Positions 1 through 55,105 of a stretch of 55,105 bases of DNA are shown piece after piece (positions within the stretch are counted from its first letter, which is position 1; each line of letters starts with the position of its first letter). This DNA is from a virus. Location of the stretch: UHGV virus genome UHGV-0308106. One strand, written 5' to 3'. Position numbers and translations under genes: made by a program. The notes under the pieces were generated by a model. The model ran no database searches. It was not told where the DNA came from and saw nothing but the letters and a program-made list of their open reading frames with translations.

Positions 1-448
1 TGATACCTCTGTAACCACAATTTTGTTTAATTATCTCAACGTGCACATTTTCTGAACATACATGCGGCACGTGAATGTGTTAAACAATAGTAGATGACTT
101 TATCCGCAGTAATCAAAGGTTTTGAGTGAGCAACTCTGCGTCAGGAAAGGGCATTTTTCCTGAATATGCTCACATCATATAAAGAAATACAGATAAAGTT
201 ATTATCTGCTTGTGGGGGTGAATGCACTGACCGACCTATAAGGAAAGGCCAAACAAGAACACGGTTGCAAAAACCGTGCCCTTAAATATTGAATCTCTAT
301 TCAGAACACTTTCTTAAATTGTCATTTGGCATATTACGAACAATTCCGCGTAAAAACGTTCTGTTACGCTAAACCCTTATCCAGCAGGCTTTCAAGGATG
401 TAAACCATAACACTCTGCGAACTAGTGTTACATTGCGTGTAGCTTTGA

Positions 449-1699
449 GTGGGCAACTTTGTGTACACTTTTGTGTACCCAAAAACAAAAATGTGTACCC
501 ATTCAATGATCACCGACACAAAGCTCAGGAAGGCGCTCGGCAAGAAAAGAGATGATATCGAGATTATTTCTGATTCGCACGGGCTCAACGCCAGAATCAG
601 CCAGGCCGGAAAAATATCATTTTTCTATCGGTATCGCTGGGCCGGTAAAGCGGTAAAACTCAATGTTGGTGATTATCCTGCAATGAGTATCACCCAGGCA
701 AGAGAGCGTCGCCAACAATTCAGAAACTGGTTAACTGAGGGACTGGATCCGCGAGAGCAGGTGAAGCTGGATAAGCAGACCCGACAGGAAGCGATGTCCG
801 TTGCCGAAGCGTTCAATTACTGGATTGAAAGGCACTGTATCGCTAACGGGCTAGTTAAAGTCGATTACTATCGCCAGGTGTTTGAGAAACATATCGCCGA
901 ACCGATGAAGAATGTCAAAGTCGATAACACAGCGAAAATGCACTGGATCAACGTCTTCGATTCTATAGAAAGCAGGGTGATGGCTCATTACATGCTTTCG
1001 CTGTGCAAACGGGCGTTTAGGTTCTGCGTTAACAGAAGTGTGATCGCCTCAAACCCACTCGAGGGATTACTGCCATCTGATGTCGGGCAAAAGCCTAAAA
1101 AGAGAACTCGCAGGATGGACGATGACGATCTGCGCAAAATCTATCAGTGGTTGAAAAGCCATATGTCGATAGAGTCCGTTTTCCTGGTGAAATTTATTAT
1201 GCTTACCGGATGCCGTACGGCTGAGATTCGACTTAGTGAGAGATCATGGTTTCGATTGGATGATAATGAGTGGGTCGTGCCTGCGGGCAGTTATAAAACT
1301 CGGGTACATATTAGAAGGGGACTCTCAGACGCCGCCGTTAACCTGGTCAGAAATCACCTCAAGAAAATAAACACCAATCACCTGGTGACTTCACAACGTA
1401 AAATTGATGGCGGGATCAAAGATTCGCCCGTTCATTCACCTGTGGCATCCAATTACGCCCGTTCTATTTGGAATGGAACAGGTATGGCAGAGTGGTCGCT
1501 TCATGATATGAGGCGGACGATAGCCACAAATCTCTCTGAGTTAGGTTGCCCGCCGCACGTAATTGAAAAGCTGCTCGGGCATCAGATGGTGGGGGTTATG
1601 GCGCATTACAACCTTCATGACTATATCGATGATCAGAAACACTGGCTCCGCGTTTGGCAGAGCCATCTTGAAGAGATCATCGGAGAGCCCTTCAGTTAA
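449..1699 (+). CDS. int: tyrosine integrase (P4/Rac-type)
   Basis: 416-aa ORF; N-terminal [10 protein letters not shown] arm-binding-like segment; C-terminal RRTIATNL and LGHQ..MAHYNLH catalytic-type motifs; true start may be an internal ATG at 491 or 506. Confidence 0.85.
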
Positions 1700-1938
1700 T
1701 TTATCTTCTTTTTATCCTCCCACTCTTTGATTGACTCAGAGCGCCAGCGGTTAGGGTTGCCGGGCCAGTCAGGGGGTGGGAACGGGCATACGAAGCCCCG
1801 AGGCATTGTGTCTGCACTTTGCCATGACCAAAGGGTTTTGCGTGAAATTTTGTAGCGACTGGTCAGGTCTGACGTTACCAAAATATCATCCATAGCTCTC
1901 TCCAGTTGCCCGTTCGGGCCATTCAAAATCTTTTTCAA
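1696..1938 (-). CDS. small DNA-binding protein, excisionase/AlpA-like
   Basis: 80-aa ORF convergent on integrase stop (4-bp overlap); HTH-like [10 protein letters not shown] segment; position typical of xis. Confidence 0.45.
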
Positions 1939-2177
1939 CCAACCTGCCCGGGCAGGGAGCGGAGACGGCGCATGCCGGTCATCGCTGTGGCCACGTAGCT
2001 CGCCTTTCGGTTCACCACCTCCACCCAGACTTTCACGCCTTCAACCTTCACCGTATAAGTCTCTTTCATCTTGCTTCGCCCATAGTCGCCATATGTTTGC
2101 AAGTGAGCTGCCAGCGCGATGTCGCATGCTTGGCGAGCTAAAGGTGATTGCTTACTTCCTCGATTGATCAGTCGCAT
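1935..2177 (-). CDS. hypothetical small phage protein
   Basis: 80-aa ORF, 4-bp overlap with downstream gene, same leftward operon as recombination genes. Confidence 0.35.
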   Translation of the reverse strand: MRLINRGSKQSPLARQACDIALAAHLQTYGDYGRSKMKETYTVKVEGVKVWVEVVNRKASYVATAMTGMRRLRSLPGQVG

Positions 2178-2215
2178 ATAATCTCCTTGAGGGAGGGTTA
2201 CCCCTCCCGGTTTCG

Positions 2216-3334
2216 TCAGGCCACGTATTCCGGTTTCATATCCGCCAGGGTGATGCTGAATTGATCGTGCAGTTCATCGCCTAAGTGACGCTTTGAAGAT
2301 GCAAGCATGCGCTCGGCTTCAGCGAACCGTTCGGCTGCATGCGGCTCGTCGGGCTGGGGCAGGGATTTAATAGCCTCCTCAACCTTGTTGCGTGCATCCA
2401 CTAGGTAATAACGCTTTACGGCTTTGTTTTTCAGCTCGGTGAATAGTGCGGATCCCAGCGTAGCTTTCGCCGTTTCAATGTCGGCACGCAGCGATTTGGC
2501 GCTATCCACGTCCTGAGCAGATTCGATGCGTTCGCGGAAATCATCGGCAAGAGAGTCGACATTTACCGACGATTCCTGTGCGCTTTGCGTGGTTGTGACG
2601 GTGTCACCTGAGATATCAGCCAGGCTAACGCGTTGCGGCGTTGGGTTGATCTCTTTTTCTGTGCGCTGTTCAATCTCATCAGGGGTGTACACACCAAGAA
2701 CAACTGCAGGGCAATACAGGCGCGCCCAGTATTTGAGTGCCAGATAAGCGATCTGCTGTTTCGGGTTTGATACCCAAAGTGGAGAATTACGTGTGATTAC
2801 GCTGGAGAGGAAAACAGGCTCTCCCCAGGTGATATCACTTTCACCGCGAATAACGGCACCTACCCGTACCGACAGTCCTTGTTCATCAGCACTTTCCCAA
2901 CCGCGTACCATTTCTTTCTTGTCGTACGTCCCGCCACCTTTCGCAGGCTTTTTAACGGTTATCTCGCGGCTGCTGGCACATTTCGACCAGTCGCCCTCGT
3001 ACTCATAGTGAAAGCGGCCAACGATGGCGTTTGAGCTGGAGATCACCGCATTAACCAGTTGCGCTTCGTATCCCAGGACACCGTTAACCAGGTGCGTCTT
3101 TTGCGCCACGGCGTAAGGGTTCATACCCCACTGCATCGCCTGCATGATGATGGCCATGCAGTCTGCCGGATTGCCGCGGAGGTGCTCAGGCACCGTTACG
3201 GCTGCCTGTGCCATCAACCCGGCGACAGACTGAAGCTGGGTTAAAGCCTGCACGTTGAAAATGGCATTGCTGGCTGAGATCGTGTTTGGAGTCTGCTGTT
3301 CAGCGGTTACGATATTCGTGTTTTCCATCATCAT
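2216..3334 (-). CDS. single-strand annealing protein (Bet/RecT superfamily)
   Basis: 372-aa ORF immediately downstream of RecE-like gene; segment ADCMAIIMQAMQWGMNPY resembles the lambda Bet region DAQFIALLIVANQYGLNPW as recalled from memory. Confidence 0.65.
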   Translation of the reverse strand: MMMENTNIVTAEQQTPNTISASNAIFNVQALTQLQSVAGLMAQAAVTVPEHLRGNPADCMAIIMQAMQWGMNPYAVAQKTHLVNGVLGYEAQLVNAVISSSNAIVGRFHYEYEGDWSKCASSREITVKKPAKGGGTYDKKEMVRGWESADEQGLSVRVGAVIRGESDITWGEPVFLSSVITRNSPLWVSNPKQQIAYLALKYWARLYCPAVVLGVYTPDEIEQRTEKEINPTPQRVSLADISGDTVTTTQSAQESSVNVDSLADDFRERIESAQDVDSAKSLRADIETAKATLGSALFTELKNKAVKRYYLVDARNKVEEAIKSLPQPDEPHAAERFAEAERMLASSKRHLGDELHDQFSITLADMKPEYVA

Positions 3335-3339
3335 TCCCC

Positions 3340-6300
3340 TTATGCCTGAGTACGCAGCGCTTCAAGGCGGCGCAGGTCGAAGTCGTTCAGTTCGTCGGTG
3401 TAGTCAGCAGTGATTGGCGCTGGCCATTCACCTGTGTCGAATCCGGTTGCGATATTGCGCATCGCTTTGCGGTACTCGAGCATACCCAGCTCCAGTAGTT
3501 CAGCGGATGCCTCGATGATGGCGATCCAGTGGTAGTTCTCGTCTTTGTTGACGAAAATCCAGAAGAACTGATCCAGCGCTGCGGTTTCGCAGTACATAGC
3601 CGCGCTCAGGTGATAATCACGTTCAATAATTTCCCGGTGTAGCCTGGCGCGCAGGCTTTCCTGCTTAACATTCCACATGCTGATGGTTTTCAGGTCAGCA
3701 CCGATACGCACGCCGTCTAGGTCGATCTCAAGATCAGGGCGCACACGAACTTCCAGTCCCGTCTCCTCGTCAAAGCCAAAGTAGCTCACCTCAACGGCGC
3801 GGCTCGGGTGGGTTAGCAGCATGCCTGCGGTCGGGTGTGCCAGAAGCGCTTTTTGAATATTCAGCGCGGTGCTCAGCTGCTGGCGGGTGACCAGCACTTT
3901 TCCTTCCGGGTTATCGCGCCAGGCATCCAGCAGTTCGTCGGCAAATACGGCATCTGGTTTGACTGCCTTCACGGCCTGGATCATGTCTGCTTTGGTACCG
4001 GACACTTTCAGTGGTGCCGGTTTCTGTGCTTCCTGAGCCACAAGGTCAGGGTTGATGATTGCCAACTGCTCCAGCAGCGCGTCACGGCTGCCGCTGGTTT
4101 TAACCGGCGGCGGCAGGGTGGCGTTGTACTCTTTAATGCATGCCTTCATTGCCGTCGCCGTCTGCTTCTGGTCACCATCAATACGCTGGAAGTCAGCTGG
4201 CAGCGCCATATAGTTCTGTGCCGTTTCTTCCAGGTTAGCGCCAAGCGGAACCTGCGGCGGCAGGGTGGCGTTGTACTCTTCCAGTAACACCTTGATGTCG
4301 TCGGCAGACAGCAGCGCCGGCAGGCTGGCATTGTGCTCATCGATAAAGGCGCGCAGGGTCGCGGCCGTTGTGAATGCGCCTTCAGGGATCACCGGTTCAA
4401 CGCTGAATTCTGCGTCCAGTAGTTCAGGCTGCAACGCCAGCGCATGCACCAAGTTGCCCATGTCCAGCACCGCTGAGCGCTCTTTGACGATGGTTTTCTC
4501 TACGTGGCGCGCATTGAAGTACATCAGCGAAACGCGCGCATCTTTCACCTGGGTTGAGCTGATGCCGTTGGCGGCGTGGTAAACCTCGTTTGGCAGCCCT
4601 TCATAGCGGCCTGGCTCGAAATAAGCGGGATAAACAACAGCTGGTTCGTCAGATTGCGCTTCTGGCTCGGTTTGTGCTGCAACTGGTTCGGTTTGGCTTA
4701 CAGAATCGCTATTTTTGGCGACAGAATCCGTATTCTGGTTTACATCGTCCTTCTGGCTGGTATCTGACTCTTCACCAGACTCCAGACTGCTTTCGCCTGG
4801 CTGTACTTCATCACCAACATTTTTTTCATCACTGACAGTTTCTTGAACCTGCACATTGCTGGTGGTTTCCGTAGCCTGTTTCGTGCCATGAGTTGCTGAG
4901 TTCTGCAGTAAAGCCGTAACATCGAATATTCCGTTGCCGACATTTTTAACCAGTTCTTGTTCGGCTTTATGTGGTTGTGCTGTCGCTTCCTCTGCGCGGC
5001 GGCGTGCTTCTTCTTCACGTACGCGTTGCAGGTTCTCTTCGTGAGTGCAGAAGGATTTGCGCGGAGACTCCTTACCTTCAGGTTGGGGAATTTCCTGTGC
5101 TGCGGGTTCAGCCTCATGCAACGGCAATAACTCGACCGCGGAATTGAACGCGGCTGTCATGGTCTGGTTAACAAATTCCAGGTGAGCGACAGGAGTTAAA
5201 TGAATATTTTCCGGTGCGATACGTACCAGGTTAAAAATAGCCGTGCGGTTAACACCCAGAACGCCTGGCTGATTGCGCAGGATGTTGCTCCATGATTTCC
5301 ATGGTTCTTCTTTTTTGGTCACGATTTCTTTAGCGCGACGAAGAATGCTGCCCGGGATCTCGAAGTGGTTGAAGTCCATAGGCAGAAGGGCACATGCAAT
5401 CTCTAAATCGAGAGTGTCAAGGGTATGGTATGTATCAGGTCCACGGTCAGTGACGTAACCGCCGTTGGCATTGGTTCCGGAATCAGTACGCTGCACACTA
5501 CTGATGCGATTACCGGCGGCCCATTCGCGAACAAGGATACCGCGGTCGATGTGATCTGTAGCGAACCACAATTTCAAAAACTGGATTAAGGTTGCGAGTT
5601 CAGGGATTTTTCCATCGACAGGGAAGACTTTCTTAACGGCATTCACGACTTTATGAATATCGTGCTCAATGGCTTTTTTGAATGCTTCCACATTCTCAGC
5701 TGCCAGCAGCAGGTTCTGGACGTACGCGTCATCGGTGTCCATCTCAAGGCGGACAATCTCATTTTTCTGCCCTGCGTCGATGTGATAGAGATATTCACCA
5801 TCACCGATGAACTGAGCCAGTACGCGCTGGCGGAATGGCAGGGTGGCAACAACGATCAGGTTCGGTTGCTGTGTCTGCTGGGATTGCTCTTCGGTATCGA
5901 CTTCACCATCAACGACGCCACCTTCTGCCCGGCCGTTCTCGTCGGTCTGGATACCGTCCTCAACAGTGAGATCTTGACCAGTTGTAACGTCAGCAGCGTT
6001 GCTGGTTTCAGTTTTGAGCAACTGCAACTTACCACTGCGCCAGTCTTCTACCAGTTGATTGCGGTCACCGGCATCGGTGTTCACCCAGTCAGACATGAAT
6101 GCAGCGATCAATCTTGGTTCGTGCTCTTCGTCTGGTGTGAAAATGTCCTTAACCGCCCGAATCATTTTCCACTCAGCATTCAGGCTGAGTTTGGCGGTCG
6201 CGGGCACATCGTTCCTTGCCACAAGCAGGCTATGGAGATATGTATTGCCTTCATCCAGTGACATTTCGCTGGCAGCCAACTGCTGCTCTTTAGTGACGTG

Positions 6301-6729
6301 GGTTTGGTATTTATCGTTCATCAGATGGACGGCAAAGCGGACCGCTGGAGTACGGTTTTCAACCGGGACAATTTCGGACGCAGTCGCATCTTCAACGATT
6401 ACGGTCGGAGTAGGTGTGTAGGGGGCGTCAACGGAACCAGTAGACACACCAGCGGCTTTTGGCAGCCAGGTGCGCCCATCGTCCTGAAGCTCGTAGCGAT
6501 CACACCAGGTAAAATCAACTTCACCTTCTTTCGGCAGACCGTCGACAACTGGGAAATCAGTGCGAATCGGTTTGGCGTAGTCCTTACCCCGACCTGTTTC
6601 GATACCTGCATCTTCCAGCGCAACATCCAGCATCAGATTGGCGCGAGCCTCGGTTTTAGCAGTGAACCAGACCACTGCATCTTGCTTTCCGGATTTCTGA
6701 GTGGCTTTAACCACATTAAAGAATTCCAT
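3340..6729 (-). CDS. recE: RecE-like exodeoxyribonuclease VIII
   Basis: 1129-aa ORF; N-terminal TDFPVVDGLPKEGEVDFTW and GNRISSVQRTDSGTNANGG match my memory of E. coli RecE; long acidic low-complexity middle; C-terminal nuclease-like region; paired with annealing protein. Confidence 0.8.
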   Translation of the reverse strand: MEFFNVVKATQKSGKQDAVVWFTAKTEARANLMLDVALEDAGIETGRGKDYAKPIRTDFPVVDGLPKEGEVDFTWCDRYELQDDGRTWLPKAAGVSTGSVDAPYTPTPTVIVEDATASEIVPVENRTPAVRFAVHLMNDKYQTHVTKEQQLAASEMSLDEGNTYLHSLLVARNDVPATAKLSLNAEWKMIRAVKDIFTPDEEHEPRLIAAFMSDWVNTDAGDRNQLVEDWRSGKLQLLKTETSNAADVTTGQDLTVEDGIQTDENGRAEGGVVDGEVDTEEQSQQTQQPNLIVVATLPFRQRVLAQFIGDGEYLYHIDAGQKNEIVRLEMDTDDAYVQNLLLAAENVEAFKKAIEHDIHKVVNAVKKVFPVDGKIPELATLIQFLKLWFATDHIDRGILVREWAAGNRISSVQRTDSGTNANGGYVTDRGPDTYHTLDTLDLEIACALLPMDFNHFEIPGSILRRAKEIVTKKEEPWKSWSNILRNQPGVLGVNRTAIFNLVRIAPENIHLTPVAHLEFVNQTMTAAFNSAVELLPLHEAEPAAQEIPQPEGKESPRKSFCTHEENLQRVREEEARRRAEEATAQPHKAEQELVKNVGNGIFDVTALLQNSATHGTKQATETTSNVQVQETVSDEKNVGDEVQPGESSLESGEESDTSQKDDVNQNTDSVAKNSDSVSQTEPVAAQTEPEAQSDEPAVVYPAYFEPGRYEGLPNEVYHAANGISSTQVKDARVSLMYFNARHVEKTIVKERSAVLDMGNLVHALALQPELLDAEFSVEPVIPEGAFTTAATLRAFIDEHNASLPALLSADDIKVLLEEYNATLPPQVPLGANLEETAQNYMALPADFQRIDGDQKQTATAMKACIKEYNATLPPPVKTSGSRDALLEQLAIINPDLVAQEAQKPAPLKVSGTKADMIQAVKAVKPDAVFADELLDAWRDNPEGKVLVTRQQLSTALNIQKALLAHPTAGMLLTHPSRAVEVSYFGFDEETGLEVRVRPDLEIDLDGVRIGADLKTISMWNVKQESLRARLHREIIERDYHLSAAMYCETAALDQFFWIFVNKDENYHWIAIIEASAELLELGMLEYRKAMRNIATGFDTGEWPAPITADYTDELNDFDLRRLEALRTQA

Positions 6730-6868
6730 GTGAGATCCTCATTTTTGGGTGTTAGAATCCCCGGACCATTGATAGCGCCCATTGGGTTAACTTTGGTTTT
6801 AATGTTGTTTCCGGTGTAACTTTGGTCGGTACCACCGGACGTAGATCCCGCCTTGCGCGGGTTTTACG

Positions 6869-7030
6869 TTAGCCTTCGTGAGCCATCTGGTCGTGCGAAG
6901 CGCAACGTTTGGAGCAATACTCTTTTTCTTTGCGCGCCAGCTGTGAGCCGTTGCGATAGAGAAGGGTGCTCTTGATTACTTCCTCCGTTTTAACCGGCTT
7001 GCCGCAATATCCGCATTTCTTGTCTAACAT
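6869..7030 (-). CDS. small zinc-ribbon protein (YdaE-like by size and position)
   Basis: 53-aa ORF not in supplied track: MLDKKCGYCGKPV...YCSKRCASHDQMAHEG; CxxC plus CxxxC; GGAGG 5 nt upstream of ATG. Confidence 0.45.
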   Translation of the reverse strand: MLDKKCGYCGKPVKTEEVIKSTLLYRNGSQLARKEKEYCSKRCASHDQMAHEG

Positions 7031-7041
7031 GACATCCTCCG

Positions 7042-7248
7042 CTAGTGGCTGAGTCCATGCCCCAGACCGTTCAGATAAACTTCAACCAGCAAATCCTTGG
7101 TGTAAGTCATTTCTACGCCGCGATGCAGATACAAACGTCCGCGAGCGTTAGCTGATGCCGTCCAGGTTGAGTCTTTGTGTTTGACGAGCATCCCCGGCTG
7201 AACTGCGCCGCGGTTTACTGTCTGTGTACCGTAGTGCTGATGAACCAT
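7042..7248 (-). CDS. small protein at Kil position (function unknown)
   Basis: 68-aa product from internal ATG with GGAGA Shine-Dalgarno; the longer 116-aa track ORF (7042-7392) probably over-extends. Confidence 0.35.
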   Translation of the reverse strand: MVHQHYGTQTVNRGAVQPGMLVKHKDSTWTASANARGRLYLHRGVEMTYTKDLLVEVYLNGLGHGLSH

Positions 7249-7632
7249 GATGTTCTCCAGTTTTTCTGAGTGAACTTCGCTGGTGGTGCCGCGGCGCTGA
7301 TCTTCACGGTTGAGCGTTTTAACTCTGCAATTCACCACCGCGAAGCTCACTCTGTGCTTTGCCCTTGTCGCCAGGCTGGCGGAACGTTTCAAACCTACTG
7401 CGCGTTAATCTCACCACCTCATTCCGGTCTTCGTATGCCCCGGACGGCTTCTTCGTGGGCGTCCTGCTTTGGTGGTTGTGTTGATGGAGTAATTAAACAC
7501 AATGTTTATTTGCGTGTCAACATAATGAGTGTTTTTATATAAACAAAAAGTTTAGTTGGTTGCGCTCGTTGGCACGAGTAGTATGTTTTATGGTCTATTT
7601 TGTGGTTATAAAAAAATCGATGAGGGTGAGTT

Positions 7633-7839
7633 ATGGATCGTGACGAACTGGAAGAAGACCGCGCAGCGTTTATTGCGGGGGAGATTGGTGGCGCAGTTGT
7701 CAGTCTGATAGCTAACGGGATTGTGATCAGCCGCGATGCGATTGTGGATAGTCTAGAGGCTAAGCGCAGGGTAGTGGGAAACGTCATTCACAAGTGGGTA
7801 TTGCGGGATGCGGTTGCTATGGTGAGAAAAGGGCAATAA
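7633..7839 (+). CDS. hypothetical protein
   Basis: 68-aa ORF followed directly by a hairpin terminator. Confidence 0.35.
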   Translation: MDRDELEEDRAAFIAGEIGGAVVSLIANGIVISRDAIVDSLEAKRRVVGNVIHKWVLRDAVAMVRKGQ

Positions 7840-7874
7840 AAAACCCAGTTCGGTAACTGGGTTATTGCTTTATT
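7838..7874. terminator. bidirectional intrinsic terminator
   Basis: 9-bp stem aacccagtt/aactgggtt with 4-nt loop, A-run on one side and T-rich tract on the other, between convergent genes. Confidence 0.5.
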
Positions 7875-8328
7875 CAACAGATGATGGGGGGGTCGGTGCT
7901 TTCTTAAAGATCGACCACTGAGAAATGTAGGTCAGCAACCTTGAGCTTAACTCGAGTTCTTTTCGTAATATTTCGTCATAACGTTTTTTTGCTGCTTGCA
8001 TGGTCGCATCACTAGCGTGATTGTCATCCATAATGATCTTTAGCCTTTTCTTTTCTCGGCTTGAGCATATTGTAAATAACAGACCTGTAAATGACATTCC
8101 ACCAAAATCCTTTAACGTTTTGATTACAAAAAGAAGAATCAAAGACAGAAAAGGAACAGATCTGTAGGCCCAATCACGAAACTCACCGTCAGGAAAGAAG
8201 ATAGGAATAGCATCTGTAGCATAACCACATATGAGGGAGACAATTAGAAAAGGTAGTCCATTTTTAGCTACATTTTTAACGTTATCGTTAGCCATGATTT
8301 TTTCCCGAGAACGATTTCGAGTCAACAT
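7870..8328 (-). CDS. membrane protein, possible superinfection-exclusion component
   Basis: 152-aa ORF with hydrophobic helices, AT-rich; in operon downstream of repressor; start may be ATG at 8295. Confidence 0.45.
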   Translation of the reverse strand: MLTRNRSREKIMANDNVKNVAKNGLPFLIVSLICGYATDAIPIFFPDGEFRDWAYRSVPFLSLILLFVIKTLKDFGGMSFTGLLFTICSSREKKRLKIIMDDNHASDATMQAAKKRYDEILRKELELSSRLLTYISQWSIFKKAPTPPSSVE

Positions 8329-8671
8329 GTAACTTTTGTGTTTTGACTACATAATACGCAAATCCAATCTTAACTAACCAATAAGCTACTGGTATGAGTG
8401 CTGCGTAAAGAGGGATATAGTACATAACCTTACCTCCTGTTAACCACACTATAACACCTAGCATCACTATTAGCGCGACAGAAAATGCTTTCAGCCCAAC
8501 ACAGCTATCAGGATGTGAAACACTGTTCCTTAGCAACAATATCCTGGATTCATCAAGTGTGTAAGGAATATCGCCAACATGATTTTCGATTTTTGGGAAG
8601 GTCTCAAATACTTCAACCCGATCAATCGAAATAATTGAGCTTGATTGATGATCTAAGCAAACTGCAGCCAC
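8288..8671 (-). CDS. membrane protein, possible superinfection-exclusion component
   Basis: 127-aa ORF with two hydrophobic helices; AT-rich; immediately upstream of 7870-8328 gene. Confidence 0.45.
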   Translation of the reverse strand: MAAVCLDHQSSSIISIDRVEVFETFPKIENHVGDIPYTLDESRILLLRNSVSHPDSCVGLKAFSVALIVMLGVIVWLTGGKVMYYIPLYAALIPVAYWLVKIGFAYYVVKTQKLHVDSKSFSGKNHG

Positions 8672-8673
8672 TG

Positions 8674-9009
8674 TTATCCCTCTCGAACCTTTAGTGATAC
8701 TCGGTTAGCAGCAAATGTGGCAATGAAACCACATTCTACACATATAACAGGGAATGCCCATATACCTCGGCCAGCTGAATGAGGTAGAGGAAGGGTAATT
8801 ATTGCAGGATAGTCTTGACTATCTTCTCGTGGAGGAACTCCCCAAAGCGTATGCTTACAAAGCGGACAGGCCATCTCGCCATGTTTTTCTTCGAGGCGTT
8901 GAAAATAATCTCGAAATTCTTGTCTTGATATTGATAGCGTCAATGCTGTTGTATTGACACTTTCCTGACTTTTTTCTTCTTCAACCTGTTCGCCCATCTC
9001 AGCTCTCAA
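8674..9009 (-). CDS. hypothetical Cys-pair protein
   Basis: 111-aa ORF with CPLCKH and CVECG pairs; first gene after repressor on the same strand. Confidence 0.4.
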   Translation of the reverse strand: MRAEMGEQVEEEKSQESVNTTALTLSISRQEFRDYFQRLEEKHGEMACPLCKHTLWGVPPREDSQDYPAIITLPLPHSAGRGIWAFPVICVECGFIATFAANRVSLKVREG

Positions 9010-9108
9010 TATAATGATAATTAACTGGTAAGTGAATTTTGCATATCGTTAAGATGTATCCCATTGGTACAGAAACATCTGAGGGGTAAGTAGCTTTTAA
9101 CTACCGTG

Positions 9109-9504
9109 CTACTCACCATCCCCCTTAATCCGCCGTCCCATGTACTTGGCGTACAGTTCATCGAGTTCTTTCAACCGTAGAGATACGATCCGCAACATGT
9201 TCTGTTGTTCTTCTTCGTTTGGGAGTTGATTATAGAGTTCCAACAGTCTCCGTTCGTCGTGTCTCAAACCGTCCTTAGCATCCACGTCCTGACCTAGAAC
9301 CCACTCAAGACTTACGCCTAGCGCATCGGCAAGTTTTATTGCTGAGCTTTTTCCTATCGCTCCTCTGACAAACCAGTTGTTGACTGATTGTGCGCTCACA
9401 CCACAGATTCTCGCTATATCCGCTTTGGATATGCGCTTCTTCTCGATGATTTCATTTAACCGCCGAACCTGCGGGTTATCTGTTTGGTGTGTGTTTTTTC
9501 TCAT
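9109..9504 (-). CDS. prophage repressor (HTH, CI/RacR-like role)
   Basis: 131-aa ORF; N-terminal HTH ISKADIARICGVSAQSVNNW; divergent from Cro-like gene across operator palindromes. Confidence 0.65.
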   Translation of the reverse strand: MRKNTHQTDNPQVRRLNEIIEKKRISKADIARICGVSAQSVNNWFVRGAIGKSSAIKLADALGVSLEWVLGQDVDAKDGLRHDERRLLELYNQLPNEEEQQNMLRIVSLRLKELDELYAKYMGRRIKGDGE

Positions 9505-9518
9505 ATATCAAGATTCTA

Positions 9519-9580
9519 AACTAAAAGTTTATCGCCTCAACATTCATAATGTTGACTTGAACATAAACATAATGTTTAAT
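9519..9580. promoter_or_regulatory. operator/promoter region between repressor and cro-like gene
   Basis: Three palindromes: aaact-aaa-agttt (9519-9531), aacatt-cat-aatgtt (9539-9553), aaacat-a-atgttt (9565-9577); TTGACT -35 at 9552-9557 and TTTAAT -10 at 9575-9580 with 17-bp spacing. Confidence 0.55.
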
Positions 9581-9607
9581 TTGGTTCGTTATTACTTGGA
9601 GCCAAAT

Positions 9608-9841
9608 ATGAAAGCACTTGATAAAGCAATATGCATCGTAGGGGGTGCAACCCGTTTAGCAGAAAAGCTCAATGTATCCCCAATGACGGTCAGTCACTGG
9701 CGTCACCGTGACAATGGATTCGTACCGGCTAACCGTGTCATTCCTATTTTCAATGCTACAGGTGTAACTCCACATGAGTTACGCCCTGATTTGTACCTCA
9801 ACCCTACGGATGGATTACCGGCTCAGGAAGCGAGGGCATAA
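9608..9841 (+). CDS. Cro/YdaS-like HTH regulator
   Basis: 77-aa product MKALDKAICIVGGATRLAEKLNVSPMTVSHW; GGAG SD; track ORF 9377 start is over-extended. Confidence 0.7.
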   Translation: MKALDKAICIVGGATRLAEKLNVSPMTVSHWRHRDNGFVPANRVIPIFNATGVTPHELRPDLYLNPTDGLPAQEARA

Positions 9842-9843
9842 CC

Positions 9844-10383
9844 ATGCAGTCACTATCACTTCATCAAAATAGCGGATATCAAACGGCTGCGATGATAAAT
9901 CGCAATCAACCTGTCTCGGTAGATAAACATGACCAGATCCGCGATGCCGTTCGTGCGTGGGCGGGTGTAGATGGTCAGGATGTCGTTTCTGCTCTGATCA
10001 TCGAAGAGTACCAGGCTCAAGGGGGAGACGAGATCACTTTCCCTGATGACCTCAGCCGACAGCGTCAGAAGCTTTTCCGCTTTCTGGATAACCATTTCAA
10101 CAGCGAACGGTACCGCGAAAACGTTCGCCAGCTGACTCCGGCAATCCTCGCTGTCCTGCCGATTGAATACCGCAATCGTCTGCTACCAGAAGACAACGTA
10201 ATGGCTCGTCTGGCAAGGCTGGAGAAGGAAACCAGCGAAGCGAAGATTGCTGTCGCAATGGATGCGCCACGTCATCAGAAGCTGAAAGAGTTGAGCGAGG
10301 GGATCGTGGAGATGTATCGCGTTGACCCTGGGTTAACCGGTCCGTTGATGGAAATGGTGCAGATTATGCTGGGGGCTATATGA
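9844..10383 (+). CDS. YdaT-like regulatory protein
   Basis: 179-aa ORF; IIEEYQAQGG and LTPAILAVLPIEYRNRL resemble my memory of Rac YdaT; sits at CII position. Confidence 0.6.
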   Translation: MQSLSLHQNSGYQTAAMINRNQPVSVDKHDQIRDAVRAWAGVDGQDVVSALIIEEYQAQGGDEITFPDDLSRQRQKLFRFLDNHFNSERYRENVRQLTPAILAVLPIEYRNRLLPEDNVMARLARLEKETSEAKIAVAMDAPRHQKLKELSEGIVEMYRVDPGLTGPLMEMVQIMLGAI

Positions 10384-10467
10384 CCGGTTCAAAAATGGCG
10401 AAAGCCGCGGTGCTCGAACACCAACGGCTTTCAGGTGCAAAAACAGTGCGTAATTGCGGAGAACAGT

Positions 10468-11376
10468 ATGTCAAACACCGCTGAAATAATCAATTTCCCA
10501 AATAAAACCGAACAACCGGGAGGTCGTATGGCCGACCTGTCGAACGGGTATACCAAGGTCGCTAACGAGATCCAACAGCTTAAGCCTCGCCTGAGACTGT
10601 CAGGCCGGGAATGGCAATGTTTTGAGGCGGTGATCTGGCTTACCTACGGCTGGAACAAGAAACAGGACCGCGTGACAAATACGGTTATTGCCGAGCTTAC
10701 GGGCCTGAGCGATACGCATGTATCGGACGCGCTTAAGTCTCTCGCAGAACGCAAAATCATCTTTTCACAGAAGCAGGGCATGATGAAAATCGTCGGTGTA
10801 AACACTGACCTTTCAGCATGGATTTTAGACAAACCGGAAACGGGAAGAAAATTCCCGAAAACGGGAAAATCCTTCCCGAAATCAGGAATAACCTTCCCGA
10901 AAACGGTAGACACCCAATACAAGAACAAGAACAGTATTAAAAGATCTTCGTCCGAGAATTCTGACGAATCCTCTGACGCACGTCTGAAGAAATTTTTATC
11001 AACTCATCCTGAAGCTGCGGTCTACACACCATCCGGTGCGAAGTGGGGCTCTGCTGAAGACCTCGAGACAGCTAAGTGGATTTCCTCCAGGGTGAAGCTG
11101 ATTAACCCAACCTGCAAAGCCCCGGACATGACCTCCTGGTCTAACACTGTTCGCCTGATGCGCCAGATAGACGACCGGTCGCACCAGGACATCTGCGCGC
11201 TGTATGACTGGGCTAGCAAACACCACTTCTGGCAGACCAACATCCTGAGTCCCGAAAGCCTGCGTAAGCAGTGGGACAAGCTGACAATGCAGCGTAACGC
11301 CGGAGGTGAGCAGCGCGCTGTCAAGCCAGATCTGGACTTCAACAACACTGACTGGGCCTATGGGGTGATCCGATGA
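10468..11376 (+). CDS. replication initiation protein (lambda O-like)
   Basis: About 302-aa from ATG with GGAG SD; N-terminal O-like domain (REWQCFEAVIWLTYGW); iterons embedded mid-gene; 4-bp overlap with P-like gene. Confidence 0.8.
   Translation: MSNTAEIINFPNKTEQPGGRMADLSNGYTKVANEIQQLKPRLRLSGREWQCFEAVIWLTYGWNKKQDRVTNTVIAELTGLSDTHVSDALKSLAERKIIFSQKQGMMKIVGVNTDLSAWILDKPETGRKFPKTGKSFPKSGITFPKTVDTQYKNKNSIKRSSSENSDESSDARLKKFLSTHPEAAVYTPSGAKWGSAEDLETAKWISSRVKLINPTCKAPDMTSWSNTVRLMRQIDDRSHQDICALYDWASKHHFWQTNILSPESLRKQWDKLTMQRNAGGEQRAVKPDLDFNNTDWAYGVIR
10831..10910 (+). repeat. origin iterons inside O-like gene
   Basis: About four direct repeats of roughly 20 bp with core TCCCGAAAACGGGAA (units starting near 10834, 10852, 10873, 10893), encoding the repeated KFPKTGKSFPKSGITFPKT peptide. 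Confidence 0.6.
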
Positions 11377-12062
11377 AATCTCTTGCAGAGCAGATGCGTA
11401 ACCACGACCGCGAGCAGATGAGCCGCATGGCCCATAACCTGCCAGAGCAGTACCAGGAGTGCGCGCCGGTCGAGCAGGTGGCGCAGGTATTCAACAAGCT
11501 GTTCAACGAGCTGCGCGCCGCGTTCCCGGCCAGCATGGCGAACTTCCGCACCCAGGAAGACCTGAACGAATTCCGCCGTCAGTGGCTGCTGGCGTTTCAG
11601 GAGAACGGGATCCACACCATGGCTCAGGTCGATGCCGGCATGCGCATTGCCCGCCGCCAGGAGCGCCCATTCCTGCCGTCGCCGGGCCAGTTCGTCGCCT
11701 GGTGCAAGCAGAGCGGCGGCGCGCTGGGCGTCAACGTTGACCAGGTGATCGCCGAATACTGGGACTGGCGTAACCGCTCGTTCGAATTCATCTCCAGCGA
11801 GCAATTTCCATGGTCGCAGCCGGTCATGTACCACATTTGCGTAGAATTGCGCCACCGCAGCACCGAGCGCCAGTTAACGCATGGTGAACTGGCACGCGAG
11901 GCAGGCGATCTGCTGGACATGTGGGAAAGGCGCGTCACCGAGGGTAAGCCAGTGCCGCCGGTACGCCGGGCTATTGCCGCACCAGCTGCCGAGCAAGGGC
12001 CGACGCCGATCCAGCTGCTGCTGGCCAAGTACAACCGCAACAAGTCGAACGGGATGGTGTGA
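11373..12062 (+). CDS. P: replication protein P-like helicase loader
   Basis: 229-aa ORF; near-collinear similarity to lambda P as recalled (REQMSRMAHNLPEQY, RPFLPSPGQFVAWC). Confidence 0.85.
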   Translation: MKSLAEQMRNHDREQMSRMAHNLPEQYQECAPVEQVAQVFNKLFNELRAAFPASMANFRTQEDLNEFRRQWLLAFQENGIHTMAQVDAGMRIARRQERPFLPSPGQFVAWCKQSGGALGVNVDQVIAEYWDWRNRSFEFISSEQFPWSQPVMYHICVELRHRSTERQLTHGELAREAGDLLDMWERRVTEGKPVPPVRRAIAAPAAEQGPTPIQLLLAKYNRNKSNGMV

Positions 12063-12063
12063 C

Positions 12064-12303
12064 ATGAACATAACAATCCGTGAGCAGGTGCTGGCAGCCC
12101 TGCGCAACAACCCAGGGTTGAACAACGCCAAACTGGCAGGGCTTCCCGGAGTGGTACATCATCGATCAGGACTATCGGGGGCAGAAGTACGCGAAGGACA
12201 AGCAGGTTGCGCGTTGTGGCAACGCAGTTCCGCCGCCATTCGCCGAGGCACTGGTGAGGGCTAATTTACCGGAGCTTTGTCAGCAGAAAGAGATCGCAGC
12301 TTA
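12064..12303 (+). pseudogene. DNA methyltransferase remnant (frame-disrupted)
   Basis: ATG at 12064 opens frame MNITIREQVLAAL; a different frame carries the C-terminal tail ARCGNAVPPPFAEALVRANLPELCQQKEIAA ending at 12303; no intact long ORF. Confidence 0.3.
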
Positions 12304-12403
12304 ATGTCCGAGTTTCAGAACATGGTGTAACAAATCCTGCTACTTCAATGACGTAGATTCAAACCTGATATAATTAGGCTCTTCACAACACGAGGAGCCT
12401 AAA

Positions 12404-12640
12404 ATGCACCATTACATGATCCCTATCAACGGAACTGTTCACCTGATCAAGACTGACTCTCTAATCCCTGAAGGGACTGAGTATAGCTTTGAAGGAGAAA
12501 GTCTAATCTGCGCTCATGCCACTTTTAAATCTGGGACGTATGGCTTCCTGATACCAAAGGGAAATCAGTTGAATAGAGAGCATGCGTTCTGGCATGTAAG
12601 TGGAATTCACCCTAATCCCCTGGGAATGGATAAATCGTAA
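12404..12640 (+). CDS. hypothetical protein (moron)
   Basis: 78-aa ORF in AT-rich insert; AGGAGCC SD and TATAAT-like element upstream; flanked by duplicated methyltransferase 3-prime ends. Confidence 0.4.
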   Translation: MHHYMIPINGTVHLIKTDSLIPEGTEYSFEGESLICAHATFKSGTYGFLIPKGNQLNREHAFWHVSGIHPNPLGMDKS

Positions 12641-12910
12641 TCCATAATATGCATGCCATCGTCCTGAACATACGGTGGCATGCATCCGGCACTACAACAG
12701 AAACGTTAAAGTGCAAACAATACAATTCGAGCAATATTCAACCTGTCACAGATGGCGAATACCACCGCCATTTCGTGCATTCTGTGGTTTCTATTACCCA
12801 TTGCGTTAATGCTGTCCAATCATCAGCTCGCTGAGGCGCTGGTTAGGGCTAACCTACAGGAGCTTTGTCAGCAGAAACAAATAGCGGCGTAATAAAACAT
12901 CGCTAATTCA

Positions 12911-12938
12911 ACCCGCTACGGCGGGTTTTCTTTTTTTA
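12911..12938 (+). terminator. intrinsic terminator
   Basis: acccgc-tacg-gcgggt hairpin followed by ttttcttttttt. Confidence 0.6.
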
Positions 12939-12996
12939 CTACTGACAGAAAATTAACAATTTGTGCTCTTAAAGCGTTGATCATTTCCGCGCATAG

Positions 12997-13019
12997 GTAT
13001 ACTGTATAAAAACACAGTA
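12997..13019 (+). promoter_or_regulatory. LexA box overlapping -10 of dinI promoter
   Basis: TACTGTATAAAAACACAGTA (13000-13019) fits CTGT-N8-ACAG; TATACT -10 at 12997-13002. Confidence 0.7.
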
Positions 13020-13037
13020 AATGCAATGGGGGCCATT

Positions 13038-13271
13038 ATGAAAGTTGAATTAACCATTGATCGCATGAAAGAACTTCCTAAAGGCGCAGTACCAGCACTG
13101 GAGAAAGAACTGCTTAAGCGCCTGAATGATCACTATGACAATTGCAGGCTCACAATCCGCCGTGCCGGGGCCGATGGGTTAAGTGTTTTTGGTGGTGACA
13201 AGGACGATAAAAAGAAAATTGAATCAATCCTCCAGGATACCTGGGAAAGCGCTGACGACTGGTTTTATTAG
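13038..13271 (+). CDS. dinI: DinI-family damage-inducible protein
   Basis: MKVELTIDRMKELPKGAV...ILQDTWESADDWFY, DinI-like throughout; alternative start 13026. Confidence 0.85.
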   Translation: MKVELTIDRMKELPKGAVPALEKELLKRLNDHYDNCRLTIRRAGADGLSVFGGDKDDKKKIESILQDTWESADDWFY

Positions 13272-13388
13272 AATTGCGCTTAAGGCTGGCGCGCATTTTT
13301 CAGAATACCGCAATTTGCGTAACCCTCTGATGCTGCTGCCGACAATCTTTAATCGCGTCTGTTAGTCGCTCGAAGGGAGAACATAAAT

Positions 13389-13637
13389 GTGAGTGATTCA
13401 GCTTTGCAAACGTCAGAAGACAACTGGTATGACATTGTAAGAAGGTCTGACGGCTGCGTGGTGTTTAGCTTTCCTTCATCGGGCAGGCATCTAATTTATC
13501 GCGTCAATGGCATGGTTTCTATGCGGCCTTTGCTGGATGATGAAGAGGTCTTTACTCCTAATGGTTTTATGCAGTTTATTCACCGTCTCGGCTACCGGGT
13601 AACCCCACCTTCTGATAATATGAAATCAACGGTCTGA
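13389..13637 (+). CDS. hypothetical protein
   Basis: 82-aa ORF, GTG start. Confidence 0.35.
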   Translation: MSDSALQTSEDNWYDIVRRSDGCVVFSFPSSGRHLIYRVNGMVSMRPLLDDEEVFTPNGFMQFIHRLGYRVTPPSDNMKSTV

Positions 13638-13671
13638 ACAACCGTAACCTACTGCGCCACGGAGAGAAACC

Positions 13672-14271
13672 ATGGCGCACGAACTACAACTCATCAAGCA
13701 TTCCTCAGGAATCCTGATCCCCGCTACGCCGGAGACCAGTGATTTACTGCAATCAAAAATCAAACTCGGCTCCGTACTGGTGGCTGAGTTCCGGCAGGTA
13801 CGCAACCCGGCCTTTCACCGTCGTTTCTTCGCGTTACTCAATCTCGGTTTCGAATACTGGGAACCCACCGGCGGGGCAATCTCCTCCAACGAACGCAAGC
13901 TGGTAACCGGCTATGCCAAGTTCCTTGCCTCATTCGCGGGAAGTGAAGCAGCACTCCTGGATGCTGCTGAGCAATATCTGGACCGCATCGCCGATAAGCG
14001 TACTGGTAGCATCTGCGCCTGTAAGTCATTCGATGCATATCGTGCATGGGTCACTATTGAGTCCGGCCATTACGACGCCATTCAGCTGCCTGACGGCACC
14101 CTCCGCAAACATCCCCGCAGTATCTCATTCGCAAATATGGATGAAACTGAGTTCCAGCAGCTGTACAAAGCCGCGCTCGATGTTCTGTGGCGATGGATAC
14201 TCTCCCGATCATTTCGCAGTTGTGAAGAGGCAGAAAACGCCGCCGCCCAGCTGATGAGCTTTGCGGGGTGA
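13672..14271 (+). CDS. nin-region protein (DUF1367/YbcN-like)
   Basis: 199-aa ORF; motif RNPAFHRRFFALLNLGFEYWEP; position upstream of ybcO-like and rusA. Confidence 0.45.
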   Translation: MAHELQLIKHSSGILIPATPETSDLLQSKIKLGSVLVAEFRQVRNPAFHRRFFALLNLGFEYWEPTGGAISSNERKLVTGYAKFLASFAGSEAALLDAAEQYLDRIADKRTGSICACKSFDAYRAWVTIESGHYDAIQLPDGTLRKHPRSISFANMDETEFQQLYKAALDVLWRWILSRSFRSCEEAENAAAQLMSFAG

Positions 14272-14477
14272 TGGCGATGAAATTTTCCTGGTTCCACCAT
14301 CACGAATGCACCACCGAACAGGCCGACGAGCTGGTGGAGAAATACCGGGCGCGCGGTGTAAAGACAGAGCGCAGCCTGAATCGCGACAACATCACCTGGA
14401 CCGTCAGCGCGCAATTGCCGGAAGGCGATAACGCGCCTCGCCCGAGCCGGGTATGGCAAAGCAAGGCGTGGGGGTGA
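14268..14477 (+). CDS. hypothetical nin-region protein
   Basis: 69-aa ORF, ATGA overlap with upstream gene. Confidence 0.35.
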   Translation: MMAMKFSWFHHHECTTEQADELVEKYRARGVKTERSLNRDNITWTVSAQLPEGDNAPRPSRVWQSKAWG

Positions 14478-14479
14478 GC

Positions 14480-14770
14480 ATGGCAAATTTACGCAAAGAG
14501 GCTCGTGGTCGTGATTGTCAGGTTCGAATTCCCGGCGTCTGCAACGGTAACCCGGAAACGTCTGTACTGGCGCACATTCGCCTGGCCGGGTTATGTGGCA
14601 CCGGAATCAAACCGCCTGATCTGATTGCCACCATTGCATGCTCTGCCTGTCACGACGAGATCGACCGCCGTACACATTTTGTCGATGCTGAGTATGCTAA
14701 AGAATGCGCGCTGGAAGGTATGGCGAGAACGCAGGTTATCTGGCTGAAAGAGGGGGTAATCAAGGCGTGA
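14480..14770 (+). CDS. YbcO-like Cys-rich putative nuclease (DUF1364)
   Basis: [32 protein letters not shown]...CSACHDEID; overlaps rusA GTG start. Confidence 0.55.
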
Positions 14771-15129
14771 ATACTTACAACATCACATTGCCCTGGCCGC
14801 CGAGCAATAACCGCTACTACCGCCATAATCGCGGGCGCACGCACATCAGCGCAGAAGGGCAGGCATACCGCGATAACGTCGCCCGAATCATTAAAAACGC
14901 AATGCTGGATATCGGTCTGGCTATGCCTGTGAAAATCCGCATTGAGTGCCACATGCCGGATCGCCGTCGCCGTGACCTGGATAATCTGCAAAAGGCCGCT
15001 TTTGACGCACTCACCAAAGCAGGTTTCTGGCTGGACGATGCTCAGGTCGTTGATTATCGCGTTGTGAAGATGCCCGTTACCAAAGGTGGAAAGCTGGAAC
15101 TGACAATCACCGGGCTGGAGGCCGTATGA
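14767..15129 (+). CDS. rusA: Holliday junction resolvase RusA
   Basis: [24 protein letters not shown]...[18 protein letters not shown] near-identical to E. coli RusA as recalled; GTG start. Confidence 0.9.
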
Positions 15130-15262
15130 CATTTGAATCCTGTTTTTCCGATCACCTCCGCGTTCGCTGGCAGCGGCTTCGCTTATACCACTTTCCCGGC
15201 TCTGTGCTAACGGACTACCGGATACTGAAGAATTACGTGAAAACTTATGCTGGAGAAGCGCT

Positions 15263-16045
15263 ATGAACCTTGAAAACACAGTGAAATACCACTTCGCTAA
15301 ATCCACACTGATTAGCGATTCTCCGCGCGCTACCGCCTCCGATTCACTGACCGGTACCGACATAATGGCTGCCATGGGCATGACGCAGGAACGCGCCGCA
15401 ATGGGTTACAGCGCCTTCCTCGGCAAGATGGGCATAAGCAATAACGACCGGGATCGGGCGATCGGTCTGCTGGCTGAGTACGCGATGACAAAATGCGACA
15501 AGGTTGCCGCACTGCGTAAGCTCGGTGCCGCGGTTAAACCTCAGGTGATGCACCAGTTGGCCACCTTCGCTTTTGAGGACTATTCCCGCAGCGCTGCCAG
15601 CGTGAAGCAGTGCGATTGTTGTGACGGTCAGGGCTTCATTGAGGCTGACGTGTTTACCAATAAATTCCGTAAGCCAGAAGGGAAAATGACCGTGTCCGGG
15701 ATGGTGAAGGTCAAAGAATCCATCAAAGTGCTATGCAAAAAGTGTAATGGCTCTGGTGTGGTTAGTGCTTCTTGCAGTGATTGCCATGGGCGCGGCAAGG
15801 CAGTGAACCAGGCTCTTACTGAGAAACAGGGCGTTCCTGTTCTGGCTGACTGTAAGCGCTGCGGAGGGCGTGGGTATGAACGACTTCCGTCGACTGAAGC
15901 CTATGCTGCTGTATGCCAGATTACTGACGCCATTAGCCTGGACACCTGGAAAAAGTCTGTTAAGCCATTCTACGACCTGCTGATCACGAAATTTGATATC
16001 GAAGAGTCCTGGGCCGAAAAACAGCTTAAGCAGATAACGCGGTAA
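15263..16045 (+). CDS. late-gene antitermination protein Q-like
   Basis: 260-aa ORF after rusA and before lysis genes; multiple CxxC pairs (CDCCDGQG, CKKCNGSG, CSDCHGRG, CKRCGGRG). Confidence 0.6.
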   Translation: MNLENTVKYHFAKSTLISDSPRATASDSLTGTDIMAAMGMTQERAAMGYSAFLGKMGISNNDRDRAIGLLAEYAMTKCDKVAALRKLGAAVKPQVMHQLATFAFEDYSRSAASVKQCDCCDGQGFIEADVFTNKFRKPEGKMTVSGMVKVKESIKVLCKKCNGSGVVSASCSDCHGRGKAVNQALTEKQGVPVLADCKRCGGRGYERLPSTEAYAAVCQITDAISLDTWKKSVKPFYDLLITKFDIEESWAEKQLKQITR

Positions 16046-16143
16046 CGCCTATAGCGATAGCCTATGATTTTGTCTTGGGCTATTTACTTTTCCCGAATCT
16101 GTGTTAATTTTGTCCCAACGATGGGTTAATGCCTTCGTTTCAA

Positions 16144-16176
16144 GCCCTGCGGATAACACCGTGGGGTTTTTTGCGT
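16144..16176 (+). terminator. intrinsic terminator (tR-prime-like)
   Basis: ccctgcgg-ataaca-ccgtgggg stem with G-U pairs followed by tttttt, about 100 bp after Q stop. Confidence 0.45.
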
Positions 16177-16249
16177 TTCTGGAGACAGCAATACCAAGGT
16201 TCGAGACATTCAGGTAAAATTGATGCATTACAGGATGTGAGGTTGGGGA

Positions 16250-16819
16250 ATGAATAATCTACCCGATGATTACTTTTTGGATGCGGACGACGAACTCGTT
16301 GCTTTTCTGGAGAAGCAGGGCGAGGATTGTATACGCGAAATTCACCAGTCCAACGCACTAAACAAAGAAAATGGCCAGAAGTTATTGAGTATACTCATTG
16401 CTGGCGTGGGCTCGTCATTTTTGTTATTAACGCAACGTACAGGTTTTGATTACCTCACCGCTGGAATGTCTGTTTTTTTAGTCTACTGGGCAATGTGTGC
16501 GGCTTATCTTGTTCGCTGCGTCCTCGTTGTAAGGTCACGAGCTCTCGTGTCATCGACACCCTATGCGCTTTACCATGATGGCTATAAAGGGTTTACTGAA
16601 GATGATTACACTGGTTTTGAGTCGAAAGGATTTTCAGGAAAGCGTTCAACATTGAACGTCTTGCGGCGCTACCGGCTTGCGGATTTAACCAGAATGGCTG
16701 AAATGAGTAAAAAAGAGAATGCCAGAATAGGCCGAGAACTAGAAAGGGTAAGGATCGCTACAATCCTCACCCCTGTTTGTGCACTTGTAATCTCAGTACT
16801 TACTTACCTTTTTTTCTGA
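16250..16819 (+). CDS. membrane protein (moron between Q and lysis)
   Basis: 189-aa ORF with three hydrophobic segments; AT-rich; bracketed by two terminators. Confidence 0.45.
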   Translation: MNNLPDDYFLDADDELVAFLEKQGEDCIREIHQSNALNKENGQKLLSILIAGVGSSFLLLTQRTGFDYLTAGMSVFLVYWAMCAAYLVRCVLVVRSRALVSSTPYALYHDGYKGFTEDDYTGFESKGFSGKRSTLNVLRRYRLADLTRMAEMSKKENARIGRELERVRIATILTPVCALVISVLTYLFF

Positions 16820-17041
16820 TGTTTTCAGCAGAATCGGCAACAAAGGTATAACCTGTCCTCAGATTTCTTTCGGCTGGCTGTGGAGCCGGTTTAGGCTGTG
16901 GTGCGGGTTGAGGCTTATTTTCTCCAGATGGTTTGTTTGATTCACTCATATAATTCTCCATGTTTGATAGGGTTATTTTTGGCGATTTAACGATATCAAA
17001 TACAGTGATTTGCTGCTAGAGCATGCACTTATCTATAACTC

Positions 17042-17069
17042 GCCCCGGCACCCGCTGGGGCTTTTTTAT
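17042..17069 (+). terminator. intrinsic terminator
   Basis: gccccggcacccgctggggc hairpin followed by ttttttatttcc. Confidence 0.6.
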
Positions 17070-17183
17070 TTCCGGCTCACGGTAATCATCCGCTACGTGC
17101 TTTGTTGATAAATCCAACCCGTGAAGCCTGAGCCTATTTCCCCTCATACCTGAGAGGACTCACAGCAATTAAGAGGGGGCTAA

Positions 17184-17570
17184 ATGTCCGATCCAATTTC
17201 CGGTACTGGGCTGGCTGGTGGTGCCCTGACGGGTGCCAGTGTTTATGGACTGCTGACCGGAACTGATTACGGCGTTGTATTTGGCGCATTTGCAGGGGCT
17301 GTATTCTACATAGCAACAGCAGCGGATCTGAGCGCATCGCGCCGACTGGCATATTTTATCGTGTCGTATATTGCCGGGATCCTTTGCTCTGGGTTGGTTG
17401 GCTCCAAGCTGGCAAGCTTGACCGGATACAGTGATAAACCTCTGGATGCCATTGGTGCCGTAATCGTATCTGCTTTAGCCGTTAAGATCCTGACGTTCCT
17501 GAATAATCAGGATATCGGGTCGCTGGTGGCGCTCATAACGCGCCGGGGAGGTTCAGGTGGAGCTAAATGA
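17184..17570 (+). CDS. putative holin
   Basis: 128-aa Gly/Ala-rich multi-TM protein, first gene of lysis cassette. Confidence 0.45.
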   Translation: MSDPISGTGLAGGALTGASVYGLLTGTDYGVVFGAFAGAVFYIATAADLSASRRLAYFIVSYIAGILCSGLVGSKLASLTGYSDKPLDAIGAVIVSALAVKILTFLNNQDIGSLVALITRRGGSGGAK

Positions 17571-17838
17571 CCCGACAGCAACTATAAACGCGCTGTTATG
17601 TGCTTGTGTTGTTATTACTCTGATGTTTTATCGTCGTGGTGATTCGCGGCATCGTCCTTGGGTTTCACGTTTAGCCTGGCTGATTACTGTTACATACAGT
17701 GCTGTTCCGTTGGCCTATCTCTGTGGGATTTATCCCCATTCCTCATGGCCCATTATCGTGGCGAATACTATTTTTCTTTCCGTGCTGGTGGCCGTCAGAG
17801 GCAACGTTGCACGCCTGGTTGATCATCTGAGGCACTAA
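17557..17838 (+). CDS. membrane protein (holin/antiholin-like)
   Basis: 93-aa ORF with two or three TM helices, overlaps neighbours, directly upstream of endolysin. Confidence 0.4.
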   Translation: MELNDPTATINALLCACVVITLMFYRRGDSRHRPWVSRLAWLITVTYSAVPLAYLCGIYPHSSWPIIVANTIFLSVLVAVRGNVARLVDHLRH

Positions 17839-18452
17839 TGAACCAACAATTATTTCAAAAGGCGGCTGGTATCAGCGCCGGACTGGCTGTGCGCTGGTTT
17901 CAACCAGTAGATGCAGCGATGAAAGAATTCGGCATTACAGCACCCGCGGATCAGGCCATGTTCATCGCTCAGGTAGGTCATGAGTCTGGTGGCTTTAGCG
18001 CTGTAGTTGAAAATTTGAACTACACACCATCTGCGCTGGTGGCGACGTTCGGAAAGAGGATCACACAGCAGCAGGCTGATGCCCTTGGCAGAACATCCGG
18101 ACATGCAGCTCGTCAGGATGCTATTGCCAATCTGGTGTATAGCAACCGCCTGGGTAACAAAGCGCCCGGCGACGGCTGGAAATATCGCGGCAGAGGGTTA
18201 ATTCAAATCACTGGCCTCGACAATTATCGCACCTGCGGGGCTGCTCTGAAGTTAGATTTGGTGACTTCACCTGAACAACTGGAACAGGAACTACAGGCTG
18301 CGCGCTCAGCTGCATGGTTCTACACCTCTAAAGGCTGCATGATCTACGGTGCCGATATTAATCGTGTTACTCGCATCATTAACGGCGGTCTGAACGGTAT
18401 TGAGGATCGTAAGGTCCGATACAACAAGGCGCGGGCGGCGCTGCTGGTATGA
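17838..18452 (+). CDS. endolysin, glycoside hydrolase family 19 (chitinase-like)
   Basis: MFIAQVGHESGGF...YRGRGLIQITGLDNYR...INGGLNG motifs typical of GH19 phage lysozymes. Confidence 0.85.
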   Translation: MNQQLFQKAAGISAGLAVRWFQPVDAAMKEFGITAPADQAMFIAQVGHESGGFSAVVENLNYTPSALVATFGKRITQQQADALGRTSGHAARQDAIANLVYSNRLGNKAPGDGWKYRGRGLIQITGLDNYRTCGAALKLDLVTSPEQLEQELQAARSAAWFYTSKGCMIYGADINRVTRIINGGLNGIEDRKVRYNKARAALLV

Positions 18453-18841
18453 AGATGAGTTATTGGGCGCTTATTTTAACGTTTATTGCTTGTATTGCTG
18501 GTGGTCTTGTCTGGTCAGCGAATCATTACCATGGAAAGTTTCTGGAGGAACAGCGGCGCGCTGACGATGCAGAACAGCGCGCTGATTCCTTTGAGACCAT
18601 CACCGCGAATGTCCTGCGCACCGTAGCAATAACGAACATCATTCTGGAGACAAATCAATATGCCAGGCAGCAGATCGCACTGGAGTCACAGAGAACCGAG
18701 AACGATATCAAGGCTGCTGTTGCGGATGATGATTGTGCTGTTCGTTTTGTGCCTTCTGGCGCAGTTAAGCGGCTGCACGACTACGCGAACGGTCTACGTT
18801 CCAGTTCCGGTGGTTCCGTTACCAGCCAACCTGACGGCTGA
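18449..18841 (+). CDS. Rz-like inner-membrane spanin
   Basis: 130-aa; N-terminal TM then coiled-coil-like region; ATGA overlap with endolysin. Confidence 0.65.
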   Translation: MKMSYWALILTFIACIAGGLVWSANHYHGKFLEEQRRADDAEQRADSFETITANVLRTVAITNIILETNQYARQQIALESQRTENDIKAAVADDDCAVRFVPSGAVKRLHDYANGLRSSSGGSVTSQPDG

Positions 18842-19004
18842 AACACCCCAGCCAGATTTACCCGATCCGTTTACGTGGGGAGCAAGCCTTAACCTGAATG
18901 TTGCGTTGTTGTCAGCGTTAGCACAGTGCAACAGGGATAAGGCTGATATCAGGACTTTCGAGAACAACAGGGCAGGACAAACAGATGGCACGATTAAACG
19001 TTGA
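18726..19004 (+). CDS. Rz1-like outer-membrane lipoprotein spanin
   Basis: Starts inside Rz in another frame; MMIVLFVLCLLAQLSGC lipobox; Pro-rich. Confidence 0.6.
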   Translation: MMIVLFVLCLLAQLSGCTTTRTVYVPVPVVPLPANLTAETPQPDLPDPFTWGASLNLNVALLSALAQCNRDKADIRTFENNRAGQTDGTIKR

Positions 19005-19224
19005 AGTTATCCCACCAGACAGCGAGGTGCTGAACGGGATTTTTGCAGAGATTGAGCGCAAATATGCGCGTCAGCCGCTGACGCCAAAAGTAATTGATGA
19101 AATGCAACGCGAAGCGACGCGCCTTGTACGGCGAATGATAACCACAAAGGTTACGTTCGTCCGGGACTGACATTACAGAAGCCCTTCACTGAGGGGCTTC
19201 GATAATGGAGCACTGGGATTATTC

Positions 19225-19845
19225 ATGAACAGACCACACCCACCAGCGCATTTTACGATGCCACCTGACCCGAAGCCTTACATCAGCATAATGCCCGCCA
19301 TTGACGTTGGCGAGTGGCTGAATCAGCACATCCTGAGCGATGAGGGTGACCTCTACAACCCTGACCACCAGCATTTGCTTGAAGCGGATCTGTGCTTTCT
19401 CTGGGCGTCGAACACTTTCGAGAAGAAAGGGCGGTCCGTGCTGGGGCAGGCGGAAGAAGTGGCAATGCGGGCTGGAGGCTGGCAGAAAGCGCGGATGGAG
19501 CAGCAGATGTATGAATGGTTCGGCAGGGTGCCGCAGTTCATCATCACGCTGGCCGCCGATTACTGCTCGCAATGTTCCGATCTGGAATTCTGCGCGCTGA
19601 TAGAGCACGAGCTTTATCACATCTGCCAAGCGACAGATGAATTTGGTGTGCCGAAGTTCACGCAGGAAGGGCAGCCAAAGCTGAAGCTGCGCGGCCATGA
19701 CGTGGAAGAGTTTGTGGGCGTGGTTCGCCGTTACGGTGCGAGCCGTGATGTGCAGGAAATGATTGATGCGGCGAATCAGCCAGCGGAGGTTGCTCATCTC
19801 GATATTGCCAGAGCTTGCGGGACGTGCATGCTGCGACTGGCTTAA
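19225..19845 (+). CDS. HExxH motif protein (putative metallopeptidase)
   Basis: 206-aa ORF; CSQCSDLEFCALIEHELYHIC contains HELYH plus flanking Cys. Confidence 0.45.
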   Translation: MNRPHPPAHFTMPPDPKPYISIMPAIDVGEWLNQHILSDEGDLYNPDHQHLLEADLCFLWASNTFEKKGRSVLGQAEEVAMRAGGWQKARMEQQMYEWFGRVPQFIITLAADYCSQCSDLEFCALIEHELYHICQATDEFGVPKFTQEGQPKLKLRGHDVEEFVGVVRRYGASRDVQEMIDAANQPAEVAHLDIARACGTCMLRLA

Positions 19846-19875
19846 AACTGGACTGAATAAGACGAATGGTGATTT

Positions 19876-20349
19876 ATGGCTGCATTAAAACCTGATGTGA
19901 AAGCCTTCATCATTCAGTCGCTTGCGTGCTATGACACGCCGACGCAGGTGGTTGAGGCTGTCCAAAAAGAATTCGGGATCAAGATCACCCGCCAGCAGGC
20001 TGAATCTCACGACCCCACGAAGGCCAGCGGTAAGACGCTCGCCAAAAAGTGGATCGAGATGTTCCACGCTACGCGCGAACGGTTCCTGACCGAAACCAGC
20101 GACATTCCGATCGCGAACAAATCCTATCGCCTCCGCGTGCTTGACCGCATGGCAACCAAAACCGAGGGGATGAAAAACTTCTCCCTGACGGCGCAGCTGA
20201 TTGAACAGGCCGCGAAAGAGGTTGGCGACGCTTACACCAATAAGCTGAAGGTTGAAAGCACTGGCAAGGATGGCGGCCCGATCAAGACCGAGACGACCAA
20301 CCTCACCGCAGATCAGGCCGCAGAGATTTACCGCAAGATGATGGGGTGA
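19876..20349 (+). CDS. putative terminase small subunit
   Basis: 157-aa ORF upstream of large terminase; paralog at 37662-38135. Confidence 0.5.
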   Translation: MAALKPDVKAFIIQSLACYDTPTQVVEAVQKEFGIKITRQQAESHDPTKASGKTLAKKWIEMFHATRERFLTETSDIPIANKSYRLRVLDRMATKTEGMKNFSLTAQLIEQAAKEVGDAYTNKLKVESTGKDGGPIKTETTNLTADQAAEIYRKMMG

Positions 20350-20374
20350 TAGCCGCATGTTGCGGCTATGGATT

Positions 20375-20587
20375 CTAGGCTTGTTTTGGTCGAGTAATAC
20401 GGCCAAGAGCTTTAATTGCAGCGACTTTGACGTTGTGATTTAGATCCGAAGATAAATCAAGTAAGCGATTTACATGAGCTGGCGTTGCTGAAGCACTCTC
20501 GCCGAGAGCATAAATTGCAGACAATTTTACTTCGTTGTTAAGGTCGTTGGTTAATTCCAACAACTTAGCGCTAACTGCTGGTGTCAT
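20375..20587 (-). CDS. HEAT-repeat-like small protein (antisense moron)
   Basis: Two repeats DLNNEVKLSAIYALGE and DLNHNVKVAAIKALGR; GGAGG SD before ATG at 20587; AT-rich; track ORF extends to 20635 via TTG. Confidence 0.45.
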   Translation of the reverse strand: MTPAVSAKLLELTNDLNNEVKLSAIYALGESASATPAHVNRLLDLSSDLNHNVKVAAIKALGRITRPKQA

Positions 20588-20658
20588 AAAACCTCCTGTA
20601 ATTGGTACATAAACAATATCAACTTTGTTACGCAAAAACTCAATGCCTGGAATTGTTT

Positions 20659-22281
20659 ATGCCTCTGCCGTTTGAATTCGATTTCAGAAACCCTGATTAC
20701 CAGATGGTTTTTGAATGGCGGATGGAGCGCTTACAGCGCATTCGCCAGAACCCTGAAATGCTGCCAGCACTAAAGCAGTTTTACCGCACCAACCCGGCAC
20801 AGTTCATCATCGACTGGGGTATGACTACTGACCCGCGTAACATCGATTATGGCCTGCCGGTCACAATCCCTTTTCTGCTGTTCCCGAAACAGGAAGAGTG
20901 GATTCACTGGATCATTGAGCGGCGCGAACGACTGGAGAACGGCATCACCGAAAAGAGCCGCGAAATGGGGCTCAGTTGGACCGCGATCGGGCTGGCCTGC
21001 TCGCTTTGTCTCTTCAACAAAGAAATGGTTATCGGTTTCGGCTCCCGTAAAGAGGAATACGTCGACAGCACCGGTGACCCGAAGGCGCTGTTCTGGAAGG
21101 CGCGAAAGTTCGTGGAAACACTGCCCATCGAGTTTCGTGGTTCGTGGGACGAGAAGAAGCATGCGCCGTATATGCGCGTTGAGTTTCCAGATACTGGCGC
21201 GGTTATCAAAGGCGAGGCTGGCGACAATATCGGACGTGGTGACCGTACCACGCTCTACCTGGTGGATGAAGCTGCATTCCTCCAGCGTCCTCTGTTGATT
21301 GATGCGGCGCTGTCGCAAACCACCCGTTGCCGTATTGACCTGAGCTCGGTTAATGGCATGGCGAACCCGTTCGCGCAGAAGCGCCACGGCGGAAAAATAC
21401 CAGTATTCACGTTCCACTGGCGAGATGACCCGCGCAAGGATGAAGAGTGGTATCGCAGGGAGTGCGAGAAAATCGACAATCCGGTGGTGGTGGCGCAGGA
21501 ACTTGACCTGAACTACAGCGCATCTGCGGAAGGCGTCCTGATCCCGTCCGACTGGGTACAGGCTGCCGTCGACGCGCATATCAAACTTGGTATTCAGCCA
21601 ACGGGCAAGCGACTGGGCGCGATGGACGTCGCCGACGAAGGCCGGGACAAAAATGCCTTTTCGACCCGTCACGGCTTCCTTCTGGAGAACGTGCGTGAAT
21701 GGTCCGGCGTTGGCAGCGACATTTACCAGTCTGTTGAGAAGGTCTTCGGCTTTTGCGAACAGGACAACCTCGAAGAGTTTCGCTTCGACGAGGACGGCCT
21801 GGGTGCTGGCGTTCGCGGCGATGCGCGCGCCATCAACGAACTGCGTTACGCAGCGCGCCGACCGTCAATACTCGCCACACCGTTTCGTGGTAGCGGCGCG
21901 GTATTTGATCCGGACGATGAAGCGGTGCGCGGGGACAACGGACAGGCCGCACGCCTGAACAAGGACTTCTTCGCCAACGCCAAGGCCCAGAGCTGGTGGT
22001 GGCTACGCAAGCTTTTCCAGAACACCTATCGCGCCGTGGTTGAGGGCATGGCCTACAACCCGGACGAAATCATCTCAATCAGCAGCGCCATGGCGAGCAA
22101 AGACAAACTCATCATTGAGCTGTCGCAGCCGACCTACTCCATTAATGGCGTGGGGAAAATCGTTGTTGATAAACAGCCTGATGGCACCAAGTCGCCGAAC
22201 CTCGCCGACTCGGTGATGATCAGCTACGCGCCAATGAATTCAGCCCTGAACATCTGGGAGCTGCTAGGGAGACAGGCCTGA
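20659..22281 (+). CDS. terminase large subunit
   Basis: About 540-aa from ATG 20659; ATPase and nuclease-type motifs ([18 protein letters not shown]); followed by portal. Confidence 0.85.
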
Positions 22282-23750
22282 TGGCACGAAACAAACAAGC
22301 CCTGCGGCGAACGGCACAGGCCACCGCTGACGGCTACGAGAACTTCGTCGCCCGCGTTGGGATGCAGACGCCTAACCAGCATTCAGCATCGACCTACCGG
22401 GCGAACTTCACCAGCCGCAACCGCATGCTGGTGGAATGGTCATATCGCGGTTCGTGGGTTATCGGTGAAGCGGTCGACGCTATCCCGGACGATATGACCC
22501 GAAAGGGCATTCGCATCACTTCGGAGATTGACGCCAAAGACCGTGGCACCCTCGAAGCGCAACTGGATGAGTTGCAGATCTGGGATGCGCTGAACGACGT
22601 GCTGAAATGGTCGCGCCTCTACGGCGGCGCGGTCGGCTTCATCATGATCGAGGGGCAAGCACCAATGACCCCGCTGCGACTCGAAACCATTGGCGAGGGC
22701 AAGTTTAAGGGCATTCTCCCGCTCGACCGCTGGATGATTAACCCGGTGCTGACACGCCGCATTAAAGAGATGGGGCCGGACCTCGGCAAGCCTGAGTTTT
22801 ACGACGTGGTGACCACCGCAACGGGCATTCCGGCCTGGCGCATCCATCACAGCCGCCTGATCCGCTTTGATGGCGTCACGCTGCCATTCCAGCAGAAGAT
22901 GACCGAAAACGAATGGGGAATGTCGGTTGTAGAGCGTATCTGGGATCGGCTTACTGCGTTCGATAGCGCTACTGTCGGCGCGGCGCAGCTGGTCTATAAA
23001 GCGCATCTGCGTACCTATAGCGTGGAGAAGTTGCGCGAGCTTATCGCGCTTGGAGGCCCGGCGTTCGAAGCGTTGCTGAAGAACATCGACCTGATCCGCC
23101 AGTTCCAGAGCAATGAAGGTATGACGCTCATGGACTCGCGGGATAAGTTCGAAACCCACCAGTACAGCTTTAGTGGTCTGGATGACATTCTTTCGCAGTT
23201 TGCTGAGCAGATCAGCGGTGCCGTTGGTATCCCGCTGGTACGCCTGTTCGGTCAATCCCCGAAAGGCTTCTCTACTGGTGATGCAGACCTCGCCAACTAT
23301 TACGACCGGGTGAGCTCATTGCAGGAGCGCCGCTTACGACTGCCGATGCGCCGGATACTGGACATTATGCACCGCTCGGAACTCGGAAAGCCGCTGCCGG
23401 ACGATTTCACGTTTGAGTTTAACCCGCTATGGCAAATGTCAGACGTTGACCGATCAACGGTGGCCGTAAACACCACCAACGCGATCAGTACCGCGCTGGG
23501 CGACGGATTGATGACGCGTAAGGCGGCGATGACCGACCTGCGCGAAAACTCTGACGTCACCGGCATCGGGGCATCCATTACCGACGAGGATATCGAGAAT
23601 GCCGAAGACGAAGCGCCGCCAGGCATCGGCGAACTTGGCGACAAACCGCCAGAGCCGCCAGGCGGAGATCCGATATCGAACGAGCCTACGGCAGATAGCG
23701 CGGGCGGTCGGGGATATCGTAAATGGGCGCTACGATGGTTCAAACGATAG
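22281..23750 (+). CDS. portal protein
   Basis: 489-aa ORF immediately after large terminase (ATGA overlap); acidic C-terminus. Confidence 0.8.
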   Translation: MARNKQALRRTAQATADGYENFVARVGMQTPNQHSASTYRANFTSRNRMLVEWSYRGSWVIGEAVDAIPDDMTRKGIRITSEIDAKDRGTLEAQLDELQIWDALNDVLKWSRLYGGAVGFIMIEGQAPMTPLRLETIGEGKFKGILPLDRWMINPVLTRRIKEMGPDLGKPEFYDVVTTATGIPAWRIHHSRLIRFDGVTLPFQQKMTENEWGMSVVERIWDRLTAFDSATVGAAQLVYKAHLRTYSVEKLRELIALGGPAFEALLKNIDLIRQFQSNEGMTLMDSRDKFETHQYSFSGLDDILSQFAEQISGAVGIPLVRLFGQSPKGFSTGDADLANYYDRVSSLQERRLRLPMRRILDIMHRSELGKPLPDDFTFEFNPLWQMSDVDRSTVAVNTTNAISTALGDGLMTRKAAMTDLRENSDVTGIGASITDEDIENAEDEAPPGIGELGDKPPEPPGGDPISNEPTADSAGGRGYRKWALRWFKR

Positions 23751-24372
23751 CGTCACCGAAATAATGGATGCGCTGGAGCGCTACAGCGAAATCATCACCC
23801 CCTGGGCGACTAAGGTTGCTGAGAGCTTCACCGCCGACATTGCGCGCCAGAATGAAAAGCAGTGGCGTCAGCACAGCCGGAACATCAGCGCAGAGCTGCG
23901 CAACATGGTTGACCGCGCCCCGGTAGGCCAGGTGATGAAATCCATCGTTGCCGAGCAAATTAAGTACATTAAATCGCTGCCTCTTGAGGCCGCCGATCGG
24001 GTGTATGACATTCAGAACAAAGCCATCGAGGCTGTTGTGACTGGTGGCCGCGCTGAGCCATTCGCGAAAGAGATAGCTGCGTCCGGTGACGTGTCACGCT
24101 CGCGAGCGAACCTTATCGCCCGTACCGAGCTTGGACGCGCAACCGGCGCGCTCGATCAGGCGCGTGCGCTGTCAATCGGCTCGAATGGTTATATCTGGCG
24201 TACAGCCGAAGATGGCGACGTCCGGCATTCTCATCGGGAGATGGAAGGTAAGTTTGTCGAATGGGGCCGACCTCCAACGCTTGACGGTATGACCGGTCAC
24301 GCTGGTGAGCTGCCGAACTGCCGCTGTTACAAAGAAATCGTCTTCCCCAACCCTCATTCTTATCTCGCCTGA
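23599..24372 (+). CDS. head morphogenesis protein (Mu F-like)
   Basis: C-terminal region with RTELGRA and GELPNCRCY; start ambiguous (23599 overlaps portal; alternative ATG 23764). Confidence 0.65.
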   Translation: MPKTKRRQASANLATNRQSRQAEIRYRTSLRQIARAVGDIVNGRYDGSNDSVTEIMDALERYSEIITPWATKVAESFTADIARQNEKQWRQHSRNISAELRNMVDRAPVGQVMKSIVAEQIKYIKSLPLEAADRVYDIQNKAIEAVVTGGRAEPFAKEIAASGDVSRSRANLIARTELGRATGALDQARALSIGSNGYIWRTAEDGDVRHSHREMEGKFVEWGRPPTLDGMTGHAGELPNCRCYKEIVFPNPHSYLA

Positions 24373-24386
24373 ATCGCAGGTAAACC

Positions 24387-25619
24387 ATGAAATATTTTTT
24401 CAATACCCGGCTGGGGGAAACCCGCTATCAGCTGGCTGACGGCTCGCTGTTGTGTAAAGACGTGCCGATAGGTCGAACGGGTAAGCAGCTCTACGGCGCT
24501 GCCGATCTGCCAAACCTCAAACCCGACAAGCTCGGTGAGATAGTCGTAACGCGTTCTCCTGAGCAGGTATTCCATCCGGCCACGCTCGCCTCATTCGAAG
24601 GGATGAGCATCACGATCCTGCATCCTGAAGATGAAAACGGGAATGTGCGGCTGGTAAATCCCGAGAACTGGAAAGAGCTTGCGGTCGGGCATTTTCAGAA
24701 CGTTCGGCGCGGGACTGGTGACCAGTCTGATTTGATGCTGGCAGACCTTATCGTCAAAGACGAAAGCGCCATTCAGCTTATCGAAGATGGTCTGCGCGAA
24801 GTGTCGTGCGGCTATGACGCGGAGTACGAGCAGACCGAGCCAGGTAAAGCCGAGCAGGTCGATATTACCGGAAACCATGTGGCTCTTGTCCCTAAAGGCA
24901 GAGCCGGAAATCGTTGTGCAATTGGAGACAGAGACACAATGGCAAATCAAAAGAAAAGCTGGTGGACCCGCATGCGCACGGCCATCAAAACGGGTGACGC
25001 TGACACCATGAACGAACTGCTGGACTCTGCGCCAGCGGCGGTAACGGGTGACGAAGGGGATCTGCCGAGCGGCGTTAACCTCAACATTAACCTTTCACCG
25101 CAGCAACCATTGCCGGACAAAAAGCCGGAAATGGGCGGAGATCCAACCGGCGACGGCGAGGACGATATCAAAACCTTGCTCAAAGCCCTGCTGGCTAAGC
25201 TCGAAGGAACTGCGACGGGCGATAACGACAATAAGCCTGACGAAAAAGACAAAAAAGATCCGACCGGCGACGGCGAGGACGACGAAGAGGAAACCACGAT
25301 TACCGGTGACTCTGCCTATCGTGCCGAGGTTATCGTCCCGGGTATCGATCTGAGCCGTAAGGTGAAACCGACCGCGTTCAAACGTGATGTGCTGGCTGCC
25401 GCTGACAAAACACTGGTTCGCCAGGTTGTCGGTGATGCGGATATCCGCAAATTGCCCAAGCAATCGGTAGATATGGCGTTTAACGCCGTGTCAGAGATTG
25501 CCAAAGGGCGAAACACCCGCAGCACCACGGGCGATGCACAACGTCCAAATATGGGCATGACCAGCATCGCTTCCCTGAACAAACAAAACGCCGACTTCTG
25601 GTCTAACCGCAAAGGATAA
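24387..25619 (+). CDS. scaffold/protease-like head protein (DUF2213-like)
   Basis: 410-aa ORF; acidic repeats DPTGDGEDD x2; C-terminus TTGDA...NADFWSNRKG. Confidence 0.5.
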   Translation: MKYFFNTRLGETRYQLADGSLLCKDVPIGRTGKQLYGAADLPNLKPDKLGEIVVTRSPEQVFHPATLASFEGMSITILHPEDENGNVRLVNPENWKELAVGHFQNVRRGTGDQSDLMLADLIVKDESAIQLIEDGLREVSCGYDAEYEQTEPGKAEQVDITGNHVALVPKGRAGNRCAIGDRDTMANQKKSWWTRMRTAIKTGDADTMNELLDSAPAAVTGDEGDLPSGVNLNINLSPQQPLPDKKPEMGGDPTGDGEDDIKTLLKALLAKLEGTATGDNDNKPDEKDKKDPTGDGEDDEEETTITGDSAYRAEVIVPGIDLSRKVKPTAFKRDVLAAADKTLVRQVVGDADIRKLPKQSVDMAFNAVSEIAKGRNTRSTTGDAQRPNMGMTSIASLNKQNADFWSNRKG

Positions 25620-25833
25620 TCCAATGACTGCATATCTGTACCTTATGCAACTAATATCTATTAATCAGTGCGTTATCGTTCGGAATCATACTGCGTTACT
25701 GGCCTGAACCATAAAAATGACACTCCGAACATGTGCGGATTTATTCGCCGGATTTCGCTTTGATTCGGTACGTGAGGGACTAGAGCGAGAATCATGCGCC
25801 GTTTGCATTACATGGTAGCCAGAGAGGTGTTGA

Positions 25834-27063
25834 ATGATTGTTAGGCCACTAACTAACGTCGAAGTGAAAAGCGCGAAGGCACAGGGCAAGGATTTCAGTT
25901 TGCACGATGGTTTCGGTTTGTTGCTTTACATCACAAGCCGGGGCGGTAAGTCATGGCGTTTTCGGTATGTACACCCGGTAACGAAGAAGAGACAAACCTA
26001 TACCATTGGAAGATACCCGGAGTTTACTTTGTCCGAAGCGAGGGAGGAACGTTCGAAACTGCGCCGTATGGTAGCGCGGGGGATAGATCCGAACGAAGTC
26101 AAAAAAGATACCAGGAATGAACAGCGTAAAATGTACGCGCAGTCATTTCAGGCCGTTGCCGATGAATGGCTAAAAATCAAGATTAAAGAAGGTGCGAGAA
26201 GCAACACGCTTGAATCGCACAATGTGACGTTGAAGCATCTTTCCACGATTTTTAGGCATACCACAGTACATAAAATAAACGCAGCCGATACTATTCAGGC
26301 TTTTAAACCTTTCAGGGAAAGGCCATCAACGCTTACGAAAATGGTTATTACCATCAACGCCATAATGGATTATGCGGTAAATATTGGGGTTATTGAGCAC
26401 AACCCACTATCGAAAATTGGTAAAGCATTCCCGGCTGAAAAAAACGAACCAAGAGCGACTTTACAGAAAGAGCGGTTGCCAGAATTTTTAAGCGCATGGA
26501 ACGAGTTGAGCTTATGGGAGCCATCAAAGCTGGCATTATTATTTCAGATCATTACGATGGTCCGACCTTCGGAAGCTGGCGGCGCTCTCTGGAATGAGAT
26601 TGATTTTGATAATTCAATCTGGCAAATCCCTGCAAGCCGGATGAAAGGAAAGCGCCCCCACGTAGTCCCATTATCGAGCCAGGCTATAAACGTGCTTAAA
26701 GAGGCCGAAAAGTGGAAGCGCTGCGATTATGTTTTCCCCTCATGGCGAAAAGAAAATAAGCCGATCTCACGATGTGCGACTCAGGCCGGAATACACAAAA
26801 CGTCGTTTAAAGGAATGATTGTTCCTCATGGGTTCAGGGCGTTGGCATCTACAGTTTTAAATGACGAGGGGTTCAACCCTGATGTGATTGAGGCTGCACT
26901 CGCTCACAAAAGCGCCGATGCGATTCGAAATGTTTATAACCGTAGCGACTATCTGGAAAAACGCCGGGTTTTAATGCAATGGTGGGGGGACTTTATCGAG
27001 GCCGCAGAGCGTGGAGAGATACTGGAGACCAGCGGCGATAAGGGCTTAAGGCTGGTTGTGTAG
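25834..27063 (+). CDS. int: tyrosine integrase (P4-type) of nested element
   Basis: 409-aa ORF; N-terminal arm-binding-like GKSWRFRYV; catalytic domain (HGFRALAST, AALAHKSADAIRNVYNR). Confidence 0.85.
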   Translation: MIVRPLTNVEVKSAKAQGKDFSLHDGFGLLLYITSRGGKSWRFRYVHPVTKKRQTYTIGRYPEFTLSEAREERSKLRRMVARGIDPNEVKKDTRNEQRKMYAQSFQAVADEWLKIKIKEGARSNTLESHNVTLKHLSTIFRHTTVHKINAADTIQAFKPFRERPSTLTKMVITINAIMDYAVNIGVIEHNPLSKIGKAFPAEKNEPRATLQKERLPEFLSAWNELSLWEPSKLALLFQIITMVRPSEAGGALWNEIDFDNSIWQIPASRMKGKRPHVVPLSSQAINVLKEAEKWKRCDYVFPSWRKENKPISRCATQAGIHKTSFKGMIVPHGFRALASTVLNDEGFNPDVIEAALAHKSADAIRNVYNRSDYLEKRRVLMQWWGDFIEAAERGEILETSGDKGLRLVV

Positions 27064-27104
27064 GGCATATCCATTTTTGGATAATTATGATTTCAAACGG
27101 GAAT

Positions 27105-27129
27105 AGCTGGCTTTAAGCCAGCTTTTTTT
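27105..27129 (+). terminator. intrinsic terminator after integrase
   Basis: agctggc-tttaa-gccagct hairpin followed by tttttt. Confidence 0.55.
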
Positions 27130-27206
27130 ATGCCCAAAGCTAACCGGAATGCGTTTTTTTTTATTCAAATCATATATAATCATATCGAATATATACGGAG
27201 GTTTTT

Positions 27207-27419
27207 ATGTCTATAAGTGGCGGTGATATTCTGCTAAAAGGTGAAGTGAAAGCGCGTTTACGTTATCGCTCAGACTCGTCATTCTACGAGTTTCTAAAAG
27301 ACGAGAAAAACGGCTTTCCAATGCCTTTTAAAGTCGGTGGGCGTAACTGCTGGTATGAAGATGAAGTAGATGCCTGGATAAGTAAACAAAGCGAGAAGCG
27401 CGGGATCTGCACATCATGA
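27207..27419 (+). CDS. AlpA-family transcriptional regulator
   Basis: 70-aa ORF; GGAGG SD; short HTH protein (FPMPFKVGGRNCWYEDEVDAWI) adjacent to integrase. Confidence 0.65.
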   Translation: MSISGGDILLKGEVKARLRYRSDSSFYEFLKDEKNGFPMPFKVGGRNCWYEDEVDAWISKQSEKRGICTS

Positions 27420-27558
27420 ATGTTTGCAGATTTGGGAAAGAGGGCTTGCTAACGGCTATCCGGGCAAGCCCTTTTTATTGTCAGTGGTGGGGATCTGTAA
27501 CTTACGGCCACCAGCGCCGGTAATCACCTTCTGGCTGGTGGCTTCACTGGCATGGCTA

Positions 27559-27918
27559 TTACGCTGCCGCATCATCTGAATTGAATTCAATGTGAATTCG
27601 GTCATAAGGCAGCACGATTTTTTCGCCGTCTTTGTCCAGAACGCCGCCGTTAAGCAGTGACTGAACATCGTTATAAACACCGCGAAAATCACGGTTAACA
27701 ATGCGTGATAGTTCGCGGATTGATACGGCTTGCGCTCCCTCCATCGCTTTGATGATCTGCCAGCGGTTAGGGGCAAGCATAGTTTTAGCCAGTTGTTCTA
27801 CAGTGGGAAAAATCAGTTCGGAACCGATGAAATCCCCGTTCATTGCGCGGGAGGCGTCGGACATTGCCACCCGGAAAGCATCATCAACGGTCATTACTCT
27901 GACGGTCAGCACTCGCAT
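27559..27918 (-). CDS. winged-HTH protein (antitoxin/regulator-like)
   Basis: 119-aa ORF, GGAGG SD, 4-bp gap after upstream 93-aa gene; HTH-like AVSIRELSRIVNRDFRGVYNDV. Confidence 0.5.
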   Translation of the reverse strand: MRVLTVRVMTVDDAFRVAMSDASRAMNGDFIGSELIFPTVEQLAKTMLAPNRWQIIKAMEGAQAVSIRELSRIVNRDFRGVYNDVQSLLNGGVLDKDGEKIVLPYDRIHIEFNSDDAAA

Positions 27919-27922
27919 GGTA

Positions 27923-28204
27923 TTACCTCCTCAACAGGTTTATGTCAGCCTGAAAGCTGGCGATCAGGTTCTCAATGGTGGTGAATGTCACCGGATATTC
28001 CCGATCATGGATGTGTTTGTGGTCGCCTTTGCCACGTTCGTTGTCGTAACGCATGACGCACTCGCCATCTACGATGTAGGCCAGACTGTACTTGTATTGG
28101 TGCTGGCTACCTAAAATTGCCGGGTCTACTTCCAGAATGCGGATCGAGGCGAAAGCGTTATCAGCTATCTGGATACGGCGGTTCATCAACTCAACAGCGG
28201 GCAT
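27923..28204 (-). CDS. small protein (toxin-like partner, family not recognised)
   Basis: 93-aa ORF, AAGGAG SD, operator palindromes immediately upstream. Confidence 0.45.
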   Translation of the reverse strand: MPAVELMNRRIQIADNAFASIRILEVDPAILGSQHQYKYSLAYIVDGECVMRYDNERGKGDHKHIHDREYPVTFTTIENLIASFQADINLLRR

Positions 28205-28220
28205 TGGCTTATCTCCTTGT

Positions 28221-28270
28221 TGATGTAAATAATAACATCACAAACGAATGATGTAAATGATTACATCATT
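28221..28270. promoter_or_regulatory. inverted-repeat operators upstream of two-gene cassette
   Basis: tgatgt-aaataata-acatca (28221-28240) and aatgatgtaa-atga-ttacatcatt (28247-28270). Confidence 0.45.
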
Positions 28271-28412
28271 GCGGGTAAGTTACCGATGGCATGAACGGTT
28301 CGCTGCTGGTGGCTCTCGATCTCCTGAAAGCTCAGGATATTGCCGGGCATGATTTTAATCGGCGGACTTTTCGGCCGATTGAATACGGGCAGTTCGCTCC
28401 CTGTGTATCGGC

Positions 28413-28552
28413 TTCGTTTCTGGATGATTCGCGTTTCGTTTCTGGTGAATTCGCATTCGCAATTTGTCCGCGAAGCCTTATCAGGCCTGATTTGAGCGGT
28501 GCTCTCTCTTTGCGAATTCGCAGTTCCATTTCGCACTTTGATTCGCAGTTTT
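28413..28552. repeat. cluster of palindromic GAATTCGC/GATTCGC motifs
   Basis: Tandem 20-mers ttcgtttctggatgattcgc (28413-28432) and ttcgtttctggtgaattcgc (28435-28454); further gcgaattcgca and gattcgca copies to 28552; overlapping ORFs look non-coding. Confidence 0.4.
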
Positions 28553-28713
28553 CAAATGTTCCCATTCCGGGGACACGGACGATTAGACAGGTGTTACAAA
28601 CGTTGGTGGTGAAATATCTTCTTGCGCTGGCGGGCACGGTGTGGTTATGATTATTTCGCACCTCACAAAACGGGTGCCGGGCGTGAGAACCCGGATAAGG
28701 TCAAAGGCGACAA

Positions 28714-28737
28714 CAGACGCCTATCGCGTCTTTTTTT
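28714..28737 (+). terminator. intrinsic terminator in leader upstream of icd-like gene
   Basis: agacgc-ctatc-gcgtct stem followed by tttttttt. Confidence 0.4.
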
Positions 28738-28931
28738 TGTCGCAATGTCAGTACCCCCATATGTAGCGGCGCAGATCCGCGCACAGAATCAATGGTGGCT
28801 CTGGCAGGGCAGCTTTCGGGCTGGCCGGTTCCCTTTGACGCCGGTATTCTCACCCCTGTCAGTGTCACCACCCTTTAGAGCGTGAGAACTCAGGTGGTGG
28901 CTCCTTAAATTAGTCAAAGGAGATCATCATC

Positions 28932-29129
28932 ATGATGACTATCCCTACCCTCGCTCAAACAAAATTCACCTGGCGCTTTCTCGCGCTGAATCGCCACGAT
29001 AAAAAAGCCAAACCTTGCCGTCTGTCCGTTGAGGCTGCGACCGAACGCGAAGCCCGCCGCATCCTTGCGCCGCACTTTATTTTGTCTCTGGCCGCACGTC
29101 TGCCAGTGCCGGAGGTGCGTCATGTTTAA
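28932..29129 (+). CDS. Icd-like small protein (P4 family)
   Basis: 65-aa; KFTWRFLALNRHD...RLSVEAATEREARRILAPHFILSLAARLP resembles Icd/Ash proteins as recalled. Confidence 0.45.
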   Translation: MMTIPTLAQTKFTWRFLALNRHDKKAKPCRLSVEAATEREARRILAPHFILSLAARLPVPEVRHV

Positions 29130-30000
29130 CCTCCAGACACTGACAGCTAAAGCCCGTGAGCTGCGCGGCAACGTCGTTAAAGCGGCGAGCACAAAGGGAA
29201 GTCGCACCATGACTCCTGTCTATGACCGTGACGAGCAGCGCAAGCTACGCGAGCGCATCCAGCAGACACAGCCCGATTGGGTGTTGCTCTGGTGGGATAT
29301 TGCGACCGTAACCGGCTGGCGTACCAGCGACGTTTGCAACCTGCGCTATTCCTGCGTCAATTGGGAAACGGGGCAGGCGACAATTATCGTTGCCAAGCAG
29401 ACCAAAGCCGCCGAAGCGCGGGCAACCCGCAAAGGTATTGAAATTGTGCGCCAGCAGCGCAAGGACGCCGCGCGGCTCGCCGCTGACCATATCGCCTACA
29501 TGAAGTGGGATAGTATCGGTTGTGACGAACTGGCCGCCGATATGAACGACGAGGAACAGGCGATTGTGTTCGGGCTGGTGGCAAAGGCTGACGTCAAGCA
29601 CGACACCAAACAGTTACCGCCCGGCATTATCAAGCGGCTGCGTGACCGTCAGGATCGGAATCTGGTGGAGGACGACCTGGTATTTTCACGCTCTCAAATC
29701 GAAAGTAACCGTTGTCAACGTCTGGAAGGTAGCGTTACTCGCCAAACCATCTGGCGCAAACTTCATGGCGTCATGGCGTGGTTTACCCGTTTCATTAACG
29801 CTAAATTGCGCCTGAGCGCGTACTCAAGCCGAAAAATAGCAGCCTTTAATCTTATGTCCGCAGGTGGCGAACAGGGATTATTGGTGGCTTCTGAAATGCT
29901 GGGGCATAGCAACCCGGCGATAACTCGCACTTACCTTCAATTAGGCAGCAAAGCCGCCGCTATCCAGTCCCGTTTAGCAATGGAGGTGTGCCATGCGTAA
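29122..30000 (+). CDS. tyrosine recombinase-like protein (catalytic domain only)
   Basis: 292-aa from ATG 29122 (GGAGG SD); WDIATVTGWRTSDVCNL and C-terminal LGHSNPAITRTYLQ; no N-terminal core-binding domain. Confidence 0.55.
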   Translation: MFNLQTLTAKARELRGNVVKAASTKGSRTMTPVYDRDEQRKLRERIQQTQPDWVLLWWDIATVTGWRTSDVCNLRYSCVNWETGQATIIVAKQTKAAEARATRKGIEIVRQQRKDAARLAADHIAYMKWDSIGCDELAADMNDEEQAIVFGLVAKADVKHDTKQLPPGIIKRLRDRQDRNLVEDDLVFSRSQIESNRCQRLEGSVTRQTIWRKLHGVMAWFTRFINAKLRLSAYSSRKIAAFNLMSAGGEQGLLVASEMLGHSNPAITRTYLQLGSKAAAIQSRLAMEVCHA

Positions 30001-30172
30001 TCTCTTTCATATCACTGGCTACGCCGTCAATAAACGCGGCCTGACAGTCGGTTTTAGCTATCTCATCGACGCCGAGGACGCCATGCAGGCAAAAGTTAAT
30101 GCCATTGCTGAGGCGAAAGACGATGAACTCACCCACGTATCTATTGCCCGTATTCTGGAGGTGGCAGCATGA
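29993..30172 (+). CDS. hypothetical small protein
   Basis: 59-aa ORF not in track; GGAGG SD; coupled to neighbours. Confidence 0.35.
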   Translation: MRNLFHITGYAVNKRGLTVGFSYLIDAEDAMQAKVNAIAEAKDDELTHVSIARILEVAA

Positions 30173-30381
30173 GCAAAGTATCCCTGGCCGATTCAACCTG
30201 CCGTATCCAACAGGCGCAGGAAGTCCTGTCTCTCTGGCTTGAGGCGACGAATAAAAACGATAGCGGCACGGCTAAATTAATCGGCGCAATCATTTCCCTT
30301 CTGGATGGTATCCCCGAATTGATGGATTCAGTAGAGGATGAATTGGCTGGCATGGACTTAAAAGCGATGGATAAAGCATGA
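30169..30381 (+). CDS. hypothetical protein
   Basis: 70-aa ORF, ATGA coupling on both sides. Confidence 0.4.
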   Translation: MSKVSLADSTCRIQQAQEVLSLWLEATNKNDSGTAKLIGAIISLLDGIPELMDSVEDELAGMDLKAMDKA

Positions 30382-31004
30382 GCAACGTAGAGAAATTCAC
30401 ACCGGGAAATGCCGACTTATTACACGCCGAAGCCACACCGCACGGCGTAAACATCATGACCCGCAATGATGCCGGGATGTATGAGCATGTAGCCATTATC
30501 ACCTATGAGAGCGCTGTAAGCCGTCTGGATGCGGGAGAGTACGACGATACGCCAGATATCGGCTACGCCATTCATTTTGCCGTTGCTGATGGCGGGGCGC
30601 GTGGCTGGTTCGACTTTACCGCGCAGCATGAAGTAACCATGTGGCGCTGGCTGATTGCTGCGACGTTCGTTTCTGAGATGAAGCGCGAAAACGGCACAAC
30701 CTCCGTCACGGAGGCTGACGGCACAACATCGCAGGTGGCGATTTACTCCAATGGTAATGCGGGCATGGTGATTTACCCGTTTGCTGAACGGCTGGCGATG
30801 GCGAACAACATCGAGGGCGCAATGATTGAGCGATACGGCGTCGAACAGGGTACGGAAAAAGCCATTGTGTTTTATCAGGCCATGCTGGATACGGAGCGCG
30901 GCGAGCTTACCCCGTTCGGACGTGAAACGCTGGCAGAGCTACACGATCACTTCATTGCTGATCTGGATGAAAACGGCTGGCCTGAAATGCCAGCGGCGCA
31001 CTGA
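30378..31004 (+). CDS. hypothetical protein
   Basis: 208-aa ORF upstream of primase in same operon. Confidence 0.45.
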   Translation: MSNVEKFTPGNADLLHAEATPHGVNIMTRNDAGMYEHVAIITYESAVSRLDAGEYDDTPDIGYAIHFAVADGGARGWFDFTAQHEVTMWRWLIAATFVSEMKRENGTTSVTEADGTTSQVAIYSNGNAGMVIYPFAERLAMANNIEGAMIERYGVEQGTEKAIVFYQAMLDTERGELTPFGRETLAELHDHFIADLDENGWPEMPAAH

Positions 31005-31016
31005 GGGAGCGACACA

Positions 31017-33797
31017 ATGCGTAATATCGACCTTATCCGCGAAGTGACCAGCGCCGCAGCAGGGCGCTGGCCTTATGTGCTGGCTGGGTTGTCTATCGAC
31101 GTGCCTGATTCATCGCGCCGCCATTCTCCATGCCCTGCATGTGGTGGAAAAGACCGTTTCAGATTCGACGACAACGGGCGCGGTAGCTTTATCTGCAACC
31201 AGTGTGGCGCTGGTGACGGGCTGGATTTAATCAAGCGGGTTAACAACTGCGACACTACGGAGGCGGCACAGCTTGCCGCTGACGTGCTGGGTATTGATTA
31301 CCGGGCAGCGCAATCCGACCCGGTGGCAGCGAGCCATATAAGGGAGCAACTGGAAGCTGACCGCCAGCAGCGTGAGCAGGAGCGCCAGAAACAGGCAGCA
31401 GGGGACGCAGAGCAGCGAAGGGCTACGTTTGCCCGTCTGTATGCCGGAATGCGCCAGAGTGCCACACAGGGCGAATCTGATTACCTGCAATCAAAAGGGC
31501 TGACCGGGTTTAACTATCCGGTTATGCCTGATGGTTCGTTATTGCTGGAGCTGGTGGACGAATCCGGCGCAGTGGCAGCAGCGCAAACCATTACACCGCA
31601 GGGAGAGAAGCGACTCCTGACAGGTTCAGCAAAGCGCGGGGCATATCACGCCGTAAACGCGCCAGAATCGCCGCAGAGCGTTTTAATTGCCGAGGGGCTG
31701 GCGACGGCCCTTTCAGTTCACCTGATGCGCCCGGACGCGCTGGCAGTGGCAGCAATTGACGCGGGCAACCTGCTACCCGTTGCCGAAGTGATGCGCCGGA
31801 AGTACCCACAGGCACAAATCATCATTGCCGCAGATAACGACCAGATGGGCGAAAGTGACGGAATTAAAGGAGTGAAAGTTAACACTGGCAAGGAGGCCGC
31901 AGAGAAAGCCGCGAAAGCCGTTTCTGGCTGGGTTTCCATGCCACCAGTGGACTATAAAGCGGACTGGAACGACTACCACCAGCAATACGGCCTCGAAGCG
32001 GCCACAGCAGCATTTAACGACTCAATGTATCAACCGGAGGGTAAGAAAGTGGGTGCGACACTGACAGCTATCGACGGCGGCAAGAAAAAACTTGGTATCG
32101 ACGACGATCTGAAACCGCGAGTAGAGAGCCGTGCGGATGGCATTCACTGGATCACCCCGAAAGTGGACAAAGACACAGGAGAAATTATCAATACCGAGGC
32201 GTGGCTATGCTCTCCGCTGGAGATTGCTGGTGCGGGGAGTGATAACGCCAGACAGCGCTTTCTGATCCTGCGTTGGGACGTCCCCGGCAACCGGGGGCAA
32301 GTTACCCGTGCGCTTCCATGGGAGGACATTGGCGACCGTGAGGGATGGCGCACGCTGAAAAACGGCGGTGTCAGTGTGACAACCAAACCATCGTTGCGGG
32401 CAATTCTGGCCGACTGGCTGCAGCGAACTGGTAGCGGCAAGGAATGGCAGATCAGCCACACCACAGGCTGGCACAACGGGGCGTACATCATGCCGGATGG
32501 TGATGTTATTGGTGAGCCAGAGATACCGCTGTTATTCAGTGGTCGGAGTGCGGCGGCTGGTGGCTATACCGTCAGTGGAACGCCGGAAAGCTGGCGTGAT
32601 TCGGTGGCGCGTCTTGCGCTGGGAAACCCGTCAATGATGCTGGGCGTTGCTGCTGCGCTTTCTGCGCCGCTGATCGGGCTTGTTGGCGCTGACGGGTTCG
32701 GCGTGCATCTTTTCGAGCAGTCCAGCGCAGGGAAGACAACCACCGCCAACATTGCCAGCAGTTTATACGGTGAACCGGATGCCTTGCGCCTTACCTGGTA
32801 CGGTACAGCGCTGGGTATCGCCAACGAAGCGGAAGCGCATAACGACAGCCTGTTACCGCTGGATGAAGTGGGGCAGGGCAGTAGCGCCAAAGACGTTGCT
32901 ACGTCTGCTTACACGCTGTTTAACGGTGCCGGAAAGCTACAGGGGGCCAAGGAGGGCGGCAACCGTGAGTTAAAGCGCTGGCGCACCGTGGCGATCAGTA
33001 CCGGGGAAATGGACATTGAGACGTTTCTTTCTGCTGGTGGGCTGAAAGTTAAGGCCGGGCAACTGGTGCGATTGCTTAATTTACCGATGGAGAAATCAGT
33101 AACGCACCATGAGTACCAGAACGGGAAGCAACACGCCGACGCACTCAAAGAGGCTTACCAGACGAACCACGGAGCCGCAGGCCGTGAATGGATTAAATGG
33201 CTTGCAGGCCACCAGCAGGAGGCAAAACAAGCTGTCAGGGCGGCGCAAGAGCGCTGGCGCAGTCTTATCCCCGCTGATTATGGCGAACAGGTTCATCGTG
33301 TCGGTGAGCGGTTCGCCATTCTGGAGGCGGCGCTGGTGCTGGGGATGCCTGTCACTGGTTGGGGGGAGCAGGAAAGTCGGGACGCTATCCAGCATGGCTT
33401 TAATGCTTGGGTAAAAGAGTTTGGCACGGGGAACCGTGAGCATAAGCAGATCATCGAGCAGGCAGAGGCGTTTCTTAATGCCTACGGCATGAGCCGTTTC
33501 GCGCCGTTCCCGTATAGCCCGGCTGACATGCCGATCCGGGATTTAGCCGGATACCGTCAGAAAGGTGAGCATGACGAAAGCCCCGTAGTGTTCTACACCT
33601 TTCCGGCTGCGTTCGAAAAGGAGATAGCGCAGGGCTTTAATGCGAAACAGTTTGCCCGTGTGCTGGCCGGGGCTGGGGTACTGAAACCGCCAGCCAGCGG
33701 AAGGGGATATCAGCGTAAATCCCCGCGAATTGATGGACGCCAGATAAACGTTTATGTGCTCCAGCTACGACCCGACGAGATAGAGGGCGAAGAATAA
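31017..33797 (+). CDS. primase-helicase (P4 alpha-like)
   Basis: 926-aa; zinc ribbon CPACGG...CNQCG; TOPRIM-like AEGLATALSVH and IIAADNDQ; P-loop-like SSAGKTT. Confidence 0.9.
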   Translation: MRNIDLIREVTSAAAGRWPYVLAGLSIDVPDSSRRHSPCPACGGKDRFRFDDNGRGSFICNQCGAGDGLDLIKRVNNCDTTEAAQLAADVLGIDYRAAQSDPVAASHIREQLEADRQQREQERQKQAAGDAEQRRATFARLYAGMRQSATQGESDYLQSKGLTGFNYPVMPDGSLLLELVDESGAVAAAQTITPQGEKRLLTGSAKRGAYHAVNAPESPQSVLIAEGLATALSVHLMRPDALAVAAIDAGNLLPVAEVMRRKYPQAQIIIAADNDQMGESDGIKGVKVNTGKEAAEKAAKAVSGWVSMPPVDYKADWNDYHQQYGLEAATAAFNDSMYQPEGKKVGATLTAIDGGKKKLGIDDDLKPRVESRADGIHWITPKVDKDTGEIINTEAWLCSPLEIAGAGSDNARQRFLILRWDVPGNRGQVTRALPWEDIGDREGWRTLKNGGVSVTTKPSLRAILADWLQRTGSGKEWQISHTTGWHNGAYIMPDGDVIGEPEIPLLFSGRSAAAGGYTVSGTPESWRDSVARLALGNPSMMLGVAAALSAPLIGLVGADGFGVHLFEQSSAGKTTTANIASSLYGEPDALRLTWYGTALGIANEAEAHNDSLLPLDEVGQGSSAKDVATSAYTLFNGAGKLQGAKEGGNRELKRWRTVAISTGEMDIETFLSAGGLKVKAGQLVRLLNLPMEKSVTHHEYQNGKQHADALKEAYQTNHGAAGREWIKWLAGHQQEAKQAVRAAQERWRSLIPADYGEQVHRVGERFAILEAALVLGMPVTGWGEQESRDAIQHGFNAWVKEFGTGNREHKQIIEQAEAFLNAYGMSRFAPFPYSPADMPIRDLAGYRQKGEHDESPVVFYTFPAAFEKEIAQGFNAKQFARVLAGAGVLKPPASGRGYQRKSPRIDGRQINVYVLQLRPDEIEGEE

Positions 33798-33811
33798 AAC
33801 ACACATACGAG

Positions 33812-34104
33812 ATGTTTTTTTGTTGGTTCAGTTGGTTCAGTAACTATTTAATTAAGATAAGTATATGTATTTAATATATTTCTATACCCATAAGTGAACC
33901 AACACTGAACCAACAAATACCCATTTTGAACCAACAAATGCCGCTATTGAACCAACGCCCTTTTCTGGCTGGCCTGTAAATCTTTCCCACTGAACCAACA
34001 CGAAAATAGCGTTTGTTGGTTCAAAACAAGGCTTTGTTGGTTCACTCCTCAAGAAATAATCCTTACAAAACAACAATCTTTACAAATTGAACCAACTGAA
34101 CCAA
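33812..34104. repeat. iteron array / candidate origin of replication
   Basis: 12 copies of GAACCAAC in both orientations (e.g. 33812, 33821, 33886, 33897, 33918, 33939, 33982, 34005, 34026, 34079, 34088, 34097) flanking an AT-rich tract 33830-33880. Confidence 0.65.
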
Positions 34105-34397
34105 CTGAACCAACATGTTTTTGTTTATCTATAGAGTTTTTTCGGAGAGTAATTACGAATTTGGAGGGGCATCGCCTAAGCGACAGTATGCGGAAACGGC
34201 AACTTTGCGGAGCGGAAAAGAAAAAGCCCGCGCTGGAGAGGCGAGGGCTTTTGTTAACCATGTTTATGCAATCACACAATGGTGGATCACCGTCATAGTA
34301 CCACGTCGATTTATCATTTCAATGTACGCAATGATGTTTACTAATATTGCAATTTATGCAATGATCAGAATTTAAACAACGCAAAAGGTTATGAACA

Positions 34398-34961
34398 ATG
34401 AAACAGATAACCAATGTTAATCTGGAAAGTGATAACGCTGGTGGTACAGTCGAGGTGACTTACTCCGATGATACGTTCGAAAGGCTGACCTGTTCGCTGC
34501 CTGTGGCTCTCGTCATTGCGAACCTTGCAACGACGCTTAAGCAGGAACGTGCAACACGCATTGCAACCGGCGACCGCCTGCGCCGGATGTATACCCGCGA
34601 TAGTGACATGATTACCCGCAGCGGCAGCGGCGCTTCTACGACCTCCACCGCGCCAACGTCAATGGACGCTGAATTTATGCGCCTGGTACGCGCTGTAGCA
34701 CCAAAGTATGACAACGCCCTTCCTGATACCGATCCTCGCCTTGTTGCGCTTGATGTGCTGCGTTACGCACCCGCTGAGGCATTCAGTGCGGTACACCCGA
34801 CCCCGCTATCAGAGATTCAGCTTGATCAGGCTATCGACGTTCTGGAACAGGTTGGCGACTACATGCGAGTTAACAACGTTTCACCGAAGATTCTCACCAC
34901 AGGCGACGCCATTCGCAGCATTAACACCGACAACGCCAGTTTCTGGCATCGCACGAAGTAA
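34398..34961 (+). CDS. hypothetical protein with scaffold-like C-terminal motif
   Basis: 187-aa; C-terminus TTGDAIRSINTDNASFWHRTK resembles helper 24387-25619 C-terminus. Confidence 0.5.
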   Translation: MKQITNVNLESDNAGGTVEVTYSDDTFERLTCSLPVALVIANLATTLKQERATRIATGDRLRRMYTRDSDMITRSGSGASTTSTAPTSMDAEFMRLVRAVAPKYDNALPDTDPRLVALDVLRYAPAEAFSAVHPTPLSEIQLDQAIDVLEQVGDYMRVNNVSPKILTTGDAIRSINTDNASFWHRTK

Positions 34962-34967
34962 GGAGCA

Positions 34968-35162
34968 ATGAGCATGGCTATTTATGACCCGAAATTAGCA
35001 GCAGGAAACCCGCAAAGCGCCGGGCGTAAACTCTTTGGCCGTGAACAGGCCGAGCAATTGCGGATGCGTAACAACTTCAACAACGAATGCCGCAATCTGG
35101 AAAAAGTCAACGAAGCGAATGCAAAGTTCTGGAGTGAACAGGATGAAAAAGCCAAACGTTAA
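34968..35162 (+). CDS. hypothetical small protein
   Basis: 64-aa; contains NAKFW near C-terminus. Confidence 0.4.
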   Translation: MSMAIYDPKLAAGNPQSAGRKLFGREQAEQLRMRNNFNNECRNLEKVNEANAKFWSEQDEKAKR

Positions 35163-35310
35163 GCCGGTATTACTCTCTGGCGACCAGTTCGCCGCAATCT
35201 GCAAGATCCAGGAGCGCGAACGCCAGCGCTCCGATATTGGCGTAGCGCCGTCTGTCCATCAAATTGCCCGTGGGCTGGTGGCGAAAGCGCTGGCATCAAT
35301 TCAGGAATAA
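35143..35310 (+). CDS. hypothetical small protein
   Basis: 55-aa from ATG 35143 with GGAG SD. Confidence 0.3.
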   Translation: MKKPNVKPVLLSGDQFAAICKIQERERQRSDIGVAPSVHQIARGLVAKALASIQE

Positions 35311-35315
35311 CGACT

Positions 35316-36383
35316 ATGTCATATAACTGGATGCGCCATTTCGAGCTACAGCTCATCGATGAGAATGGCAAAGGAATTAGCCTTAGTGATTTCAAAGTTA
35401 CCTTTGATATAGAGCGTAACGATAACAAATGGCCAGCTGTTGCGACGGTCAAGATCTACAACCTTTCACCAACTACTCAGAACCGTATTATGCAACGTGA
35501 GTTTGCCAAAATTGTGTTGATAGCGGGGTATGATGGTCGTGCGCAGGATGTAAGGGCAAGTGATGTGGGGATTGCACGTGAAATATCAGCAAGCGAAGTG
35601 GGCCAGGCTAACGGCGCAAACTACGGAGTCATTTTCAGCGGTGATATCCGCTTCACTGTGACCGGAAAAGATAACCCTGTCGATTCATGGGTACAGGTGC
35701 AGGCTTGTGACTCTGTGGAGGCGTTTACCAGCGCATTTATCAACACCACTATCAGCAAAGGCTACACCACAGAAGATATTTATGTTGAGCTTATGAAAAG
35801 GCTGGAACCTTACGGCATTTCTCGCGGTATTGTTCCTGAATTCCCGGCAACGGTATTTCCTCGCGGTCGAGCCCTCTTTGGCTATGTCCATAACTATCTC
35901 GATGAAGTGGCCGCGCAGTGCAAAGCCACTTGGCAATTCAACTATGGAAAAGTCGATATTGTTCCCAGAGACAAGGCCACTCATGAAGCTGTGGTTCTCA
36001 ACGCTAATACCGGGCTTATCGGTATGCCTCAGCAGACCATCGGTGCGGGTGTGAATGTCAAATGCCTGATTAACTCACGGATTCACCTGAACGGGCTTAT
36101 CCAACTGGATCAGGCTTCGGTATATCGTAGCGCCTTATCTGCGGATCAAATTGCCCAAGCTGGTGGGCCAATTTCGGTGGAAAGCCAAAACGGAAACCTT
36201 GTCACTACTGGATTAACGCAGAGTCCGGCGAGCATTGCTACCGATGGTATCTATAAGGTTCGGTATATCAGTTACACGGGCGACACGCGCGGTCAAGCGT
36301 GGTATATGGATCTGGCGTGTGAGGCTCGCGGGAATTCTGATTTATTTTCAAGTTCATTTATGAATAAGCAGAGTGAAGAATGA
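35316..36383 (+). CDS. baseplate hub-like protein (paralog of 47472-48536)
   Basis: 355-aa; about 70 percent identical by eye to helper hub-like protein (MSYNWMRHFELQLID vs MSLNWMRHFELQLLD). Confidence 0.5.
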   Translation: MSYNWMRHFELQLIDENGKGISLSDFKVTFDIERNDNKWPAVATVKIYNLSPTTQNRIMQREFAKIVLIAGYDGRAQDVRASDVGIAREISASEVGQANGANYGVIFSGDIRFTVTGKDNPVDSWVQVQACDSVEAFTSAFINTTISKGYTTEDIYVELMKRLEPYGISRGIVPEFPATVFPRGRALFGYVHNYLDEVAAQCKATWQFNYGKVDIVPRDKATHEAVVLNANTGLIGMPQQTIGAGVNVKCLINSRIHLNGLIQLDQASVYRSALSADQIAQAGGPISVESQNGNLVTTGLTQSPASIATDGIYKVRYISYTGDTRGQAWYMDLACEARGNSDLFSSSFMNKQSEE

Positions 36384-36724
36384 AGAAGATTATTTTACTG
36401 ATTGGTTTATTGGGCGCATCTGGAAGTCATGCTGCGCAGGTTATTACCATGCAGTGCGGAAACTTTCGCTTTGAGATGATAGAAAACTCGATGGCGAGAA
36501 TTAATGGTGAGTATGTAACATCTCAGAAAATTACAGAGTTCGGACAGAACGGGGCAAAAGTAGAAATGACGCTTATGCCTGCCAGCGATGGGAATCTGTA
36601 TGGGTTTGAATACATCCATCCTGACGGTAGCAAAAAGCGCTGGCTGAATGTTGAGCTTATCCGCACCAATATGAATCAGGCGCGGATCATTGGCTCGTTT
36701 GATTGTAAGCGCGTGAAGGGGTAA
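36380..36724 (+). CDS. secreted small protein (paralog of 48549-48893)
   Basis: 114-aa; signal peptide MKKIILLIGLLGASGSHA; two Cys; shared C-terminal DCRKVK. Confidence 0.5.
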   Translation: MKKIILLIGLLGASGSHAAQVITMQCGNFRFEMIENSMARINGEYVTSQKITEFGQNGAKVEMTLMPASDGNLYGFEYIHPDGSKKRWLNVELIRTNMNQARIIGSFDCKRVKG

Positions 36725-36732
36725 GGGGAATC

Positions 36733-37395
36733 ATGCCATTCATTCGACCCGCAAATGAGCAGGATGTAACACAGCTTGTTCAGGACAATGCTAAAGCATC
36801 TGTAACCAATGCGTTACCTGGCATTATTCGTTCGTTCGATCCCGAAACTGTCACCTGCGATGTTGATATAGCCATTACGGCAAGAATGACGAAGGCTGGC
36901 ACAATGGGTGAAGATTTCCAGTATGAGTCCGTCCGCTATCCGATTCTTAACGATTTGCCTGTGGTTTTTCCGCGCGGGGGCGGAGTTACGCTTACTTTCC
37001 CGGTTAAAGATGGTGATGAATGCCTCATCGTATTCTCTTCGCGTTCGATTGATTTCTGGTGGCAGAACGGCGGTGTGCAGGAGCGAGCTGATGGGCGTAT
37101 TTTAGATCTGTCTGATGCGTTCGTTATTCCTGGCCCCCAATCACAGGTAAAGAAGATATCCAATATCAGTACCAACGCTGCGCAGCTGCGTACAGATGAT
37201 GGAGCGGCATTTGTAGAGGTGTCCGCTGGTGGAGCCATTACTATTACCAGCTCTCAAATCACCCTTAACGGGCCCGTGCAGGTAAACGGAACGATCACTT
37301 CCACTGGCGACCAAACGGCCAACGGTATCAGCCAGATTAACCATACCCACGGCGGCGTACAATCAGGCGGCAGCAACACAGGAAAACCACAATGA
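36733..37395 (+). CDS. baseplate spike protein gpV-like (paralog of 49430-50170)
   Basis: 220-aa; PGIIRSFDPETVTC, FPRGGG, C-terminal HTHGGVQSGG; about 65 percent identical to helper gpV. Confidence 0.7.
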   Translation: MPFIRPANEQDVTQLVQDNAKASVTNALPGIIRSFDPETVTCDVDIAITARMTKAGTMGEDFQYESVRYPILNDLPVVFPRGGGVTLTFPVKDGDECLIVFSSRSIDFWWQNGGVQERADGRILDLSDAFVIPGPQSQVKKISNISTNAAQLRTDDGAAFVEVSAGGAITITSSQITLNGPVQVNGTITSTGDQTANGISQINHTHGGVQSGGSNTGKPQ

Positions 37396-37571
37396 GCAAT
37401 ATTGAAAAACTGAAACCAGAAGAAAGCGGATCCAGCCAGAATGGTAAGGTTCGTACCTGGCTGGATGATATCAACGGGCAGCCGGAACCAGATGGTATTG
37501 GCAGCTTCGGTGAGAGTGCGATCTGCGAAGAATCACGCACAGCGGAAACCATGCGAAATAACGTAGGGTGA
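37392..37571 (+). CDS. hypothetical small protein
   Basis: 59-aa ORF, ATGA overlap with gpV-like stop. Confidence 0.3.
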   Translation: MSNIEKLKPEESGSSQNGKVRTWLDDINGQPEPDGIGSFGESAICEESRTAETMRNNVG

Positions 37572-37599
37572 CGGTCAGATGACGTGATCTGTAACTTTA

Positions 37600-37647
37600 A
37601 GTAGCGGTGCAGGGGCAGAACTCAGCACGCTACTTTTATTTTCTTTG
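37600..37647 (+). terminator. intrinsic terminator upstream of orphan small-terminase paralog
   Basis: agtagcggtgc...gcacgctact stem with one bulge, followed by tttattttctttg. Confidence 0.5.
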
Positions 37648-37661
37648 TCAAAAGGTGAACA

Positions 37662-38135
37662 ATGGCGGCATTACCAACAATGGCTAAGGTTATGATTATT
37701 CAATCATTAGCTTGCTACGAACCCCCTTCCAGAATCGTTGAGCTTGTAAAACAAGATTTTGGCATCGTCGTTACCCGGCAGCAGATATCGGCCTACAACC
37801 CTGAAAATACAATGGCAAAAAATCTTAGCCAAAAATGGGTAGAACTCTTTAATCACACTCGCGCCCGCTTCCAGAGTGAAATATCCGAGATCCCTATCGC
37901 TAACAAAGCGTACCGGCTGCGTATGCTCGATCGCATGGCTAACCGTGCAGAGGCAATCAAGAATTACGCATTAACAGCGCAGCTTATTGAACAGGCCGCG
38001 AAAGAGTGCGGGGACGCTTACACCAACAAATTAAAGGTTGAAACAACGGGTAAAGATGGTGGTCCGATCAGAACGGAAACAACGAACTTAACCGCCGAAG
38101 AAGCCGGGGAGGCATACCGCAAATTTATGGGATAA
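37662..38135 (+). CDS. small terminase paralog (orphan)
   Basis: 157-aa; same length as 19876-20349 product, C-terminal half nearly identical; no large terminase or portal follows. Confidence 0.5.
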   Translation: MAALPTMAKVMIIQSLACYEPPSRIVELVKQDFGIVVTRQQISAYNPENTMAKNLSQKWVELFNHTRARFQSEISEIPIANKAYRLRMLDRMANRAEAIKNYALTAQLIEQAAKECGDAYTNKLKVETTGKDGGPIRTETTNLTAEEAGEAYRKFMG

Positions 38136-38366
38136 CCACCAGCGCCGTGACACGTCACACGCAAAAATAGCACCGCCCATTAATGGGCTGGTGGCACAGC
38201 TTGCATATTGAAATTCCCTGTAAATCTTACAGATCTGGTATTGAGTAACTTACCCCATTCAGCGCCATACATCACAGAGCAGCCTATGGACTACACACAA
38301 AATCAGGCTGCAAATAAATCCTTATATTTCAGTTGATTAAATAATAGCCTTGCATTCCTGTACCGG

Positions 38367-38849
38367 ATGCCTGTTGGCATTGCCGGGGCTATCTCTCGCC
38401 CGCAGGACTTAACCGTCGAACCGGTGATCCTTAAATCCGCTAACGCCTTCGCTGCCTATGGTCTGGCTGGCAAATATGACGCTGACGGCTTTTTCGTGCC
38501 GCTGGCGGACGGTGACACCGCCGACAAGGTGAAGGGGATCTACGTTCGTCCGTATCCGACCACATCGCAGCCAGACATGGTTCGCCAGGTGGGGACGGAT
38601 AAGAACTTCCCGGGTGACGCCATGAAGCGTGGCTACATGACCGTTAATCTCGGTTCTGATTTTGATGCCAGCACCATCAAAAAAGGCGACCCGGTATACG
38701 TTGTCGTCTCCACTGATGAATCCATAAAAGTGCCGCTGGGCGGCTTCATGTCCACGTCCGTCAGTGGCAAAAACGTGGCGCTGACCAACGCCGAATTCAC
38801 AGGGGCCGGTGACGCTAACGGCAATGTAGAAATCTCCTGGAAGATTTAA
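38367..38849 (+). CDS. head protein (decoration or scaffold-like), hypothetical
   Basis: 160-aa ORF directly upstream of major capsid gene. Confidence 0.4.
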   Translation: MPVGIAGAISRPQDLTVEPVILKSANAFAAYGLAGKYDADGFFVPLADGDTADKVKGIYVRPYPTTSQPDMVRQVGTDKNFPGDAMKRGYMTVNLGSDFDASTIKKGDPVYVVVSTDESIKVPLGGFMSTSVSGKNVALTNAEFTGAGDANGNVEISWKI

Positions 38850-38860
38850 GGAACAGACAA

Positions 38861-39802
38861 ATGATTACTTTTGATCAGGCAACCGTAGATAGCTCCGGTG
38901 CCTTTCTCATCGGGGAGCTGGAGCGACTCGACCAGACGCTGAACCTGCCTCTGGTGGGGTACACCTGGACCCGAGATATTCAACTGCGTGAAGACGTGTC
39001 TATCGCAGATGACATTTCCAGCTGGACGAATACCAGCTTCGCCGCTGCGGGTACTGGTGCAAATCCGAATGGTAAAAACTGGGTAGGCAAAGACTCCACC
39101 GCTATTGCTGGCGTGAACGTGGATATCAGCAAAGACGGCAATCCACTGAACCTCTGGGGTATGGAACTGGGCTGGACCGTTGTAGAGCTGGCAGCTGCTC
39201 AGCAGGTAGGCCGCCCGATTGATACCCAGAAGTACGACGGGATGCAGCTCAAATGGCAGATGGACAACGACGAGCAGGTTTACATCGGTGATGACGCACT
39301 CGGCCTGAAAGGTCTGGCAAACCTCGTCGGTGTGACGCTGAACAACGCGCCGAAGACCTGGGCGAACTCAACCAACGACGAGATCCTCGATAGCGTGAAC
39401 AGCATTCTGTCTAATGCCTGGGCAGCATCCGGTTATTCCATCGTGCCTTCTGATCTGCGCATTCCGCCAGAGCAGTATTCACTGCTGGCGAGCCGTAAGG
39501 TTTCCGAAGCGGGTAACCAGTCACTGCTGACCTATCTGGCTGTGAACACTATCGCTTTCCACCAGAACGGCGTTCCGCTTGAAATCAAAGCGGTCAAATG
39601 GCTGAAAGGGCGTGGGGTTGGCGGTAAAGACCGTATGATCGCCTACACCAACGACAAGAAATACGTGCGCTATCCGCTGGTGCCGTTGCAGAGCGTTCCT
39701 GTCCAGTATCGCGGTCTGTATCAGATTGCGACCTACTACGGCAAGCTCGGTGCGGTTGAGCCAGTGTACAAAGAAACCCTGTCCTACGTGGACGGTATCT
39801 GA
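38861..39802 (+). CDS. major capsid protein
   Basis: 313-aa ORF in head module; size, position and composition typical of coat proteins. Confidence 0.55.
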   Translation: MITFDQATVDSSGAFLIGELERLDQTLNLPLVGYTWTRDIQLREDVSIADDISSWTNTSFAAAGTGANPNGKNWVGKDSTAIAGVNVDISKDGNPLNLWGMELGWTVVELAAAQQVGRPIDTQKYDGMQLKWQMDNDEQVYIGDDALGLKGLANLVGVTLNNAPKTWANSTNDEILDSVNSILSNAWAASGYSIVPSDLRIPPEQYSLLASRKVSEAGNQSLLTYLAVNTIAFHQNGVPLEIKAVKWLKGRGVGGKDRMIAYTNDKKYVRYPLVPLQSVPVQYRGLYQIATYYGKLGAVEPVYKETLSYVDGI

Positions 39803-39843
39803 TAACCAGAACGGCCCCGAAAGGGGCCAGAAGGGAACTGAAA

Positions 39844-40233
39844 ATGGCGAAAGAAAAGCTGGTTACCATCCATGTTCACACCCCGTTTACGCTGACGCTC
39901 GGCGATCAGTCAAAAAGGGAGTTTGGCCGGGGACGGCATAACGTACCGGAAGAGGTCGCGTCGCACTGGTTCACCCAGGCGCACTCCGAGCTTTCCGAAA
40001 GCGTGATTAGCGACACCGATGATCTGCAACCCATTATCGACAGCCTGCAAGCTCAGATTGCCGACAAAGATAAGCAGATTATCGATAAAGATCAGTTGAT
40101 TGCCGATCTGCGAGAAGCGCTGCTCAAGCTGCAAGAGCAGAACGACAGCCTGCAAGCGCAGATTGCTGCCGCCCAGACTGGCGGTAATGGGGCGAAAGAT
40201 GCCAAAGAATCAAAGCCTGCCAACAGTAAGTGA
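39844..40233 (+). CDS. hypothetical head-associated coiled-coil protein
   Basis: 129-aa; heptad-like [44 protein letters not shown]. Confidence 0.4.
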
Positions 40234-40606
40234 TTTTCGGCGCGACTTTCCACAGTTTGCTGACCCTGCCAAATATCCCGAAGCACAAATCCAGTTTCGT
40301 CTGAATCTGGCTGATGTGCTGCTGAGCGAAAACGTCACCGGCAAAGAGTTGTTTCCGTACTTTGTCGAGTTGTTCGTGGCTCACTACATGACGCTCTGGG
40401 CGGCAGATAGCCGGGCAATGCTCGTCGGCGGCCCGGGTGGCTCAACCAATGGTGTTCAGTCCTCCAAGTCCGTTGACAAGGTAAGCGTCAGCTATGACAC
40501 CAGCGCGACGCTAAACCCTGACGCAGGCTTCTGGAATAACACCCGATATGGCGCTGAATTTTATCAGCTGATCACGATGTTCGGTGCGGGCGGTCGCCAG
40601 CTATGA
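40199..40606 (+). CDS. head-tail connector/completion-like protein
   Basis: About 135-aa from ATG 40199 overlapping upstream gene end. Confidence 0.4.
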
Positions 40607-41157
40607 GTTTCAAAAGTGGTGTAACAACGAGGGTTGATAACGCTCAGGCCATTCTGGATGCGCTCCGGTCGCTAACCAAAAAGGATGTGCTGGTGGGCAT
40701 CCCGGAAGAAGACAGCGAGCGTGAGGATGTTCCGTTTGGTAATGCCGGGATCGGTTACGTCAACGAATACGGCTCACCAGCGCAAAACATACCCCCACGC
40801 CCGCACCTGATCCCCGGCGTTAAATCCGTAGAGGAACAGACGGTGCCGCAGCTCAAAGCAGCGGCGCAGGCTGCGCTTGATGGAAATGCGGCGGGTGCGG
40901 AAAGAGCGCTTAACCGCGCCGGAACGCTGGCCGCGAATGGTGTCAGGCGTTACATGACCATTACCGGCTTTACACCGCTTGCTGATAGCACCGTTGAAGC
41001 ACGCGCACGCCGTGGGCGCAAAGGGGCAAAAGAGGAACTTGCGCGGCGCGCTGCTGGTGAGTCTCCTGGAACCGATCTGGTGAAACCGCTAATCGACACC
41101 GGGCAATATCGCAGAGCTATTACCCATATTGTGAGGGATAAAGATGCCGACTCTTGA
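40603..41157 (+). CDS. virion morphogenesis protein, hypothetical
   Basis: 184-aa, ATGA-coupled. Confidence 0.4.
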
Positions 41158-41533
41158 TGTAACAGACGTGCTTTTTGACCCCGATTTTTGCGACTTCAAC
41201 CTGTGGGTAACGCGTCGCGCGCAAACGGTGGACGATGACGGGATCGGCAGCGACAGCGAAGTTAAAACGCAGTTTGCCGGGGTTGTTACTGTTGACCGCT
41301 CCCTGGAAAACCGCCGCATGCAGGCCGGGCAGGTTATCAGCGGCGCGATTCTCATCGTGACAACTGAGCGGCTGACGCAGGGGCAGACTGGCCGTGATGC
41401 CGATATCGTGACGTATCAGAACCGTGATTATCGCGTGACATTCGTCGACCCGTATACGGCTTACGGTGCTGGCTTCGTCCAGGCTCATTGTGAATTACTG
41501 CCGTTTGATGGGGGAACTCCCATTGAGCAATAA
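41144..41533 (+). CDS. head-tail joining protein, hypothetical
   Basis: 129-aa, overlaps upstream gene. Confidence 0.4.
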   Translation: MPTLDVTDVLFDPDFCDFNLWVTRRAQTVDDDGIGSDSEVKTQFAGVVTVDRSLENRRMQAGQVISGAILIVTTERLTQGQTGRDADIVTYQNRDYRVTFVDPYTAYGAGFVQAHCELLPFDGGTPIEQ

Positions 41534-42071
41534 CACCAGCACAGAGCGCGGCTGGCTGATACCAACCAGTGGCGATCCGGATTATGACGAAGCGCTCGAC
41601 AGGCTGCTAAGCCAGTGGATGCGCAATGTTTCCGGCTTGCCGTCTGGAATGGTTCGTCCGCGCTGGCAGAAAAATCAGCCGCCACAGCCACCCGTTGAAA
41701 CGAACTGGTGCGCGTTTGGCGTTACCGGGTTGCTCATTGATAACAACCCTGCATTCACCAATCAGACCGACGAGGGCGCTCAGCTCTGGCGGCATGAAAC
41801 GTTCGAGTGCATGGCGTCGTTCTATGGCCCGGCTGGTATGTCTTATGCGTCCCGTTTTCGCGATGGCATATCTGTCCCGCAAAACAATGCTGAGCTGAAC
41901 GCGCTTGGTTTGTCTCTGGGCGACTATACCGGTCTGACCCCTTTCCCCGAACTTATCAACCAGCAATGGGTTCGCCGCTACGACATGACGGTGCGCCTGC
42001 GCCGGAAGGTCGTGCGCGAGTACGGCATTAAATCGCTGGTGGAAGCGCCAGTCACCTTTTTTGGAGAATAA
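41508..42071 (+). CDS. tail completion protein, hypothetical
   Basis: About 187-aa from ATG 41508; immediately upstream of sheath gene. Confidence 0.4.
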   Translation: MGELPLSNNTSTERGWLIPTSGDPDYDEALDRLLSQWMRNVSGLPSGMVRPRWQKNQPPQPPVETNWCAFGVTGLLIDNNPAFTNQTDEGAQLWRHETFECMASFYGPAGMSYASRFRDGISVPQNNAELNALGLSLGDYTGLTPFPELINQQWVRRYDMTVRLRRKVVREYGIKSLVEAPVTFFGE

Positions 42072-42074
42072 ACT

Positions 42075-43235
42075 ATGACGCAGGGCTTACCTGTATCCAA
42101 CGTTGTAAACGTTGATGTGATCATCTCGCCGAAAGCGGCTACTGGTCGTAACTTCGGCGCGCTGCTGATCCTCGGTTCTTCCACTGTCATTCCGGTGCAG
42201 GAGCGCGTTCGCCTTTATGCGTCTGTTGAGGACATTGGCGAGGACTTCGGAGTCGACAGCCCGGAATATGAAGCGGCGCAGGTTTTCTTCAGCCAGTCGC
42301 CGAAGCCGACGCAGGTTTATGTTGGCCGCTGGGCGAAGACGCTGACCTCTTCCGAAGGTGGAAGCGTGGAAACCATCGTGCAAGCTGTTAATGCCTGCCT
42401 GCAGTATACCAACTGGTATGGGCTGGTTGTCGCTGATGATGTTGCTGATGGCGATGATGTGCTTGATGCTGACGACGTGATTGAGGTTGCTAAACTCATC
42501 GAAGCGTCCAGCCTGAGCCGCATTTTCGGGGTAACGTCAGCCGACGCTGAGATCATCAGCACGACTTCGACGACCGATGTTGCGTCTAAATTAAAGGCCG
42601 GTAAGTATACCCGTACCTTTATTCAATATTCCACCAGCAGCCCTTATGCGGCGGTTTCAGCTTTCGGTCGCGCGTTTACTGTCAATTTCAACGGCAGCAA
42701 TACTACCATTACCCTGAAATTCAAACAGGAACCGAGCGTAACCTACGAAACGCTGACGGTAGGACAGGCGGCGGCTGTGGATGCGAAGAATGCGAACGTG
42801 TTCGTGTACTACGCCAACGACACGGCGATCCTGCAACAGGGTGTCATGGCGAACGGTGACTTCTTCGACGAGCGCCACGGGCTCGACTGGTTGCAGAACT
42901 ACGTTCAGACCAACCTCTATAACCTGCTTTACACCAGCACCACCAAAATTCCGCAGACTGATGCCGGTGTGACCCGTCTGCTTTCCAACGTTGAACAGTC
43001 CATGGATCAGTCCGTCACGAATGGTCTGGTAGCGGCTGGCGTGTGGAATGGTGGCCCTATCGGACAGCTGAATTCCGGCGATACGCTGACCAAAGGCTAT
43101 TACGTGTATGCGCAACCGCTGTCCGAACAGGCGCAGGCCGACCGCGAAGCGCGCAAAGCACCGTTAATCCAGGTGGCCTGTAAGCTGGCTGGCGCAGTTC
43201 ATTATGCCGATGTGCAGATCAACGTGGTTCGCTAA
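42075..43235 (+). CDS. tail sheath protein
   Basis: 386-aa ORF preceding tube and chaperone genes. Confidence 0.65.
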
Positions 43236-43245
43236 GGAGCGATAA

Positions 43246-43686
43246 ATGGCAACTTATTCTTTTCTCGATGTAACCGCGTCGCTCACCGGGCCGACCGGAG
43301 TTATCGATCTTGGTCAGGGTTCTGCGAACTCTGAGGAAGGTATCACCCAGACTATGGGCGGCAACAAGAACACCATGACCATCGGTGCCGATGGCGAAGT
43401 GATGCACAGCCTGCACGCCGATAAGTCAGGCACCATTACGGTGACGCTGCTGAAAACCTCCCCGGTGAACAAGAAGCTGTCTCTGGCGTATAACGCGCAA
43501 AGCCAGTCCTCTGCCACCTGGGGAAATAACGTGATCGTCATTCGCAACACGGCATCGGGTGATATTTCTACTGCGCGTTCGTGTGCATTCCAGAAACAGC
43601 CTGATTTCAATAACGCCAAAGAGGGCGGAACCGTAGCCTGGGTATTCGATTGCGGCAAGATTGACCAGCTGCTCGGGGAGTTTTAA
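43246..43686 (+). CDS. tail tube protein
   Basis: 146-aa ORF between sheath and chaperone. Confidence 0.6.
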   Translation: MATYSFLDVTASLTGPTGVIDLGQGSANSEEGITQTMGGNKNTMTIGADGEVMHSLHADKSGTITVTLLKTSPVNKKLSLAYNAQSQSSATWGNNVIVIRNTASGDISTARSCAFQKQPDFNNAKEGGTVAWVFDCGKIDQLLGEF

Positions 43687-43689
43687 CGC

Positions 43690-44115
43690 ATGGAATTCGA
43701 AATTAAAGGCGTGAAATATCGCACCGCAAAGCTCAGCGTTTTCGAACAGCTGAAGGTGTCCCGAAAGCTGTTGCCGGTGCTGGCCGGGATGGTTTCTGAC
43801 TTCCGGAGCGTTCAGGAGAAGATCAGCAGCAAAGACACCGAAGGCGCGATGGCTACCATCCTGCCAAAGATTGCCAATGCTGTGTCCGATCTGAGCGATG
43901 GCGACGTTGACGCTATCCTGTTCCCCTGCCTTTCCGTTGTTTCACGCGAGCACATGAAAGGCTGGGTGCCGGTCTGCCAGCATGGCGAAATGGCGTTTGA
44001 CGATATCGACCTGCTGACCATGCTGCAACTGGTGGCGCGGGTGGTCGCCGACTCGCTGGGAAATTTTTTGCAAGGACTCCCTACCAGCGAGACGCCCACC
44101 CCGCCAGCGGAATAA
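43690..44115 (+). CDS. tail assembly chaperone (with probable -1 frameshift extension to about 44298)
   Basis: 141-aa ORF before tape measure; slippery-type aaattttttg at 44061-44070; -1 frame stays open to TAA at 44296-44298. Confidence 0.5.
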   Translation: MEFEIKGVKYRTAKLSVFEQLKVSRKLLPVLAGMVSDFRSVQEKISSKDTEGAMATILPKIANAVSDLSDGDVDAILFPCLSVVSREHMKGWVPVCQHGEMAFDDIDLLTMLQLVARVVADSLGNFLQGLPTSETPTPPAE

Positions 44116-44292
44116 CCTTCAACAGCCTGCCGGGCGGTGAAGACTTTATTCTTCGTCCGGCGCTTGCCTTCCATATTGACCAGAAAGACCTTAACAGCGG
44201 TGCGGTAGACCTCTGCCGTATCGCGCTTCTCAATGACTACCTCGACATGCGCGAGGATAACGACGCCCGGGTAGATAAATGGAGAGCGGCCA

Positions 44293-46560
44293 ATGAGCGG
44301 TAACGCAGATACGATTAAAGACTTCCTTGTTTCGCTGGGATTCGATATCGATCAGGCTGGCGCTAATAAGTTTGAAGCCGTGCTGAAAGGCGTTACCGCA
44401 AACGTTCTGAAGGTCGGCGCGGTGGTGGAAGGCGCAGCGCTGAGCATTGTCGGATTTACCACCCAGATCGCGAATGGTCTGGATAAAATTTACTGGGCAT
44501 CCCAACGGACGGGGGCCAGCGTCCAGGGCATCAAAGCGCTGGGCTATGCCGCGTCGCAAACCGGTGCCAGCGCCGAGTCGGCCATGTCCTCCCTCGAAGG
44601 GCTGGCCGGTTTCATGCGTAGCAATCCGGGGGCGGAAGGCTTCCTGAACCGTCTTGGTGTCCAGACCCGAGATGCCAGCGGAAAGATGCGTGATACTGCG
44701 GCCATCTTTACTGGCGTTGGGCAAAAGCTCAACAACATGCCGTATTACCGCGCGAAGCAATACGCGCAGATGCTTGGCATCGATGAAAACACGCTGATGG
44801 CGATGCGGCGCGGCATGAATGGCTTTACCGCCGATTACCAGTCTATGCTGCAAAAGACTGGGTTCAACGCTGATAAGGCGGCTGTGCAGTCCAATAAATT
44901 CATGACGTCCATGCGCGGGCTTACGTCGCTGTTCGGCATTATGCGGGACAAGATCGGCTCAAACCTCGCTGGTGGTCTTGCTGGTTCGCTGGACAGCCTG
45001 CGGCGGCGCATCCTCGACAACTTCCCGAAGATTGAAGAGACGCTGACCAGAGTTATTAAAGGCGTGATCTGGCTTGCGAACGCCTTCACGCGAATGGCGT
45101 GGCGGCTCATACAGGGCGCTGGCTCTGTCATTGACTGGTGGAAGCGTCTTGACGATGGCAGTAAAAATCTGCTGAAAATATTCGGTGCTCTACTTGTCGC
45201 ATGGCGTCTGCTTAATTCTGCGTTCCTGAAATCCCCGATTGGAATTATCACCACGCTGATTCTGGCGATCGGATTACTCTATGACGATTATCAGACGTGG
45301 AAAGAAGGCGGTAAAAGCCTGATTGACTGGTCCAAGTGGGAGCCTGCAATAGAAAAGGCGAAAAAGGCAATTCTCTGGCTGCGCGATAAGCTTCTGGGGC
45401 TGAAAGATTCTGTTGGTGGATGGCAGAACTCGCTGGAAATTTTGGCTACTTTCATCGCTGGGGTATGGGTAACAAAAGTATTGGGAGCATTCGCAAAAAT
45501 ATCCGGTCTTCCGATACCTCCATGGCTTAAATTATGGGGAGCGTATGCTGGTTACCTGGTTTCAGATCGTGAAAACATAAAAGCCAGTGCTAAATCATCT
45601 TTGGACTATACCAAAAGGAACATTGGTGATGCTCTTGCTACGGTTGGCATCAAAACCGACCTTGGGCGAAAAGATGTTAGCGAGGTAAGAGAATGGCCCG
45701 CATGGATGGATTGGCTGCATGGTGGCCCAGGTAAGATTATTCGTCAGGCGCAAAGCAATGGCGTCGTTTATGGCGATAATGTTCAGCCTGACATTCCCGG
45801 GGCGGAACAGCATGTTCGTAGTAATGAAATTGCCCCGCATGAAAGAGATGAAATAAAAAACCGTCAGCAGGCTGCTAATGGTTATCTTGAAAAAATCTCA
45901 GACGGGATTGCCAAAATCGGTAATTTATTTTTCTCCCCGGCTGGAGCTGCTGAAATCTCTCCAAATATATCGGGTGACCCCTCCCAGTTTGCGCAATCAG
46001 TCAAACGTCCACAGGCCACAGCCCAGGGCAAAGTATTGCTCGACTGGATGGGGCCAATGTTCAATAAACTTGAGTCGCTTTATCAACTTCCAGCTGGTCT
46101 ATTGAAAAGTGTGGCGATAACCGAGTCAGGTGGTAACCAGTTCGCCATGTCCGGCGCGGGTGCAAAGGGGCTGTTCCAGTTCATGGATGGCACGGCGCGA
46201 GACATGGGCCTGCGTGGTAACGATGTGTTCGACCCGGAAAAGTCAGCTCAGGCAGCCGCTAAGTACCTTAGCCAGCTATTGCGGCAGAACGGCGGAGACC
46301 TTAGCAAAGCACTTGCATCATATAACTGGGGAATCGGGAACGTTCAACGTTATGGAATGGGGCTAATGCCGCAGGAAACGCGCAATTACATTCCGAAAGT
46401 AATGAGCAATATGCCCACCAGCGCCCCGGTGATTCAGCAGGAAACGAACATTAACATCCACGGCGTTTCCGATCCTCGCGAAGCTGCCCGTTTGACTGTT
46501 GACCGTCAAAAGGGTGTGAATTCACAGTTAACCCAGCAACTCCCCGCAGGACCGAGATAA
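44293..46560 (+). CDS. tail tape measure protein with C-terminal lytic transglycosylase domain
   Basis: 755-aa; hydrophobic central segments; SLT-like ITESGGNQFAMSGAGAKGLFQFMDGTARDMGL...ASYNWGIGN. Confidence 0.8.
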   Translation: MSGNADTIKDFLVSLGFDIDQAGANKFEAVLKGVTANVLKVGAVVEGAALSIVGFTTQIANGLDKIYWASQRTGASVQGIKALGYAASQTGASAESAMSSLEGLAGFMRSNPGAEGFLNRLGVQTRDASGKMRDTAAIFTGVGQKLNNMPYYRAKQYAQMLGIDENTLMAMRRGMNGFTADYQSMLQKTGFNADKAAVQSNKFMTSMRGLTSLFGIMRDKIGSNLAGGLAGSLDSLRRRILDNFPKIEETLTRVIKGVIWLANAFTRMAWRLIQGAGSVIDWWKRLDDGSKNLLKIFGALLVAWRLLNSAFLKSPIGIITTLILAIGLLYDDYQTWKEGGKSLIDWSKWEPAIEKAKKAILWLRDKLLGLKDSVGGWQNSLEILATFIAGVWVTKVLGAFAKISGLPIPPWLKLWGAYAGYLVSDRENIKASAKSSLDYTKRNIGDALATVGIKTDLGRKDVSEVREWPAWMDWLHGGPGKIIRQAQSNGVVYGDNVQPDIPGAEQHVRSNEIAPHERDEIKNRQQAANGYLEKISDGIAKIGNLFFSPAGAAEISPNISGDPSQFAQSVKRPQATAQGKVLLDWMGPMFNKLESLYQLPAGLLKSVAITESGGNQFAMSGAGAKGLFQFMDGTARDMGLRGNDVFDPEKSAQAAAKYLSQLLRQNGGDLSKALASYNWGIGNVQRYGMGLMPQETRNYIPKVMSNMPTSAPVIQQETNINIHGVSDPREAARLTVDRQKGVNSQLTQQLPAGPR

Positions 46561-47162
46561 TGGATATTTTATCAGCGATTTTTCGCCAGCAATCACGGCG
46601 AATTGGCCTGCTGATCCCCAGCGTGGTCGTTTCCGAAAAGCATTCTGATGCGCTCGAAATTACTGAGCACCCGGTGGAGAAGCCAACAACGAATAGCGCC
46701 TCGGGTTTCATCGCCGATCATGCGTATAAGCGCCCCAGCGAAGTCACAATGGAATGCGGCTTCGCTGGGGGCGGTTCGTTGCTGGACTTCATTGATACAT
46801 CTTCAATCGGCCTCAGCGCCGGACTGAGCCCGAAAGAGACCTATCAGCAACTGCTGGATCTCCAGTCCTCCCGGGTGCCGTTCGATGTGGTGACCGGGAA
46901 GCGGGTGTACAGCAATATGCTGGTGAGAGCCATCGAGGTGACAACGGACAAAACCAGCGAGAACGTGCTGAACTGCACGCTTACCCTGCGTGAAGTGATC
47001 ATGTCGCAAACGCAGAGCGTTAGCGTTGCTGATAAATCAGATATGCAGGATGGCGTCAGCACATCGGCGGTGCAAAATTCCGGGACGAAATCCACTACAC
47101 CGCCAAACGAATCTTTGCTGAGCCAGCTGGGCGGAAGCGTTACATCAGCATTCGGGGGATGA
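46560..47162 (+). CDS. tail/baseplate protein, hypothetical
   Basis: 200-aa, ATGA overlap with tape measure. Confidence 0.4.
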   Translation: MDILSAIFRQQSRRIGLLIPSVVVSEKHSDALEITEHPVEKPTTNSASGFIADHAYKRPSEVTMECGFAGGGSLLDFIDTSSIGLSAGLSPKETYQQLLDLQSSRVPFDVVTGKRVYSNMLVRAIEVTTDKTSENVLNCTLTLREVIMSQTQSVSVADKSDMQDGVSTSAVQNSGTKSTTPPNESLLSQLGGSVTSAFGG

Positions 47163-47163
47163 T

Positions 47164-47469
47164 ATGCAGTTTAACGAAATACCGCTTTCTCCTGACAATC
47201 AGCAGTTCCGCGTTTTGCTGGGCAATACTACGTATACGCTCAGGATCATCTGGCGCGATGCGGCTGGTTGGATTATGGACGTGATGGATAGCGGCGGTGC
47301 CGCGCTTCTCTCTGGCGTACCTCTACTGACCGGCGTGAACCTTTTACGACAATTTCCACAGCTTGGCATTGATGGTGCGCTGGTGGTGGCGACCGATAAG
47401 GGCGCACCAGACGAGCCCACCAAAACCAACCTCGGCACATACAGCCACCTCATTTTCGTGCAGGAGTAG
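47164..47469 (+). CDS. baseplate protein, hypothetical
   Basis: 101-aa ORF. Confidence 0.4.
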   Translation: MQFNEIPLSPDNQQFRVLLGNTTYTLRIIWRDAAGWIMDVMDSGGAALLSGVPLLTGVNLLRQFPQLGIDGALVVATDKGAPDEPTKTNLGTYSHLIFVQE

Positions 47470-47471
47470 AA

Positions 47472-48536
47472 ATGTCTCTTAACTGGATGCGCCATTTTGA
47501 GTTGCAGCTGTTGGACCAGAACGGGCAGGGTATTTCCCTGTCTGATTTTAAGGTCACGTTCCAGATCGAGTGGGCAGATACACGCTGGCCGCGCGTGGCA
47601 AACGTGAAAATTTACAACCTTTCGACCGATACCACGAACAAGATACTGGGGCAGGAGTTTGCAAAAATTCGCATCATTGCCGGGTATGACGGTATTGCGC
47701 CGGATGTTGATGCGAGCCAGGTTGGTGTCGCCCGGGAGATTTCACCAGACCAGGTAGGGCAGGTGAACGGTCAGAACTACGGCCTGATATTTGACGGTGA
47801 TATTCGCTTCACCGTCACCGGGAAGGACAACATCACCGATTCCTGGGTGCTGATTCAGGCCATCAGTAACCACGAAGCGTTCCTCTACGCGACTACCATC
47901 ACCACGCTTGCCGCTGGCTATACCGTTGCGGATCTGCACCGGGCGACGATGCAGGATTTCAACGCGTTCGGCGTGACACAGGGCATTACCGGCGATTTTC
48001 CTGATACCGTGTTTCCTCGTGGCCGCGCGATTTACTCATCCAGCCGCAACGTGATGGATAATATTGCTGCGCAGTGCAAAGCGACATGGCAACTGGTGGA
48101 TGGTCAGGTCCAGATGGTGCCGGAGGATAAATATATTCACGAAGCCATTGTGTTGAATGCCAATACTGGCCTGATCGGTATGCCGCAACAAACGATGGGC
48201 GGCGGAGTAAACGTGCGGTGCCTGATAAACCCAAACATCCGTATTAATGGTCTTATCCAGCTCGATCAGGCTTCGGTGTACCGCGCCACGCTCGGCAATA
48301 GCGAAATAGCACAGTCGCCCGGGCGTATCACCGAAACAGAAGAGAACGGCAACCGTGTGCTGACCGGCACGACGTCACAGGCTGCCAGCATTGCGACGGA
48401 TGGCGTTTATATCGTCAAAGCTATCGACTATACTGGCGACACCAGAGGTCAGGCGTGGTACATGGATTTGATGTGTTTTGCGCGTGGCGCTCGTGATCTT
48501 TATAGCCCGAAAGCAATGCAAGGGACGACGAATTAG
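47472..48536 (+). CDS. baseplate hub-like protein
   Basis: 354-aa; position before gpV-like spike, as Mu gp44; paralog in nested element. Confidence 0.5.
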   Translation: MSLNWMRHFELQLLDQNGQGISLSDFKVTFQIEWADTRWPRVANVKIYNLSTDTTNKILGQEFAKIRIIAGYDGIAPDVDASQVGVAREISPDQVGQVNGQNYGLIFDGDIRFTVTGKDNITDSWVLIQAISNHEAFLYATTITTLAAGYTVADLHRATMQDFNAFGVTQGITGDFPDTVFPRGRAIYSSSRNVMDNIAAQCKATWQLVDGQVQMVPEDKYIHEAIVLNANTGLIGMPQQTMGGGVNVRCLINPNIRINGLIQLDQASVYRATLGNSEIAQSPGRITETEENGNRVLTGTTSQAASIATDGVYIVKAIDYTGDTRGQAWYMDLMCFARGARDLYSPKAMQGTTN

Positions 48537-48548
48537 TGAGGTGGGGCC

Positions 48549-48893
48549 GTGAGACATTTACTTTGCACTGTTACCGTGTTCGCGGTGCTTATATCAGCAC
48601 CCGCTTTTGCGGATCAGCAATGTGGTGATTTTAAAATCCATTGGGCAGATGATGGCTTAGCCAGAATCAATGGCGCAAAGCCAGAAATGCAAAAAATCAC
48701 CTTCCTGAAAAACAAAGGCGATTATAACAATATCAAGATGGATTGGCGTATGGCTACCGATCAGCCTGGAAGATGGGTTGGTCTTGAGTACATCAATCGA
48801 AACGGCAAAGCCATTCTCAACGCACAGTGGTTGCAAGCCAGCATGGATTCGCCGCGTCAGTATGCAACATACGACTGCCGAAAAGTAAAATAG
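48549..48893 (+). CDS. secreted small protein
   Basis: 114-aa; signal peptide MRHLLCTVTVFAVLISAPAFA; two Cys; C-terminal DCRKVK. Confidence 0.5.
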   Translation: MRHLLCTVTVFAVLISAPAFADQQCGDFKIHWADDGLARINGAKPEMQKITFLKNKGDYNNIKMDWRMATDQPGRWVGLEYINRNGKAILNAQWLQASMDSPRQYATYDCRKVK

Positions 48894-48916
48894 CCCGCCA
48901 GATAGGCGGGCATGCG

Positions 48917-49207
48917 TCAAAAATATTGAGCTTTAATTATAATAAACACAATAATTACGAACAGGATGTTTCTAATTATTTTTTGCTTATGAGTAAGTTG
49001 TTTTTTTTCTGTCGATTTCCCGGGAGAGTAAAGGTTAGTGGTATGCGACAGCCCCGTGCCGGGAAGGCCATTTGTCATCTTTACGCCTTTTTTCCCGATG
49101 TTAATGGTGGAACCTTTACCACCAATTGAAGTGCTTACTCCGCTTTTACTAATGTTGATCGCGAGTCCGGGCGCAATCCGGATTCTTTTACGAAATCTAA
49201 ATCCCAT
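48917..49207 (-). CDS. DUF4236-like protein (antisense moron)
   Basis: 96-aa; RIAPGLAINISKSGVSTSIGGKGSTINIGKKG; C-terminal TM; AT-rich; hairpin terminator at 48895-48912. Confidence 0.45.
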   Translation of the reverse strand: MGFRFRKRIRIAPGLAINISKSGVSTSIGGKGSTINIGKKGVKMTNGLPGTGLSHTTNLYSPGKSTEKKQLTHKQKIIRNILFVIIVFIIIKAQYF

Positions 49208-49429
49208 TTGTTACTCCTGTAGTCAATAATGCGATGGTGCAGGTCCACTCTATGGCGGCTTCATGGCTGAAATTGATTTTCAATGCTTACTTGTTGCAAA
49301 CATATCCTAATACACCTTGTGAATGTGTGCCATTGCAGCGGAAAAGCCTTACTTCACACTGATGTAGCTTAGTTACTAAGAGATAATTGATACCAAACCA
49401 GCTTCGGCTGGTTTTTTTATGGGGGTTTT

Positions 49430-50170
49430 ATGCCAATTCCAACTCAATCACAGATCGGCGGTGAGCAGCAGACCGCGCAGGCCATTGCCGATTCGGTGTC
49501 GACCCAGATGCGCGTAGCGATGCCCGGCATCATTCAGTCGTTCGATCCTGAGACTGTTACCTGCACAGTAGAGGTGGCGCTACGCGGTATTGTTGGCGAT
49601 GGATCCACCGAATTAAAACCGCTGGTGGATGTGCCGGTCATCTTCCCGCGCGGCGGCGGTTGCACGCTGACCTTTCCGGTAAAAGAAGGCGACGAGTGCC
49701 TCCTGATTTTTGCTGACCGTTGCATCGATTTTTGGTGGCAGAGCGGCGGCGTTCAGGAGACCGTCGACCCGCGCCAGCATGACTTATCTGATGCGTTCGC
49801 CATCGTTGGCCCGCAGTCGCAAGCACGGAAAATCAGCGGTATCAGTACCAGCGCCGCGCAGCTGCGAACCGATGATGGTGCGGCGTTTGTAGAAGTCGCC
49901 GCAGGACATAACATCACCATTAAAACACCGGGCCAGCTTACAGCTACGGCTGAAGGTGGAACGACAATCACATCCCCGACTATCACGCTGAACGGCAACG
50001 TAACGATTAATGGCAACTTGTCTCAGGGAATGGGCGAAAGCGGCGGTACTGCGACGATGCTTGGGCCGGTGACGGTAACGAATGACGTAACAGCTTCTGG
50101 TATCAGTGTCGCCACGCATAAACATGGCGGAGTACAGACTGGCGGGGGAACTACCGGAGGGCCGCAATAA
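49430..50170 (+). CDS. baseplate spike protein gpV-like
   Basis: 246-aa; FPRGGG, C-terminal THKHGGVQTGG; followed by W/J/I-like genes. Confidence 0.75.
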   Translation: MPIPTQSQIGGEQQTAQAIADSVSTQMRVAMPGIIQSFDPETVTCTVEVALRGIVGDGSTELKPLVDVPVIFPRGGGCTLTFPVKEGDECLLIFADRCIDFWWQSGGVQETVDPRQHDLSDAFAIVGPQSQARKISGISTSAAQLRTDDGAAFVEVAAGHNITIKTPGQLTATAEGGTTITSPTITLNGNVTINGNLSQGMGESGGTATMLGPVTVTNDVTASGISVATHKHGGVQTGGGTTGGPQ

Positions 50171-50523
50171 TGCGATACCGTCGCGAAGATACTGAAGGCG
50201 ATTACACTTTCGGCCAGGGTGACGATACTTTCCTTATCGACAGTCCGGAATGTGTCGCCCAGGCCGTAAAAACCCGTTTCGAGCTGTGGCGCGGTCAGTG
50301 GTTTCTCGATCTGACGGAAGGCACGCCGTATGTTCAGTCAGTGCTTGGGAAGCAGCGATCAGATGTCTACATCCTGGCTATACGCGAACGCATACAGGAT
50401 ACACCGGGCGTTCTGTCGATTCTTTCCTTCGATACCAATTATGACGGCACCAGCCGTCGCGTCACCTTCACTTCCTCCATTGACACAATCTACGGCCAGA
50501 CGACTGTAACAAGCGAGGCATAA
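50170..50523 (+). CDS. baseplate protein (gpW/Mu gp46-like)
   Basis: 117-aa, ATGA-coupled between gpV-like and gpJ-like genes. Confidence 0.5.
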   Translation: MRYRREDTEGDYTFGQGDDTFLIDSPECVAQAVKTRFELWRGQWFLDLTEGTPYVQSVLGKQRSDVYILAIRERIQDTPGVLSILSFDTNYDGTSRRVTFTSSIDTIYGQTTVTSEA

Positions 50524-51723
50524 ATGGCTTTGAACCTCGACACGCTGGGGCTATCGGCAACGGTAACCGCCCAGGGGATTAGTGCGCCTGATTACCAGAC
50601 AATCCTAGATACACTGACCAGCTATTTCAGGCAGATTTACGGTAGTGATGCCTACCTCGAACCAGACAGCAAAGACGGGCAGATGGTCGCGCTGGTGGCT
50701 CTTGCCGTGCATGACGCTAACAACACCGCTATCGGGATCTACAACTCTTTTTCACCGACGACAGCGCAGGCCGCAGCGCTTAGCAGCAATGTGAAAATTA
50801 ACGGGATCACGCGAAAAGTAGCGACAAACTCTACTGCTGACCTTCTGTTAACCGGTACGGCAGGCACGACTATCACGAATGGCTCCGCACGGGATAAAAA
50901 CGGCATTATCTGGAATTTTCCCGCAAGTGTAGCGATCGGCGTTGATGGTACTGTGCTGGTGACGGCCACATGTGCGAATAGCGGTTCGGTTGCGGCGCTG
51001 GCCGGGACTATTACCACTATCAACACCCCGACCCGAGGTTGGGTGTCGGTAACCAATCCAGTTGCGGCTACTGTCGGTTCACCAGCCGAAACCGACGCAG
51101 AGCTGCGCATTCGGCAGGGGCAAAGCGTCGCGCTACCATCGATCACACCGTTTGAAGGTGTCGACGGTGCTATCGCTAATGTTGCTGGCGTGACACGTCA
51201 CAAACTATATGAGAACGACACTGGGGCAACCGACAGCAACGGGCTGCCGCCACACTCTATTTCCGCCATCGTCGATGGAGGGGATGTTACCGAGATAGCC
51301 CAAACAATCCGGGGGAGTAAAGGGCAGGGAACCGCAACTTACGGTACAACTTCTGTCACCGTGCCGGATACTTACGGTAATCCTCACGTCATCAGTTTTT
51401 CGCGTTCTACCGATGTGCCAATTTTTGTAGCCATTACCCTGAAAGTTTTTACCGGGTATACATCTCAAATCGGCGAGCAGATAAAACAGGCTGTTGCCGA
51501 TTATATAAATGGCCTGGCAATTGGCGATGACGTTCTGCTGAGTCGTATTTATTCCCCGGCAAACCTTGGCGTGGTAAGCGGAGGCAGTGCTCGCTATTAC
51601 GACATTCAGGAGCTGCTCATCGGCAAATCCTCTGACTCAGTCGCAAGCGGAAATATCGATATTGCTTATGACGAATCTGCGTCATGCGTTGCGAGTCACG
51701 TCACTATCACGGTGACCTCATGA
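50524..51723 (+). CDS. baseplate J-like protein
   Basis: 399-aa; ETDAELRIRQ motif; position typical of gpJ. Confidence 0.7.
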   Translation: MALNLDTLGLSATVTAQGISAPDYQTILDTLTSYFRQIYGSDAYLEPDSKDGQMVALVALAVHDANNTAIGIYNSFSPTTAQAAALSSNVKINGITRKVATNSTADLLLTGTAGTTITNGSARDKNGIIWNFPASVAIGVDGTVLVTATCANSGSVAALAGTITTINTPTRGWVSVTNPVAATVGSPAETDAELRIRQGQSVALPSITPFEGVDGAIANVAGVTRHKLYENDTGATDSNGLPPHSISAIVDGGDVTEIAQTIRGSKGQGTATYGTTSVTVPDTYGNPHVISFSRSTDVPIFVAITLKVFTGYTSQIGEQIKQAVADYINGLAIGDDVLLSRIYSPANLGVVSGGSARYYDIQELLIGKSSDSVASGNIDIAYDESASCVASHVTITVTS

Positions 51724-52400
51724 GCAAATACACCGAACTGATCACTAACTACCATGCTACCAAGCCACTCTTTTTTGACCATATAGATCTGAGCACCCGC
51801 CCGCTGATTGATGTGTCCAGCACTATGTCAGGGCTTGTAACAGCCTTCGATATCGATACGGCGGTTGGCGTGCAACTCGATATCCTCGGCCTGTGGATTG
51901 GGCGTAGTCGTATAGTCAGCCAGCCAATTAGCGGCGTTTATTTCAGCTGGGACACTGACGGGCTCGGATATGACCAGGGCATCTGGCAAGGGCCATATGA
52001 TCCTGATTCTGGCTATACGACGCTGAGTGATGAGACGTACCGCATCATTCTGAAAGCGAAAATCGCTATCAACAACTGGGATGGTCGGAACGACTCTCTG
52101 CCTCCCATCCTTGACGCTGCTACCGCAGGCTCTGGACTGAAGATGCAGATCGTCGATAACCAGGACATGACGATATCGGTCTGGGTTTTTCCCGAGACTG
52201 ATATTTCTGATGTGTCACTCGAACTGATAGCCGCTATCAAACAGGGTTATCTCACCGTTAAAGCTGCTGGTGTATGGGCTGGCGGCGTTGAAACACCCTC
52301 AGTCGAAACACCGTCCGAAGGAACAAAATTCTTTGGATTTGACATGGATAACGAATACATCGCCGGTTTTAATGACGGCGCATGGGGGAGATTACTTTAA
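51720..52400 (+). CDS. tail protein (gpI/YmfQ-like)
   Basis: About 226-aa from ATG 51720 (ATGA overlap with J-like gene). Confidence 0.5.
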   Translation: MSKYTELITNYHATKPLFFDHIDLSTRPLIDVSSTMSGLVTAFDIDTAVGVQLDILGLWIGRSRIVSQPISGVYFSWDTDGLGYDQGIWQGPYDPDSGYTTLSDETYRIILKAKIAINNWDGRNDSLPPILDAATAGSGLKMQIVDNQDMTISVWVFPETDISDVSLELIAAIKQGYLTVKAAGVWAGGVETPSVETPSEGTKFFGFDMDNEYIAGFNDGAWGRLL

Positions 52401-53026
52401 TGGCTGGAACTAATGATTTTAAAGCGTTTGCGACAGATGCTAATGCAAATGTTACCTCGCAGGAGGAATGGGAGACGCTAACCGCACTGAAGAAAGGATT
52501 CTCCTCGGGTAAAGCATCCAGCGCACAGGTCAGTAAAGCGCTGCGCCAACCGTCGACGATGGCGGCTGTACTGGGGCAGTTTATCGCGAACGCCGAACTG
52601 GACGCGCTCGATGATGGTGACGTTGATGGACTGGTGGCAAAGCTGGCGACAGCGATTACCACAAACCTTGGTTTAGGAGAAGCGGCGAAAAGGGATGTGG
52701 GCACAGGAGATAATCAGATACCGGATATGGGAGCATTCGCTTCTGGTTCGGGATGGTTCAGGCTACCAGGTGGATATATTGTTCAGTTTGGCACTTTTTC
52801 AGGAAACACGACCCGCTTTATCAGTGGACACTTCCCTATACCATTCCCTAATCAGCCGATGGTTTCAGTCAGTGTTATGTCTGATGCCGTTCAGTCAGAC
52901 CCGTCGAATCCTGCCCCGCAGGTTTTGTCTGTAAATTTTGAACATATCAGTAATTCAGCGTGGCGTGTGGCAACCAGTGATATCTCACAGCAATACAGAT
53001 TCAGTTATATTTCGATAGGACGGTAG
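52400..53026 (+). CDS. tail fiber protein (constant N-terminus plus variable C-terminus)
   Basis: About 208-aa; crossover-site peptide LGLGEAAK near residue 90 mirrors VGLGEGSA in the inverted alternative gene. Confidence 0.6.
   Translation: MAGTNDFKAFATDANANVTSQEEWETLTALKKGFSSGKASSAQVSKALRQPSTMAAVLGQFIANAELDALDDGDVDGLVAKLATAITTNLGLGEAAKRDVGTGDNQIPDMGAFASGSGWFRLPGGYIVQFGTFSGNTTRFISGHFPIPFPNQPMVSVSVMSDAVQSDPSNPAPQVLSVNFEHISNSAWRVATSDISQQYRFSYISIGR
52660..52681. repeat. candidate invertase crossover site (left)
   Basis: acaaaccttggtttaggagaa is near-inverse of the 54472-54497 site. Confidence 0.4.
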
Positions 53027-53028
53027 AA

Positions 53029-53469
53029 ATGCAGAAATATATTTTCAGTGCCGATAAAAATGCGTTTTTCCCTGTGGAGCTTAAAATCGCTTATCAGGAA
53101 TCCGGCGAATGGCCCGATGATGGAATCGAAATTGACGACACTGTTGCCGCCGAATTTATGAAGGAAGCACCAGAAGGAAAATACAGAGGTGTCATCGACG
53201 GAATGCCAGCATGGATTGATATTCCACCGCCAACTCATGAGGAACAAATTGCCGCAGCCGAACTGGAAAAGCAGCAATTGATTAATCAGGCCAACGATTA
53301 TATGAACAGTAAACAATGGCCTGGTAAAGCGGCTATTGGTCGTCTGAAAGGTGACGAGCTGGCGCAATATAATTTGTGGCTGGATTATCTGGACGCACTG
53401 GAGCTGGTCGATACTTCCGGTGCGCCAGATATTGAATGGCCTACACCTCCGGCAGTTCAGGCCAGATGA
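53029..53469 (+). CDS. tail fiber assembly protein
   Basis: 146-aa; C-terminal DIEWPTPP typical of Tfa chaperones. Confidence 0.7.
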   Translation: MQKYIFSADKNAFFPVELKIAYQESGEWPDDGIEIDDTVAAEFMKEAPEGKYRGVIDGMPAWIDIPPPTHEEQIAAAELEKQQLINQANDYMNSKQWPGKAAIGRLKGDELAQYNLWLDYLDALELVDTSGAPDIEWPTPPAVQAR

Positions 53470-54049
53470 CATCCGGCGCGGTGCTGGTATCTGTTGCCGT
53501 CACCGCGTCAATGTAATCCAGCACAGCGTTAAGGCGGGTTGTTTCTGCCTGCGTCAGTTTACGTCCGGCCTGCAATTTCAGTTGAATCAGACTGATGGAA
53601 GCCATAGCAGCATCAATCAGCGACTGGCGCTGTGCTTCTGCCGCGTCTACTGCGGCGCTATATTGTGCCTCGGTATCGGTCACCCATTTCTCTCCATCCC
53701 ATTTATCGTATGGCGTTAATGGGGCGATAGTGGTGGTTCCTTCCGGGTATTCTCCCAACTGTGAAATAGTCACAGGTTTGCCAGTAGCCGTGCTGTAAAC
53801 GGTTTCGCCGCGATGGTCTGCAACGTATTCCCAACCGGTCAAATCAGCCGTCCGGCAGACAGCAAAGCCGTCCTTTTTGCTGATTGGCGCATCCACGCAT
53901 GAATTGCCTGGAACGCCAACGCCAACGGGAAGATATTCTAACGATGCGGAAGTAAACTCCATCGTTTCTCCGTTGTAGTTGTAAACAGTGATAAAGCCAG
54001 CTTCCGTGGCGAACCCGTTTTCATCCAGGGTGATTTCTTTTGTGGTCAT
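53441..54049 (-). CDS. alternative tail fiber assembly protein
   Basis: 202-aa on opposite strand; C-terminal DVIWPELP; convergent with 53029-53469. Confidence 0.7.
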   Translation of the reverse strand: MTTKEITLDENGFATEAGFITVYNYNGETMEFTSASLEYLPVGVGVPGNSCVDAPISKKDGFAVCRTADLTGWEYVADHRGETVYSTATGKPVTISQLGEYPEGTTTIAPLTPYDKWDGEKWVTDTEAQYSAAVDAAEAQRQSLIDAAMASISLIQLKLQAGRKLTQAETTRLNAVLDYIDAVTATDTSTAPDVIWPELPEV

Positions 54050-54504
54050 TATACTGCCCTTACAATGTAGTTGAATGCAATGTTGCGCGGACGGGTTTCT
54101 GAACCACCTGGCGCGTTGGTCGCTATAGTTTTCAAGTTAATTCTCGCGCCAGTGGCATCAGCCCCCACGACGTATGGGCCGCCCGTTCCGTCTGGACCAG
54201 TCGCCCCCCATATTTCTTGGAAATAGTGGTCGTGGGCTTTAAACGTATCACTTTGTAACGAAAGGATTGTTCGCCCTGAATCCACACCACGCCCGTCATC
54301 CCAGCCACGAATGAATTCACCGCGTAAATCAGGCAATTTATTTGTCGGGTAAGCCTTTGCCAGTTCCGGGTATTCTTCAGCAGAAAAATCCGCACCATTG
54401 CATTTCAGCCAGCCTGTTGGCGGTGTGGCTGAAGGCCACGGAACAGGCACCCCAACAGGTAATGCTGAGCCTTCTCCCAAACCAACCTTTTTTATAACCA
54501 TCAA
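54049..54504 (-). CDS. alternative tail fiber variable C-terminal segment
   Basis: 151-aa on opposite strand; N-terminus spans the invertase crossover site. Confidence 0.55.
   Translation of the reverse strand: MMVIKKVGLGEGSALPVGVPVPWPSATPPTGWLKCNGADFSAEEYPELAKAYPTNKLPDLRGEFIRGWDDGRGVDSGRTILSLQSDTFKAHDHYFQEIWGATGPDGTGGPYVVGADATGARINLKTIATNAPGGSETRPRNIAFNYIVRAV
54472..54497. repeat. candidate invertase crossover site (right)
   Basis: TTCTCCCAAACCAACCTTTTTTATAA resembles hix/gix sites as recalled (TTCTTGAAAACCAAGGTTTTTGATAA). Confidence 0.4.
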
Positions 54505-54556
54505 AAATCTGGTGATGCTTCGCCGTTTCTCCTGTTTTCATAACAGGAGAAATCCC

Positions 54557-55105
54557 ATGATTTACGGTTATGCCCGAGTATCAACAAACCACCAGGACAC
54601 TGAATTGCAACTAACGGCGCTCAAGTCAGCGGGTTGTGAGAAAATTTTTGAAGAGCATGCCAGCGGGAGGAAATCGAATCGGCCGGTTCTAAAACGGCTG
54701 ATCGCCACTATGCAGCCGGGGGATGAACTGGTGGTCTGGAAGCTGGACAGGATAGGCCGCAACGTTCTGCATGCGCTGTTGATGTTCCAGCAGTTACAGG
54801 AAAAGGGTATCAACTTCCGCAGTATTACCGATGGCGTGGATCTCAAAACAGCCAGCGGCCGCTATAACTTTCGTAACATCCTTTCCGCAGCACAATATGA
54901 ATCTGATCTTAATAGCGAACGTACCTTAGCAGGGCTGGCCGTAGCCAGGGCAAAAGGGCGAGTTGGTGGTCGCAGGCCTAAGTTCACGGATGAGCAATGG
55001 TGGGAAATGGGGGAGCGGATGGCAACCGGTGAATCACGACAAAGCGTATCAAAAACATATGGAGTAGGGCTCTCAACTCTGTATAAAAAGTTTCCAGCTA
55101 GCTGA
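54557..55105 (+). CDS. serine DNA invertase (Gin/Hin/Pin family)
   Basis: MIYGYARVSTNHQD...QLTAL...VVWKLDRIGRN; AGGAG SD; ORF ends at last base of window. Confidence 0.9.
   Translation: MIYGYARVSTNHQDTELQLTALKSAGCEKIFEEHASGRKSNRPVLKRLIATMQPGDELVVWKLDRIGRNVLHALLMFQQLQEKGINFRSITDGVDLKTASGRYNFRNILSAAQYESDLNSERTLAGLAVARAKGRVGGRRPKFTDEQWWEMGERMATGESRQSVSKTYGVGLSTLYKKFPAS

Follow-up and report, generated by a model that had tools for sequence, protein, structure and literature searches.

A C-terminal tail motif of a DUF2213 prohead protease/scaffold recurs in two proteins of a helper-embedded phage satellite, candidate mimics of the helper scaffold tail

Two satellite proteins that are otherwise unrelated to each other and to the scaffold of their presumed helper phage carry a copy of the short motif with which that scaffold ends. 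We think it possible, at somewhat below an even chance, that they are scaffold-tail mimics of the CpmB/Rcm kind that dock in helper procapsids and redirect capsid size. The helper protein, a DUF2213 protein (24387-25619), ends in ...STTGDAQRPNMGMTSIASLNKQNADFWSNRKG, the first satellite protein, of 187 aa (34398-34961, plus strand), ends in ...LTTGDAIRSINTDNASFWHRTK, and the open reading frame directly downstream (34968-35162, plus strand), encoding a protein of 62 or 64 aa, carries ...VNEANAKFWSEQDEKAKR. All three C-terminal sequences are exactly as the sequence-only reading had written them, and the resemblance that it had noticed is significant, as set out below.

The window, by which we mean the whole stretch of 55,105 nucleotides that was analysed, is the prophage of a temperate, SEN34/Omnitron-like myovirus, with head-gene segments that are 98.3% identical to those of Citrobacter phage Omnitron and 91.2% identical to those of Salmonella phage SEN34. 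The head module of the helper begins with the portal gene (22281-23750) and the MuF gene (23599-24372), followed by the gene for the DUF2213 prohead protease/scaffold, a plus-strand gene encoding 410 aa (PF09979, E=8.9e-42 over residues 16-181; phrog_1961, E=4e-199) that lies between the MuF and cement genes, as it does in SEN34 and Omnitron. The cement (decoration) protein gene (38367-38849, plus strand; PF23982 and PF22758) and the major capsid protein gene (38861-39802, plus strand; PF09950, E=6.7e-82; phrog_264, major head protein) belong to the same module, and we infer that the major capsid protein is the binding partner of the tails. In E. coli S1, an uninterrupted relative, the DUF2213 stop codon is separated by 5 nt from the start of the cement gene, which encodes 167 aa beginning with MTAYLYRMPVG at the uninterrupted site. 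The match of the window to this empty site stops at 25642 on the left and resumes at 38351 on the right, thus delimiting an insert of about 12.7 kb (25643-38350, plus strand) that is flanked by an imperfect direct repeat (GCATATCTGTACC / GCATTCCTGTACC), sits within the first codons of the cement gene and displaces the first 7 of them.

The insert begins with genes for an integrase and an AlpA-like protein, continues with a TumE-family toxin gene and its neighbour on the opposite strand, and then encodes a second recombinase-like protein and a primase/DUF927 protein, after which come twelve GAACCAAC iterons (33822-34114). The 187-aa gene, the 62/64-aa gene and a third small gene of 55 aa follow the iterons. 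This third gene (35143-35310, plus strand) overlaps the stop codon of the 62/64-aa gene, has no Pfam match and is conserved in the related loci L001, L007, L012, L013, L014 and L015. The late zone holds diverged copies of the helper hub, a 114-aa protein and the spike, the hub copy being 63% identical to the helper baseplate hub (47472-48536), and a DUF2280 small-terminase-like protein (TerS) of the satellite is 64% identical to the helper small terminase (19876-20349). The 12.7-kb insert, with its integrase, primase, TerS, hub and spike, has no capsid gene and is therefore a phage satellite lodged in its presumed helper. Of 80 close helper relatives in IMG/VR, at least 8 (possibly 9) share this junction, and so do several complete E. 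coli genomes. The satellite measures 12.7 kb and the genomes of SEN34 and Omnitron 40.7-41.9 kb, a length ratio of about 0.31, which resembles the ratios of P4 to P2 and of SaPI1 to 80alpha and is typical of size-redirecting satellites.

Within the helper protein the shared tail consists of two boxes. Box 1, TTGDAQR (residues 380-386; 25524-25544, plus strand), was read from the sequence, and box 2, IASLNKQNADFW (residues 394-405; 25566-25601, plus strand), is a predicted terminal helix that is followed by SNRKG. Among 29 helper relatives with 77-96% identity, box 1 has an invariant D383 and near-invariant T381, G382, A384 and R386; in box 2, N398, N401, F404 and W405 are invariant and I394 is nearly invariant. 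The linker between the boxes (387-393) varies freely in the same 29 relatives, and it is exactly the stretch that is absent from the 187-aa protein. Such invariant residues beside a variable linker suggest that the tail is under purifying selection. The motif also persists in more diverged helpers. A Klebsiella type with 56% identity retains I394, N398, F404 and W405 in a tail that reads ...KTVDSLQ[9]TIAGMNQAAQEFWSKRG, and a third, Serratia type keeps the motif as ...INELNRKFWNERK. The DUF2213 protein of Acinetobacter phage AbTJ can be aligned by tblastn over its N-terminal half alone, yet it retains the tail motif and ends in MNKRNREYWANKGN (...EMNKRNREYWANKGN). The more distant DUF2213 phages phiEcoM-GJ1, KpV52 and BcepNY3 have other C-termini without the FW motif. 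Since phiEcoM-GJ1 and KpV52 combine PF09950 capsids with these other tails, the idea that the motif simply tracks the Pfam family of the capsid protein was ruled out.

The 187-aa tail carries both boxes, TTGDAIR (167-173) and INTDNASFW (175-183), followed by HRTK (34896-34946, plus strand), while the small protein carries VNEANAKFW, similar to box 2, followed by the charged end SEQDEKAKR (35106-35132, plus strand). Among the 1053 six-frame open reading frames of the window, the pattern N..NA.FW occurs 3 times, against 0.003 occurrences expected from shuffling, and its only carriers are the DUF2213 protein, the 187-aa protein and the 62/64-aa protein. TTGDA occurs twice in the same set (0.057 expected), only in the DUF2213 and 187-aa proteins and both times a few residues upstream of box 2. 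BLASTP aligns the 187-aa protein with the DUF2213 protein at E=0.003 (13/30 identities), with a gap of 9 residues exactly over the variable linker of the helper, and the 64-aa protein with the DUF2213 protein at E=0.018. An HMM built from 60 helper tails places the 64-aa frame (E=0.013) and the 187-aa frame (E=0.029) directly below the DUF2213 protein itself, the next match, which is noise, starting from E=0.19; conversely, an HMM of the 187-aa family tails matches the 64-aa frame at E=4.6e-4. When both tail HMMs were run against 5082 open reading frames from 15 related loci, only these three families were matched, the Klebsiella DUF2213 tail at E=0.0014. Taken as a whole pattern, the similarity of the three tails is not random. 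Each pairwise score is by itself marginal (E 0.003 to 0.03).

The common piece is short. In the profile-profile alignment that the sequence-only reading had proposed as a check, hhalign aligned the tail only, that is the last 20 columns (E=0.0025, probability 11.7%), and what is shared is therefore a short linear tail motif rather than a homologous domain. Homology at the domain level between the 187-aa protein and the scaffold half of the DUF2213 protein was ruled out on the same grounds. In keeping with this, a profile of the 187-aa family returned no DUF2213 protein from 1.84 billion proteins, and PF09979 has no Pfam match in either the 187-aa or the 64-aa protein.

The 187-aa protein belongs to a family that is specific to this kind of satellite and comprises 15 cluster representatives among the 1.84 billion proteins searched by profile; it has no match in Pfam, PHROG or NCBIfam. 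Its AF2 model (pLDDT 68.8) predicts beta-strands at 4-32, a long helix at 34-69, disorder at 65-90, a helical segment at 91-158 and a terminal helix at 168-183 of low confidence (pLDDT about 50), after which the chain ends in the basic HRTK. For the DUF2213 protein, whose model was used for its secondary structure alone (pLDDT 43), AF2 places a helix at 394-406 after a low-confidence segment without secondary structure. In both proteins, then, the terminal segment is a predicted helix that comes after a disordered or low-confidence stretch. The N-terminus of the 187-aa family is variable, the helical core 91-158 is strongly conserved and W183 is nearly invariant. All members end in ...[FYLA]W plus two to five mostly basic residues, and even divergent ones, which end in INADNDKFWNKGNQ, INEANRKFWNRGKQS and MNALNAEYWKDRDWKG, keep the tail.

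The small protein is likely to start at ATG 34974, giving 62 aa, because AAGGAG lies 8 nt upstream of this codon and the RefSeq call in locus L001 agrees with it. Its homologues carry LNESNAQFW, INQSNKDFW, INQANNEFW, VNKQVQDYW or VSQKQNDFW, and in all of them the pattern [ILV][NS]....[DKQE][FY]W precedes a charged end, so that the motif of the small protein does not stand at the extreme C-terminus. The small frame is present in every related satellite examined except the divergent locus L010, and in the Klebsiella loci it is an uncalled frame.

All members of the 187-aa family that were examined are in satellites of one build, which consists of integrase, AlpA, Icd-like protein, second recombinase, DUF4222, primase and the 187-aa gene, followed by a small gene or a pair of them, a late zone of variable content and in most cases a TerS-like gene (DUF2280, Terminase_2 or DUF5681). 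The 187-aa gene always comes after the primase/ori and ahead of the small gene(s) and the late genes, and the late zone draws its cargo variously from tape measure, Dit, hub, spike, or tail fibre plus chaperone. Whatever this late-gene cargo, the 187-aa and small genes are core genes of the satellite family. The satellites reside in the chromosome or inside helper late genes, namely at the cement gene start in E. coli, in the capsid gene in Klebsiella and Serratia, and at the Baseplate_J start in Enterobacter. As to the reach of the surveys, the one-genome-per-species scan gave only 3 loci and the viral-contig scan only relatives of at least 95% identity.

That the DUF2213 protein is scaffold-like, as the sequence-only reading had supposed, is borne out by three sources, and the family may be described as a putative prohead protease plus scaffold. 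In PHROGs, phrog_12864 and phrog_530 are labelled head maturation protease. Gp24 of phage Pa193, a putative scaffold, binds the inner side of the five-fold vertex through its residues 286-326, and unassigned helices of about 16 residues lie under the Pa193 hexons. The BcepNY3 record annotates a scaffold gene, 13', in frame inside the protease gene, so that both products end in a common C-terminus. A similar arrangement is conceivable in the helper, where a possible nested scaffold frame from Met185 (24940-25619, plus strand) has GGAG 11 nt upstream of ATG 24940. Met185 is invariant in A2 and A3, and by analogy with BcepNY3 this start could play the role of a nested scaffold start. The sole mapped capsid contact in the family, that of Pa193 gp24 286-326, is internal and not in the tail. 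A PDB sequence search with the DUF2213 protein gave no match, and the Pa193 gp24 fragment is thus not placeable on the helper protein.

How, then, could the satellite make use of such a tail? We envisage that the DUF2213 protein combines a prohead protease and an internal scaffold in one chain and that its last ~30 residues would serve as a docking peptide. This peptide, in which a variable linker joins box 1 (T-x-G/V-D-A/S) to a short helix [ILM]N..N..[FY]W followed by basic residues, would bring the protein to the inner side of the capsid shell during assembly. Lacking a capsid protein of its own, the satellite would supply two unrelated helical proteins (187 aa and ~62 aa) bearing copies of this docking peptide. 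Upon late expression of the helper, these proteins would occupy the scaffold docking sites on the helper capsid protein and enter procapsids in competition with the helper scaffold, where their oligomerising parts would most likely curve the shell more tightly. Capsids made small in this way would have room for the satellite genome of 12.7 kb but not for the helper genome of ~41 kb, and the TerS homologue of the satellite would then direct packaging. The sequence-only reading had proposed such mimicry redirecting capsid assembly, and the part of it that stands is its footing: a conserved motif, a scaffold family, a capsid-less satellite with a TerS gene and the precedent of CpmB and Rcm. Capsid binding, competition and size redirection are what we infer by analogy with these systems. 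Some observations count against the mechanism: the mapped Pa193 contact is internal, tail classes are mismatched in Serratia (see below), distant phages with PF09950 capsids lack FW, the pairwise scores are marginal, the motif of the small protein stops short of its C-terminal end, and neither satellite protein matches a known scaffold or remodeller in fold. Moreover, satellites can be mobilised without any change in capsid size.

The closest likeness is to the staphylococcal islands, from which the kind of mechanism, a satellite mimic of the helper scaffold tail, is already known. CpmB of SaPI1 (72 aa) and the scaffold of 80alpha have a common C-terminal helix-and-hook that binds the same site of the capsid protein, for which the two compete; CpmB dimers force T=4 shells, and CpmA is a second required protein. 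The present case is like SaPI1 in that a small helical satellite protein has only a C-terminal helix and basic end in common with the helper scaffold, and in that two satellite genes are involved, those of SaPI1 lying beside its TerS gene. However, there is no relation to CpmB in sequence or in detectable fold, the motif is [ILM]N..N..[FY]W plus basic residues here as opposed to RIIK in CpmB and 80alpha, both satellite proteins carry it here whereas CpmA is not reported to do so, and the helper, unlike 80alpha, is a Gram-negative temperate myovirus with a scaffold that is fused to or nested in a DUF2213 protease. Rcm of SaPIpT1028, a larger protein with several helices, resembles the phi7206 scaffold, and this resemblance suggests that the two compete for the capsid protein; Rcm was shown to bind that protein and is both required and sufficient to redirect capsid size. 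Like Rcm, the 187-aa protein has several helices and exceeds CpmB in length, but the sequences are unrelated, and binding and redirection, demonstrated for Rcm, are here only presumed. Features of the functional class of CpmB and Rcm that are found here are the capsid-less satellite, the common C-terminal motif on otherwise unrelated proteins, and the helical build with a basic end, which for the 187-aa protein rests on the AF2 helices described above, including the low-confidence tail helix.

No homology of the satellite proteins to CpmB, Rcm, Sid, TcaP or Ccm was found in sequence or fold, and no fold match to a known scaffold or remodeller. P4 Sid and PLE TcaP are also proteins of Gram-negative satellites that give small capsids from the helper capsid protein, but they are external cages that do not mimic an internal scaffold, and they show no similarity to the proteins described here. 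The P4 late-gene families Sid, Psu and Delta have no Pfam match among the satellite open reading frames scanned, and what the satellite has in common with P4-like satellites is only the integrase, the AlpA-like protein, the primase and an Icd-like gene (annotated in L001). The arrangement within the helper recalls the HE-PICIs of lambda-like helpers, whose published integration sites lie in cognates of lambda late genes (Tommasini, Mageeney & Williams 2023). Like these, the present satellite is co-oriented inside a helper late gene and comprises integrase/AlpA, replication genes and a late zone of captured helper genes, so that site, orientation and gene content all agree, and the arrangement recurs in E. 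coli genomes and IMG/VR contigs. Unlike those of HE-PICIs, the helpers here are SEN34-like myoviruses, and the insertion sites within the satellite family are the cement gene start, the capsid gene and the Baseplate_J start. The HE-PICI publication mentions neither DUF2213 nor cement and describes no scaffold mimic, nor has the embedded configuration been published for the present phage group. In the literature we found no description of the 187-aa family, of its motif, or of a scaffold mimic in Gram-negative satellites or for DUF2213-type scaffolds.

If satellite tails imitate helper tails, one might look for parallel variation in the two. Three classes of helper tail can be distinguished, A (LNKQNADFW), B (MNQAAQEFW / INAAAKELW) and C (INELNRKFW), and the 187-aa family has three tail classes that resemble them, A (INTDNASFW), B (IGDAAKKAW / TNDAAAKFW) and C (INEANRKFW). 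Against helper tails of their own class the 187-aa tails score 32-36 (A), 19-37 (B) and 36-51 (C), as opposed to 7 to 31 against other helper classes; own-class scores are thus usually higher, with ranges that overlap for class B. Embedded pairs are matched as A/A in E. coli and Apirhabdus and as B/B in Klebsiella. Such parallel classes in helpers and satellites suggest that the tail was copied or has co-evolved. In Serratia, however, a satellite with a tail of class B sits inside a helper of class A (L105) and inside helpers of class C (L106 and L107), which makes the evidence from co-variation mixed. The clean co-variation that the Klebsiella and E. coli pairs had indicated was accordingly downgraded, this one satellite class being found inside two other helper classes. 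Tail classes do not always match, and only few independent lineages enter the comparison.

The motif of the small protein scores well against all three helper classes, which suggests that the small protein acts as a generic version of the motif. It is tempting to speculate, though we think it improbable, that the tail is a portable address label for the capsid interior that the satellite has copied onto two unrelated proteins, one class-specific (187 aa) and one generic (~60 aa), enabling a single satellite lineage to exploit several helper lineages. The HK97 protease tail and the cargo-loading peptides of encapsulins are short portable C-terminal addresses to the interior of an HK97-fold shell, and the analogy is one of kind, as their sequences differ from the tail described here. 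Were this address label real, Gram-negative satellites would have their first known mimic of an internal scaffold, together with a two-key system for helper range.

An address to the capsid interior need not serve to change the size of the shell. The motif evidence applies equally to a procapsid-targeting signal with which the satellite loads its own proteins into hijacked heads of unchanged size, for example proteins that are injected with the DNA and that aid establishment or counter defence. The 187-aa core (91-158), strongly conserved and unrelated to the scaffold, could well have a function of its own, and the generic motif of the small protein across helper classes would suit cargo too. 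However, the satellite proteins show no similarity to known injected or anti-defence proteins, a prohead protease normally degrades internal proteins, and a role in assembly accounts no less well for two different proteins with one address whose genes neighbour the packaging and late genes, so we consider cargo loading unlikely. Perhaps the tails are decoys instead, blocking or titrating the helper scaffold or protease and thereby lowering helper head assembly without a distinct small capsid. Competition for a docking site does follow from a common motif, and satellites commonly carry several interference functions according to the literature, yet this satellite, which has no capsid gene of its own, needs the very same capsids, and the genes in question are conserved core genes grouped with structural and packaging genes. 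Interference alone therefore strikes us as quite improbable.

It could also be that the partner of the tail is not the shell. The DUF2213 protease domain might recognise or cleave the motif, or the motif might touch the portal or MuF protein, in which case the satellite proteins would be protease substrates or regulators, or portal binders. That the mapped capsid contact of Pa193 gp24 lies elsewhere in the protein, and that the tail differs in distant phages whose capsid protein belongs to the same Pfam family, speaks for such a partner. The C-terminal tails of scaffolds nonetheless typically dock to the shell, as described in the literature for P22, phi29 and 80alpha, and the tail of the HK97 prohead protease is likewise a shell-docking element; nor is there any sign of portal involvement here, and we give a partner other than the shell rather little credence. 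The remaining alternative stems from the databases. Several members of the 187-aa family are named 'XRE family transcriptional regulator' in NCBI and UniRef, and if the protein were such a regulator, its tail would resemble that of the helper by coincidence. The data argue against this, as neither Pfam nor NCBIfam detects an HTH_3/XRE domain in the 187-aa protein and no HTH fold match was found. The label is without support, and we regard a regulator with a coincidental tail as very improbable indeed.

The capsid-remodelling mechanisms known to us are few (Sid, CpmAB, Ccm, TcaP and Rcm), and to our knowledge scaffold-tail mimicry has so far been seen in staphylococcal islands alone. If the proposal is true, an enterobacterial case in myovirus prophages would indicate that the strategy arose independently, and the docking peptide of the widespread DUF2213 protease/scaffold family would be defined. 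A [ILM]N..N..[FY]W motif near a C-terminus, encoded beside a satellite TerS gene, would then serve as a marker for remodellers and for the prediction of helpers. The database name of the 187-aa family, 'XRE family transcriptional regulator', is corrected by the present analysis.

The satellite embedded in this prophage is inserted within the first codons of the helper gene for the cement (decoration) protein, and an imperfect repeat, GCATATCTGTACC on one side and GCATTCCTGTACC on the other, is found at its two flanks (25620-25660 and 38330-38370). The cement open reading frame that remains (38367-38849) begins at an internal methionine and lacks the residues MTAYLYR. Among 80 IMG/VR relatives close to the helper, at least eight, and possibly nine, share this junction. 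Related satellites are inserted elsewhere in helper genes, either in the capsid gene, as in Klebsiella and Serratia, or at the start of the Baseplate_J gene, as in Enterobacter. The main text of the published survey of helper-embedded PICIs (Tommasini, Mageeney & Williams 2023) makes no mention of the SEN34/Omnitron-like myovirus group.

Between the primase gene and the gene for the 187-aa protein (34398-34961), GAACCAAC occurs 12 times in both orientations (33822-34114), and in the whole window it is observed 13 times against 1.7 expected; this array is probably the replication origin of the satellite. Besides the terminal integrase, a second, shorter tyrosine-recombinase-like gene (29029-30000, ~291 aa) is kept mid-element in every satellite of the family, as in the window and in loci L003-L012 and L096-L107. 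The opposite (minus) strand of the satellite carries two neighbouring genes, one for a TumE-family toxin (PF20126) and one of the HVO_A0114 family (PF25212; together 27559-28204), a pair that probably represents toxin-antitoxin or defence cargo. The stop codon of the 62-aa gene lies within a third small gene (35143-35310), which encodes a 55-aa protein beginning MKKPNVKPVLLSGDQ. This third gene is kept throughout the satellite family, its product has no match in the databases, and by eye the product's strand and two following helices resemble a ribbon-helix-helix pattern.

The late zone 3' of the small genes differs greatly among otherwise similar satellites: in E. coli ABWA45 (L001, 15480-16199) it encodes a 'peptidase M41 family' protein, in Serratia (L105, 10989-12010) a tail fibre and chaperone, and in Salmonella (L007, 10910-12895) a tape measure protein with Dit, hub and spike. 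In locus L010 (15073-20569), one divergent satellite encodes a 207-aa member of the 187-aa protein family that carries a long helper-like tail, and it has no counterpart of the small gene. This satellite directly adjoins a P2-like prophage at its head genes (portal, terminase, gpO and gpN).

In the helper DUF2213 gene, a GGAG lies 11 nt 5' of the invariant internal Met185 (24925-24942). By analogy with gene 13' of Burkholderia phage BcepNY3, annotated as such a nested scaffold, Met185 could be the start of a nested scaffold protein sharing the C-terminus of the DUF2213 product. Several database proteins join the products of adjacent genes. In P0040 the 187-aa family protein is linked to the small protein, and P0169 resembles a piece of such a junction; P0046 and P0048 (576 aa) are fusions of DUF2213 and cement, which P0190 and P0266 (561-562 aa) appear to resemble, judging by length. 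Such fusions probably reflect frameshifts or assembly errors; they could also arise by read-through.

Several genes of the satellite are divergent versions of genes in the helper: a small-terminase-like DUF2280 gene (37662-38135, 64% identical to the helper gene at 19876-20349), a baseplate hub gene (35316-36383, 63% identical to 47472-48536), and genes for a 114-aa protein and a spike. Their presence implies that packaging is specific to the satellite and that the tail tip is altered.

Follow-up and report, generated by a model that had tools for sequence, protein, structure and literature searches.

Results

The window, a 55,105-nucleotide stretch of UHGV virus genome UHGV-0308106, holds a complete helper prophage, Q antiterminator gene included, and within it a 12.7-kb element (25644–38350) bounded by imperfect 14-bp repeats. 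The attL core occupies 25630–25643 (TGCATATCTGTACC) and the attR core 38351–38364 (TGCATTCCTGTACC); the crossover is probably confined to 7 bp, CTGTACC. Citrobacter phage Omnitron is co-linear with window positions 19171–25642 (99%) and 38351–55000 (95%) and lacks the intervening 12.7 kb, which bears out the initial annotation in regarding the element as nested. The empty site of Omnitron reads TAATCCAATGAC-TGCATATCTGTACC-GGATG, and the satellite attP is predicted to be joined between …AGCCTTGCATTCCTGTACC and TTATGCAAC…. Five further occupied prophages (L001 and L003–L006) have att junctions identical to those of the window.

The element is inserted in a 26-bp intergenic spacer of the helper, with the DUF2213 head gene on one side and the cement gene on the other, both intact. 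The core genes of the element all lie on the plus strand, in the orientation of the helper late operon. The helper is a SEN34-like (Brunovirus-like) temperate myovirus with a Q-antiterminated late operon; the element is ~30% of its genome size (12.7 kb versus about 42 kb). What lies inside the complete helper prophage is a genuine, integrated element of satellite type, a PICI/P4-like phage satellite placed there by its own integrase.

The layout is that of PICI/P4-like satellites, running from integrase and AlpA through a TumE toxin–antitoxin pair, isrK/C4 immunity RNAs and primase to late genes. The tyrosine integrase (25834–27063, plus strand) has a P4-type arm-binding domain (Pfam Arm-DNA-bind_3, 1e-23; Phage_integrase, 8e-23) and shares 56–64% identity with its counterparts in relatives that occupy other late genes; mutual identity among family integrases from three late-region sites is likewise 56–64%. 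A terminator-like hairpin, recognized by consensus match only, lies 3′ of the integrase gene (27105–27123, plus) and consists of an 8-bp stem followed by a T-run. The AlpA-like regulator or excisionase (27207–27419, plus) falls slightly below the Pfam gathering score (Phage_AlpA, 4e-4); the protein is 100% identical in L003 and L005, where RefSeq labels it AlpA family. The toxin–antitoxin pair is on the minus strand (27559–28204) and comprises a TumE toxin (27923–28204; Pfam TumE, 7.5e-16) and an HVO_A0114-type partner (27559–27918; Pfam HVO_A0114, 1e-18). Next comes the P4-type immunity RNA region (28658–28875, plus), with Rfam matches to isrK (28658–28736; 61.3 bits, gathering score 50) and C4 (28788–28875; 78.8 bits, gathering score 45).

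Beyond the immunity RNAs is a second tyrosine-recombinase-like gene (29122–30000, plus; Pfam Phage_integrase, 1.5e-10), conserved throughout the satellite family and 89–99% identical to its counterparts in relatives. An ORF can be called from 29029; the start in relatives is equivalent to 29122. A 208-aa protein of no known function (30378–31004, plus; phrog_1515, unknown function) precedes a primase–helicase with zinc-ribbon, Toprim and DUF927 domains (31017–33797, plus; Pfam DUF927, 7e-46; Zn_Ribbon_Prim, 1e-15; Toprim_3, 8e-14). The satellite late operon (34398–38135) starts with genes for 187-, 64- and 55-aa proteins (34398–35310, plus), which have no match in Pfam or PHROG and are conserved in the family; their homologs lie 5′ of the cargo slot in L001–L008 and in many IMG/VR satellites. 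In the late operon, no sigma-70 promoter signal rises above shuffled background, and scanning the satellite and the helper hub–spike region for promoters and terminators gave fewer promoter-like sites than shuffled sequence. Pfam and PHROG searches found no capsid, portal, protease or head–tail connector gene in 25644–38350, nor did any of the satellite ORFs scanned match Psu, Sid, Delta or Ogr. The window also has no detectable Bro-N domain; Bro-N or AntA genes occur in relatives L026–L028.

Three genes of the late operon, at 35316–36383, 36380–36724 and 36733–37395, are paralogs of helper genes at 47472–48536, 48549–48893 and 49430–50170, in the same order and far beyond chance, as the initial annotation had recognized. 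Its estimate of 65–70% identity was about right for the hub (62% of nucleotides) and the spike (68%) but too high for the middle gene (54%), all calculated over aligned columns. The satellite baseplate hub (35316–36383, plus) matches phrog_196 baseplate hub (5e-82) and the Pam3 hub gp19 (1e-10) and belongs to a satellite-specific clade, whereas the helper hub (47472–48536, plus), identified by homology to it, falls in a phage clade. The two proteins, 355 aa in the satellite and 354 aa in the helper, share 63% amino acid identity (E=3e-166).

The middle gene, here termed X (36380–36724, plus), has a start that overlaps the hub stop codon and encodes a secreted 114-aa protein, predicted to be a β-barrel. 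It is 31% identical to helper X (48549–48893, plus; phrog_3443; E=2e-16), which was assigned by homology. A signal-peptide-like N terminus and two cysteines are conserved. In the AF2 model (pLDDT 88.5) seven DSSP strands form a small up-and-down β-barrel; by sequence, X has no match among solved virion proteins.

The third gene (36733–37395, plus) encodes a central spike of the Gp138/gpV type, with the PF18352 N-terminal domain (1e-37), a retained apex motif (Pfam PF18946, 1.2e-7) and PDB matches to the E217, phi92 and Pam3 spikes. It is 51% identical over the BLAST alignment (E=1e-72) to the helper spike (49430–50170, plus), itself recognized by this homology and by domain search. The satellite spike is indeed 26 aa shorter (220 versus 246 aa), as first noticed, owing to two deletions in the β-helix partly balanced by a 10-aa insertion near residue 55. 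Since the solved E217 and Pam3 spikes are also about 220 aa long, this is a natural short form rather than decay. A 59-aa ORF (37392–37571, plus) with no Pfam or PHROG family match travels with the three genes; it is 97% identical in L002, and an ORF of 54–58 aa occupies the matching position in L009–L014. No ORF of this cassette is interrupted, and stop and start codons overlap.

A fourth paralog pair, overlooked in the initial annotation, is formed by DUF2280 genes that are 64% identical. The helper copy (19876–20349, plus) occupies the TerS position directly upstream of TerL and is 99% identical to that of Omnitron. The satellite copy (37662–38135, plus; Pfam DUF2280, 3e-39) is probably a terminase small subunit, judging from gene position only.

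The hub–X–spike–59-aa cassette (about 35312–37483) is a swappable end of the late operon, followed by the DUF2280 paralog. In sibling satellites whose backbones are 93–99% identical, the same slot is filled by other cargo, such as a small metallopeptidase-like gene. The cassette is therefore optional and not needed for satellite maintenance, and it is probably dispensable for transfer too. The same module is found in relatives that split the Baseplate_J gene or the major capsid gene (PF09950) of their helpers (L009–L014) and in satellites integrated in the chromosome, for example at tRNA-Thr. Some of these modules extend to Dit, plug and an SLT-domain tape measure. X is kept in every satellite cassette examined (about 40); phages sometimes have other genes in its place. 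In one relative (L006) the hub is disrupted, and one Klebsiella pneumoniae hub cluster is indexed in 455 assembly-collection blocks. The hub–X–spike set is the hallmark of a widespread and apparently undescribed family of enterobacterial satellites.

The ancestry of the hub was traced in a midpoint-rooted neighbour-joining tree of 134 hubs, drawn from protein hits ranked by similarity to the satellite hub. Satellite and phage clades separate with 100/100 bootstrap support. Every satellite-clade member of known context (41/41) lies outside phage operons and 35 of these 41 adjoin a satellite primase, whereas all 36 phage-clade members are in phage tail operons. Genome contexts agree: 13 of 13 in the satellite clade are satellites with primase plus integrase and/or AlpA, either chromosomal or embedded in late genes, and 7 of 7 in the phage clade are phage tail operons. 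Among IMG/VR loci, upstream sheath and tube genes are absent from all 28 in clade A, 22 of which have an upstream primase. Phage-operon markers (upstream sheath/tube and/or downstream W/J) are present in all 29 clade-B loci and a primase in none, TMP and Dit being the only markers in the 5.8-kb fragment L075. Six clade-A loci (L037–L041 and L045) have no recognized upstream primase, and none is a phage tail operon. In L041, the tail-tip module is flanked by a thioredoxin-like gene on its 5′ side and a Fic gene on its 3′ side. The survey was built on IMG/VR and on hub homologs whose genomic context was looked up; a scan of genome contigs with the 187-aa marker gave only three loci.

Satellite copies also stand apart from phage copies in trees of X and spike (loci of known context; 9–10 satellite and 5–8 phage copies). 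The Dit and plug copies of satellites do not form monophyletic groups, and satellite-specific ancestry is confined to hub, X and spike. Among satellite copies, dN/dS is 0.06–0.11 for the hub, 0.04–0.07 for X, 0.06–0.12 for the spike and 0.015–0.05 for DUF2280; on these estimates, the cassette is under purifying selection and its genes are functional. Synonymous sites compared between satellite and helper have reached saturation in hub, X and DUF2280, and the spike (dS 2.75) comes close to it. Together with the separate clades, this upholds the earlier view that the paralogs are not a recent duplication and marks their divergence as ancient. The best hub match among 50,697 phage records is just 62% identical, and across 5,426 E. 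coli genomes the closest DNA matches are other satellites. Of the 355 hub positions, 142 are conserved in both clades; a further 15 conserved positions differ between them, 10 of which cluster at residues 148–221. Simple lock-and-key co-evolution of X and spike was considered and rejected on discordant identities (E. coli G5, spike 90% and X 60%; EC2001, X 75% and spike 64%).

Discussion

The best explanation of the locus, and one we consider rather probable, is that a satellite carries a cassette with which it would seed hybrid tails, built by the helper around a satellite-encoded core; we infer the tail role from sequence. On induction, helper late transcription would enter the satellite, which would excise and then replicate by means of its own primase. 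The TerS paralog would steer the helper terminase onto satellite DNA, while trimeric satellite hub and spike would seed baseplate assembly. The product would be a satellite centrepiece set within the Dit-like protein, plug, tape measure, wedges, tube, sheath and fibres of the helper. The positions common to both hub clades fit such docking onto helper parts. The most likely benefit would be altered penetration of the cell envelope, or escape from a block on helper-type tips. Counting against this reading, sibling satellites do without the cassette and the late operon has no promoter signal above shuffled background. Tails, moreover, join heads whatever their contents, so that the satellite tip would also be fitted to helper virions.

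The satellite hub and spike could instead co-assemble with helper subunits, or compete for the partners of these, and so poison helper tail assembly, serving as an anti-helper or anti-phage device. Helper inhibition is common among satellites, a block of tail assembly is a known defence, as with Tab (PMC10884400) and PLE Rta (PMC12987554), and the cassette is optional, as defence cargo often is. The 15 clade-distinguishing hub positions, with their cluster at residues 148–221, would also suit such a device. However, the satellite's own transfer depends on tails, and purifying selection extends across whole proteins, including a membrane-piercing apex that would be superfluous in a poison subunit. 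Moreover, the Dit, plug and tape measure in the modules of relatives amount to a working tail-tip assembly line. We regard poisoning as possible but unlikely.

Hub, X and spike may, alternatively, form a matched entry-and-exclusion set in which X, acting in the periplasm, would exclude incoming tails of a given hub/spike type, a tentative proposal to which we give a low probability. Spackle of phage T4, which blocks gp5, offers a likeness to the proposed exclusion. An orthogonal cassette would allow satellite particles to enter cells that exclude helper-type tips, while competing satellites would be kept out by the X of the resident one. Carriage of such a cassette would be expected above all in helper-embedded satellites, for which helper lysogens alone offer an attachment site. 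Exclusion would explain the signal peptide and conserved cysteine pair of X, its divergence far faster than that of its neighbours (31% versus 63% and 51%), its retention in satellites and the swapping of cassettes among satellite backbones.

It seems improbable that the late genes were captured as backups, to make good any polarity or disruption that the embedded satellite causes in the late operon of its helper. Such a role has been proposed for helper-embedded PICIs, in which captured capsid genes would back up interrupted helper genes (PMC10111431), and the present satellite does lie between the helper's head genes and the capsid and tail genes downstream of them. Yet neither hub nor spike is what the insertion interrupts, whether in the window or in relatives that split Baseplate_J or the major capsid gene, the same cassette occurs in chromosomal-site satellites where nothing is embedded, and at 51–63% identity to the resident helper its products are not like-for-like replacements. 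Two further origins can be dismissed, namely the junction of a decayed second prophage, which the initial annotation had raised against its own reading, and a segmental duplication that recently copied helper genes: although a second tail-gene set in the same order resembles tandem or decayed prophages and the L006 hub is disrupted, the att junctions are precise, the Omnitron site is empty, the backbone is that of a satellite, synonymous sites are saturated or nearly so between separate clades, the best hub in phage records is only 62% identical, the nearest DNA matches in E. coli genomes are other satellites and the module recurs in chromosomal satellites, tRNA-Thr being one of their sites.

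Should particles prove to contain the satellite hub and spike, the assembly of hybrid tails would be no peculiarity of Vibrio PLEs but widespread in Enterobacterales, spanning Escherichia, Klebsiella, Enterobacter, Citrobacter, Serratia, Pantoea, Pectobacterium and Rahnella. Replacing the envelope-piercing part would then allow penetration to be tuned, or exclusion escaped, independently of the receptor-binding fibres of the helper. The satellite-specific hub clade provides a clean marker for finding such elements, which prophage and virome annotation now labels as phage tail genes or hypothetical proteins.

Among known systems, the element resembles P4-like satellites and Gram-negative PICIs in its P4-type integrase, AlpA, P4 alpha/DUF927 primase, C4/isrK RNA and size relative to the helper. 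The C4 and isrK immunity RNAs, a P4-like trait, score above their gathering thresholds; Psu, Sid, Delta and Ogr, in contrast, are not found in the ORFs scanned. At 12.7 kb it falls within the size range of Gram-negative PICIs (about 10–15 kb), and like them it encodes integrase, AlpA, primase and, by position, a packaging gene, and has no full structural or lysis set; the TerS-position paralog recalls pac-type PICIs. Tail-tip genes are not reported for P4-like satellites or Gram-negative PICIs in the literature searched. Capsid-forming PICIs (cf-PICIs) are similar in that the satellite encodes part of the virion and the helper supplies the remainder. However, they make capsids from their own capsid, portal, protease and head–tail connector genes and take whole helper tails, whereas the present element has none of these genes and brings its own tail centrepiece.

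The initial annotation suggested that replacement of hub and spike by a satellite would be a new kind of helper exploitation, a claim forestalled by helper-embedded PICIs (HE-PICIs) with captured late genes, described by Tommasini, Mageeney and Williams in 2023 (PMC10111431), and by the chimeric tails of PLEs in 2026 (PMC12987554). The present element is like HE-PICIs in its integration in the helper late region, co-oriented with the helper operon, and in its order of zones: integrase/AlpA, C4/isrK immunity, primase and a dynamic late zone of captured genes. In both, related integrases target several late-gene sites and occasional relatives are chromosomal. The described HE-PICIs occupy 14 sites in cognates of the late genes of lambda, a siphovirus (PMC10111431), whereas the helper here is a contractile-tailed SEN34-like phage; the main text of that paper contains none of 'baseplate', 'spike' or 'myo'. 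Helper-embedded satellites are thereby extended from lambda-like siphoviruses to contractile-tailed phages. HE-PICIs interrupt the coding sequence of a late gene and bring no replacement for it; the window site differs in being an intergenic spacer where no gene is interrupted, although relatives split Baseplate_J or the PF09950 capsid gene, and the late cargo is a hub–X–spike cassette with its own satellite-specific clade rather than one that looks freshly captured.

The closest functional parallel is PLE11 of Vibrio cholerae, for which mass spectrometry and genetics showed chimeric tails built from its own TMP, TAC and BhuB; PLEs were called the first satellite family known to do so (PMC12987554). 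A search of open-access literature and bioRxiv for satellites with baseplate, hub or spike returned that paper alone. Both satellites encode diverged homologs of helper tail-core proteins: the PLE hub is 41% identical to that of ICP1 (PMC12987554), against 63% between satellite and helper here, and relatives of the window element have a tape measure too. Chimeric tails are demonstrated for PLE, whereas those proposed here are predicted. PLE has neither a spike gene nor a secreted partner, sits at a chromosomal site and is paired with a lytic phage, and its tail genes are tied to evasion of its own Rta inhibitor, a counterpart of which is not identified in the window element. If it assembles tails as proposed, the enterobacterial family would have come to hybrid tails independently of PLE and would be the second satellite family known to do so.

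Insertion site and content of the satellite

The satellite (25644-38350) lies within a complete prophage, a relative of Salmonella phage SEN34 (genus Brunovirus). This helper encodes an integrase, RecET, CI, O/P, a Q antiterminator and lysis genes; terminase, portal and head genes; and sheath, tube, an SLT-domain tape measure, a Dit-like protein, plug, hub, X, spike, wedges and fibres. The 41.9-kb genome of Citrobacter phage Omnitron runs co-linear with the window over 19171-25642 (99%) and 38351-55000 (95%), with nothing between the matching stretches. At its empty site, TAA-TCCAATGAC-TGCATATCTGTACC-GG-ATG, a 26-bp spacer separates the DUF2213 head gene from the cement gene. Flanking the 12.7-kb insert are TGCATATCTGTACC on the left (25630-25643) and TGCATTCCTGTACC on the right (38351-38364), a pattern that fits a 7-bp crossover at CTGTACC. 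Identical junctions occur in five further occupied prophages. In the helper's tail-fibre region (52382-55105), the opposite strand (53441-54504) carries an additional fibre tip with a Collar domain and an additional fibre-assembly gene, followed by an ORF running off the window end. A matching phage record annotates a DNA invertase in the region, which looks like an invertible host-range segment.

The satellite encodes a P4-type integrase, an AlpA-like protein, a TumE/HVO_A0114 toxin–antitoxin pair and a zinc-ribbon/Toprim/DUF927 primase. The TumE-family toxin and its HVO_A0114-type partner (27559-28204, minus strand) run opposite to every other satellite gene and are missing in some siblings (ABWA45, EC2001). 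Matches to isrK and C4 RNA at 28658-28875 exceed Rfam gathering scores within an otherwise non-coding stretch of ~800 bp; this is a P4-type RNA immunity region, and in siblings the area contains a 1071-bp gene of unknown function and one that is Icd-like. A second tyrosine-recombinase-like gene (29122-30000), immediately preceding the DUF4222 and primase genes, is kept at 89-99% across satellites differing in main integrase, primase type and integration site. The tightly packed late operon (34398-38135) ends with hub, X, spike, a 59-aa ORF (37392-37571) and DUF2280.

Paralogs shared by satellite and helper

The initial annotation had three satellite genes mirroring a helper trio in order, and protein comparison bears this out. 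The hubs (35316-36383 and 47472-48536; 355 and 354 aa) are 63% identical (E 3e-166), the 114-aa middle proteins, X (36380-36724 and 48549-48893), 31% (E 2e-16) and the spikes (36733-37395 and 49430-50170; 220 and 246 aa) 51% (E 1e-72), with nucleotide identities of 62%, 54% and 68%, respectively. The satellite hub matches phrog_196 'baseplate hub' (5e-82) and, in the PDB, Pam3 hub gp19 and phi92 gp137. The satellite spike has a PF18352 N-terminal domain (1e-37) and the apex motif, and matches the solved spikes of E217, phi92 and Pam3. Both family assignments are solid. The solved spikes themselves measure about 220 aa, so the reduced length of the satellite spike reflects a normal short form.

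A fourth pair had been overlooked: the DUF2280 proteins encoded at 37662-38135 and 19876-20349 are 64% identical. The helper gene lies directly upstream of the large terminase gene, the usual place of the small terminase subunit (TerS). The satellite copy is kept at 96-98% in siblings, even with a different resident terminase type (ET791, EC2001).

An old capture maintained by selection

Alignment and phylogeny of both copies, the check proposed with that annotation, separated hub, X and spike into satellite and phage groups. Trees were distance-based with midpoint rooting, and the ranking of protein hits followed their resemblance to the satellite hub. In a neighbour-joining tree of 134 hubs, two clades were split with 100/100 bootstrap support; all 13 genome contexts examined in one were satellites, and all seven in the other were phage tail operons. 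IMG/VR provided an independent sample. In its satellite-clade loci a sheath or tube gene lay upstream in 0 of 28 and a primase in 22, six contexts having no assigned element type. Phage-operon markers (sheath/tube upstream and/or W/J downstream) were present in all 29 phage-clade loci and a primase in none; one of this clade, a 5.8-kb fragment (L075), has TMP and Dit only. Three IMG/VR loci (L041, 1-21053; L038; L039) carry a tape measure-Dit-hub-X-spike set with a satellite-clade hub; the set is preceded by a thioredoxin-like gene and followed by a Fic-domain gene, and no recognised primase was found within 10 kb upstream. X and spike split like the hub in a smaller tree of known-context loci (9-10 satellite and 5-8 phage copies); Dit and plug copies did not separate.

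Among 50,697 phage records, no hub exceeds 62% identity to that of the satellite, and in 5,426 E. coli genomes the closest matches at the DNA level come from other satellites (79% and 72%), all prophage copies being at or below 66%. Relative to the helper, synonymous sites have reached saturation in hub, X and DUF2280 and come close to it in the spike (dS 2.75), upholding the earlier argument against a recent duplication. Among satellite copies dN/dS is 0.04-0.12. Hence, the capture is old, and the cassette genes have been kept by selection within the satellite lineage.

Distribution and exchange of the cassette

In the databases, the hubs closest to that of the satellite (95% and 88% identical) belong to Enterobacter, Klebsiella and Raoultella satellites of the same layout, inserted inside the helper Baseplate_J gene or major capsid gene. 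In satellite relatives L009-L014 and L025, the insertion splits Baseplate_J close to the 5' end or interrupts the PF09950 major capsid gene around codon 133. These relatives have integrases 56-64% identical to that of the window satellite, so that at least three sites in the late region of SEN34-like phages are targets of the lineage. An E. coli G5 relative carries hub-X-spike-DUF2280 at tRNA-Thr, outside any prophage. More distant satellites occur in Citrobacter, Klebsiella pneumoniae, Rahnella, Pectobacterium, Pantoea and Serratia, mostly at chromosomal sites; in several of them the module is accompanied by Dit, plug or an SLT-domain tape measure. The hub-X-spike module is a hallmark of the satellite family and no accident of one locus.

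In complete E. coli genomes, related satellites that occupy the same prophage site as in the window hold different cargo in the cassette slot: a small metallopeptidase-like gene (ABWA45, ET791), two unknown genes with IS5 (ECONIH5), or a longer tail-tip set of Dit-like, plug, hub, X and spike (EC2001). The cassette is dispensable for the satellite backbone. Three siblings with near-identical backbones have small proteins in this slot (L001, 18895-19614; L005, 16678-17397; L004, 16309-17431) that weakly match a zinc-peptidase motif region (Peptidase_M41/M50B). Backbone homology to siblings (93-99% nucleotide identity) ends at 35300 and restarts at 37578, whereas over 35312-37483 the window shares 89.7% identity with Enterobacter satellites that have an only 64%-identical integrase and a different primase type. 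This mismatch indicates that the cassette moves between satellite backbones. In a helper-embedded sibling from Apirhabdus apintestini (L006, 10922-15961), the hub match falls in two overlapping pieces and ~2 kb extra separates X and spike; its cassette looks like one decaying or carrying an insertion.

X and the hub-spike slot

X, present in every satellite cassette examined, has a conserved signal-peptide-like N terminus and two conserved cysteines, and is confidently modelled as a small beta-barrel. Comparison with solved virion proteins found no relative, and a fold search gave no informative match. X is most likely periplasmic rather than part of the virion.

The slot between hub and spike is variable in phages, holding X and one further gene in SEN34, unrelated genes in one Serratia prophage and, in the window's helper, X together with a DUF4236 gene that runs in reverse orientation between hairpins. 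The helper's X-to-spike insert (48894-49429) is of low GC (41%); its DUF4236-domain gene (48917-49207, minus strand) encodes 96 aa with a hydrophobic C terminus, with hairpins at 48911-48893 (minus strand) and, strong and terminator-like, at 49395-49414 (plus strand), just before the spike gene. The satellite slot is compact by comparison.

Proposed working of the cassette

In contractile tails (T4, P2-type), the hub-spike complex seeds baseplate assembly. By supplying both trimeric centrepiece proteins, the satellite could set the tip of tails built in the cell, all other tail parts presumably coming from the helper. The 142 of 355 hub positions conserved in both clades, the retained spike apex and whole-protein purifying selection fit working parts that would dock on helper Dit, plug and wedges. 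Fifteen conserved hub positions distinguish the clades, ten of them at residues 148-221, and may outline a surface specific to each lineage. Packaging would be redirected by the DUF2280 paralog. At ~30% of the size of the helper genome, the satellite shows the usual satellite-to-helper ratio.

Transcription of the co-oriented satellite would come from Q-antiterminated helper read-through, as proposed for helper-embedded PICIs (HE-PICIs; PMC10111431). A candidate benefit follows the model for PLE11 of Vibrio cholerae, in which an inhibitor encoded by the satellite acts on the helper's tail parts and is evaded by those of the satellite (PMC12987554); alternatively, the cassette might allow escape from exclusion at entry. 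As genomics the satellite tail-tip cassette is well supported; its mechanism is a proposal read from gene content and conservation.

Relation to known systems

The initial suggestion of a new kind of helper exploitation does not hold, since HE-PICIs with captured late genes have been described for lambda-like helpers (PMC10111431) and PLE, which builds its own hub and tape measure into chimeric tails, is called the first such family by the paper that describes it (PMC12987554). In the incompletely covered literature that we searched, we found no description of enterobacterial satellites with hub and spike genes. The main text of the HE-PICI paper (PMC10111431) contains none of 'baseplate', 'spike' or 'myo', whereas here the satellite carries hub and spike in a contractile-tailed helper.

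Follow-up and report, generated by a model that had tools for sequence, protein, structure and literature searches.

The gene terS2, which lies at the end of a 12.7 kb insertion in a prophage, probably encodes a functional small terminase of a phage satellite that is embedded in its helper prophage, and its product would most likely steer the packaging motor of the helper onto satellite DNA. The DNA analysed, referred to here as the window, is a stretch of 55,105 nucleotides from UHGV virus genome UHGV-0308106. A preliminary description of this DNA had read the gene as an orphan small terminase paralog that redirects the helper terminase to the element's own DNA, and this redirection reading is supported by inference from the comparisons presented below. 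The genes on which the argument turns are the following.

37662..38135, + strand: terS2, encoding a 157-aa DUF2280 protein, the final gene of the satellite (open reading frame and Pfam).
19876..20349, + strand: putative helper small terminase gene, encoding a 157-aa DUF2280 protein that is 99% identical to the Omnitron protein encoded directly 5′ of the large terminase.
20659..22281, + strand: helper large terminase gene of the SEN34 type, 540 aa (PHROG phrog_2; 95-100% identity to the SEN34/Omnitron large terminases).

The terS2 product and its helper counterpart have equal lengths, as had been described, and align end to end with 101/157 identities (64%) and no gaps (BLASTP, E 7e-81). Both match Pfam DUF2280 over residues 1-102, with scores of 133 bits for terS2 and 167 bits for the helper protein. 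The preliminary description also had a divergent N-terminal half joined to a near-identical C-terminal half; the gradient is real, with identity rising from 50% in aa 1-78 to 78.5% in aa 79-157 and 84% in aa 103-157, but "near-identical" overstates the similarity of the second half. Most of the differences fall in the three N-terminal helices, which in terS2 are closer to those of Pectobacterium phage copies than to those of its own helper, suggesting that terS2 belongs to an alternative N-terminal class and did not arise by drift from the helper gene. The predicted secondary structure consists of three short N-terminal helices, three long helices, a beta-hairpin and a C-terminal helix, and this order of helices and hairpin is the usual layout of small terminases; a structure model of the protein was weak, and fold-search matches were below significance.

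At the DNA level, 86 of the approximately 104 synonymous sites differ between terS2 and the helper gene. Since synonymous sites are saturated, the two are by this measure old paralogs, with a recent duplication excluded and their similarity presumably kept by selection at the protein level. Comparison of satellite copies of terS2 with those of a lineage located at tRNA-Thr (see below) gives 65.5 synonymous and 7.5 non-synonymous differences, corresponding to a dN/dS of 0.015 at a dS of about 1.3, with dN/dS values for these copies of 0.012-0.015, and the reading frame is intact and full length in all 11 copies examined. A dN/dS of ~0.015 indicates that terS2 is under strong purifying selection, and the possibility raised in the preliminary description that it is a pseudogene is rejected. 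Positions 37977-38006, identical at 29 of 30 nucleotides between terS2 and the helper gene, were considered as a shared cis site; the synonymous positions are, however, not conserved in other satellite and phage copies, and gene conversion or chance is the likelier source of the identity.

The boundaries of the insertion were established by comparison with Citrobacter phage Omnitron, to which the window is 99.3% identical up to position 25648 and 95.7% identical again from 38351, with 20 bp of Omnitron sequence present at both junctions. The features of the element are as follows.

25643..38364, + strand: the whole satellite, 12.7 kb, bounded by comparison with Omnitron and by the att sites.
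25629-25642: attL, TGCATATCTGTACC, with the shared core CTGTACC.
38351-38364: attR, TGCATTCCTGTACC, with the same core CTGTACC.
25834..27063, + strand: satellite integrase of the P4 type with an arm-binding domain (Pfam Arm-DNA-bind_3, Phage_integrase and Phage_int_M).
27207..27419, + strand: AlpA-like regulator or excisionase (Pfam Phage_AlpA at E 4e-4, slightly under the cut-off; annotated as AlpA family in relatives).
28658..28875, + strand: P4-like immunity RNAs, isrK (28658-28736) and C4 (28788-28875), at 61.3 and 78.8 bits in Rfam, both above the gathering scores.
31017..33797, + strand: primase-helicase of 926 aa with zinc ribbon, Toprim and DUF927 domains (Pfam).
35316..37395, + strand: copies of three helper tail-tip genes, encoding the baseplate hub (355 aa), a protein of 114 aa and the central spike (220 aa) (tblastn, Pfam and PHROGs).

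The AlpA-like gene is followed by a TumE/HVO_A0114 pair on the reverse strand and a second tyrosine-recombinase-like gene; apart from this pair, all satellite genes are on the + strand, as is the late operon. By tblastn, the satellite hub is 63% identical to the helper gene at 47472, the 114-aa protein 34% identical to that at 48549, and the central spike 51% identical to that at 49430. A 59-aa open reading frame lies between the spike gene and terS2, and several satellite open reading frames have no match in Pfam or PHROGs. Within 25643..38364 no genes were found for a large terminase, portal, capsid or lysis, so that terS2 has, as had been noted, no neighbouring large terminase, being flanked by the spike and hub genes on its 5′ side and by the cement gene of the prophage on its 3′ side. 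The proposal that the orphan gene travels on a separate mobile element also holds. Its gene set of integrase, AlpA, immunity RNAs and primase-helicase, together with the lack of head, terminase and lysis genes, indicates that the insert is a site-specifically integrated phage satellite, embedded in the helper prophage. The attL and attR sequences are identical in 11 independent composites of satellite and helper, and in one metagenomic contig (L020) the right end runs directly into the left end, giving the attP junction that a circular or tandem form would have.

The helper is a prophage with modules of two kinds, namely a lambda-like early region (integrase at 449, O and P replication genes, and a Q antiterminator at 15263..16045) and structural genes of the SEN34/Omnitron myovirus group (DUF2280, large terminase, portal, MuF, DUF2213, cement, major capsid, sheath, tube, tape measure and baseplate). 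The insertion interrupts one of these structural genes.

38367..38849, + strand: helper cement (minor capsid) gene (Pfam Phage_cement), its 5′ end lost to the insertion.

In SEN34 and Omnitron the cement gene begins ATGACTGCATATCTGTACCGGATG, 4 nt past DUF2213. The insertion lies in codons 2-7 and deprives the gene of its ribosome-binding site and of its first seven codons (MTAYLYR). Genomes of helper-type phages are 40.7-41.9 kb long, and the 12.7 kb satellite is 30% of that size.

The DUF2280 family is listed as of unknown function by Pfam and by PHROGs (phrog_546), NCBIfam had no match for it, and a search of PDB chains with terS2 and a profile of 52 DUF2280 sequences gave nothing relevant. 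The family has at least 1,505 members (E <= 1e-5). Its genes are located between a phage metallopeptidase gene and the gene for a large terminase of 537-540 aa in E. coli, Klebsiella and Pectobacterium prophages, and directly 5′ of the large terminase in the helper of the window, in Omnitron and in the E. coli composites; at 16 further loci the DUF2280 gene overlaps a Terminase_6C or Terminase_3 gene. The orphan terS2 is the exception to this position, and it is the prophage's own DUF2280 gene that fills the small-terminase slot, as had been proposed. In SEN34 and EC2001 the same slot holds unrelated annotated small terminases of 205-209 aa, next to large terminases that are 95-98% identical. 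The 209-aa small terminase of SEN34 aligns with DUF2280 only over the last 17 aa, of which 13 are identical (TDLTTDQAAELYKKMMG versus TNLTADQAAEIYRKMMG); the local score is 80, compared with 32 +/- 5 for shuffled sequences, and the DNA encoding this segment is identical at 37/54 positions.

Across 20 loci and the helper copy of the window, the DUF2280 tails are of three types, each associated with one family of downstream terminase.

Tail ...AAE(I/V)Y(R/K)KMMG: SEN34-type terminase.
Tail ...EM(L/M)EDDDC: 490-aa Terminase_6C protein.
Tail ...SPDGSM.P.PT...: 415-439-aa Terminase_3 protein.

The terS2 protein ends TNLTAEEAGEAYRKFMG, which is a tail of the SEN34 type and matches the large terminase of the helper, and this tail is conserved in all satellite copies. 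The slot position, the replacement by unrelated small terminases and the covariation of the tail together make it likely that DUF2280 proteins are small terminases, and we conclude that the C-terminal tail is a putative docking piece for the large subunit. On the same covariation terS2 would be compatible with the helper large terminase, which is its predicted partner.

Relatives of the satellite were sought in E. coli genomes and in IMG/VR, the latter being scanned with the internal recombinase before markers were mapped on the contigs. Close relatives occupy the same site in the complete E. coli genomes ECONIH5, ET791, ABWA45 and EC2001, and E. coli G5 has a relative at tRNA-Thr with a different integrase and the same hub, spike and terS2 end. 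The two scans gave 13 composites at the cement site, 11 of which have terS2, in every case in the final position; in the other two (L003 and L019) the terS2 cassette is replaced by other short sequence, indicating that terS2 is dispensable for persistence. The sequence 5′ of the cassette varies, with hub and spike genes, a pair encoding a 197-aa and an M41-like protein, or IS5. A protein 98% identical to terS2 represents 86 member sequences; among the contexts listed for it, nine of ten are directly before cement and capsid genes and one is at a chromosomal look-alike site. Within species-representative genomes the satellite type was seen only in Apirhabdus apintestini, again before cement and capsid genes. 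Plasmid and phage records yielded no terS2 cassette, and sequenced phage records no copy of the satellite.

Two of the 11 terS2-bearing composites (L006 and L020) have a mismatched resident terminase, an intact terS2 being accompanied by a large terminase of the Terminase_3 family and by a small terminase of 251 aa whose tail is different. In these two, the covariation of tail and terminase predicts that terS2 would not fit the resident motor. A strict link between the presence of terS2 and terminase type was rejected, as two of the three composites with a Terminase_3 motor carry terS2, the third (L003) having lost it. Because the attachment site is conserved across the phage group whatever the terminase module, the L006 and L020 satellite copies may be stranded or may be waiting for another helper.

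The preliminary description placed a terminator ahead of the gene, and a hairpin with a U-tract is indeed found there. This structure and a repeat on the other side of terS2 are the conserved elements that flank the gene.

37599..37649, + strand: terminator-like hairpin (37599-37635) and U-tract in the terS2 leader, from folding and conservation.
38147..38158, + strand: inverted repeat GTGACACGTCAC, beginning 12 nt past the terS2 stop codon and conserved in relatives.

The hairpin is followed by UUUUAUUUUCUUU and then by the ribosome-binding site of terS2, which is overlapped by a second small hairpin. A 71-nt piece of the leader folds with -19.6 kcal/mol (z = -2.9 relative to shuffled sequences), and all 10 of the 10 related elements preserve the leader hairpin, two of them with a compensatory change of one pair from UA to CG; a simple terminator scan made no call here, the loop being above the limit of the scan. 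Homology between terS2 copies always begins about 75 nt 5′ of the ATG and includes the hairpin, whatever the upstream cargo. A scan of 37000-38500 found no promoter-like sites, and the helper has no second copy of the leader block of the kind that a shared late regulatory element might leave. A TGACGTG sequence 5′ of terS2 had been likened to the downstream palindrome and was dropped, as it is not conserved in relatives.

No pac site for the satellite was identified from sequence, only candidates. The inverted repeat after terS2, which has one mismatch in the tRNA-Thr lineage, occurs as the same 12-mer within two helper genes, MuF (at 24086) and a baseplate gene (at 51190); the window thus holds three exact copies, a number reached in 0/100 shuffles. 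Between satellite lineages, third codon positions differ less often in the 5′ half of terS2 (23/78) than in the remainder (41/79; Fisher p 0.006). The low third-position change in the 5′ half, the leader block with its hairpin, and the 12-mer after the stop codon are therefore listed as candidate hints to pac.

A plausible course of events can be proposed from these features. After induction, the satellite would excise at CTGTACC, restoring the cement gene, and would replicate with its own primase-helicase. The hairpin in the leader, being terminator-like, would silence terS2 until terminator-resistant transcription arrives; there is no room for a promoter between the hairpin and the start codon, so terS2 is presumably transcribed through the terminator-like structure. 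The likely source would be polymerase modified by the helper Q protein, which would start at the late promoter and read across the satellite in the shared orientation, and the same cis effect of helper late transcription was proposed in work on helper-embedded satellites (PMC10111431). The terS2 protein would then build a ring of its own, with its N-terminal domain binding a putative pac on satellite DNA and the helper large terminase docked via its C-terminal tail, and satellite concatemers would be packaged by the headful into heads built by the helper. A 42-kb head would hold about 3.3 satellite genomes, unless capsid size changes too, and a composite of about 130% of the helper length would be expected to exceed one head.

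One alternative is that terS2 acts by interference, co-assembling with the helper small terminase into mixed rings that no longer recognise the helper pac or that come to recognise the satellite pac. In that case terS2 alone would combine the tasks that in SaPIs are divided between a small terminase and Ppi, or that in E. coli PICIs fall to Rpp. The putative oligomerisation core is about 80% identical to that of the helper, and the 78.5% identity of aa 79-157, which comprise the long helices and the beta-hairpin, is consistent with this alternative, as is the finding that Pfam and PHROGs revealed no satellite gene for a separate inhibitor of the helper small terminase; binding or retargeting of the helper small terminase is also among the known satellite strategies (PMC11417361). 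We nonetheless regard interference as unlikely, since terS2 is 92-98% identical in composites where the helper small terminase is unrelated to DUF2280 (L007, L023, L006 and L020) and where mixed rings would be impossible.

It is less probable still that terS2 is a captured late gene that has become a DNA-binding regulator or has taken on another role apart from packaging, for example with its helix-turn-helix part controlling late genes of the satellite or the helper. No function has been experimentally assigned to the DUF2280 family, the N-terminal part is predicted to form three short helices, the 12-mer beside terS2 recurs inside two helper late genes, and captured helper late genes are found in the late zone of helper-embedded satellites (PMC10111431). 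Against such a role, the terminase-specific tail, which a pure regulator would not need, is kept in all satellite copies, and terS2 is full length and collinear with the genuine copies that occupy the terminase slot. That terS2 is a decaying remnant of recombination between prophages, with no satellite strategy behind it, could account for the two element copies that lost the gene and for those beside a mismatched resident terminase, but is highly improbable given the dN/dS of 0.012-0.015 at a dS above 1.3, the intact frame in 11/11 copies, the conserved leader and trailing sequences, and precise att sites in place of a recombination scar.

As a small terminase of the satellite, terS2 resembles the small terminase of SaPIs, which pairs with the helper motor and recognises the satellite pac, listed as strategy (iii) (PMC11417361); a small terminase is likewise a core PICI component "responsible for redirecting the packaging" (PMC10085698). 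The present element shares with pac-type SaPIs a satellite-borne homolog of the helper small terminase and the absence of a large terminase of its own, with the function here read from sequence. It differs in the family of its small terminase, DUF2280, in having a Gram-negative host and a myovirus helper, in the lack of any recognised Ppi-like inhibitor, and in the location of the satellite inside the helper and not elsewhere in the chromosome. Satellite proteins that reprogram helper packaging also include Rpp of E. coli cos-type PICIs and Gpi, GpsA and GpsB of the Vibrio PLE (PMC11417361); unlike terS2, which is a full-length paralog, these bind the small or large terminase of the helper and are not small-terminase homologs.

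The closest parallel in location is with the helper-embedded PICIs described by Tommasini, Mageeney and Williams (2023), which reside in lambda-type late genes at 14 sites and belong to one integrase clade (PMC10111431). These have the same zone order, from integration through immunity RNA and replication to late genes, with captured helper late genes in the late zone and off-target chromosomal copies, and in both cases the insertion is inside a late gene (here within codons 2-7 of cement), co-oriented with the late operon, the interrupted gene being restored only by excision. The target here differs, being the start of the cement gene in a SEN34-like myovirus. The published clade has a doubled TGTATTGC motif in attP (PMC10111431), and no such doubled motif is present near either end of our satellite. 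The model element of that study is without terS and is presumed to use cos (PMC10111431). Its text and accessible supplements make no mention of DUF2280, DUF2213, cement, baseplate, CP026202 or CP022154 (PMC10111431), the last two being among the accessions of genomes that carry the present element.

Similarities with P4 include the integrase with an arm-binding domain, RNAs of the C4/isrK type, a large primase-helicase, a size of about 12 kb (about 30% of the helper) and a myovirus helper, although the satellite primase here carries DUF927. No homologs of Psu, Sid or Delta were found with Pfam and PHROGs among the satellite proteins scanned, which were all but a few small open reading frames. 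P4 is packaged via cos mimicry and is not known to have a small terminase.

Satellite small terminases and helper-embedded satellites are each already known, and the strategy itself is known from other satellites, but the present satellite family and terminase family appear to be undescribed. A more tentative proposal, which we consider possible though doubtful, is that these elements form an undescribed myovirus helper-embedded lineage that takes over two steps of the helper, namely packaging, through its own small terminase behind a terminator passable by Q-modified polymerase, and the tail tip, through its own hub, 114-aa protein and spike. If so, satellite particles would differ from helper particles in both their content and their device for cell entry. 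Sister lineages of the satellite family are located in other late genes of related prophages, in the capsid gene, after the spike gene and after the portal gene, which would mean that the targeting of prophage late genes arose outside the single integrase clade described so far.

The analysis provides a likely function, that of a small terminase, for DUF2280, and suggests that its last 17-25 residues are a swappable docking peptide for the large terminase, with possible use in the engineering of packaging specificity. Helper-embedded satellites, described for lambda-like siphoviruses, would also be extended to prophages of the myovirus type in E. coli and its relatives. Satellite finders that forbid tail genes, or that assume a location outside prophages, will miss such elements, and prophage annotators will take the composite for one oversized phage.

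Between 35316 and 37571 the satellite carries its own versions of three helper genes, encoding the baseplate hub, a 114-aa signal-peptide protein and the central spike. These are 63%, 34% and 51% identical to their helper counterparts, respectively, and the hub, 114-aa protein and spike trio is also present in related satellites located at tRNA sites. Replacement of the tail tip by a satellite is unusual, and because tail genes are "forbidden" components in a published PICI detection model (PMC10085698), satellites with tail-tip genes would escape that model.

Other parts of the satellite contain a gene pair and two RNAs:

27559-28204, reverse strand, TumE toxin / HVO_A0114 pair
28658-28875, isrK and C4 RNAs, with Rfam matches above the gathering scores

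The TumE / HVO_A0114 genes are the only reverse-strand pair in the satellite, and are found in many relatives, though not in all. The isrK and C4 RNAs precede two genes, one Icd-like and one recombinase-like, which is the P4-type layout for RNA immunity.

The putative small-terminase gene terS2 is absent from two satellites that share this attachment site, on contigs L003 (18800-19290) and L019 (18140-18180). In both, other sequence has replaced the cassette between GATGATGTG... and the attP arm; the L003 replacement includes a 62-aa ORF that is positioned downstream of terS2 in the lineage integrated at tRNA-Thr. On a metagenomic contig (L020, ~18200-18281) the satellite right end is joined directly to the left end, forming attP (...GCATTCCTGTACCTTATGCAACTAATATC...), consistent with the presence, in that sample, of either a tandem copy or an excised circle. 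Members of the same satellite family, with 87-96% identity in the internal recombinase, occupy other late-gene positions in related prophages (L024, L030, L032-L034, L038; L025, L027, L029; L048), where they split the major capsid gene or lie after the spike gene or after the portal gene. Compared with the integrase of the satellite described here, theirs show only 44-64% identity, and DUF2280, the domain of the terS2 product, is found in none of them. The same satellite end, with hub, spike and terS2 (98%), is also seen in Apirhabdus apintestini (CP138906, 2566406-2586876; L102), whose genome label names another genus, and is followed by cement and capsid genes (96-98%).

Immediately upstream of terS2 is a small second hairpin (37636-37661; CCUUU GUCA AAAGG in most copies), in which the end of the U-tract is paired with the terS2 ribosome-binding site. 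It is predicted in all 10 of the 10 aligned copies, and could mask terS2 translation. Within the gene, 29 of 30 nucleotides at 37977-38006 are identical to positions 20191-20220 in the helper small-terminase gene, and the rest of the alignment is saturated at synonymous sites. The patch has no synonymous-site conservation in other copies, and it may therefore be a product of gene conversion.

A 12-mer, GTGACACGTCAC, is present in three exact copies in the window, a number reached in 0 of 100 shuffles, and the flanks of the three are unrelated to one another:

24086-24097, reverse strand, inside the helper MuF gene
38147-38158, after terS2
51190-51201, inside a helper baseplate gene

In the helper, a 308-bp piece (20351-20658) that is not in Omnitron, a satellite-free Citrobacter phage, sits between the genes for the small and large terminase subunits and contains an ORF:

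20375..20635, opposite strand, 86-aa HEAT-repeat ORF

The piece occupies the same position in five complete E. coli genomes, beside either type of small terminase.

Follow-up and report, generated by a model that had tools for sequence, protein, structure and literature searches.

Probable programmed -1 frameshifting in the gene for the tail assembly chaperone of a prophage related to Citrobacter phage Omnitron

In phage lambda, a -1 shift on G_GGA_AAG yields two products, G and GT, from one start and in a fixed low ratio (Levin et al. 1993; Xu et al. 2004, 2013, 2014, cited in PMC5009743), and, as described in the latter source, G binds the tape measure whereas T binds the tube protein. The E/E+E' frameshift of phage P2 is described as a -1 shift on TTTTTTG with no downstream RNA structure (Christie et al. 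2002, cited in PMC3091744), and its efficiency is reported to be 2-3 fold above that of lambda (PMC5009743). A purely computational case is the chaperone locus of Pakpunavirus/Vandenendeviridae and Andersonviridae, which contains a conserved GTTTTT motif (PMC12846349). In two phages encoding homologs of the protein analyzed here, Klebsiella phage Mulock (CPT_Mulock_014/015; MN098327) and Burkholderia phage Magia (gp16/gp15), joined coding sequences are annotated as 'tape measure chaperone frameshift product'; both frameshifts are known from database annotation only, and that of Mulock is not mentioned in the genome announcement of this phage.

The tail module and the -1 frame

The window, that is, the whole stretch of 55,105 nucleotides that was analyzed (virus genome UHGV-0308106), contains a prophage with 99 % identity to Citrobacter phage Omnitron, whose record carries no annotation. 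Genes for the sheath, tube, chaperone and tape-measure proteins follow one another on the plus strand (table 1), with the chaperone gene in the position typical of G/GT genes, and a scan for promoters and terminators from the chaperone gene to the tape-measure gene found none. The 0-frame product of the chaperone gene (hereinafter G) is assigned to the tail assembly chaperones by both Pfam and PHROG profiles. In the AF2 model of G (pLDDT 80.8), the fold ends at a helix formed by residues 108-128, and residues 129-141 are disordered. A Foldseek search seeded with this model retrieved predicted viral 'tail assembly chaperone' structures (E = 3e-9, TM 0.81) and, in the PDB, no match below an E of about 1; a profile search of PDB sequences for relatives of the chaperone and an NCBIfam search each found nothing.

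Table 1 Features of the chaperone locus (window coordinates)
Feature	Coordinates	Strand	Product	Family matches and remarks
Sheath gene	42075-43235	+		DUF3383, PHROG 205
Tail tube gene	43246..43686	+		KPP10_Orf10/DUF3277 (Pfam, E = 5.8e-60); PHROG 280; directly 5' of the chaperone gene
Tail assembly chaperone G, 0 frame	43690..44115 (TAA 44113-44115)	+	141 aa	PF21822 Phage_TAC_15 (E = 4.4e-33; cut-off 22 bits); PHROG 1688 'tail assembly chaperone' (E = 3e-57)
-1 frame, open region	44001-44303		100 sense codons	TGA at 43998-44000 just 5'
Slippery block G_GGA_AAT_TTT_TTG	44058-44070	+		Three overlapping in-phase X_XXY_YYZ heptamers
Heptamer G_GGA_AAT	44058-44064	+		
Heptamer A_AAT_TTT	44061-44067	+		
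Heptamer T_TTT_TTG	44064-44070	+		
T6 run	44064-44069	+		
-1 frame extension T	44067..44303 (TAA 44301-44303)	+	78 aa for a shift on A_AAT_TTT	DUF6889 (PF21829; 44.4 bits, cut-off 23.9, E = 1.3e-11), matched over about 44181-44288; PHROG 4364 (E = 7e-17)
Predicted fusion GT	join(43690..44067,44067..44303)	+	204 aa	Deduced from its parts; junction ...SLGNF-FARTPYQR...
Tape-measure protein gene	44293..46560 (ATG 44293-44295)	+		PHROG 2276 'tail length tape measure protein' (E = 7e-220); C-terminal SLT lytic transglycosylase domain (Pfam SLT, E = 1.2e-24)

The original prediction, which proposed a frameshift in a standard chaperone arrangement ahead of a tape-measure gene, correctly placed the end of the 0-frame reading frame at 44115 and recognized that the -1 frame is open across the slippery run, looks protein-like and overlaps the start of the tape-measure gene. 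Indeed, the -1 frame encodes a conserved domain of 77-78 aa that matches DUF6889 and PHROG 4364, and the overlap amounts to 11 nt, as it does in most of the related loci. Two boundaries have to be revised. The -1 frame opens upstream of the run from which it was said to be open, and its stop was placed at 44296-44298, a triplet that reads AGC and forms codon 2 of the tape-measure gene; given the actual TAA, the feature runs 5 nt past the end coordinate originally assigned to it.

In the predicted fusion, residues 1-133 match PHROG 1688 and residues 151-204 match PHROG 4364. Natural in-frame fusions of G and T were not found among the best 150 matches in a search of 1.84 billion representatives; most of these matches break off around residues 127-133, not far from the slip site. 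Two short contigs of the Logan assembly database (P0148 and P0165) cross the junction in frame, but the match to T is lost soon afterwards, and we attribute them to probable homopolymer sequencing errors. An AF2 model of the 204-aa fusion was discarded (pLDDT 48.9); the underlying alignment mixed database proteins containing only G with those containing only T. The remaining frame (+1/-2) was also considered as a source of an extension and rejected: in the window, it continues for just 8 codons beyond the stop, and in relatives for a variable 2-60.

Conservation of the -1 frame among relatives

For comparative analysis, we assembled 66 genome loci (43-100 % identity) which, together with phage Mulock, made a set of 67; the loci were retrieved by degenerate peptide patterns that left the codon choice unconstrained. 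Codons were counted in 41 non-redundant homologs, and the statistics on peptides and codon positions were computed for 59 distinct sequences. The -1 extension is 75-82 aa long in 66 of the 67 loci, the exception being one locus (L029) in which it is truncated to 37 aa. In the -1 frame of the 59 distinct sequences, the entropies of the three codon positions are 0.74/0.60/1.38, that is, variability is concentrated at the third position. Upstream of the slip site, the variable position is position 3 of the 0 frame, and immediately downstream, it is position 2 of the 0 frame, which is position 3 of the -1 frame. Over the 12 codons past the slip, amino acid identity is 56 % in the -1 frame vs 36 % in the 0 frame, and the peptide that directly follows the slip, ARTPR/Y, is conserved, with an invariant Arg two codons past the slip. 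Thus, exactly at the slip site, the 0 frame gives way to the -1 frame as the target of purifying selection.

These data bear on the trivial possibility that an open -1 frame and a slippery-looking run met by chance, with 44116-44292 being a non-coding spacer. Such a coincidence could be entertained given how often long alternative frames stay open past gene stops in the window, but it is already contradicted by the matches to Pfam and PHROG families together with the comparative data, namely codon periodicity and amino acid conservation over the 59 distinct sequences and a frame that is open in 66 of the 67 loci, and we assign it a negligible probability.

More substantial is the suggestion that the -1 frame is a small gene in its own right ('DUF6889 family protein'), expressed through a start codon of its own or through reinitiation once the chaperone stop has been reached. 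This is how databases tend to present it: in E. coli AW1.7, PGAP places a DUF6889 CDS of 27 aa at the corresponding site, public databases contain DUF6889 entries of 42-75 aa that stand alone, and in the phages BgManors32 and ZHS the downstream frame is annotated on its own. However, the -1 frame of the window has a single canonical start codon (ATG, GTG or TTG), which is 18 codons from the stop and within the conserved DUF6889 core, so that initiation there would lose about 60 conserved residues. Nor is there a conserved start among the relatives: across the 67 loci, the distance from the first possible start codon to the stop ranges from 18 to 126 codons (18, 24, 31-32, 37-39, 50, 58, 62 or >110 codons), and the lengths of the database stubs differ in line with this. 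Furthermore, the -1 frame is under selection from the slip site onward, 15 codons before the chaperone frame ends, the invariant Arg included. The -1 frame therefore overlaps the 3' end of the chaperone frame without a conserved start of its own, and we consider a separate gene highly improbable compared with entry by a -1 shift.

The slip site

The block at which such a shift would occur comprises three overlapping in-phase heptamers. The original prediction had pointed to aaattttttg at 44061-44070; that sequence is present, but the in-phase block starts 3 nt earlier. Among the genes of the window, in-phase heptamers number 50 in 14,748 codons, or about 1 per 295 codons. In only one other of the 56 crude gene predictions does an in-phase heptamer fall within the stretch over which the -1 frame runs open through the gene stop. 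This is the tape-measure gene, with A_AAG_GGT at 46509, near its end; the -1 frame at that point belongs to the following gene, which has an ATG of its own, and we dismiss this case as chance. As a general observation, long open alternative frames past stops are common in the window, mostly because the next gene occupies that frame.

The codons of the block are conserved beyond what the protein sequence requires. Gly-Asn-Phe-Leu is encoded by GGA AAT TTT TTG in 35 of the 41 non-redundant homologs, compared with an expectation of about 0.2 %, derived from the shares of these codons in their synonymous families in the rest of the same genes (GGA 11 %, AAT 37 %, TTT 49 %, TTG 11 %; product 0.0023), and the 13-mer of the block is identical in 33 of the 41. 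Column by column, the frozen codons are GGA (39/41), AAT (39/39), TTT (40/40) and TTG (37/38), in contrast to other conserved columns, which are mixed. Deviations do occur: a Salmonella locus (L062) has GGA AAT ATT TTG, which lacks the favored heptamer, another locus (L061) retains T_TTT_TTG only, and Edwardsiella phage ZHS has no heptamer. In distant phages, an in-phase heptamer is kept at the homologous LG(N/P)F position, but the T run is not: Burkholderia phages Magia and BgManors32 have C_CCT_TTT, Acinetobacter phage Ab105-1phi has G_GGA_AAT_TTT, a Ralstonia phage has G_GGT_TTT_TTC, and a Bordetella phage has G_GGA_AAT within the block GGGAAATAC, which contains no T run.

This pattern is also relevant for transcriptional slippage, in which an additional U inserted by RNA polymerase at the T6 run would generate a minority of mRNA with G and T in frame. 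There are indeed six T at the site, and a 1-nt insertion would give the same GNFFARTP product. Efficient slippage by bacterial RNA polymerase, however, generally needs runs of about 8-9 or more, and we did not observe a long homopolymer conserved whatever the phase: the run is T6 here, only four T in the Burkholderia and Acinetobacter phages, and absent from the Bordetella phage. What the deep relatives conserve is the in-phase X_XXY_YYZ heptamer, not the homopolymer, which favors ribosomal slippage over slippage of RNA polymerase. The freezing of GGA and AAT, upstream of the T run, counts against the polymerase as well, because slippage on the T run would not need these codons. Hence, we regard transcriptional slippage as quite improbable.

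A search for stimulatory elements of the kind associated with IS3/IS911/dnaX-type signals (a conserved 3' hairpin or pseudoknot, or a clear Shine-Dalgarno-like element) found none. RNAalifold detected no conserved structure in the 41 sequences (consensus energy -1.28 kcal/mol); the best fold of the window is 63.6 % paired across the homologs vs 63.4 % in shuffled controls, without covariation, and its z-scores are only -1.9 and -2.3. Inspection by eye revealed no clear Shine-Dalgarno-like element upstream. In the window fold, the slip site lies in the loop of a long hairpin (44052-44059 paired with 44083-44090), which we rejected since the pairing is lost where a Ser codon changes from TCG to AGC or AGT.

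Proposed frameshift and comparison with known systems

Taken together, the heptamers, the conserved -1 product, the frozen codons and the switch of the selected frame support, at the sequence level, the programmed -1 frameshift that the original prediction called probable, and computational support for a shift of the G/GT type at this chaperone is good. We estimate at roughly 0.88 the probability that a -1 slip on the block by a minority of ribosomes yields the 204-aa GT, with the majority producing the 141-aa G. The sequences show that the -1 frame is coding, that it lacks a conserved start codon, that the slip site is constrained at the nucleotide level and that the selected frame changes there; the ribosomal nature of the shift, the heptamer used, the efficiency and the roles of G and T are inferred. 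In the proposed scheme, a minority of ribosomes would move back by 1 nt on G_GGA_AAU_UUU_UUG, at the end of the folded domain of the chaperone, and continue in the -1 frame to the TAA, producing a protein that consists of chaperone residues 1-126 and the 78-aa DUF6889 domain; the unshifted majority would complete the 141-aa G. The shift most likely takes place on A_AAU_UUU, while Asn-tRNA occupies the P site and Phe-tRNA the A site, which would result in the junction GNF-FARTP. Among the most efficient heptamers in E. coli are those of the form H_HH.U_UU.Y, where H stands for U, C or A and Y for U or C (PMC4066793), and both A_AAU_UUU and the C_CCU_UUU of the Burkholderia phages belong to this class. 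U_UUU_UUG, the heptamer of phage P2, could offer a second chance, with the junction GNFL-ARTP. The predicted tryptic peptides differ accordingly: VVADSLGNFFAR across the junction for a shift on G_GGA_AAT or A_AAT_TTT, VVADSLGNFLAR for a shift on T_TTT_TTG, and VVADSLGNFLQGLPTSETPTPPAE for the 0 frame; DAHPASGITFNSLPGGEDFILRPALAFHIDQK is an example of a peptide predicted from the T domain.

On the model of lambda G/GT, we would expect the G part to form a coat on the tape-measure protein and the T part to bring in the tube protein, which at a fixed G:GT ratio might let the tail polymerize to the right length. A more specific proposal is that the tandem slip site, with its three registers, sets the G:GT ratio without any RNA structure, in that the ribosome could shift at any of three consecutive opportunities, and yields both the GNFF-ARTP and GNFL-ARTP isoforms, the orphan family DUF6889 being the frameshift-encoded, tube-recruiting T domain of Phage_TAC_15 chaperones; we put this forward tentatively and consider it doubtful in this full form.

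The slip site is strongly conserved and the chaperone frameshift very probably real, yet such a shift is an ordinary, well-known feature of phages, and the current understanding of tail assembly is not changed by it. Its main value lies in correct annotation. The long chaperone isoform is absent from the records of this prophage group: the E. coli counterparts of the window prophage are annotated without a frameshift, and other records contain the 42-75 aa fragments labeled 'DUF6889 family protein' or, wrongly, 'lytic transglycosylase'. Recognition of the frameshift would give DUF6889 a role, that of a C-terminal extension of the tail assembly chaperone. Furthermore, a deeply conserved, structure-free enterobacterial slip site could be used to test frameshift-prediction tools and to study tandem slippery sites.

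Among the described systems, lambda shares the logic of the arrangement, and G_GGA_AAT, the counterpart of its slip site, is the first of the three heptamers here; lambda, however, is a siphophage whose protein belongs to an unrelated family, so the roles of G and T carry over by analogy only. Phage P2 is, like the present case, a contractile-tailed enterobacterial phage whose shift, likewise on TTTTTTG, takes place close to the end of a small chaperone gene flanked by the tube and tape-measure genes. No sequence similarity to P2 was detected, though, the P2-type families are absent among the Pfam and PHROG matches, the T domain is a different one (DUF6889), and TTTTTTG sits here within a longer triple heptamer. 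The Pakpunavirus/Vandenendeviridae and Andersonviridae are myophages with related tail modules, and the case made for them follows the same argument, namely a -1 frame that is open in all alleles and routinely mis-annotated as a separate hypothetical gene, next to a T-rich slip motif (PMC12846349); their chaperones belong to another protein clade, and the motif is GTTTTT as opposed to GGGAAATTTTTTG here. Magia encodes a homologous protein in the same gene order, and the shift annotated there is placed at the homologous position, on C_CCT_TTT. Finally, Mulock encodes a homolog with about 56 % identity to the predicted fusion and shares with the prophage of the window the sheath-tube-chaperone-tape measure gene order, an identical GGAAATTTTTTG block and an overlap of T with the tape-measure start that is likewise 11 nt long.

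Tail module and chaperone gene

The contractile-tail module of the prophage, delineated by Pfam and PHROG matches, lies on the plus strand of the window and includes Dit-like, plug and hub genes along with the components listed in the table. Its profile matches identify the 141-aa ORF as the tail assembly chaperone (G). This ORF ends at 44115, exactly where the original prediction had placed its end, and the slippery-type sequence aaattttttg was likewise correctly located at 44061-44070. For G, the AF2 model (pLDDT 80.8) matched predicted viral chaperone structures, and structure and profile searches found no solved structure for any G homologue. The last folded element of the model is a helix spanning residues 108-128, with slip codons 124-127 at its end, followed by a disordered 0-frame tail (residues 129-141).

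Features of the prophage discussed in the text (window coordinates)
Feature	Coordinates	Strand	Matches and remarks
isrK Hfq-binding RNA	28658-28736	+	Rfam gathering-level match, 61 bits
C4 antisense RNA	28788-28875	+	Rfam gathering-level match, 79 bits
129-aa ORF	41144-41533	+	without Pfam match
Neck/tail terminator	41466-42071	+	PF23961; listed from first GTG
Sheath	42075-43235	+	Pfam DUF3383, PHROG 205
Tube	43246-43686	+	KPP10_Orf10/DUF3277
Tail assembly chaperone, 141 aa	43690-44115	+	PF21822 Phage_TAC_15 (E = 4.4e-33); PHROG 1688 (E = 3e-57)
Open −1 frame	44001-44303	+	100 sense codons; TAA at 44301-44303
Slippery block	44058-44070	+	G_GGA_AAT_TTT_TTG
Tape-measure protein, 755 aa	44293-46560	+	SLT lytic transglycosylase domain
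Baseplate hub	47472-48536	+	
114-aa ORF	48549-48893		signal-peptide-like N terminus; without Pfam match
DUF4236 gene	48917-49207	reverse	
Spike	49430-50170		

The 129-aa ORF overlaps the neck/tail terminator ORF by 68 nt, and the true start of the latter is probably further downstream than listed. At approximately 48400-49600, between the hub and spike genes, the GC content falls to 0.44-0.48, and this region resembles an insertion of a moron (added non-structural gene cassette) into the tail module. Elsewhere in the prophage, the adjacent isrK and C4 matches are predicted to represent a P1/P7-type immunity RNA pair.

Coding status of the −1 frame

The original prediction described a −1 frame that remains open up to an overlap with the tape-measure start, which is correct (the overlap with the tape-measure ATG is 11 nt), but placed its stop at 44296-44298 instead of the actual position given in the table. 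The protein-like appearance of the translation was borne out by matches to Pfam DUF6889 (44.4 bits, cut-off 23.9) and PHROG 4364, and by codon-position entropy. For comparison, 71 loci were taken from one-genome-per-species bacterial contigs using degenerate peptide patterns that left codon choice unconstrained, and phage records from tblastn hits were added. In 66 of the 67 analysable loci (protein identity 43-100%; Escherichia, Enterobacter, Pantoea, Photorhabdus, Rahnella, Cedecea, Yersinia-like and others), the −1 extension (T) is 75-82 aa long, and in most cases its end lies 11 nt into the tape-measure gene; in Enterobacter sp. R1 (locus L029), a premature stop shortens it to 37 aa. The 59 distinct extension peptides could be aligned over their whole length, and conserved positions run from 'ARTPR/Y' directly after the slip to '...DN.aRi..WR..NER'. 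Downstream of the chaperone stop, the −1 frame codon-position entropy is 0.74/0.60/1.38, the signature of a translated frame. These data show the −1 frame to be genuinely coding.

The alternative to an extension of G is a separate gene in this frame. In the window, no ATG, GTG or TTG occurs in the −1 frame until 18 codons before the stop, and across the loci the first possible start is found 18, 24, 31-32, 37-39, 50, 58, 62 or >110 codons before the stop. Furthermore, −1 frame selection starts at the slip site, 15 codons 5' of the chaperone stop, in agreement with the end of the fold in the G model. Variability is seen at 0-frame position 3 upstream of the slip site and at 0-frame position 2 (that is, −1 frame position 3) directly downstream; over the 12 codons after the slip, mean peptide identity is 56% in the −1 frame versus 36% in the 0 frame, and the Arg two codons past the slip is invariant (41/41 sequences). 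The −1 ORF therefore does not appear to be an independent gene.

Database 'DUF6889' entries are ragged (42-75 aa), with some mislabelled 'lytic transglycosylase' (among database proteins P0121-P0147), and at E. coli AW1.7 NZ_CP073624 (locus L002, 1621-1704) PGAP annotates only a 27-aa DUF6889 stub. The length of such stand-alone entries (27-75 aa) is set by the chance position of a start codon. Entries under both names are best interpreted as fragments of the predicted frameshift product, and the orphan family DUF6889 as the T domain that Phage_TAC_15 chaperones gain by frameshifting in the predicted fusion (GT). Two Logan short contigs (P0148, P0165) run from G into T in one frame; the T match is lost soon after the junction, and the probable explanation is sequencing error in the T run, not natural in-frame fusion.

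Slip site and likely mechanism

Read in the 0 frame, the site is CTG GGA AAT TTT TTG, and the slippery block contains three X_XXY_YYZ heptamers in succession, all of them in phase. The window genes have roughly one in-phase heptamer per 295 codons. Among 56 crudely delineated genes, only one other, tape-measure, has such a heptamer with the −1 frame open across its stop, a trivial case because the frame there belongs to the following gene, which has an ATG of its own. Codon usage was analyzed in 41 sequences, made non-redundant at 88% identity across the 161 nt that surround the slip site. Conserved-residue columns are normally mixed in codons (Phe18, TTC 30/TTT 11; Asn74, AAC 25/AAT 10) and Leu columns elsewhere are mostly CTG, whereas Gly124-Asn125-Phe126-Leu127 are encoded by GGA (39/41), AAT (39/39), TTT (40/40) and TTG (37/38). 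The combination GGA-AAT-TTT-TTG was observed in 35/41 sequences, against an expectation of 0.23% given the codon usage in the rest of these genes, and 33/41 carry the complete 13-mer GGGAAATTTTTTG, a pattern that shows nucleotide-level selection on the slip site.

Local folds in the window have only a modest advantage over shuffles (z = −1.9 and −2.3). Across the 41 sequences, RNAalifold yielded essentially no consensus structure (−1.28 kcal/mol), and for the best window fold the share of paired cells among homologues is 63.6%, versus 63.4% in shuffled controls. The slip site accordingly shows no conserved stimulatory RNA, which matches lambda and P2, whose shifts do not depend on a structure.

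Variants within the family bear on the choice of heptamer. L033 (GGT AGT TTT TTT) retains only T_TTT_TTT, with a −1 frame stop just 5', and L061 (GGT GAT TTT TTG) only T_TTT_TTG; in L064 and L069 the site ends in TTC. In L062 (Salmonella enterica s1, 1891-1902), GGA AAT ATT TTG leaves only G_GGA_AAT, and here, as in L029, the system may be weakened or broken. The architecture persists in distant phages (30-40% identity), together with an in-phase heptamer at the homologous 'LG(N/P)F' position: Burkholderia phages Magia and BgManors32 have C_CCT_TTT, Acinetobacter phage Ab105-1phi has G_GGA_AAT_TTT, a Ralstonia phage has G_GGT_TTT_TTC and a Bordetella phage has G_GGA_AAT alone. The frame change could, in principle, come from RNA polymerase slippage on T6; what relatives conserve, however, is the phased heptamer, whose A-site codon is most often Phe UUU, and not a homopolymer run, and ribosomal slippage is therefore favoured.

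Heptamers of the H_HH.U_UU.Y class (H = U/C/A; Y = U/C), to which A_AAU_UUU and C_CCU_UUU belong, are among the most efficient in E. coli, and UUY codons in the A site shift better than UUR (PMC4066793). The P2 E/E+E' site TTTTTTG has been established by experiment and functions without downstream structure (PMC3091744). Given the variants, these efficiencies and the P2 site, we rank A_AAU_UUU first and U_UUU_UUG second: the main shift would occur on the former (junction GNF-FARTP), with a back-up shift on the latter (GNFL-ARTP).

Relation to known frameshift systems

Gene order, the conserved −1 frame and the frozen slip codons support the predicted −1 frameshift in the chaperone before the tape-measure gene. 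At least 37 complete genomes of E. coli carry the prophage, with no frameshift product among the annotations listed for them, and Citrobacter phage Omnitron, 99% identical to it, has an unannotated record. For the homologues in Mulock and Magia, existing records already contain joined CDSs named 'tape measure chaperone frameshift product', and the slip block of Klebsiella phage Mulock is identical to that of the window; the paper announcing Mulock says nothing about the frameshift. The same line of computational reasoning was applied in a 2025 paper to the related Pakpunavirus chaperone locus, with a GTTTTT motif (PMC12846349). The modest additions made here are the frozen triple-heptamer slip block, the lack of a conserved RNA stimulator and the reading of DUF6889 as the T domain. 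The arrangement is identical in kind to the textbook G/GT chaperone frameshift (PMC5009743), and the predicted fusion would be an unannotated example of this very well-known kind of recoding.

Follow-up and report, generated by a model that had tools for sequence, protein, structure and literature searches.

The prophage-encoded envelope proteins gp15 of HK97 and Ltp of TP-J34 reportedly mediate exclusion by blocking a tape-measure-dependent step, and the HK97 gp15 gene is located in the tail gene region. In SXT/R391 ICEs, a short variable stretch of the transfer machine (TraG) is paired with a variable exclusion protein (Eex). The orphan toxin-tip/immunity arrays of CDI and Rhs systems pair a conserved upstream body that ends in a short variable C-terminal stretch with a small variable protein encoded next to it, and displaced copies accumulate downstream, each accompanied by a piece of the upstream gene. 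T5 Llp is a small protein of the periplasmic side with a disulfide linking its termini, and its gene adjoins a tail-tip gene (PMC9586334). For Llp, as for the Cor lipoproteins of T1/phi80-like phages, the neighboring tail-tip gene is the one whose action the protein blocks, and the phage makes the protein against its own kind (PMC9586334). T4 Spackle (gp61.3), a periplasmic protein, inhibits the tail-spike lysozyme and neutralizes part of the hub/spike complex of the incoming tail (PMC7677548). In 2023, Tommasini, Mageeney and Williams published helper-embedded PICIs (HE-PICIs) that had captured late genes (PMC10111431); contiguous blocks of helper late genes are captured in PICI late zones, and the terms hub, spike and baseplate have zero occurrences in the main text of that paper.

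Our analysis of the window (the whole stretch of DNA under study, 55,105 nucleotides of the UHGV virus genome UHGV-0308106) concerned a 114-amino-acid (aa) protein, here called X, that is encoded directly after the baseplate hub gene both in a helper prophage (X_H) and in a satellite embedded in it (X_S). From sequence features and analogy, we give a probability of roughly 40% to the reading that X is a periplasmic entry-exclusion (superinfection-exclusion) factor matched to the hub/spike/tape-measure tip of related phages. Like Llp and Cor, X is small, predicted to be exported and may carry one disulfide joining the ends of its chain. In contrast to them, however, the window copies have a signal peptidase I site and no lipobox Cys at the cleavage site, only some variants elsewhere being lipoproteins, and the mature part of about 90 aa is modeled as an 8-stranded barrel; furthermore, the gene adjoins the hub rather than a receptor-binding protein, and searches of PHROG, Pfam and NCBIfam revealed no sequence similarity of X to Llp or Cor. 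X would share with Spackle the action of a periplasmic protein on the incoming hub/spike complex, but Spackle is helical, is the product of an early gene not adjacent to gene 5 and inhibits a lysozyme domain, whereas X is predicted to be all-beta and is late, and its allele does not track the transglycosylase domain of the tape measure protein (TMP). Lipoprotein-fused variants of X carry a tape-measure-like loop segment, which recalls gp15 and Ltp; nevertheless, gp15 resides in the inner membrane, the lipoprotein Ltp has helical repeats, and neither is homologous to X. The likeness to CDI/Rhs arrays is architectural only, as the variable hub end comprises just about 15 residues with no sign of toxicity, and the pairing of X with the hub tail is one of linkage. 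While the X family is catalogued in PHROG and the satellite type has been published (PMC10111431), the literature searched yielded no account of how the cassette is built, of arrays that include orphan hub ends, of the fusion to a tape-measure-like segment, of the distribution of the terminator or of the recurrent satellite hub-X-spike set reported below.

The gene pair X_H and X_S and its genomic setting

The sequence-only reading had placed a 114-aa protein directly after both hub-like genes, which held to the nucleotide (Table 1). The X_H gene starts with a GTG codon 12 nt past the hub stop, with a GAGGTGG Shine-Dalgarno sequence 5 to 6 nt upstream, and the ATG of X_S overlaps the stop codon of the satellite hub as ATGA, the satellite spike beginning 8 nt past the X_S stop. 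X is translationally coupled to the hub. Both proteins matched the phrog_3443 profile end to end (X_H, E value of 6.9e-46, residues 2-114; X_S, E value of 6.3e-40, residues 9-113), and therefore their similarity (31% identity across 113 residues, E value of 2e-16) lies far beyond chance. This PHROG family is annotated as "unknown function" and is narrow, its phages being those of Enterobacterales; a profile search of 1.84 billion representatives yielded 71 clusters of the X family, essentially all from Enterobacterales. Searches with X_H and X_S gave no match in Pfam (at E <= 1), NCBIfam or PADLOC and none in PHROG besides phrog_3443, while a PDB sequence search returned nothing beyond chance-level avidin matches. 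No characterization of the X protein was found in the literature searched, which covered baseplate genes in satellites, exclusion factors of the periplasm and the phages named here.

Table 1. Positions of the features discussed in the text, in window coordinates
Feature	Position	Strand	Basis
CI-type repressor, helper	9109..9504		
Q antiterminator, helper	15263..16045		
Embedded satellite (PICI), carries X_S	~25834..38135	+	Gene content, position in prophage head module
Satellite baseplate hub, 355 aa	35316..36383	+	phrog_196; weak PF22759 (E217 gp41) match
X_S, paralogous 114-aa protein, predicted exported, satellite late zone	36380..36724	+	phrog_3443 match, ORF call
Satellite central spike	36733..37395	+	Apex motif; 52% identical to helper spike
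TMP loop motif LLYDDYQTWKEGGKSLIDWS, TMP residues 328-347, between hydrophobic segments	45274..45333	+	Homologous segment in lipoprotein X variants
Helper baseplate hub, 354 aa	47472..48536	+	phrog_196; weak PF22759 (E217 gp41) match
Candidate sigma-70 promoter TTTATA-17-TATACT in conserved hub 3' block	48406..48434	+	Consensus match only
Last ~15 hub codons, part of variable cassette, ARDLYSPKAMQGTTN	48489-48533	+	Allele comparison
Cassette core: hub tail, intergenic RBS, X signal peptide, first ~39 X codons	48497..48665	+	DNA comparison
X_H, helper prophage gene for 114-aa protein, predicted exported	48549..48893	+	phrog_3443 match, ORF call
3' two-thirds of X_H, alignable between alleles	48666..48891	+	DNA comparison
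Variable moron region between X_H and spike	48892..49406	.	DNA comparison
Terminator hairpin of DUF4236 gene	48893-48911		Terminator scan
DUF4236 gene within moron region	48917..49207	reverse	Profile match
Intrinsic terminator directly upstream of spike RBS	49395..49414	+	Terminator scan
Helper central spike	49430..50170	+	N-terminal spike-family domain PF18352, GpV Apex motif PF18946

Two details of that reading needed adjustment. The C-terminal motif given as a shared DCRKVK is common to both proteins as DC[RK][KR]VK and is not identical, the ends being YDCRKVK in the helper and FDCKRVKG in the satellite. Similarly, the count of two Cys applies to the mature part of both copies, but the X_H precursor contains a third Cys at position 6, within the signal peptide.

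The presence of the signal peptide was judged by sequence rules (h-region, n-region and -3/-1 site) on 83 family members. All 83 members had a hydrophobic 10-mer (mean Kyte-Doolittle value of 2.7), a small-residue -3/-1 site ahead of the first conserved Cys and a mature part with exactly two Cys; a basic n-region was found in 80 of them. The predicted signal peptide of X_H spans residues 1-21 (48549-48611), with cleavage between AFA and DQ, and the predicted signal peptidase I site of X_S lies between SHA and AQ. These rules predict export of X via Sec to the periplasm, and the lipobox variants encoded at the same locus support a location in the envelope, in agreement with the signal peptide that had been proposed for both copies. 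The mature Cys residues of X_H are Cys25, which is invariant in the alignment of the 83 members, and Cys110, which is present in at least 90% of them; N41, G78 and N91 are also invariant. Structure prediction, suggested earlier as a check, was run with AlphaFold and yielded an all-beta model (pLDDT of 87) with a generic 8-stranded barrel, for which no informative structural relative was found. Since one Cys is located on the first strand of the model and the other on the last, the barrel could plausibly be closed by a disulfide.

The helper, the prophage of a temperate myophage, is regulated in a lambda-like manner and is related to Salmonella phage SEN34 (Brunovirus), Klebsiella phage Mulock and many enterobacterial prophages. 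Its tail is of the E217/Pam3 type and comprises a cement protein, a Dit-like protein, a Pam3 gp18-type plug, hub, spike and a gpJ-like wedge. The neighbors previously called hub-like are indeed phrog_196 hubs, 63% identical between helper and satellite, with Apex-motif spikes downstream. While these neighbors match the Dit-like, Pam3 gp18 plug, hub and spike families, X matched no chain of the solved E217/Pam3 baseplates.

The element that carries X_S has the composition of a helper-embedded PICI, namely, an integrase, an AlpA-like gene, a primase and a late zone within the helper late region, as in the published HE-PICIs (PMC10111431). The recurrent hub-X-spike(-TerS) cassette of X_S-type satellites is, in contrast, not described there (PMC10111431). 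This gene set backs the satellite identity of the second copy and, thereby, the earlier claim that the hub-adjacent gene occurs in both helper and satellite. The element further encodes a TumE toxin-antitoxin pair, an Icd-like protein and a second recombinase and contains iterons; the primase is of the Toprim/DUF927 type, and the AlpA-like match (20.5 bits) falls just below the Pfam cutoff of 21. Its late zone consists of the hub, X_S, the spike and a DUF2280 small terminase (TerS) that is 64% identical to the helper TerS. The satellite is inserted between the helper DUF2213 and cement genes, as in Escherichia coli strains ABWA45 and EC2001, and a direct-repeat search for its att sites gave no convincing pair. 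At the same place, EC2001 has the same satellite backbone carrying Dit-plug-hub-X-spike-TerS, and ABWA45 has this backbone with different cargo; the related hub-X-spike-TerS element of E. coli G5 lies outside any prophage.

Conserved position and allelic variation of X

To place the pair in a wider context, we compiled 27 loci from species-representative genomes and 160 from IMG/VR, together with annotated phage and E. coli records. X lies directly 3' of the hub or of a hub 3' remnant in every locus with upstream sequence (about 190 loci). The phage order is TMP-Dit-plug-hub-X-[0-1.4 kb variable cargo]-spike-gpW-gpJ, and the order in 22-30 satellites is (TMP)-(Dit)-(plug)-hub-X-spike-(TerS), with an X-spike gap of at most 11 nt; in most satellites, X is present without a TMP. 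X is also retained in loci with a truncated hub, and one decayed prophage has kept the hub 3' end and X alone.

The satellite copies bear on the possibility that X is only a passenger there, captured because it lies between hub and spike. X is inside the captured block, and PICI late zones are known to take up contiguous blocks of helper late genes (PMC10111431). However, all 22-30 satellite cassettes retain X, whereas the moron region and terminator that separate X from the spike in phages are gone. Moreover, X is the best conserved protein of the cassette in satellites, with a mean identity of 70% (hub, 65%; spike N-domain, 54%), and the dN/dS among satellite copies is 0.15. We therefore consider a passenger role highly improbable.

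The reverse picture was obtained for phages. When the window was compared with locus L088, the hub body up to position 48496 was 99% identical, positions 48497-48665 had no alignable similarity, and positions 48666-48891, the rest of X, were 78% identical; the moron region (48892-49406) again showed no similarity, and from position 49407 (the spike onward) the identity was 98%. The 48666..48891 segment had 76-78% identity to L088, L084, L095 and L009, whose 5' part is unalignable, between flanks of 90-99% identity. Among phage pairs with hubs at least 97% identical and spike N-domains about 98% identical, the identity of X had a median of 78% (minimum of 63%), and that of the last 20 hub residues was 53%. 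Clustering at about 90% identity resolved 33 X alleles, each paired with its own type of hub tail, and these pairings recur across genera: X proteins at least 95% identical accompany hub tails at least 83% identical, and tails at least 90% identical accompany X proteins at least 88% identical. The variation peaks in the first hairpin (residues 27-38) and is concentrated in the N-terminal part of the mature protein, with a mean column entropy of 0.94 at residues 25-64 versus 0.50 at residues 65-114. The variation of X resembles that of specificity or immunity genes.

With a dN/dS of 0.14 in phages and the similar value among satellites, X is, by these sequence-based estimates, under purifying selection in both. 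The median dS in phage loci was 0.96 for X versus 0.26 for the hub, which, together with the low dN/dS, indicates that the alleles are much older than their flanks and are maintained rather than decaying. X covaries with Dit, plug, hub and spike N-domain (rho of 0.7-0.8); this reflects linkage within the inner-baseplate module and is no proof of interaction. The link between X and the hub proposed by the sequence-only reading is thus borne out by adjacency in about 190 of about 190 loci, by coupling, by the linkage of alleles to the hub tail and by purifying selection in satellites. Its functional nature is another matter, as mere adjacency would suffice to link the hub tail and X.

In about 6 of the roughly 190 loci, X forms arrays of 2-7 copies. 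In Serratia aquatilis (L015), seven copies separate hub and spike; one of them is a pseudogene, and the array contains an inserted IS transposase. These copies have diverse N-terminal hairpins and nearly identical C-terminal halves. In Pseudescherichia vulneris (L010, identical to L100, and L102), each of four copies stands behind about 66 hub 3' codons with their own tail, and three further loci have two or three copies. Neither promoters nor terminators were found within the arrays, and a single terminator precedes the spike. The L010 and L102 arrays resemble in architecture orphan immunity cassettes, that is, a 5'-truncated fragment of the upstream gene followed by a small variable gene. 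The variable hub end of about 15 residues contains no domain, and a toxin domain was not found there.

The arrays also bear on a role of X as a virion or assembly component tied to the hub, such as a chaperone or a plug for the hub-spike junction; in a variant of this explanation, X would mature in the periplasm and bind the hub tail of finished particles only after lysis. X lies inside the baseplate operon, overlapping or abutting the hub, in every member of the lineage, it is coinherited perfectly with the hub tail, and satellites keep it, well conserved, between hub and spike. Nevertheless, arrays of 4-7 diverged copies would make no sense for a stoichiometric part, and decayed prophages keep X without a functional hub. 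The predicted Sec signal peptide, the conserved Cys pair and the lipoprotein variants would put X outside the cytoplasm, where tails assemble, and X has no counterpart among the solved E217/Pam3 baseplate chains. We therefore regard this role as quite unlikely; among tailed phages, periplasmic maturation of a virion component would be an unusual feature.

Lipoprotein versions occur at the X locus of phages L016 and L112 and among database proteins (P0166 with lipobox LSGC and P0193 with LVSC), and they consist of a lipobox, an extra domain of about 190 aa and the X domain. In an unbiased scan of the lipoprotein N-domain against PHROGs, the best match besides X was the tape-measure family phrog_3824 (E value of 5e-5), to which the TMP of the window belongs (E value of 3e-59). 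BLASTP aligned P0166 residues 48-67 with TMP residues 328-347 (14 of 20 identical, E value of 1e-5), and hhalign of four fusion N-domains against the TMP alignment gave a probability of 94% (E value of 1.6e-7, 40 columns). The hydrophobic TMP segments that flank this motif probably enter the membrane during ejection. The N-domain was also considered as a degenerate SLT domain (BLASTP E value of 0.038), which we rejected as hhalign did not bear it out (probability of 3.5%).

A connection to the tape measure could also take the form of enzyme inhibition, with X acting as a periplasmic inhibitor of the lytic transglycosylase at the TMP C terminus, in the manner of T4 Spackle or of Ivy/MliC, and thereby protecting the wall of infected cells or lysogens from incoming particles. 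MliC and PliC are 8-stranded barrels, and X, predicted to be periplasmic, is modeled in the same general fold class. Furthermore, the helper TMP carries a C-terminal SLT transglycosylase domain (PF01464, E value of 1e-24), and T4 Spackle provides a precedent (PMC7677548, PMC7650644). On the other hand, X had no MliC/PliC or Ivy match, Pfam was empty at E <= 1, the SLT-like similarity of the lipoprotein N-domain fell as described above, and most satellites have X without the TMP. The X allele is also not coupled to the C-terminal 200 residues of the TMP: pairs at least 97% identical in this region have a median X identity of 78%, and pairs with X at least 97% identical can be as low as 44% there. 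Taken together, these points make inhibition of the transglycosylase distinctly unlikely. More generally, X as a lysozyme inhibitor (MliC/PliC, Ivy or PliG) was unsupported by profiles, fold ranking and covariation with the TMP C terminus.

Proposed role in entry exclusion

According to the reading that we prefer, X would be made alongside the tail genes, exported through Sec and folded in the periplasm into a small beta-barrel, probably closed by the disulfide between its first and last strands. There it would intercept an incoming phage of its own kind at the tip complex, by binding the hub tail, the spike or the tape-measure loop, or alternatively a host partner needed by the phage tip, so that membrane penetration or DNA delivery would fail. 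Specificity would reside in the variable first hairpin (residues 27-38 and nearby), and the cassette of hub tail and X 5' part would be swapped between phages by recombination at the conserved flanks. Some phages would keep several X variants in a row and thereby widen their exclusion, while the satellite would retain its own hub-X-spike set. We infer that the disulfide forms, that X acts in the periplasm and excludes phages, and what it targets.

The predicted export signals, the constant position beside the hub, the behavior of the alleles, the precedents of T5 Llp and T4 Spackle, the arrays, the tape-measure-like segment, the terminator described below and the retention of X in decayed or truncated contexts argue for exclusion, as does the finding that X has no structural-family match while every neighboring baseplate gene matches a solved E217/Pam3 family. 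Several observations argue against it. No promoter above chance was found for X around X_H, X_S or the arrays, and the late-operon position and the coupling to the hub would be equally expected of an assembly factor. X is universal in its lineage, whereas typical exclusion morons are sporadic; in addition, arrays are rare, the linkage of tail and X is explicable by adjacency, and no homology supports the assignment. Since X is predicted to be exported, its absence from virions would be expected, and such an absence would be compatible with a role in infection exclusion.

In a more specific version, which we consider unlikely, the C-terminal tail of the hub and the variable X hairpin would form a lock-and-key exclusion pair resembling TraG/Eex of ICEs, and satellites would bypass it with their own hub and spike. 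Resident X would trap the tips of incoming particles with a matching hub tail, and phages would escape by swapping the whole cassette of tail and X, sometimes stockpiling old X variants. Helper-embedded satellites must, on this assumption, enter cells that already hold the helper prophage; their hub-X-spike set would build particles that slip past the helper X, and their own X would exclude rival satellites.

If X is an exclusion factor, it would represent a widespread and so far unrecognized specificity system that decides the entry of related phages and satellites into lysogens of Escherichia, Salmonella, Klebsiella, Serratia and their relatives. Exclusion would also account for a satellite lineage that carries its own hub and spike genes and, for phage therapy and prophage ecology, would add a further predictable infection barrier that can be read from sequence. 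The catalogue of 33 alleles and the natural arrays provide ready-made material for swap experiments.

Cargo, terminators and a candidate promoter around X

The hub-spike junction is a moron hot spot with unrelated cargo, which is the DUF4236 gene in the window, Phd/Doc in ABWA45 and other open reading frames in SEN34, Mulock and 683R1. An intrinsic terminator stands directly upstream of the spike ribosome binding site, and an equivalent was found in 115 of 122 unique phage loci and in none of 22 satellites, compared with 24 of 141 control stretches. Where a Q antiterminator is present, such a terminator stops only transcripts that are not Q modified, which is the classic moron layout of lambdoid phages. 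The helper encodes a Q antiterminator, and therefore its pre-spike terminator would stop only transcripts lacking the Q modification. Judged as a moron, the X unit thus has the downstream terminator and, upstream, one promoter consensus match that does not rise above shuffles.

This layout would also suit a lysogenic-conversion moron or a lysis/envelope accessory acting on a host envelope target unrelated to phage entry, e.g., in serum resistance, envelope stress or lysis timing, with the place after the hub being only an insertion hot spot. The unrelated cargo of the junction, the terminator that closes the unit and the export signals of X are all consistent with such a role. In contrast to the other cargo, however, X occurs throughout the lineage, invariably as the first gene behind the hub, and satellites dropped the moron region and the terminator yet kept X. 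Furthermore, dozens of old alleles in backbones about 99% identical point to a variable partner on the phage side rather than to an invariant target in the host, and the lipoprotein variants bear the tape-measure-like segment. A role in conversion thus appears unlikely, if somewhat less so than transglycosylase inhibition or a place in the virion.

Scans around X_H, X_S and the arrays revealed no excess of promoters over shuffles, and no consensus match was found at the satellite X_S or in the arrays. The candidate sigma-70 promoter in the hub 3' block of the helper (48406-48434) is a lead only and does not exceed chance. The hub 3' block around it is conserved even at synonymous sites, and the rare Thr codon ACT that forms the candidate -10 element is retained across phage lineages, but not in satellites.

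A satellite embedded in the helper prophage

The PICI-type satellite lies inside the helper, a temperate myophage prophage, with a DUF2213 head gene on one side and the cement gene on the other, and agrees with the published concept of the helper-embedded PICI (HE-PICI). Its late zone consists of the baseplate hub gene, X (the small, predicted exported-type protein encoded directly after the hub), the spike gene and a DUF2280 small terminase gene (TerS). The window contains two DUF2280 proteins, each of 157 aa, that are 64% identical; one copy precedes the helper large terminase gene and the other closes the satellite, which apparently supplies its own small terminase. Iterated TGAACCAACA-type repeats, located immediately downstream of the satellite primase gene, probably mark its replication origin. 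The satellite also encodes a toxin-antitoxin pair: the toxin is TumE (PF20126, E value of 7.5e-16), and its partner is of the HVO_A0114 type (PF25212, E value of 1e-18).

On one PICI backbone, the late-zone cargo differs between E. coli strains: ABWA45 has a gene of the 'peptidase M41 family', EC2001 has Dit-plug-hub-X-spike-TerS, and G5 has hub-X-spike-TerS. The G5 element is not within any prophage and adjoins a CP4-like island.

Coordinates of the features (in the window unless a related X locus, L, is named)
Feature	Location	Strand
RecT and RecE-like genes	2216-6729	-
DUF2280, helper	19876-20349	
DUF2213 head gene	24387..25619	
PICI-type satellite	25834-38135	
Tyrosine recombinases (n=2), satellite	25834..27063; 29029..30000	
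AlpA-like gene, satellite	27207..27419	
Toxin-antitoxin pair	27559-28204	-
Icd-like ORF, satellite	28932..29129	
Toprim/DUF927 primase, satellite	31017..33797	
Iterated repeats	33901-34115	
DUF2280, satellite	37662-38135	
Cement gene	38367..38849	
DUF4236 gene	48917-49207	-
Its terminator	48911->48893	
M41 cargo, ABWA45	L004 27833-28552	
Tandem X arrays, with the additional hub-X pair of L102	L015 5394-10282; L010 629-2849; L102 6505-8725 and 11707-13083	
Hub fragment and X, decayed prophage	L023 2448-3100	
Truncated hub and X	L106 9515-10279	

Multiplied, extended and stranded copies of X

At three related loci, the interval from hub to spike is occupied by 4-7 X paralogues arranged in tandem. 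In the L010 and L102 arrays, an orphan hub 3' fragment stands ahead of every X copy, and L102 has an additional hub-X pair downstream of the baseplate gene gpJ. Lipoprotein forms, found at the X position of L016 and L112 and in the database proteins P0166 and P0193, consist of X plus an additional N-domain of ~190 aa, part of which is homologous to the loop DDYQTWKEGGKSLIDWS of the tape measure. X is also found beside damaged hubs. All that remains of the decayed prophage at L023 is a 105-aa hub 3' fragment and an intact X, with a 695-aa Lon-like gene nearby, and at L106 an integrase-bearing insertion truncates the hub while X persists downstream of the remnant.

The hub|spike moron slot and the helper early region

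The variable stretch between X and spike holds in the helper a DUF4236 gene, oriented opposite to hub and spike and equipped with its own terminator. This slot is occupied by Phd/Doc in E. coli ABWA45; in SEN34, Mulock and vB_EcoM-683R1, the ORFs that fill it are unrelated. The helper early region encodes RecT (372 aa) and a RecE-like exonuclease VIII/PDDEXK protein (1129 aa), a gene set usual in lambdoid phages.
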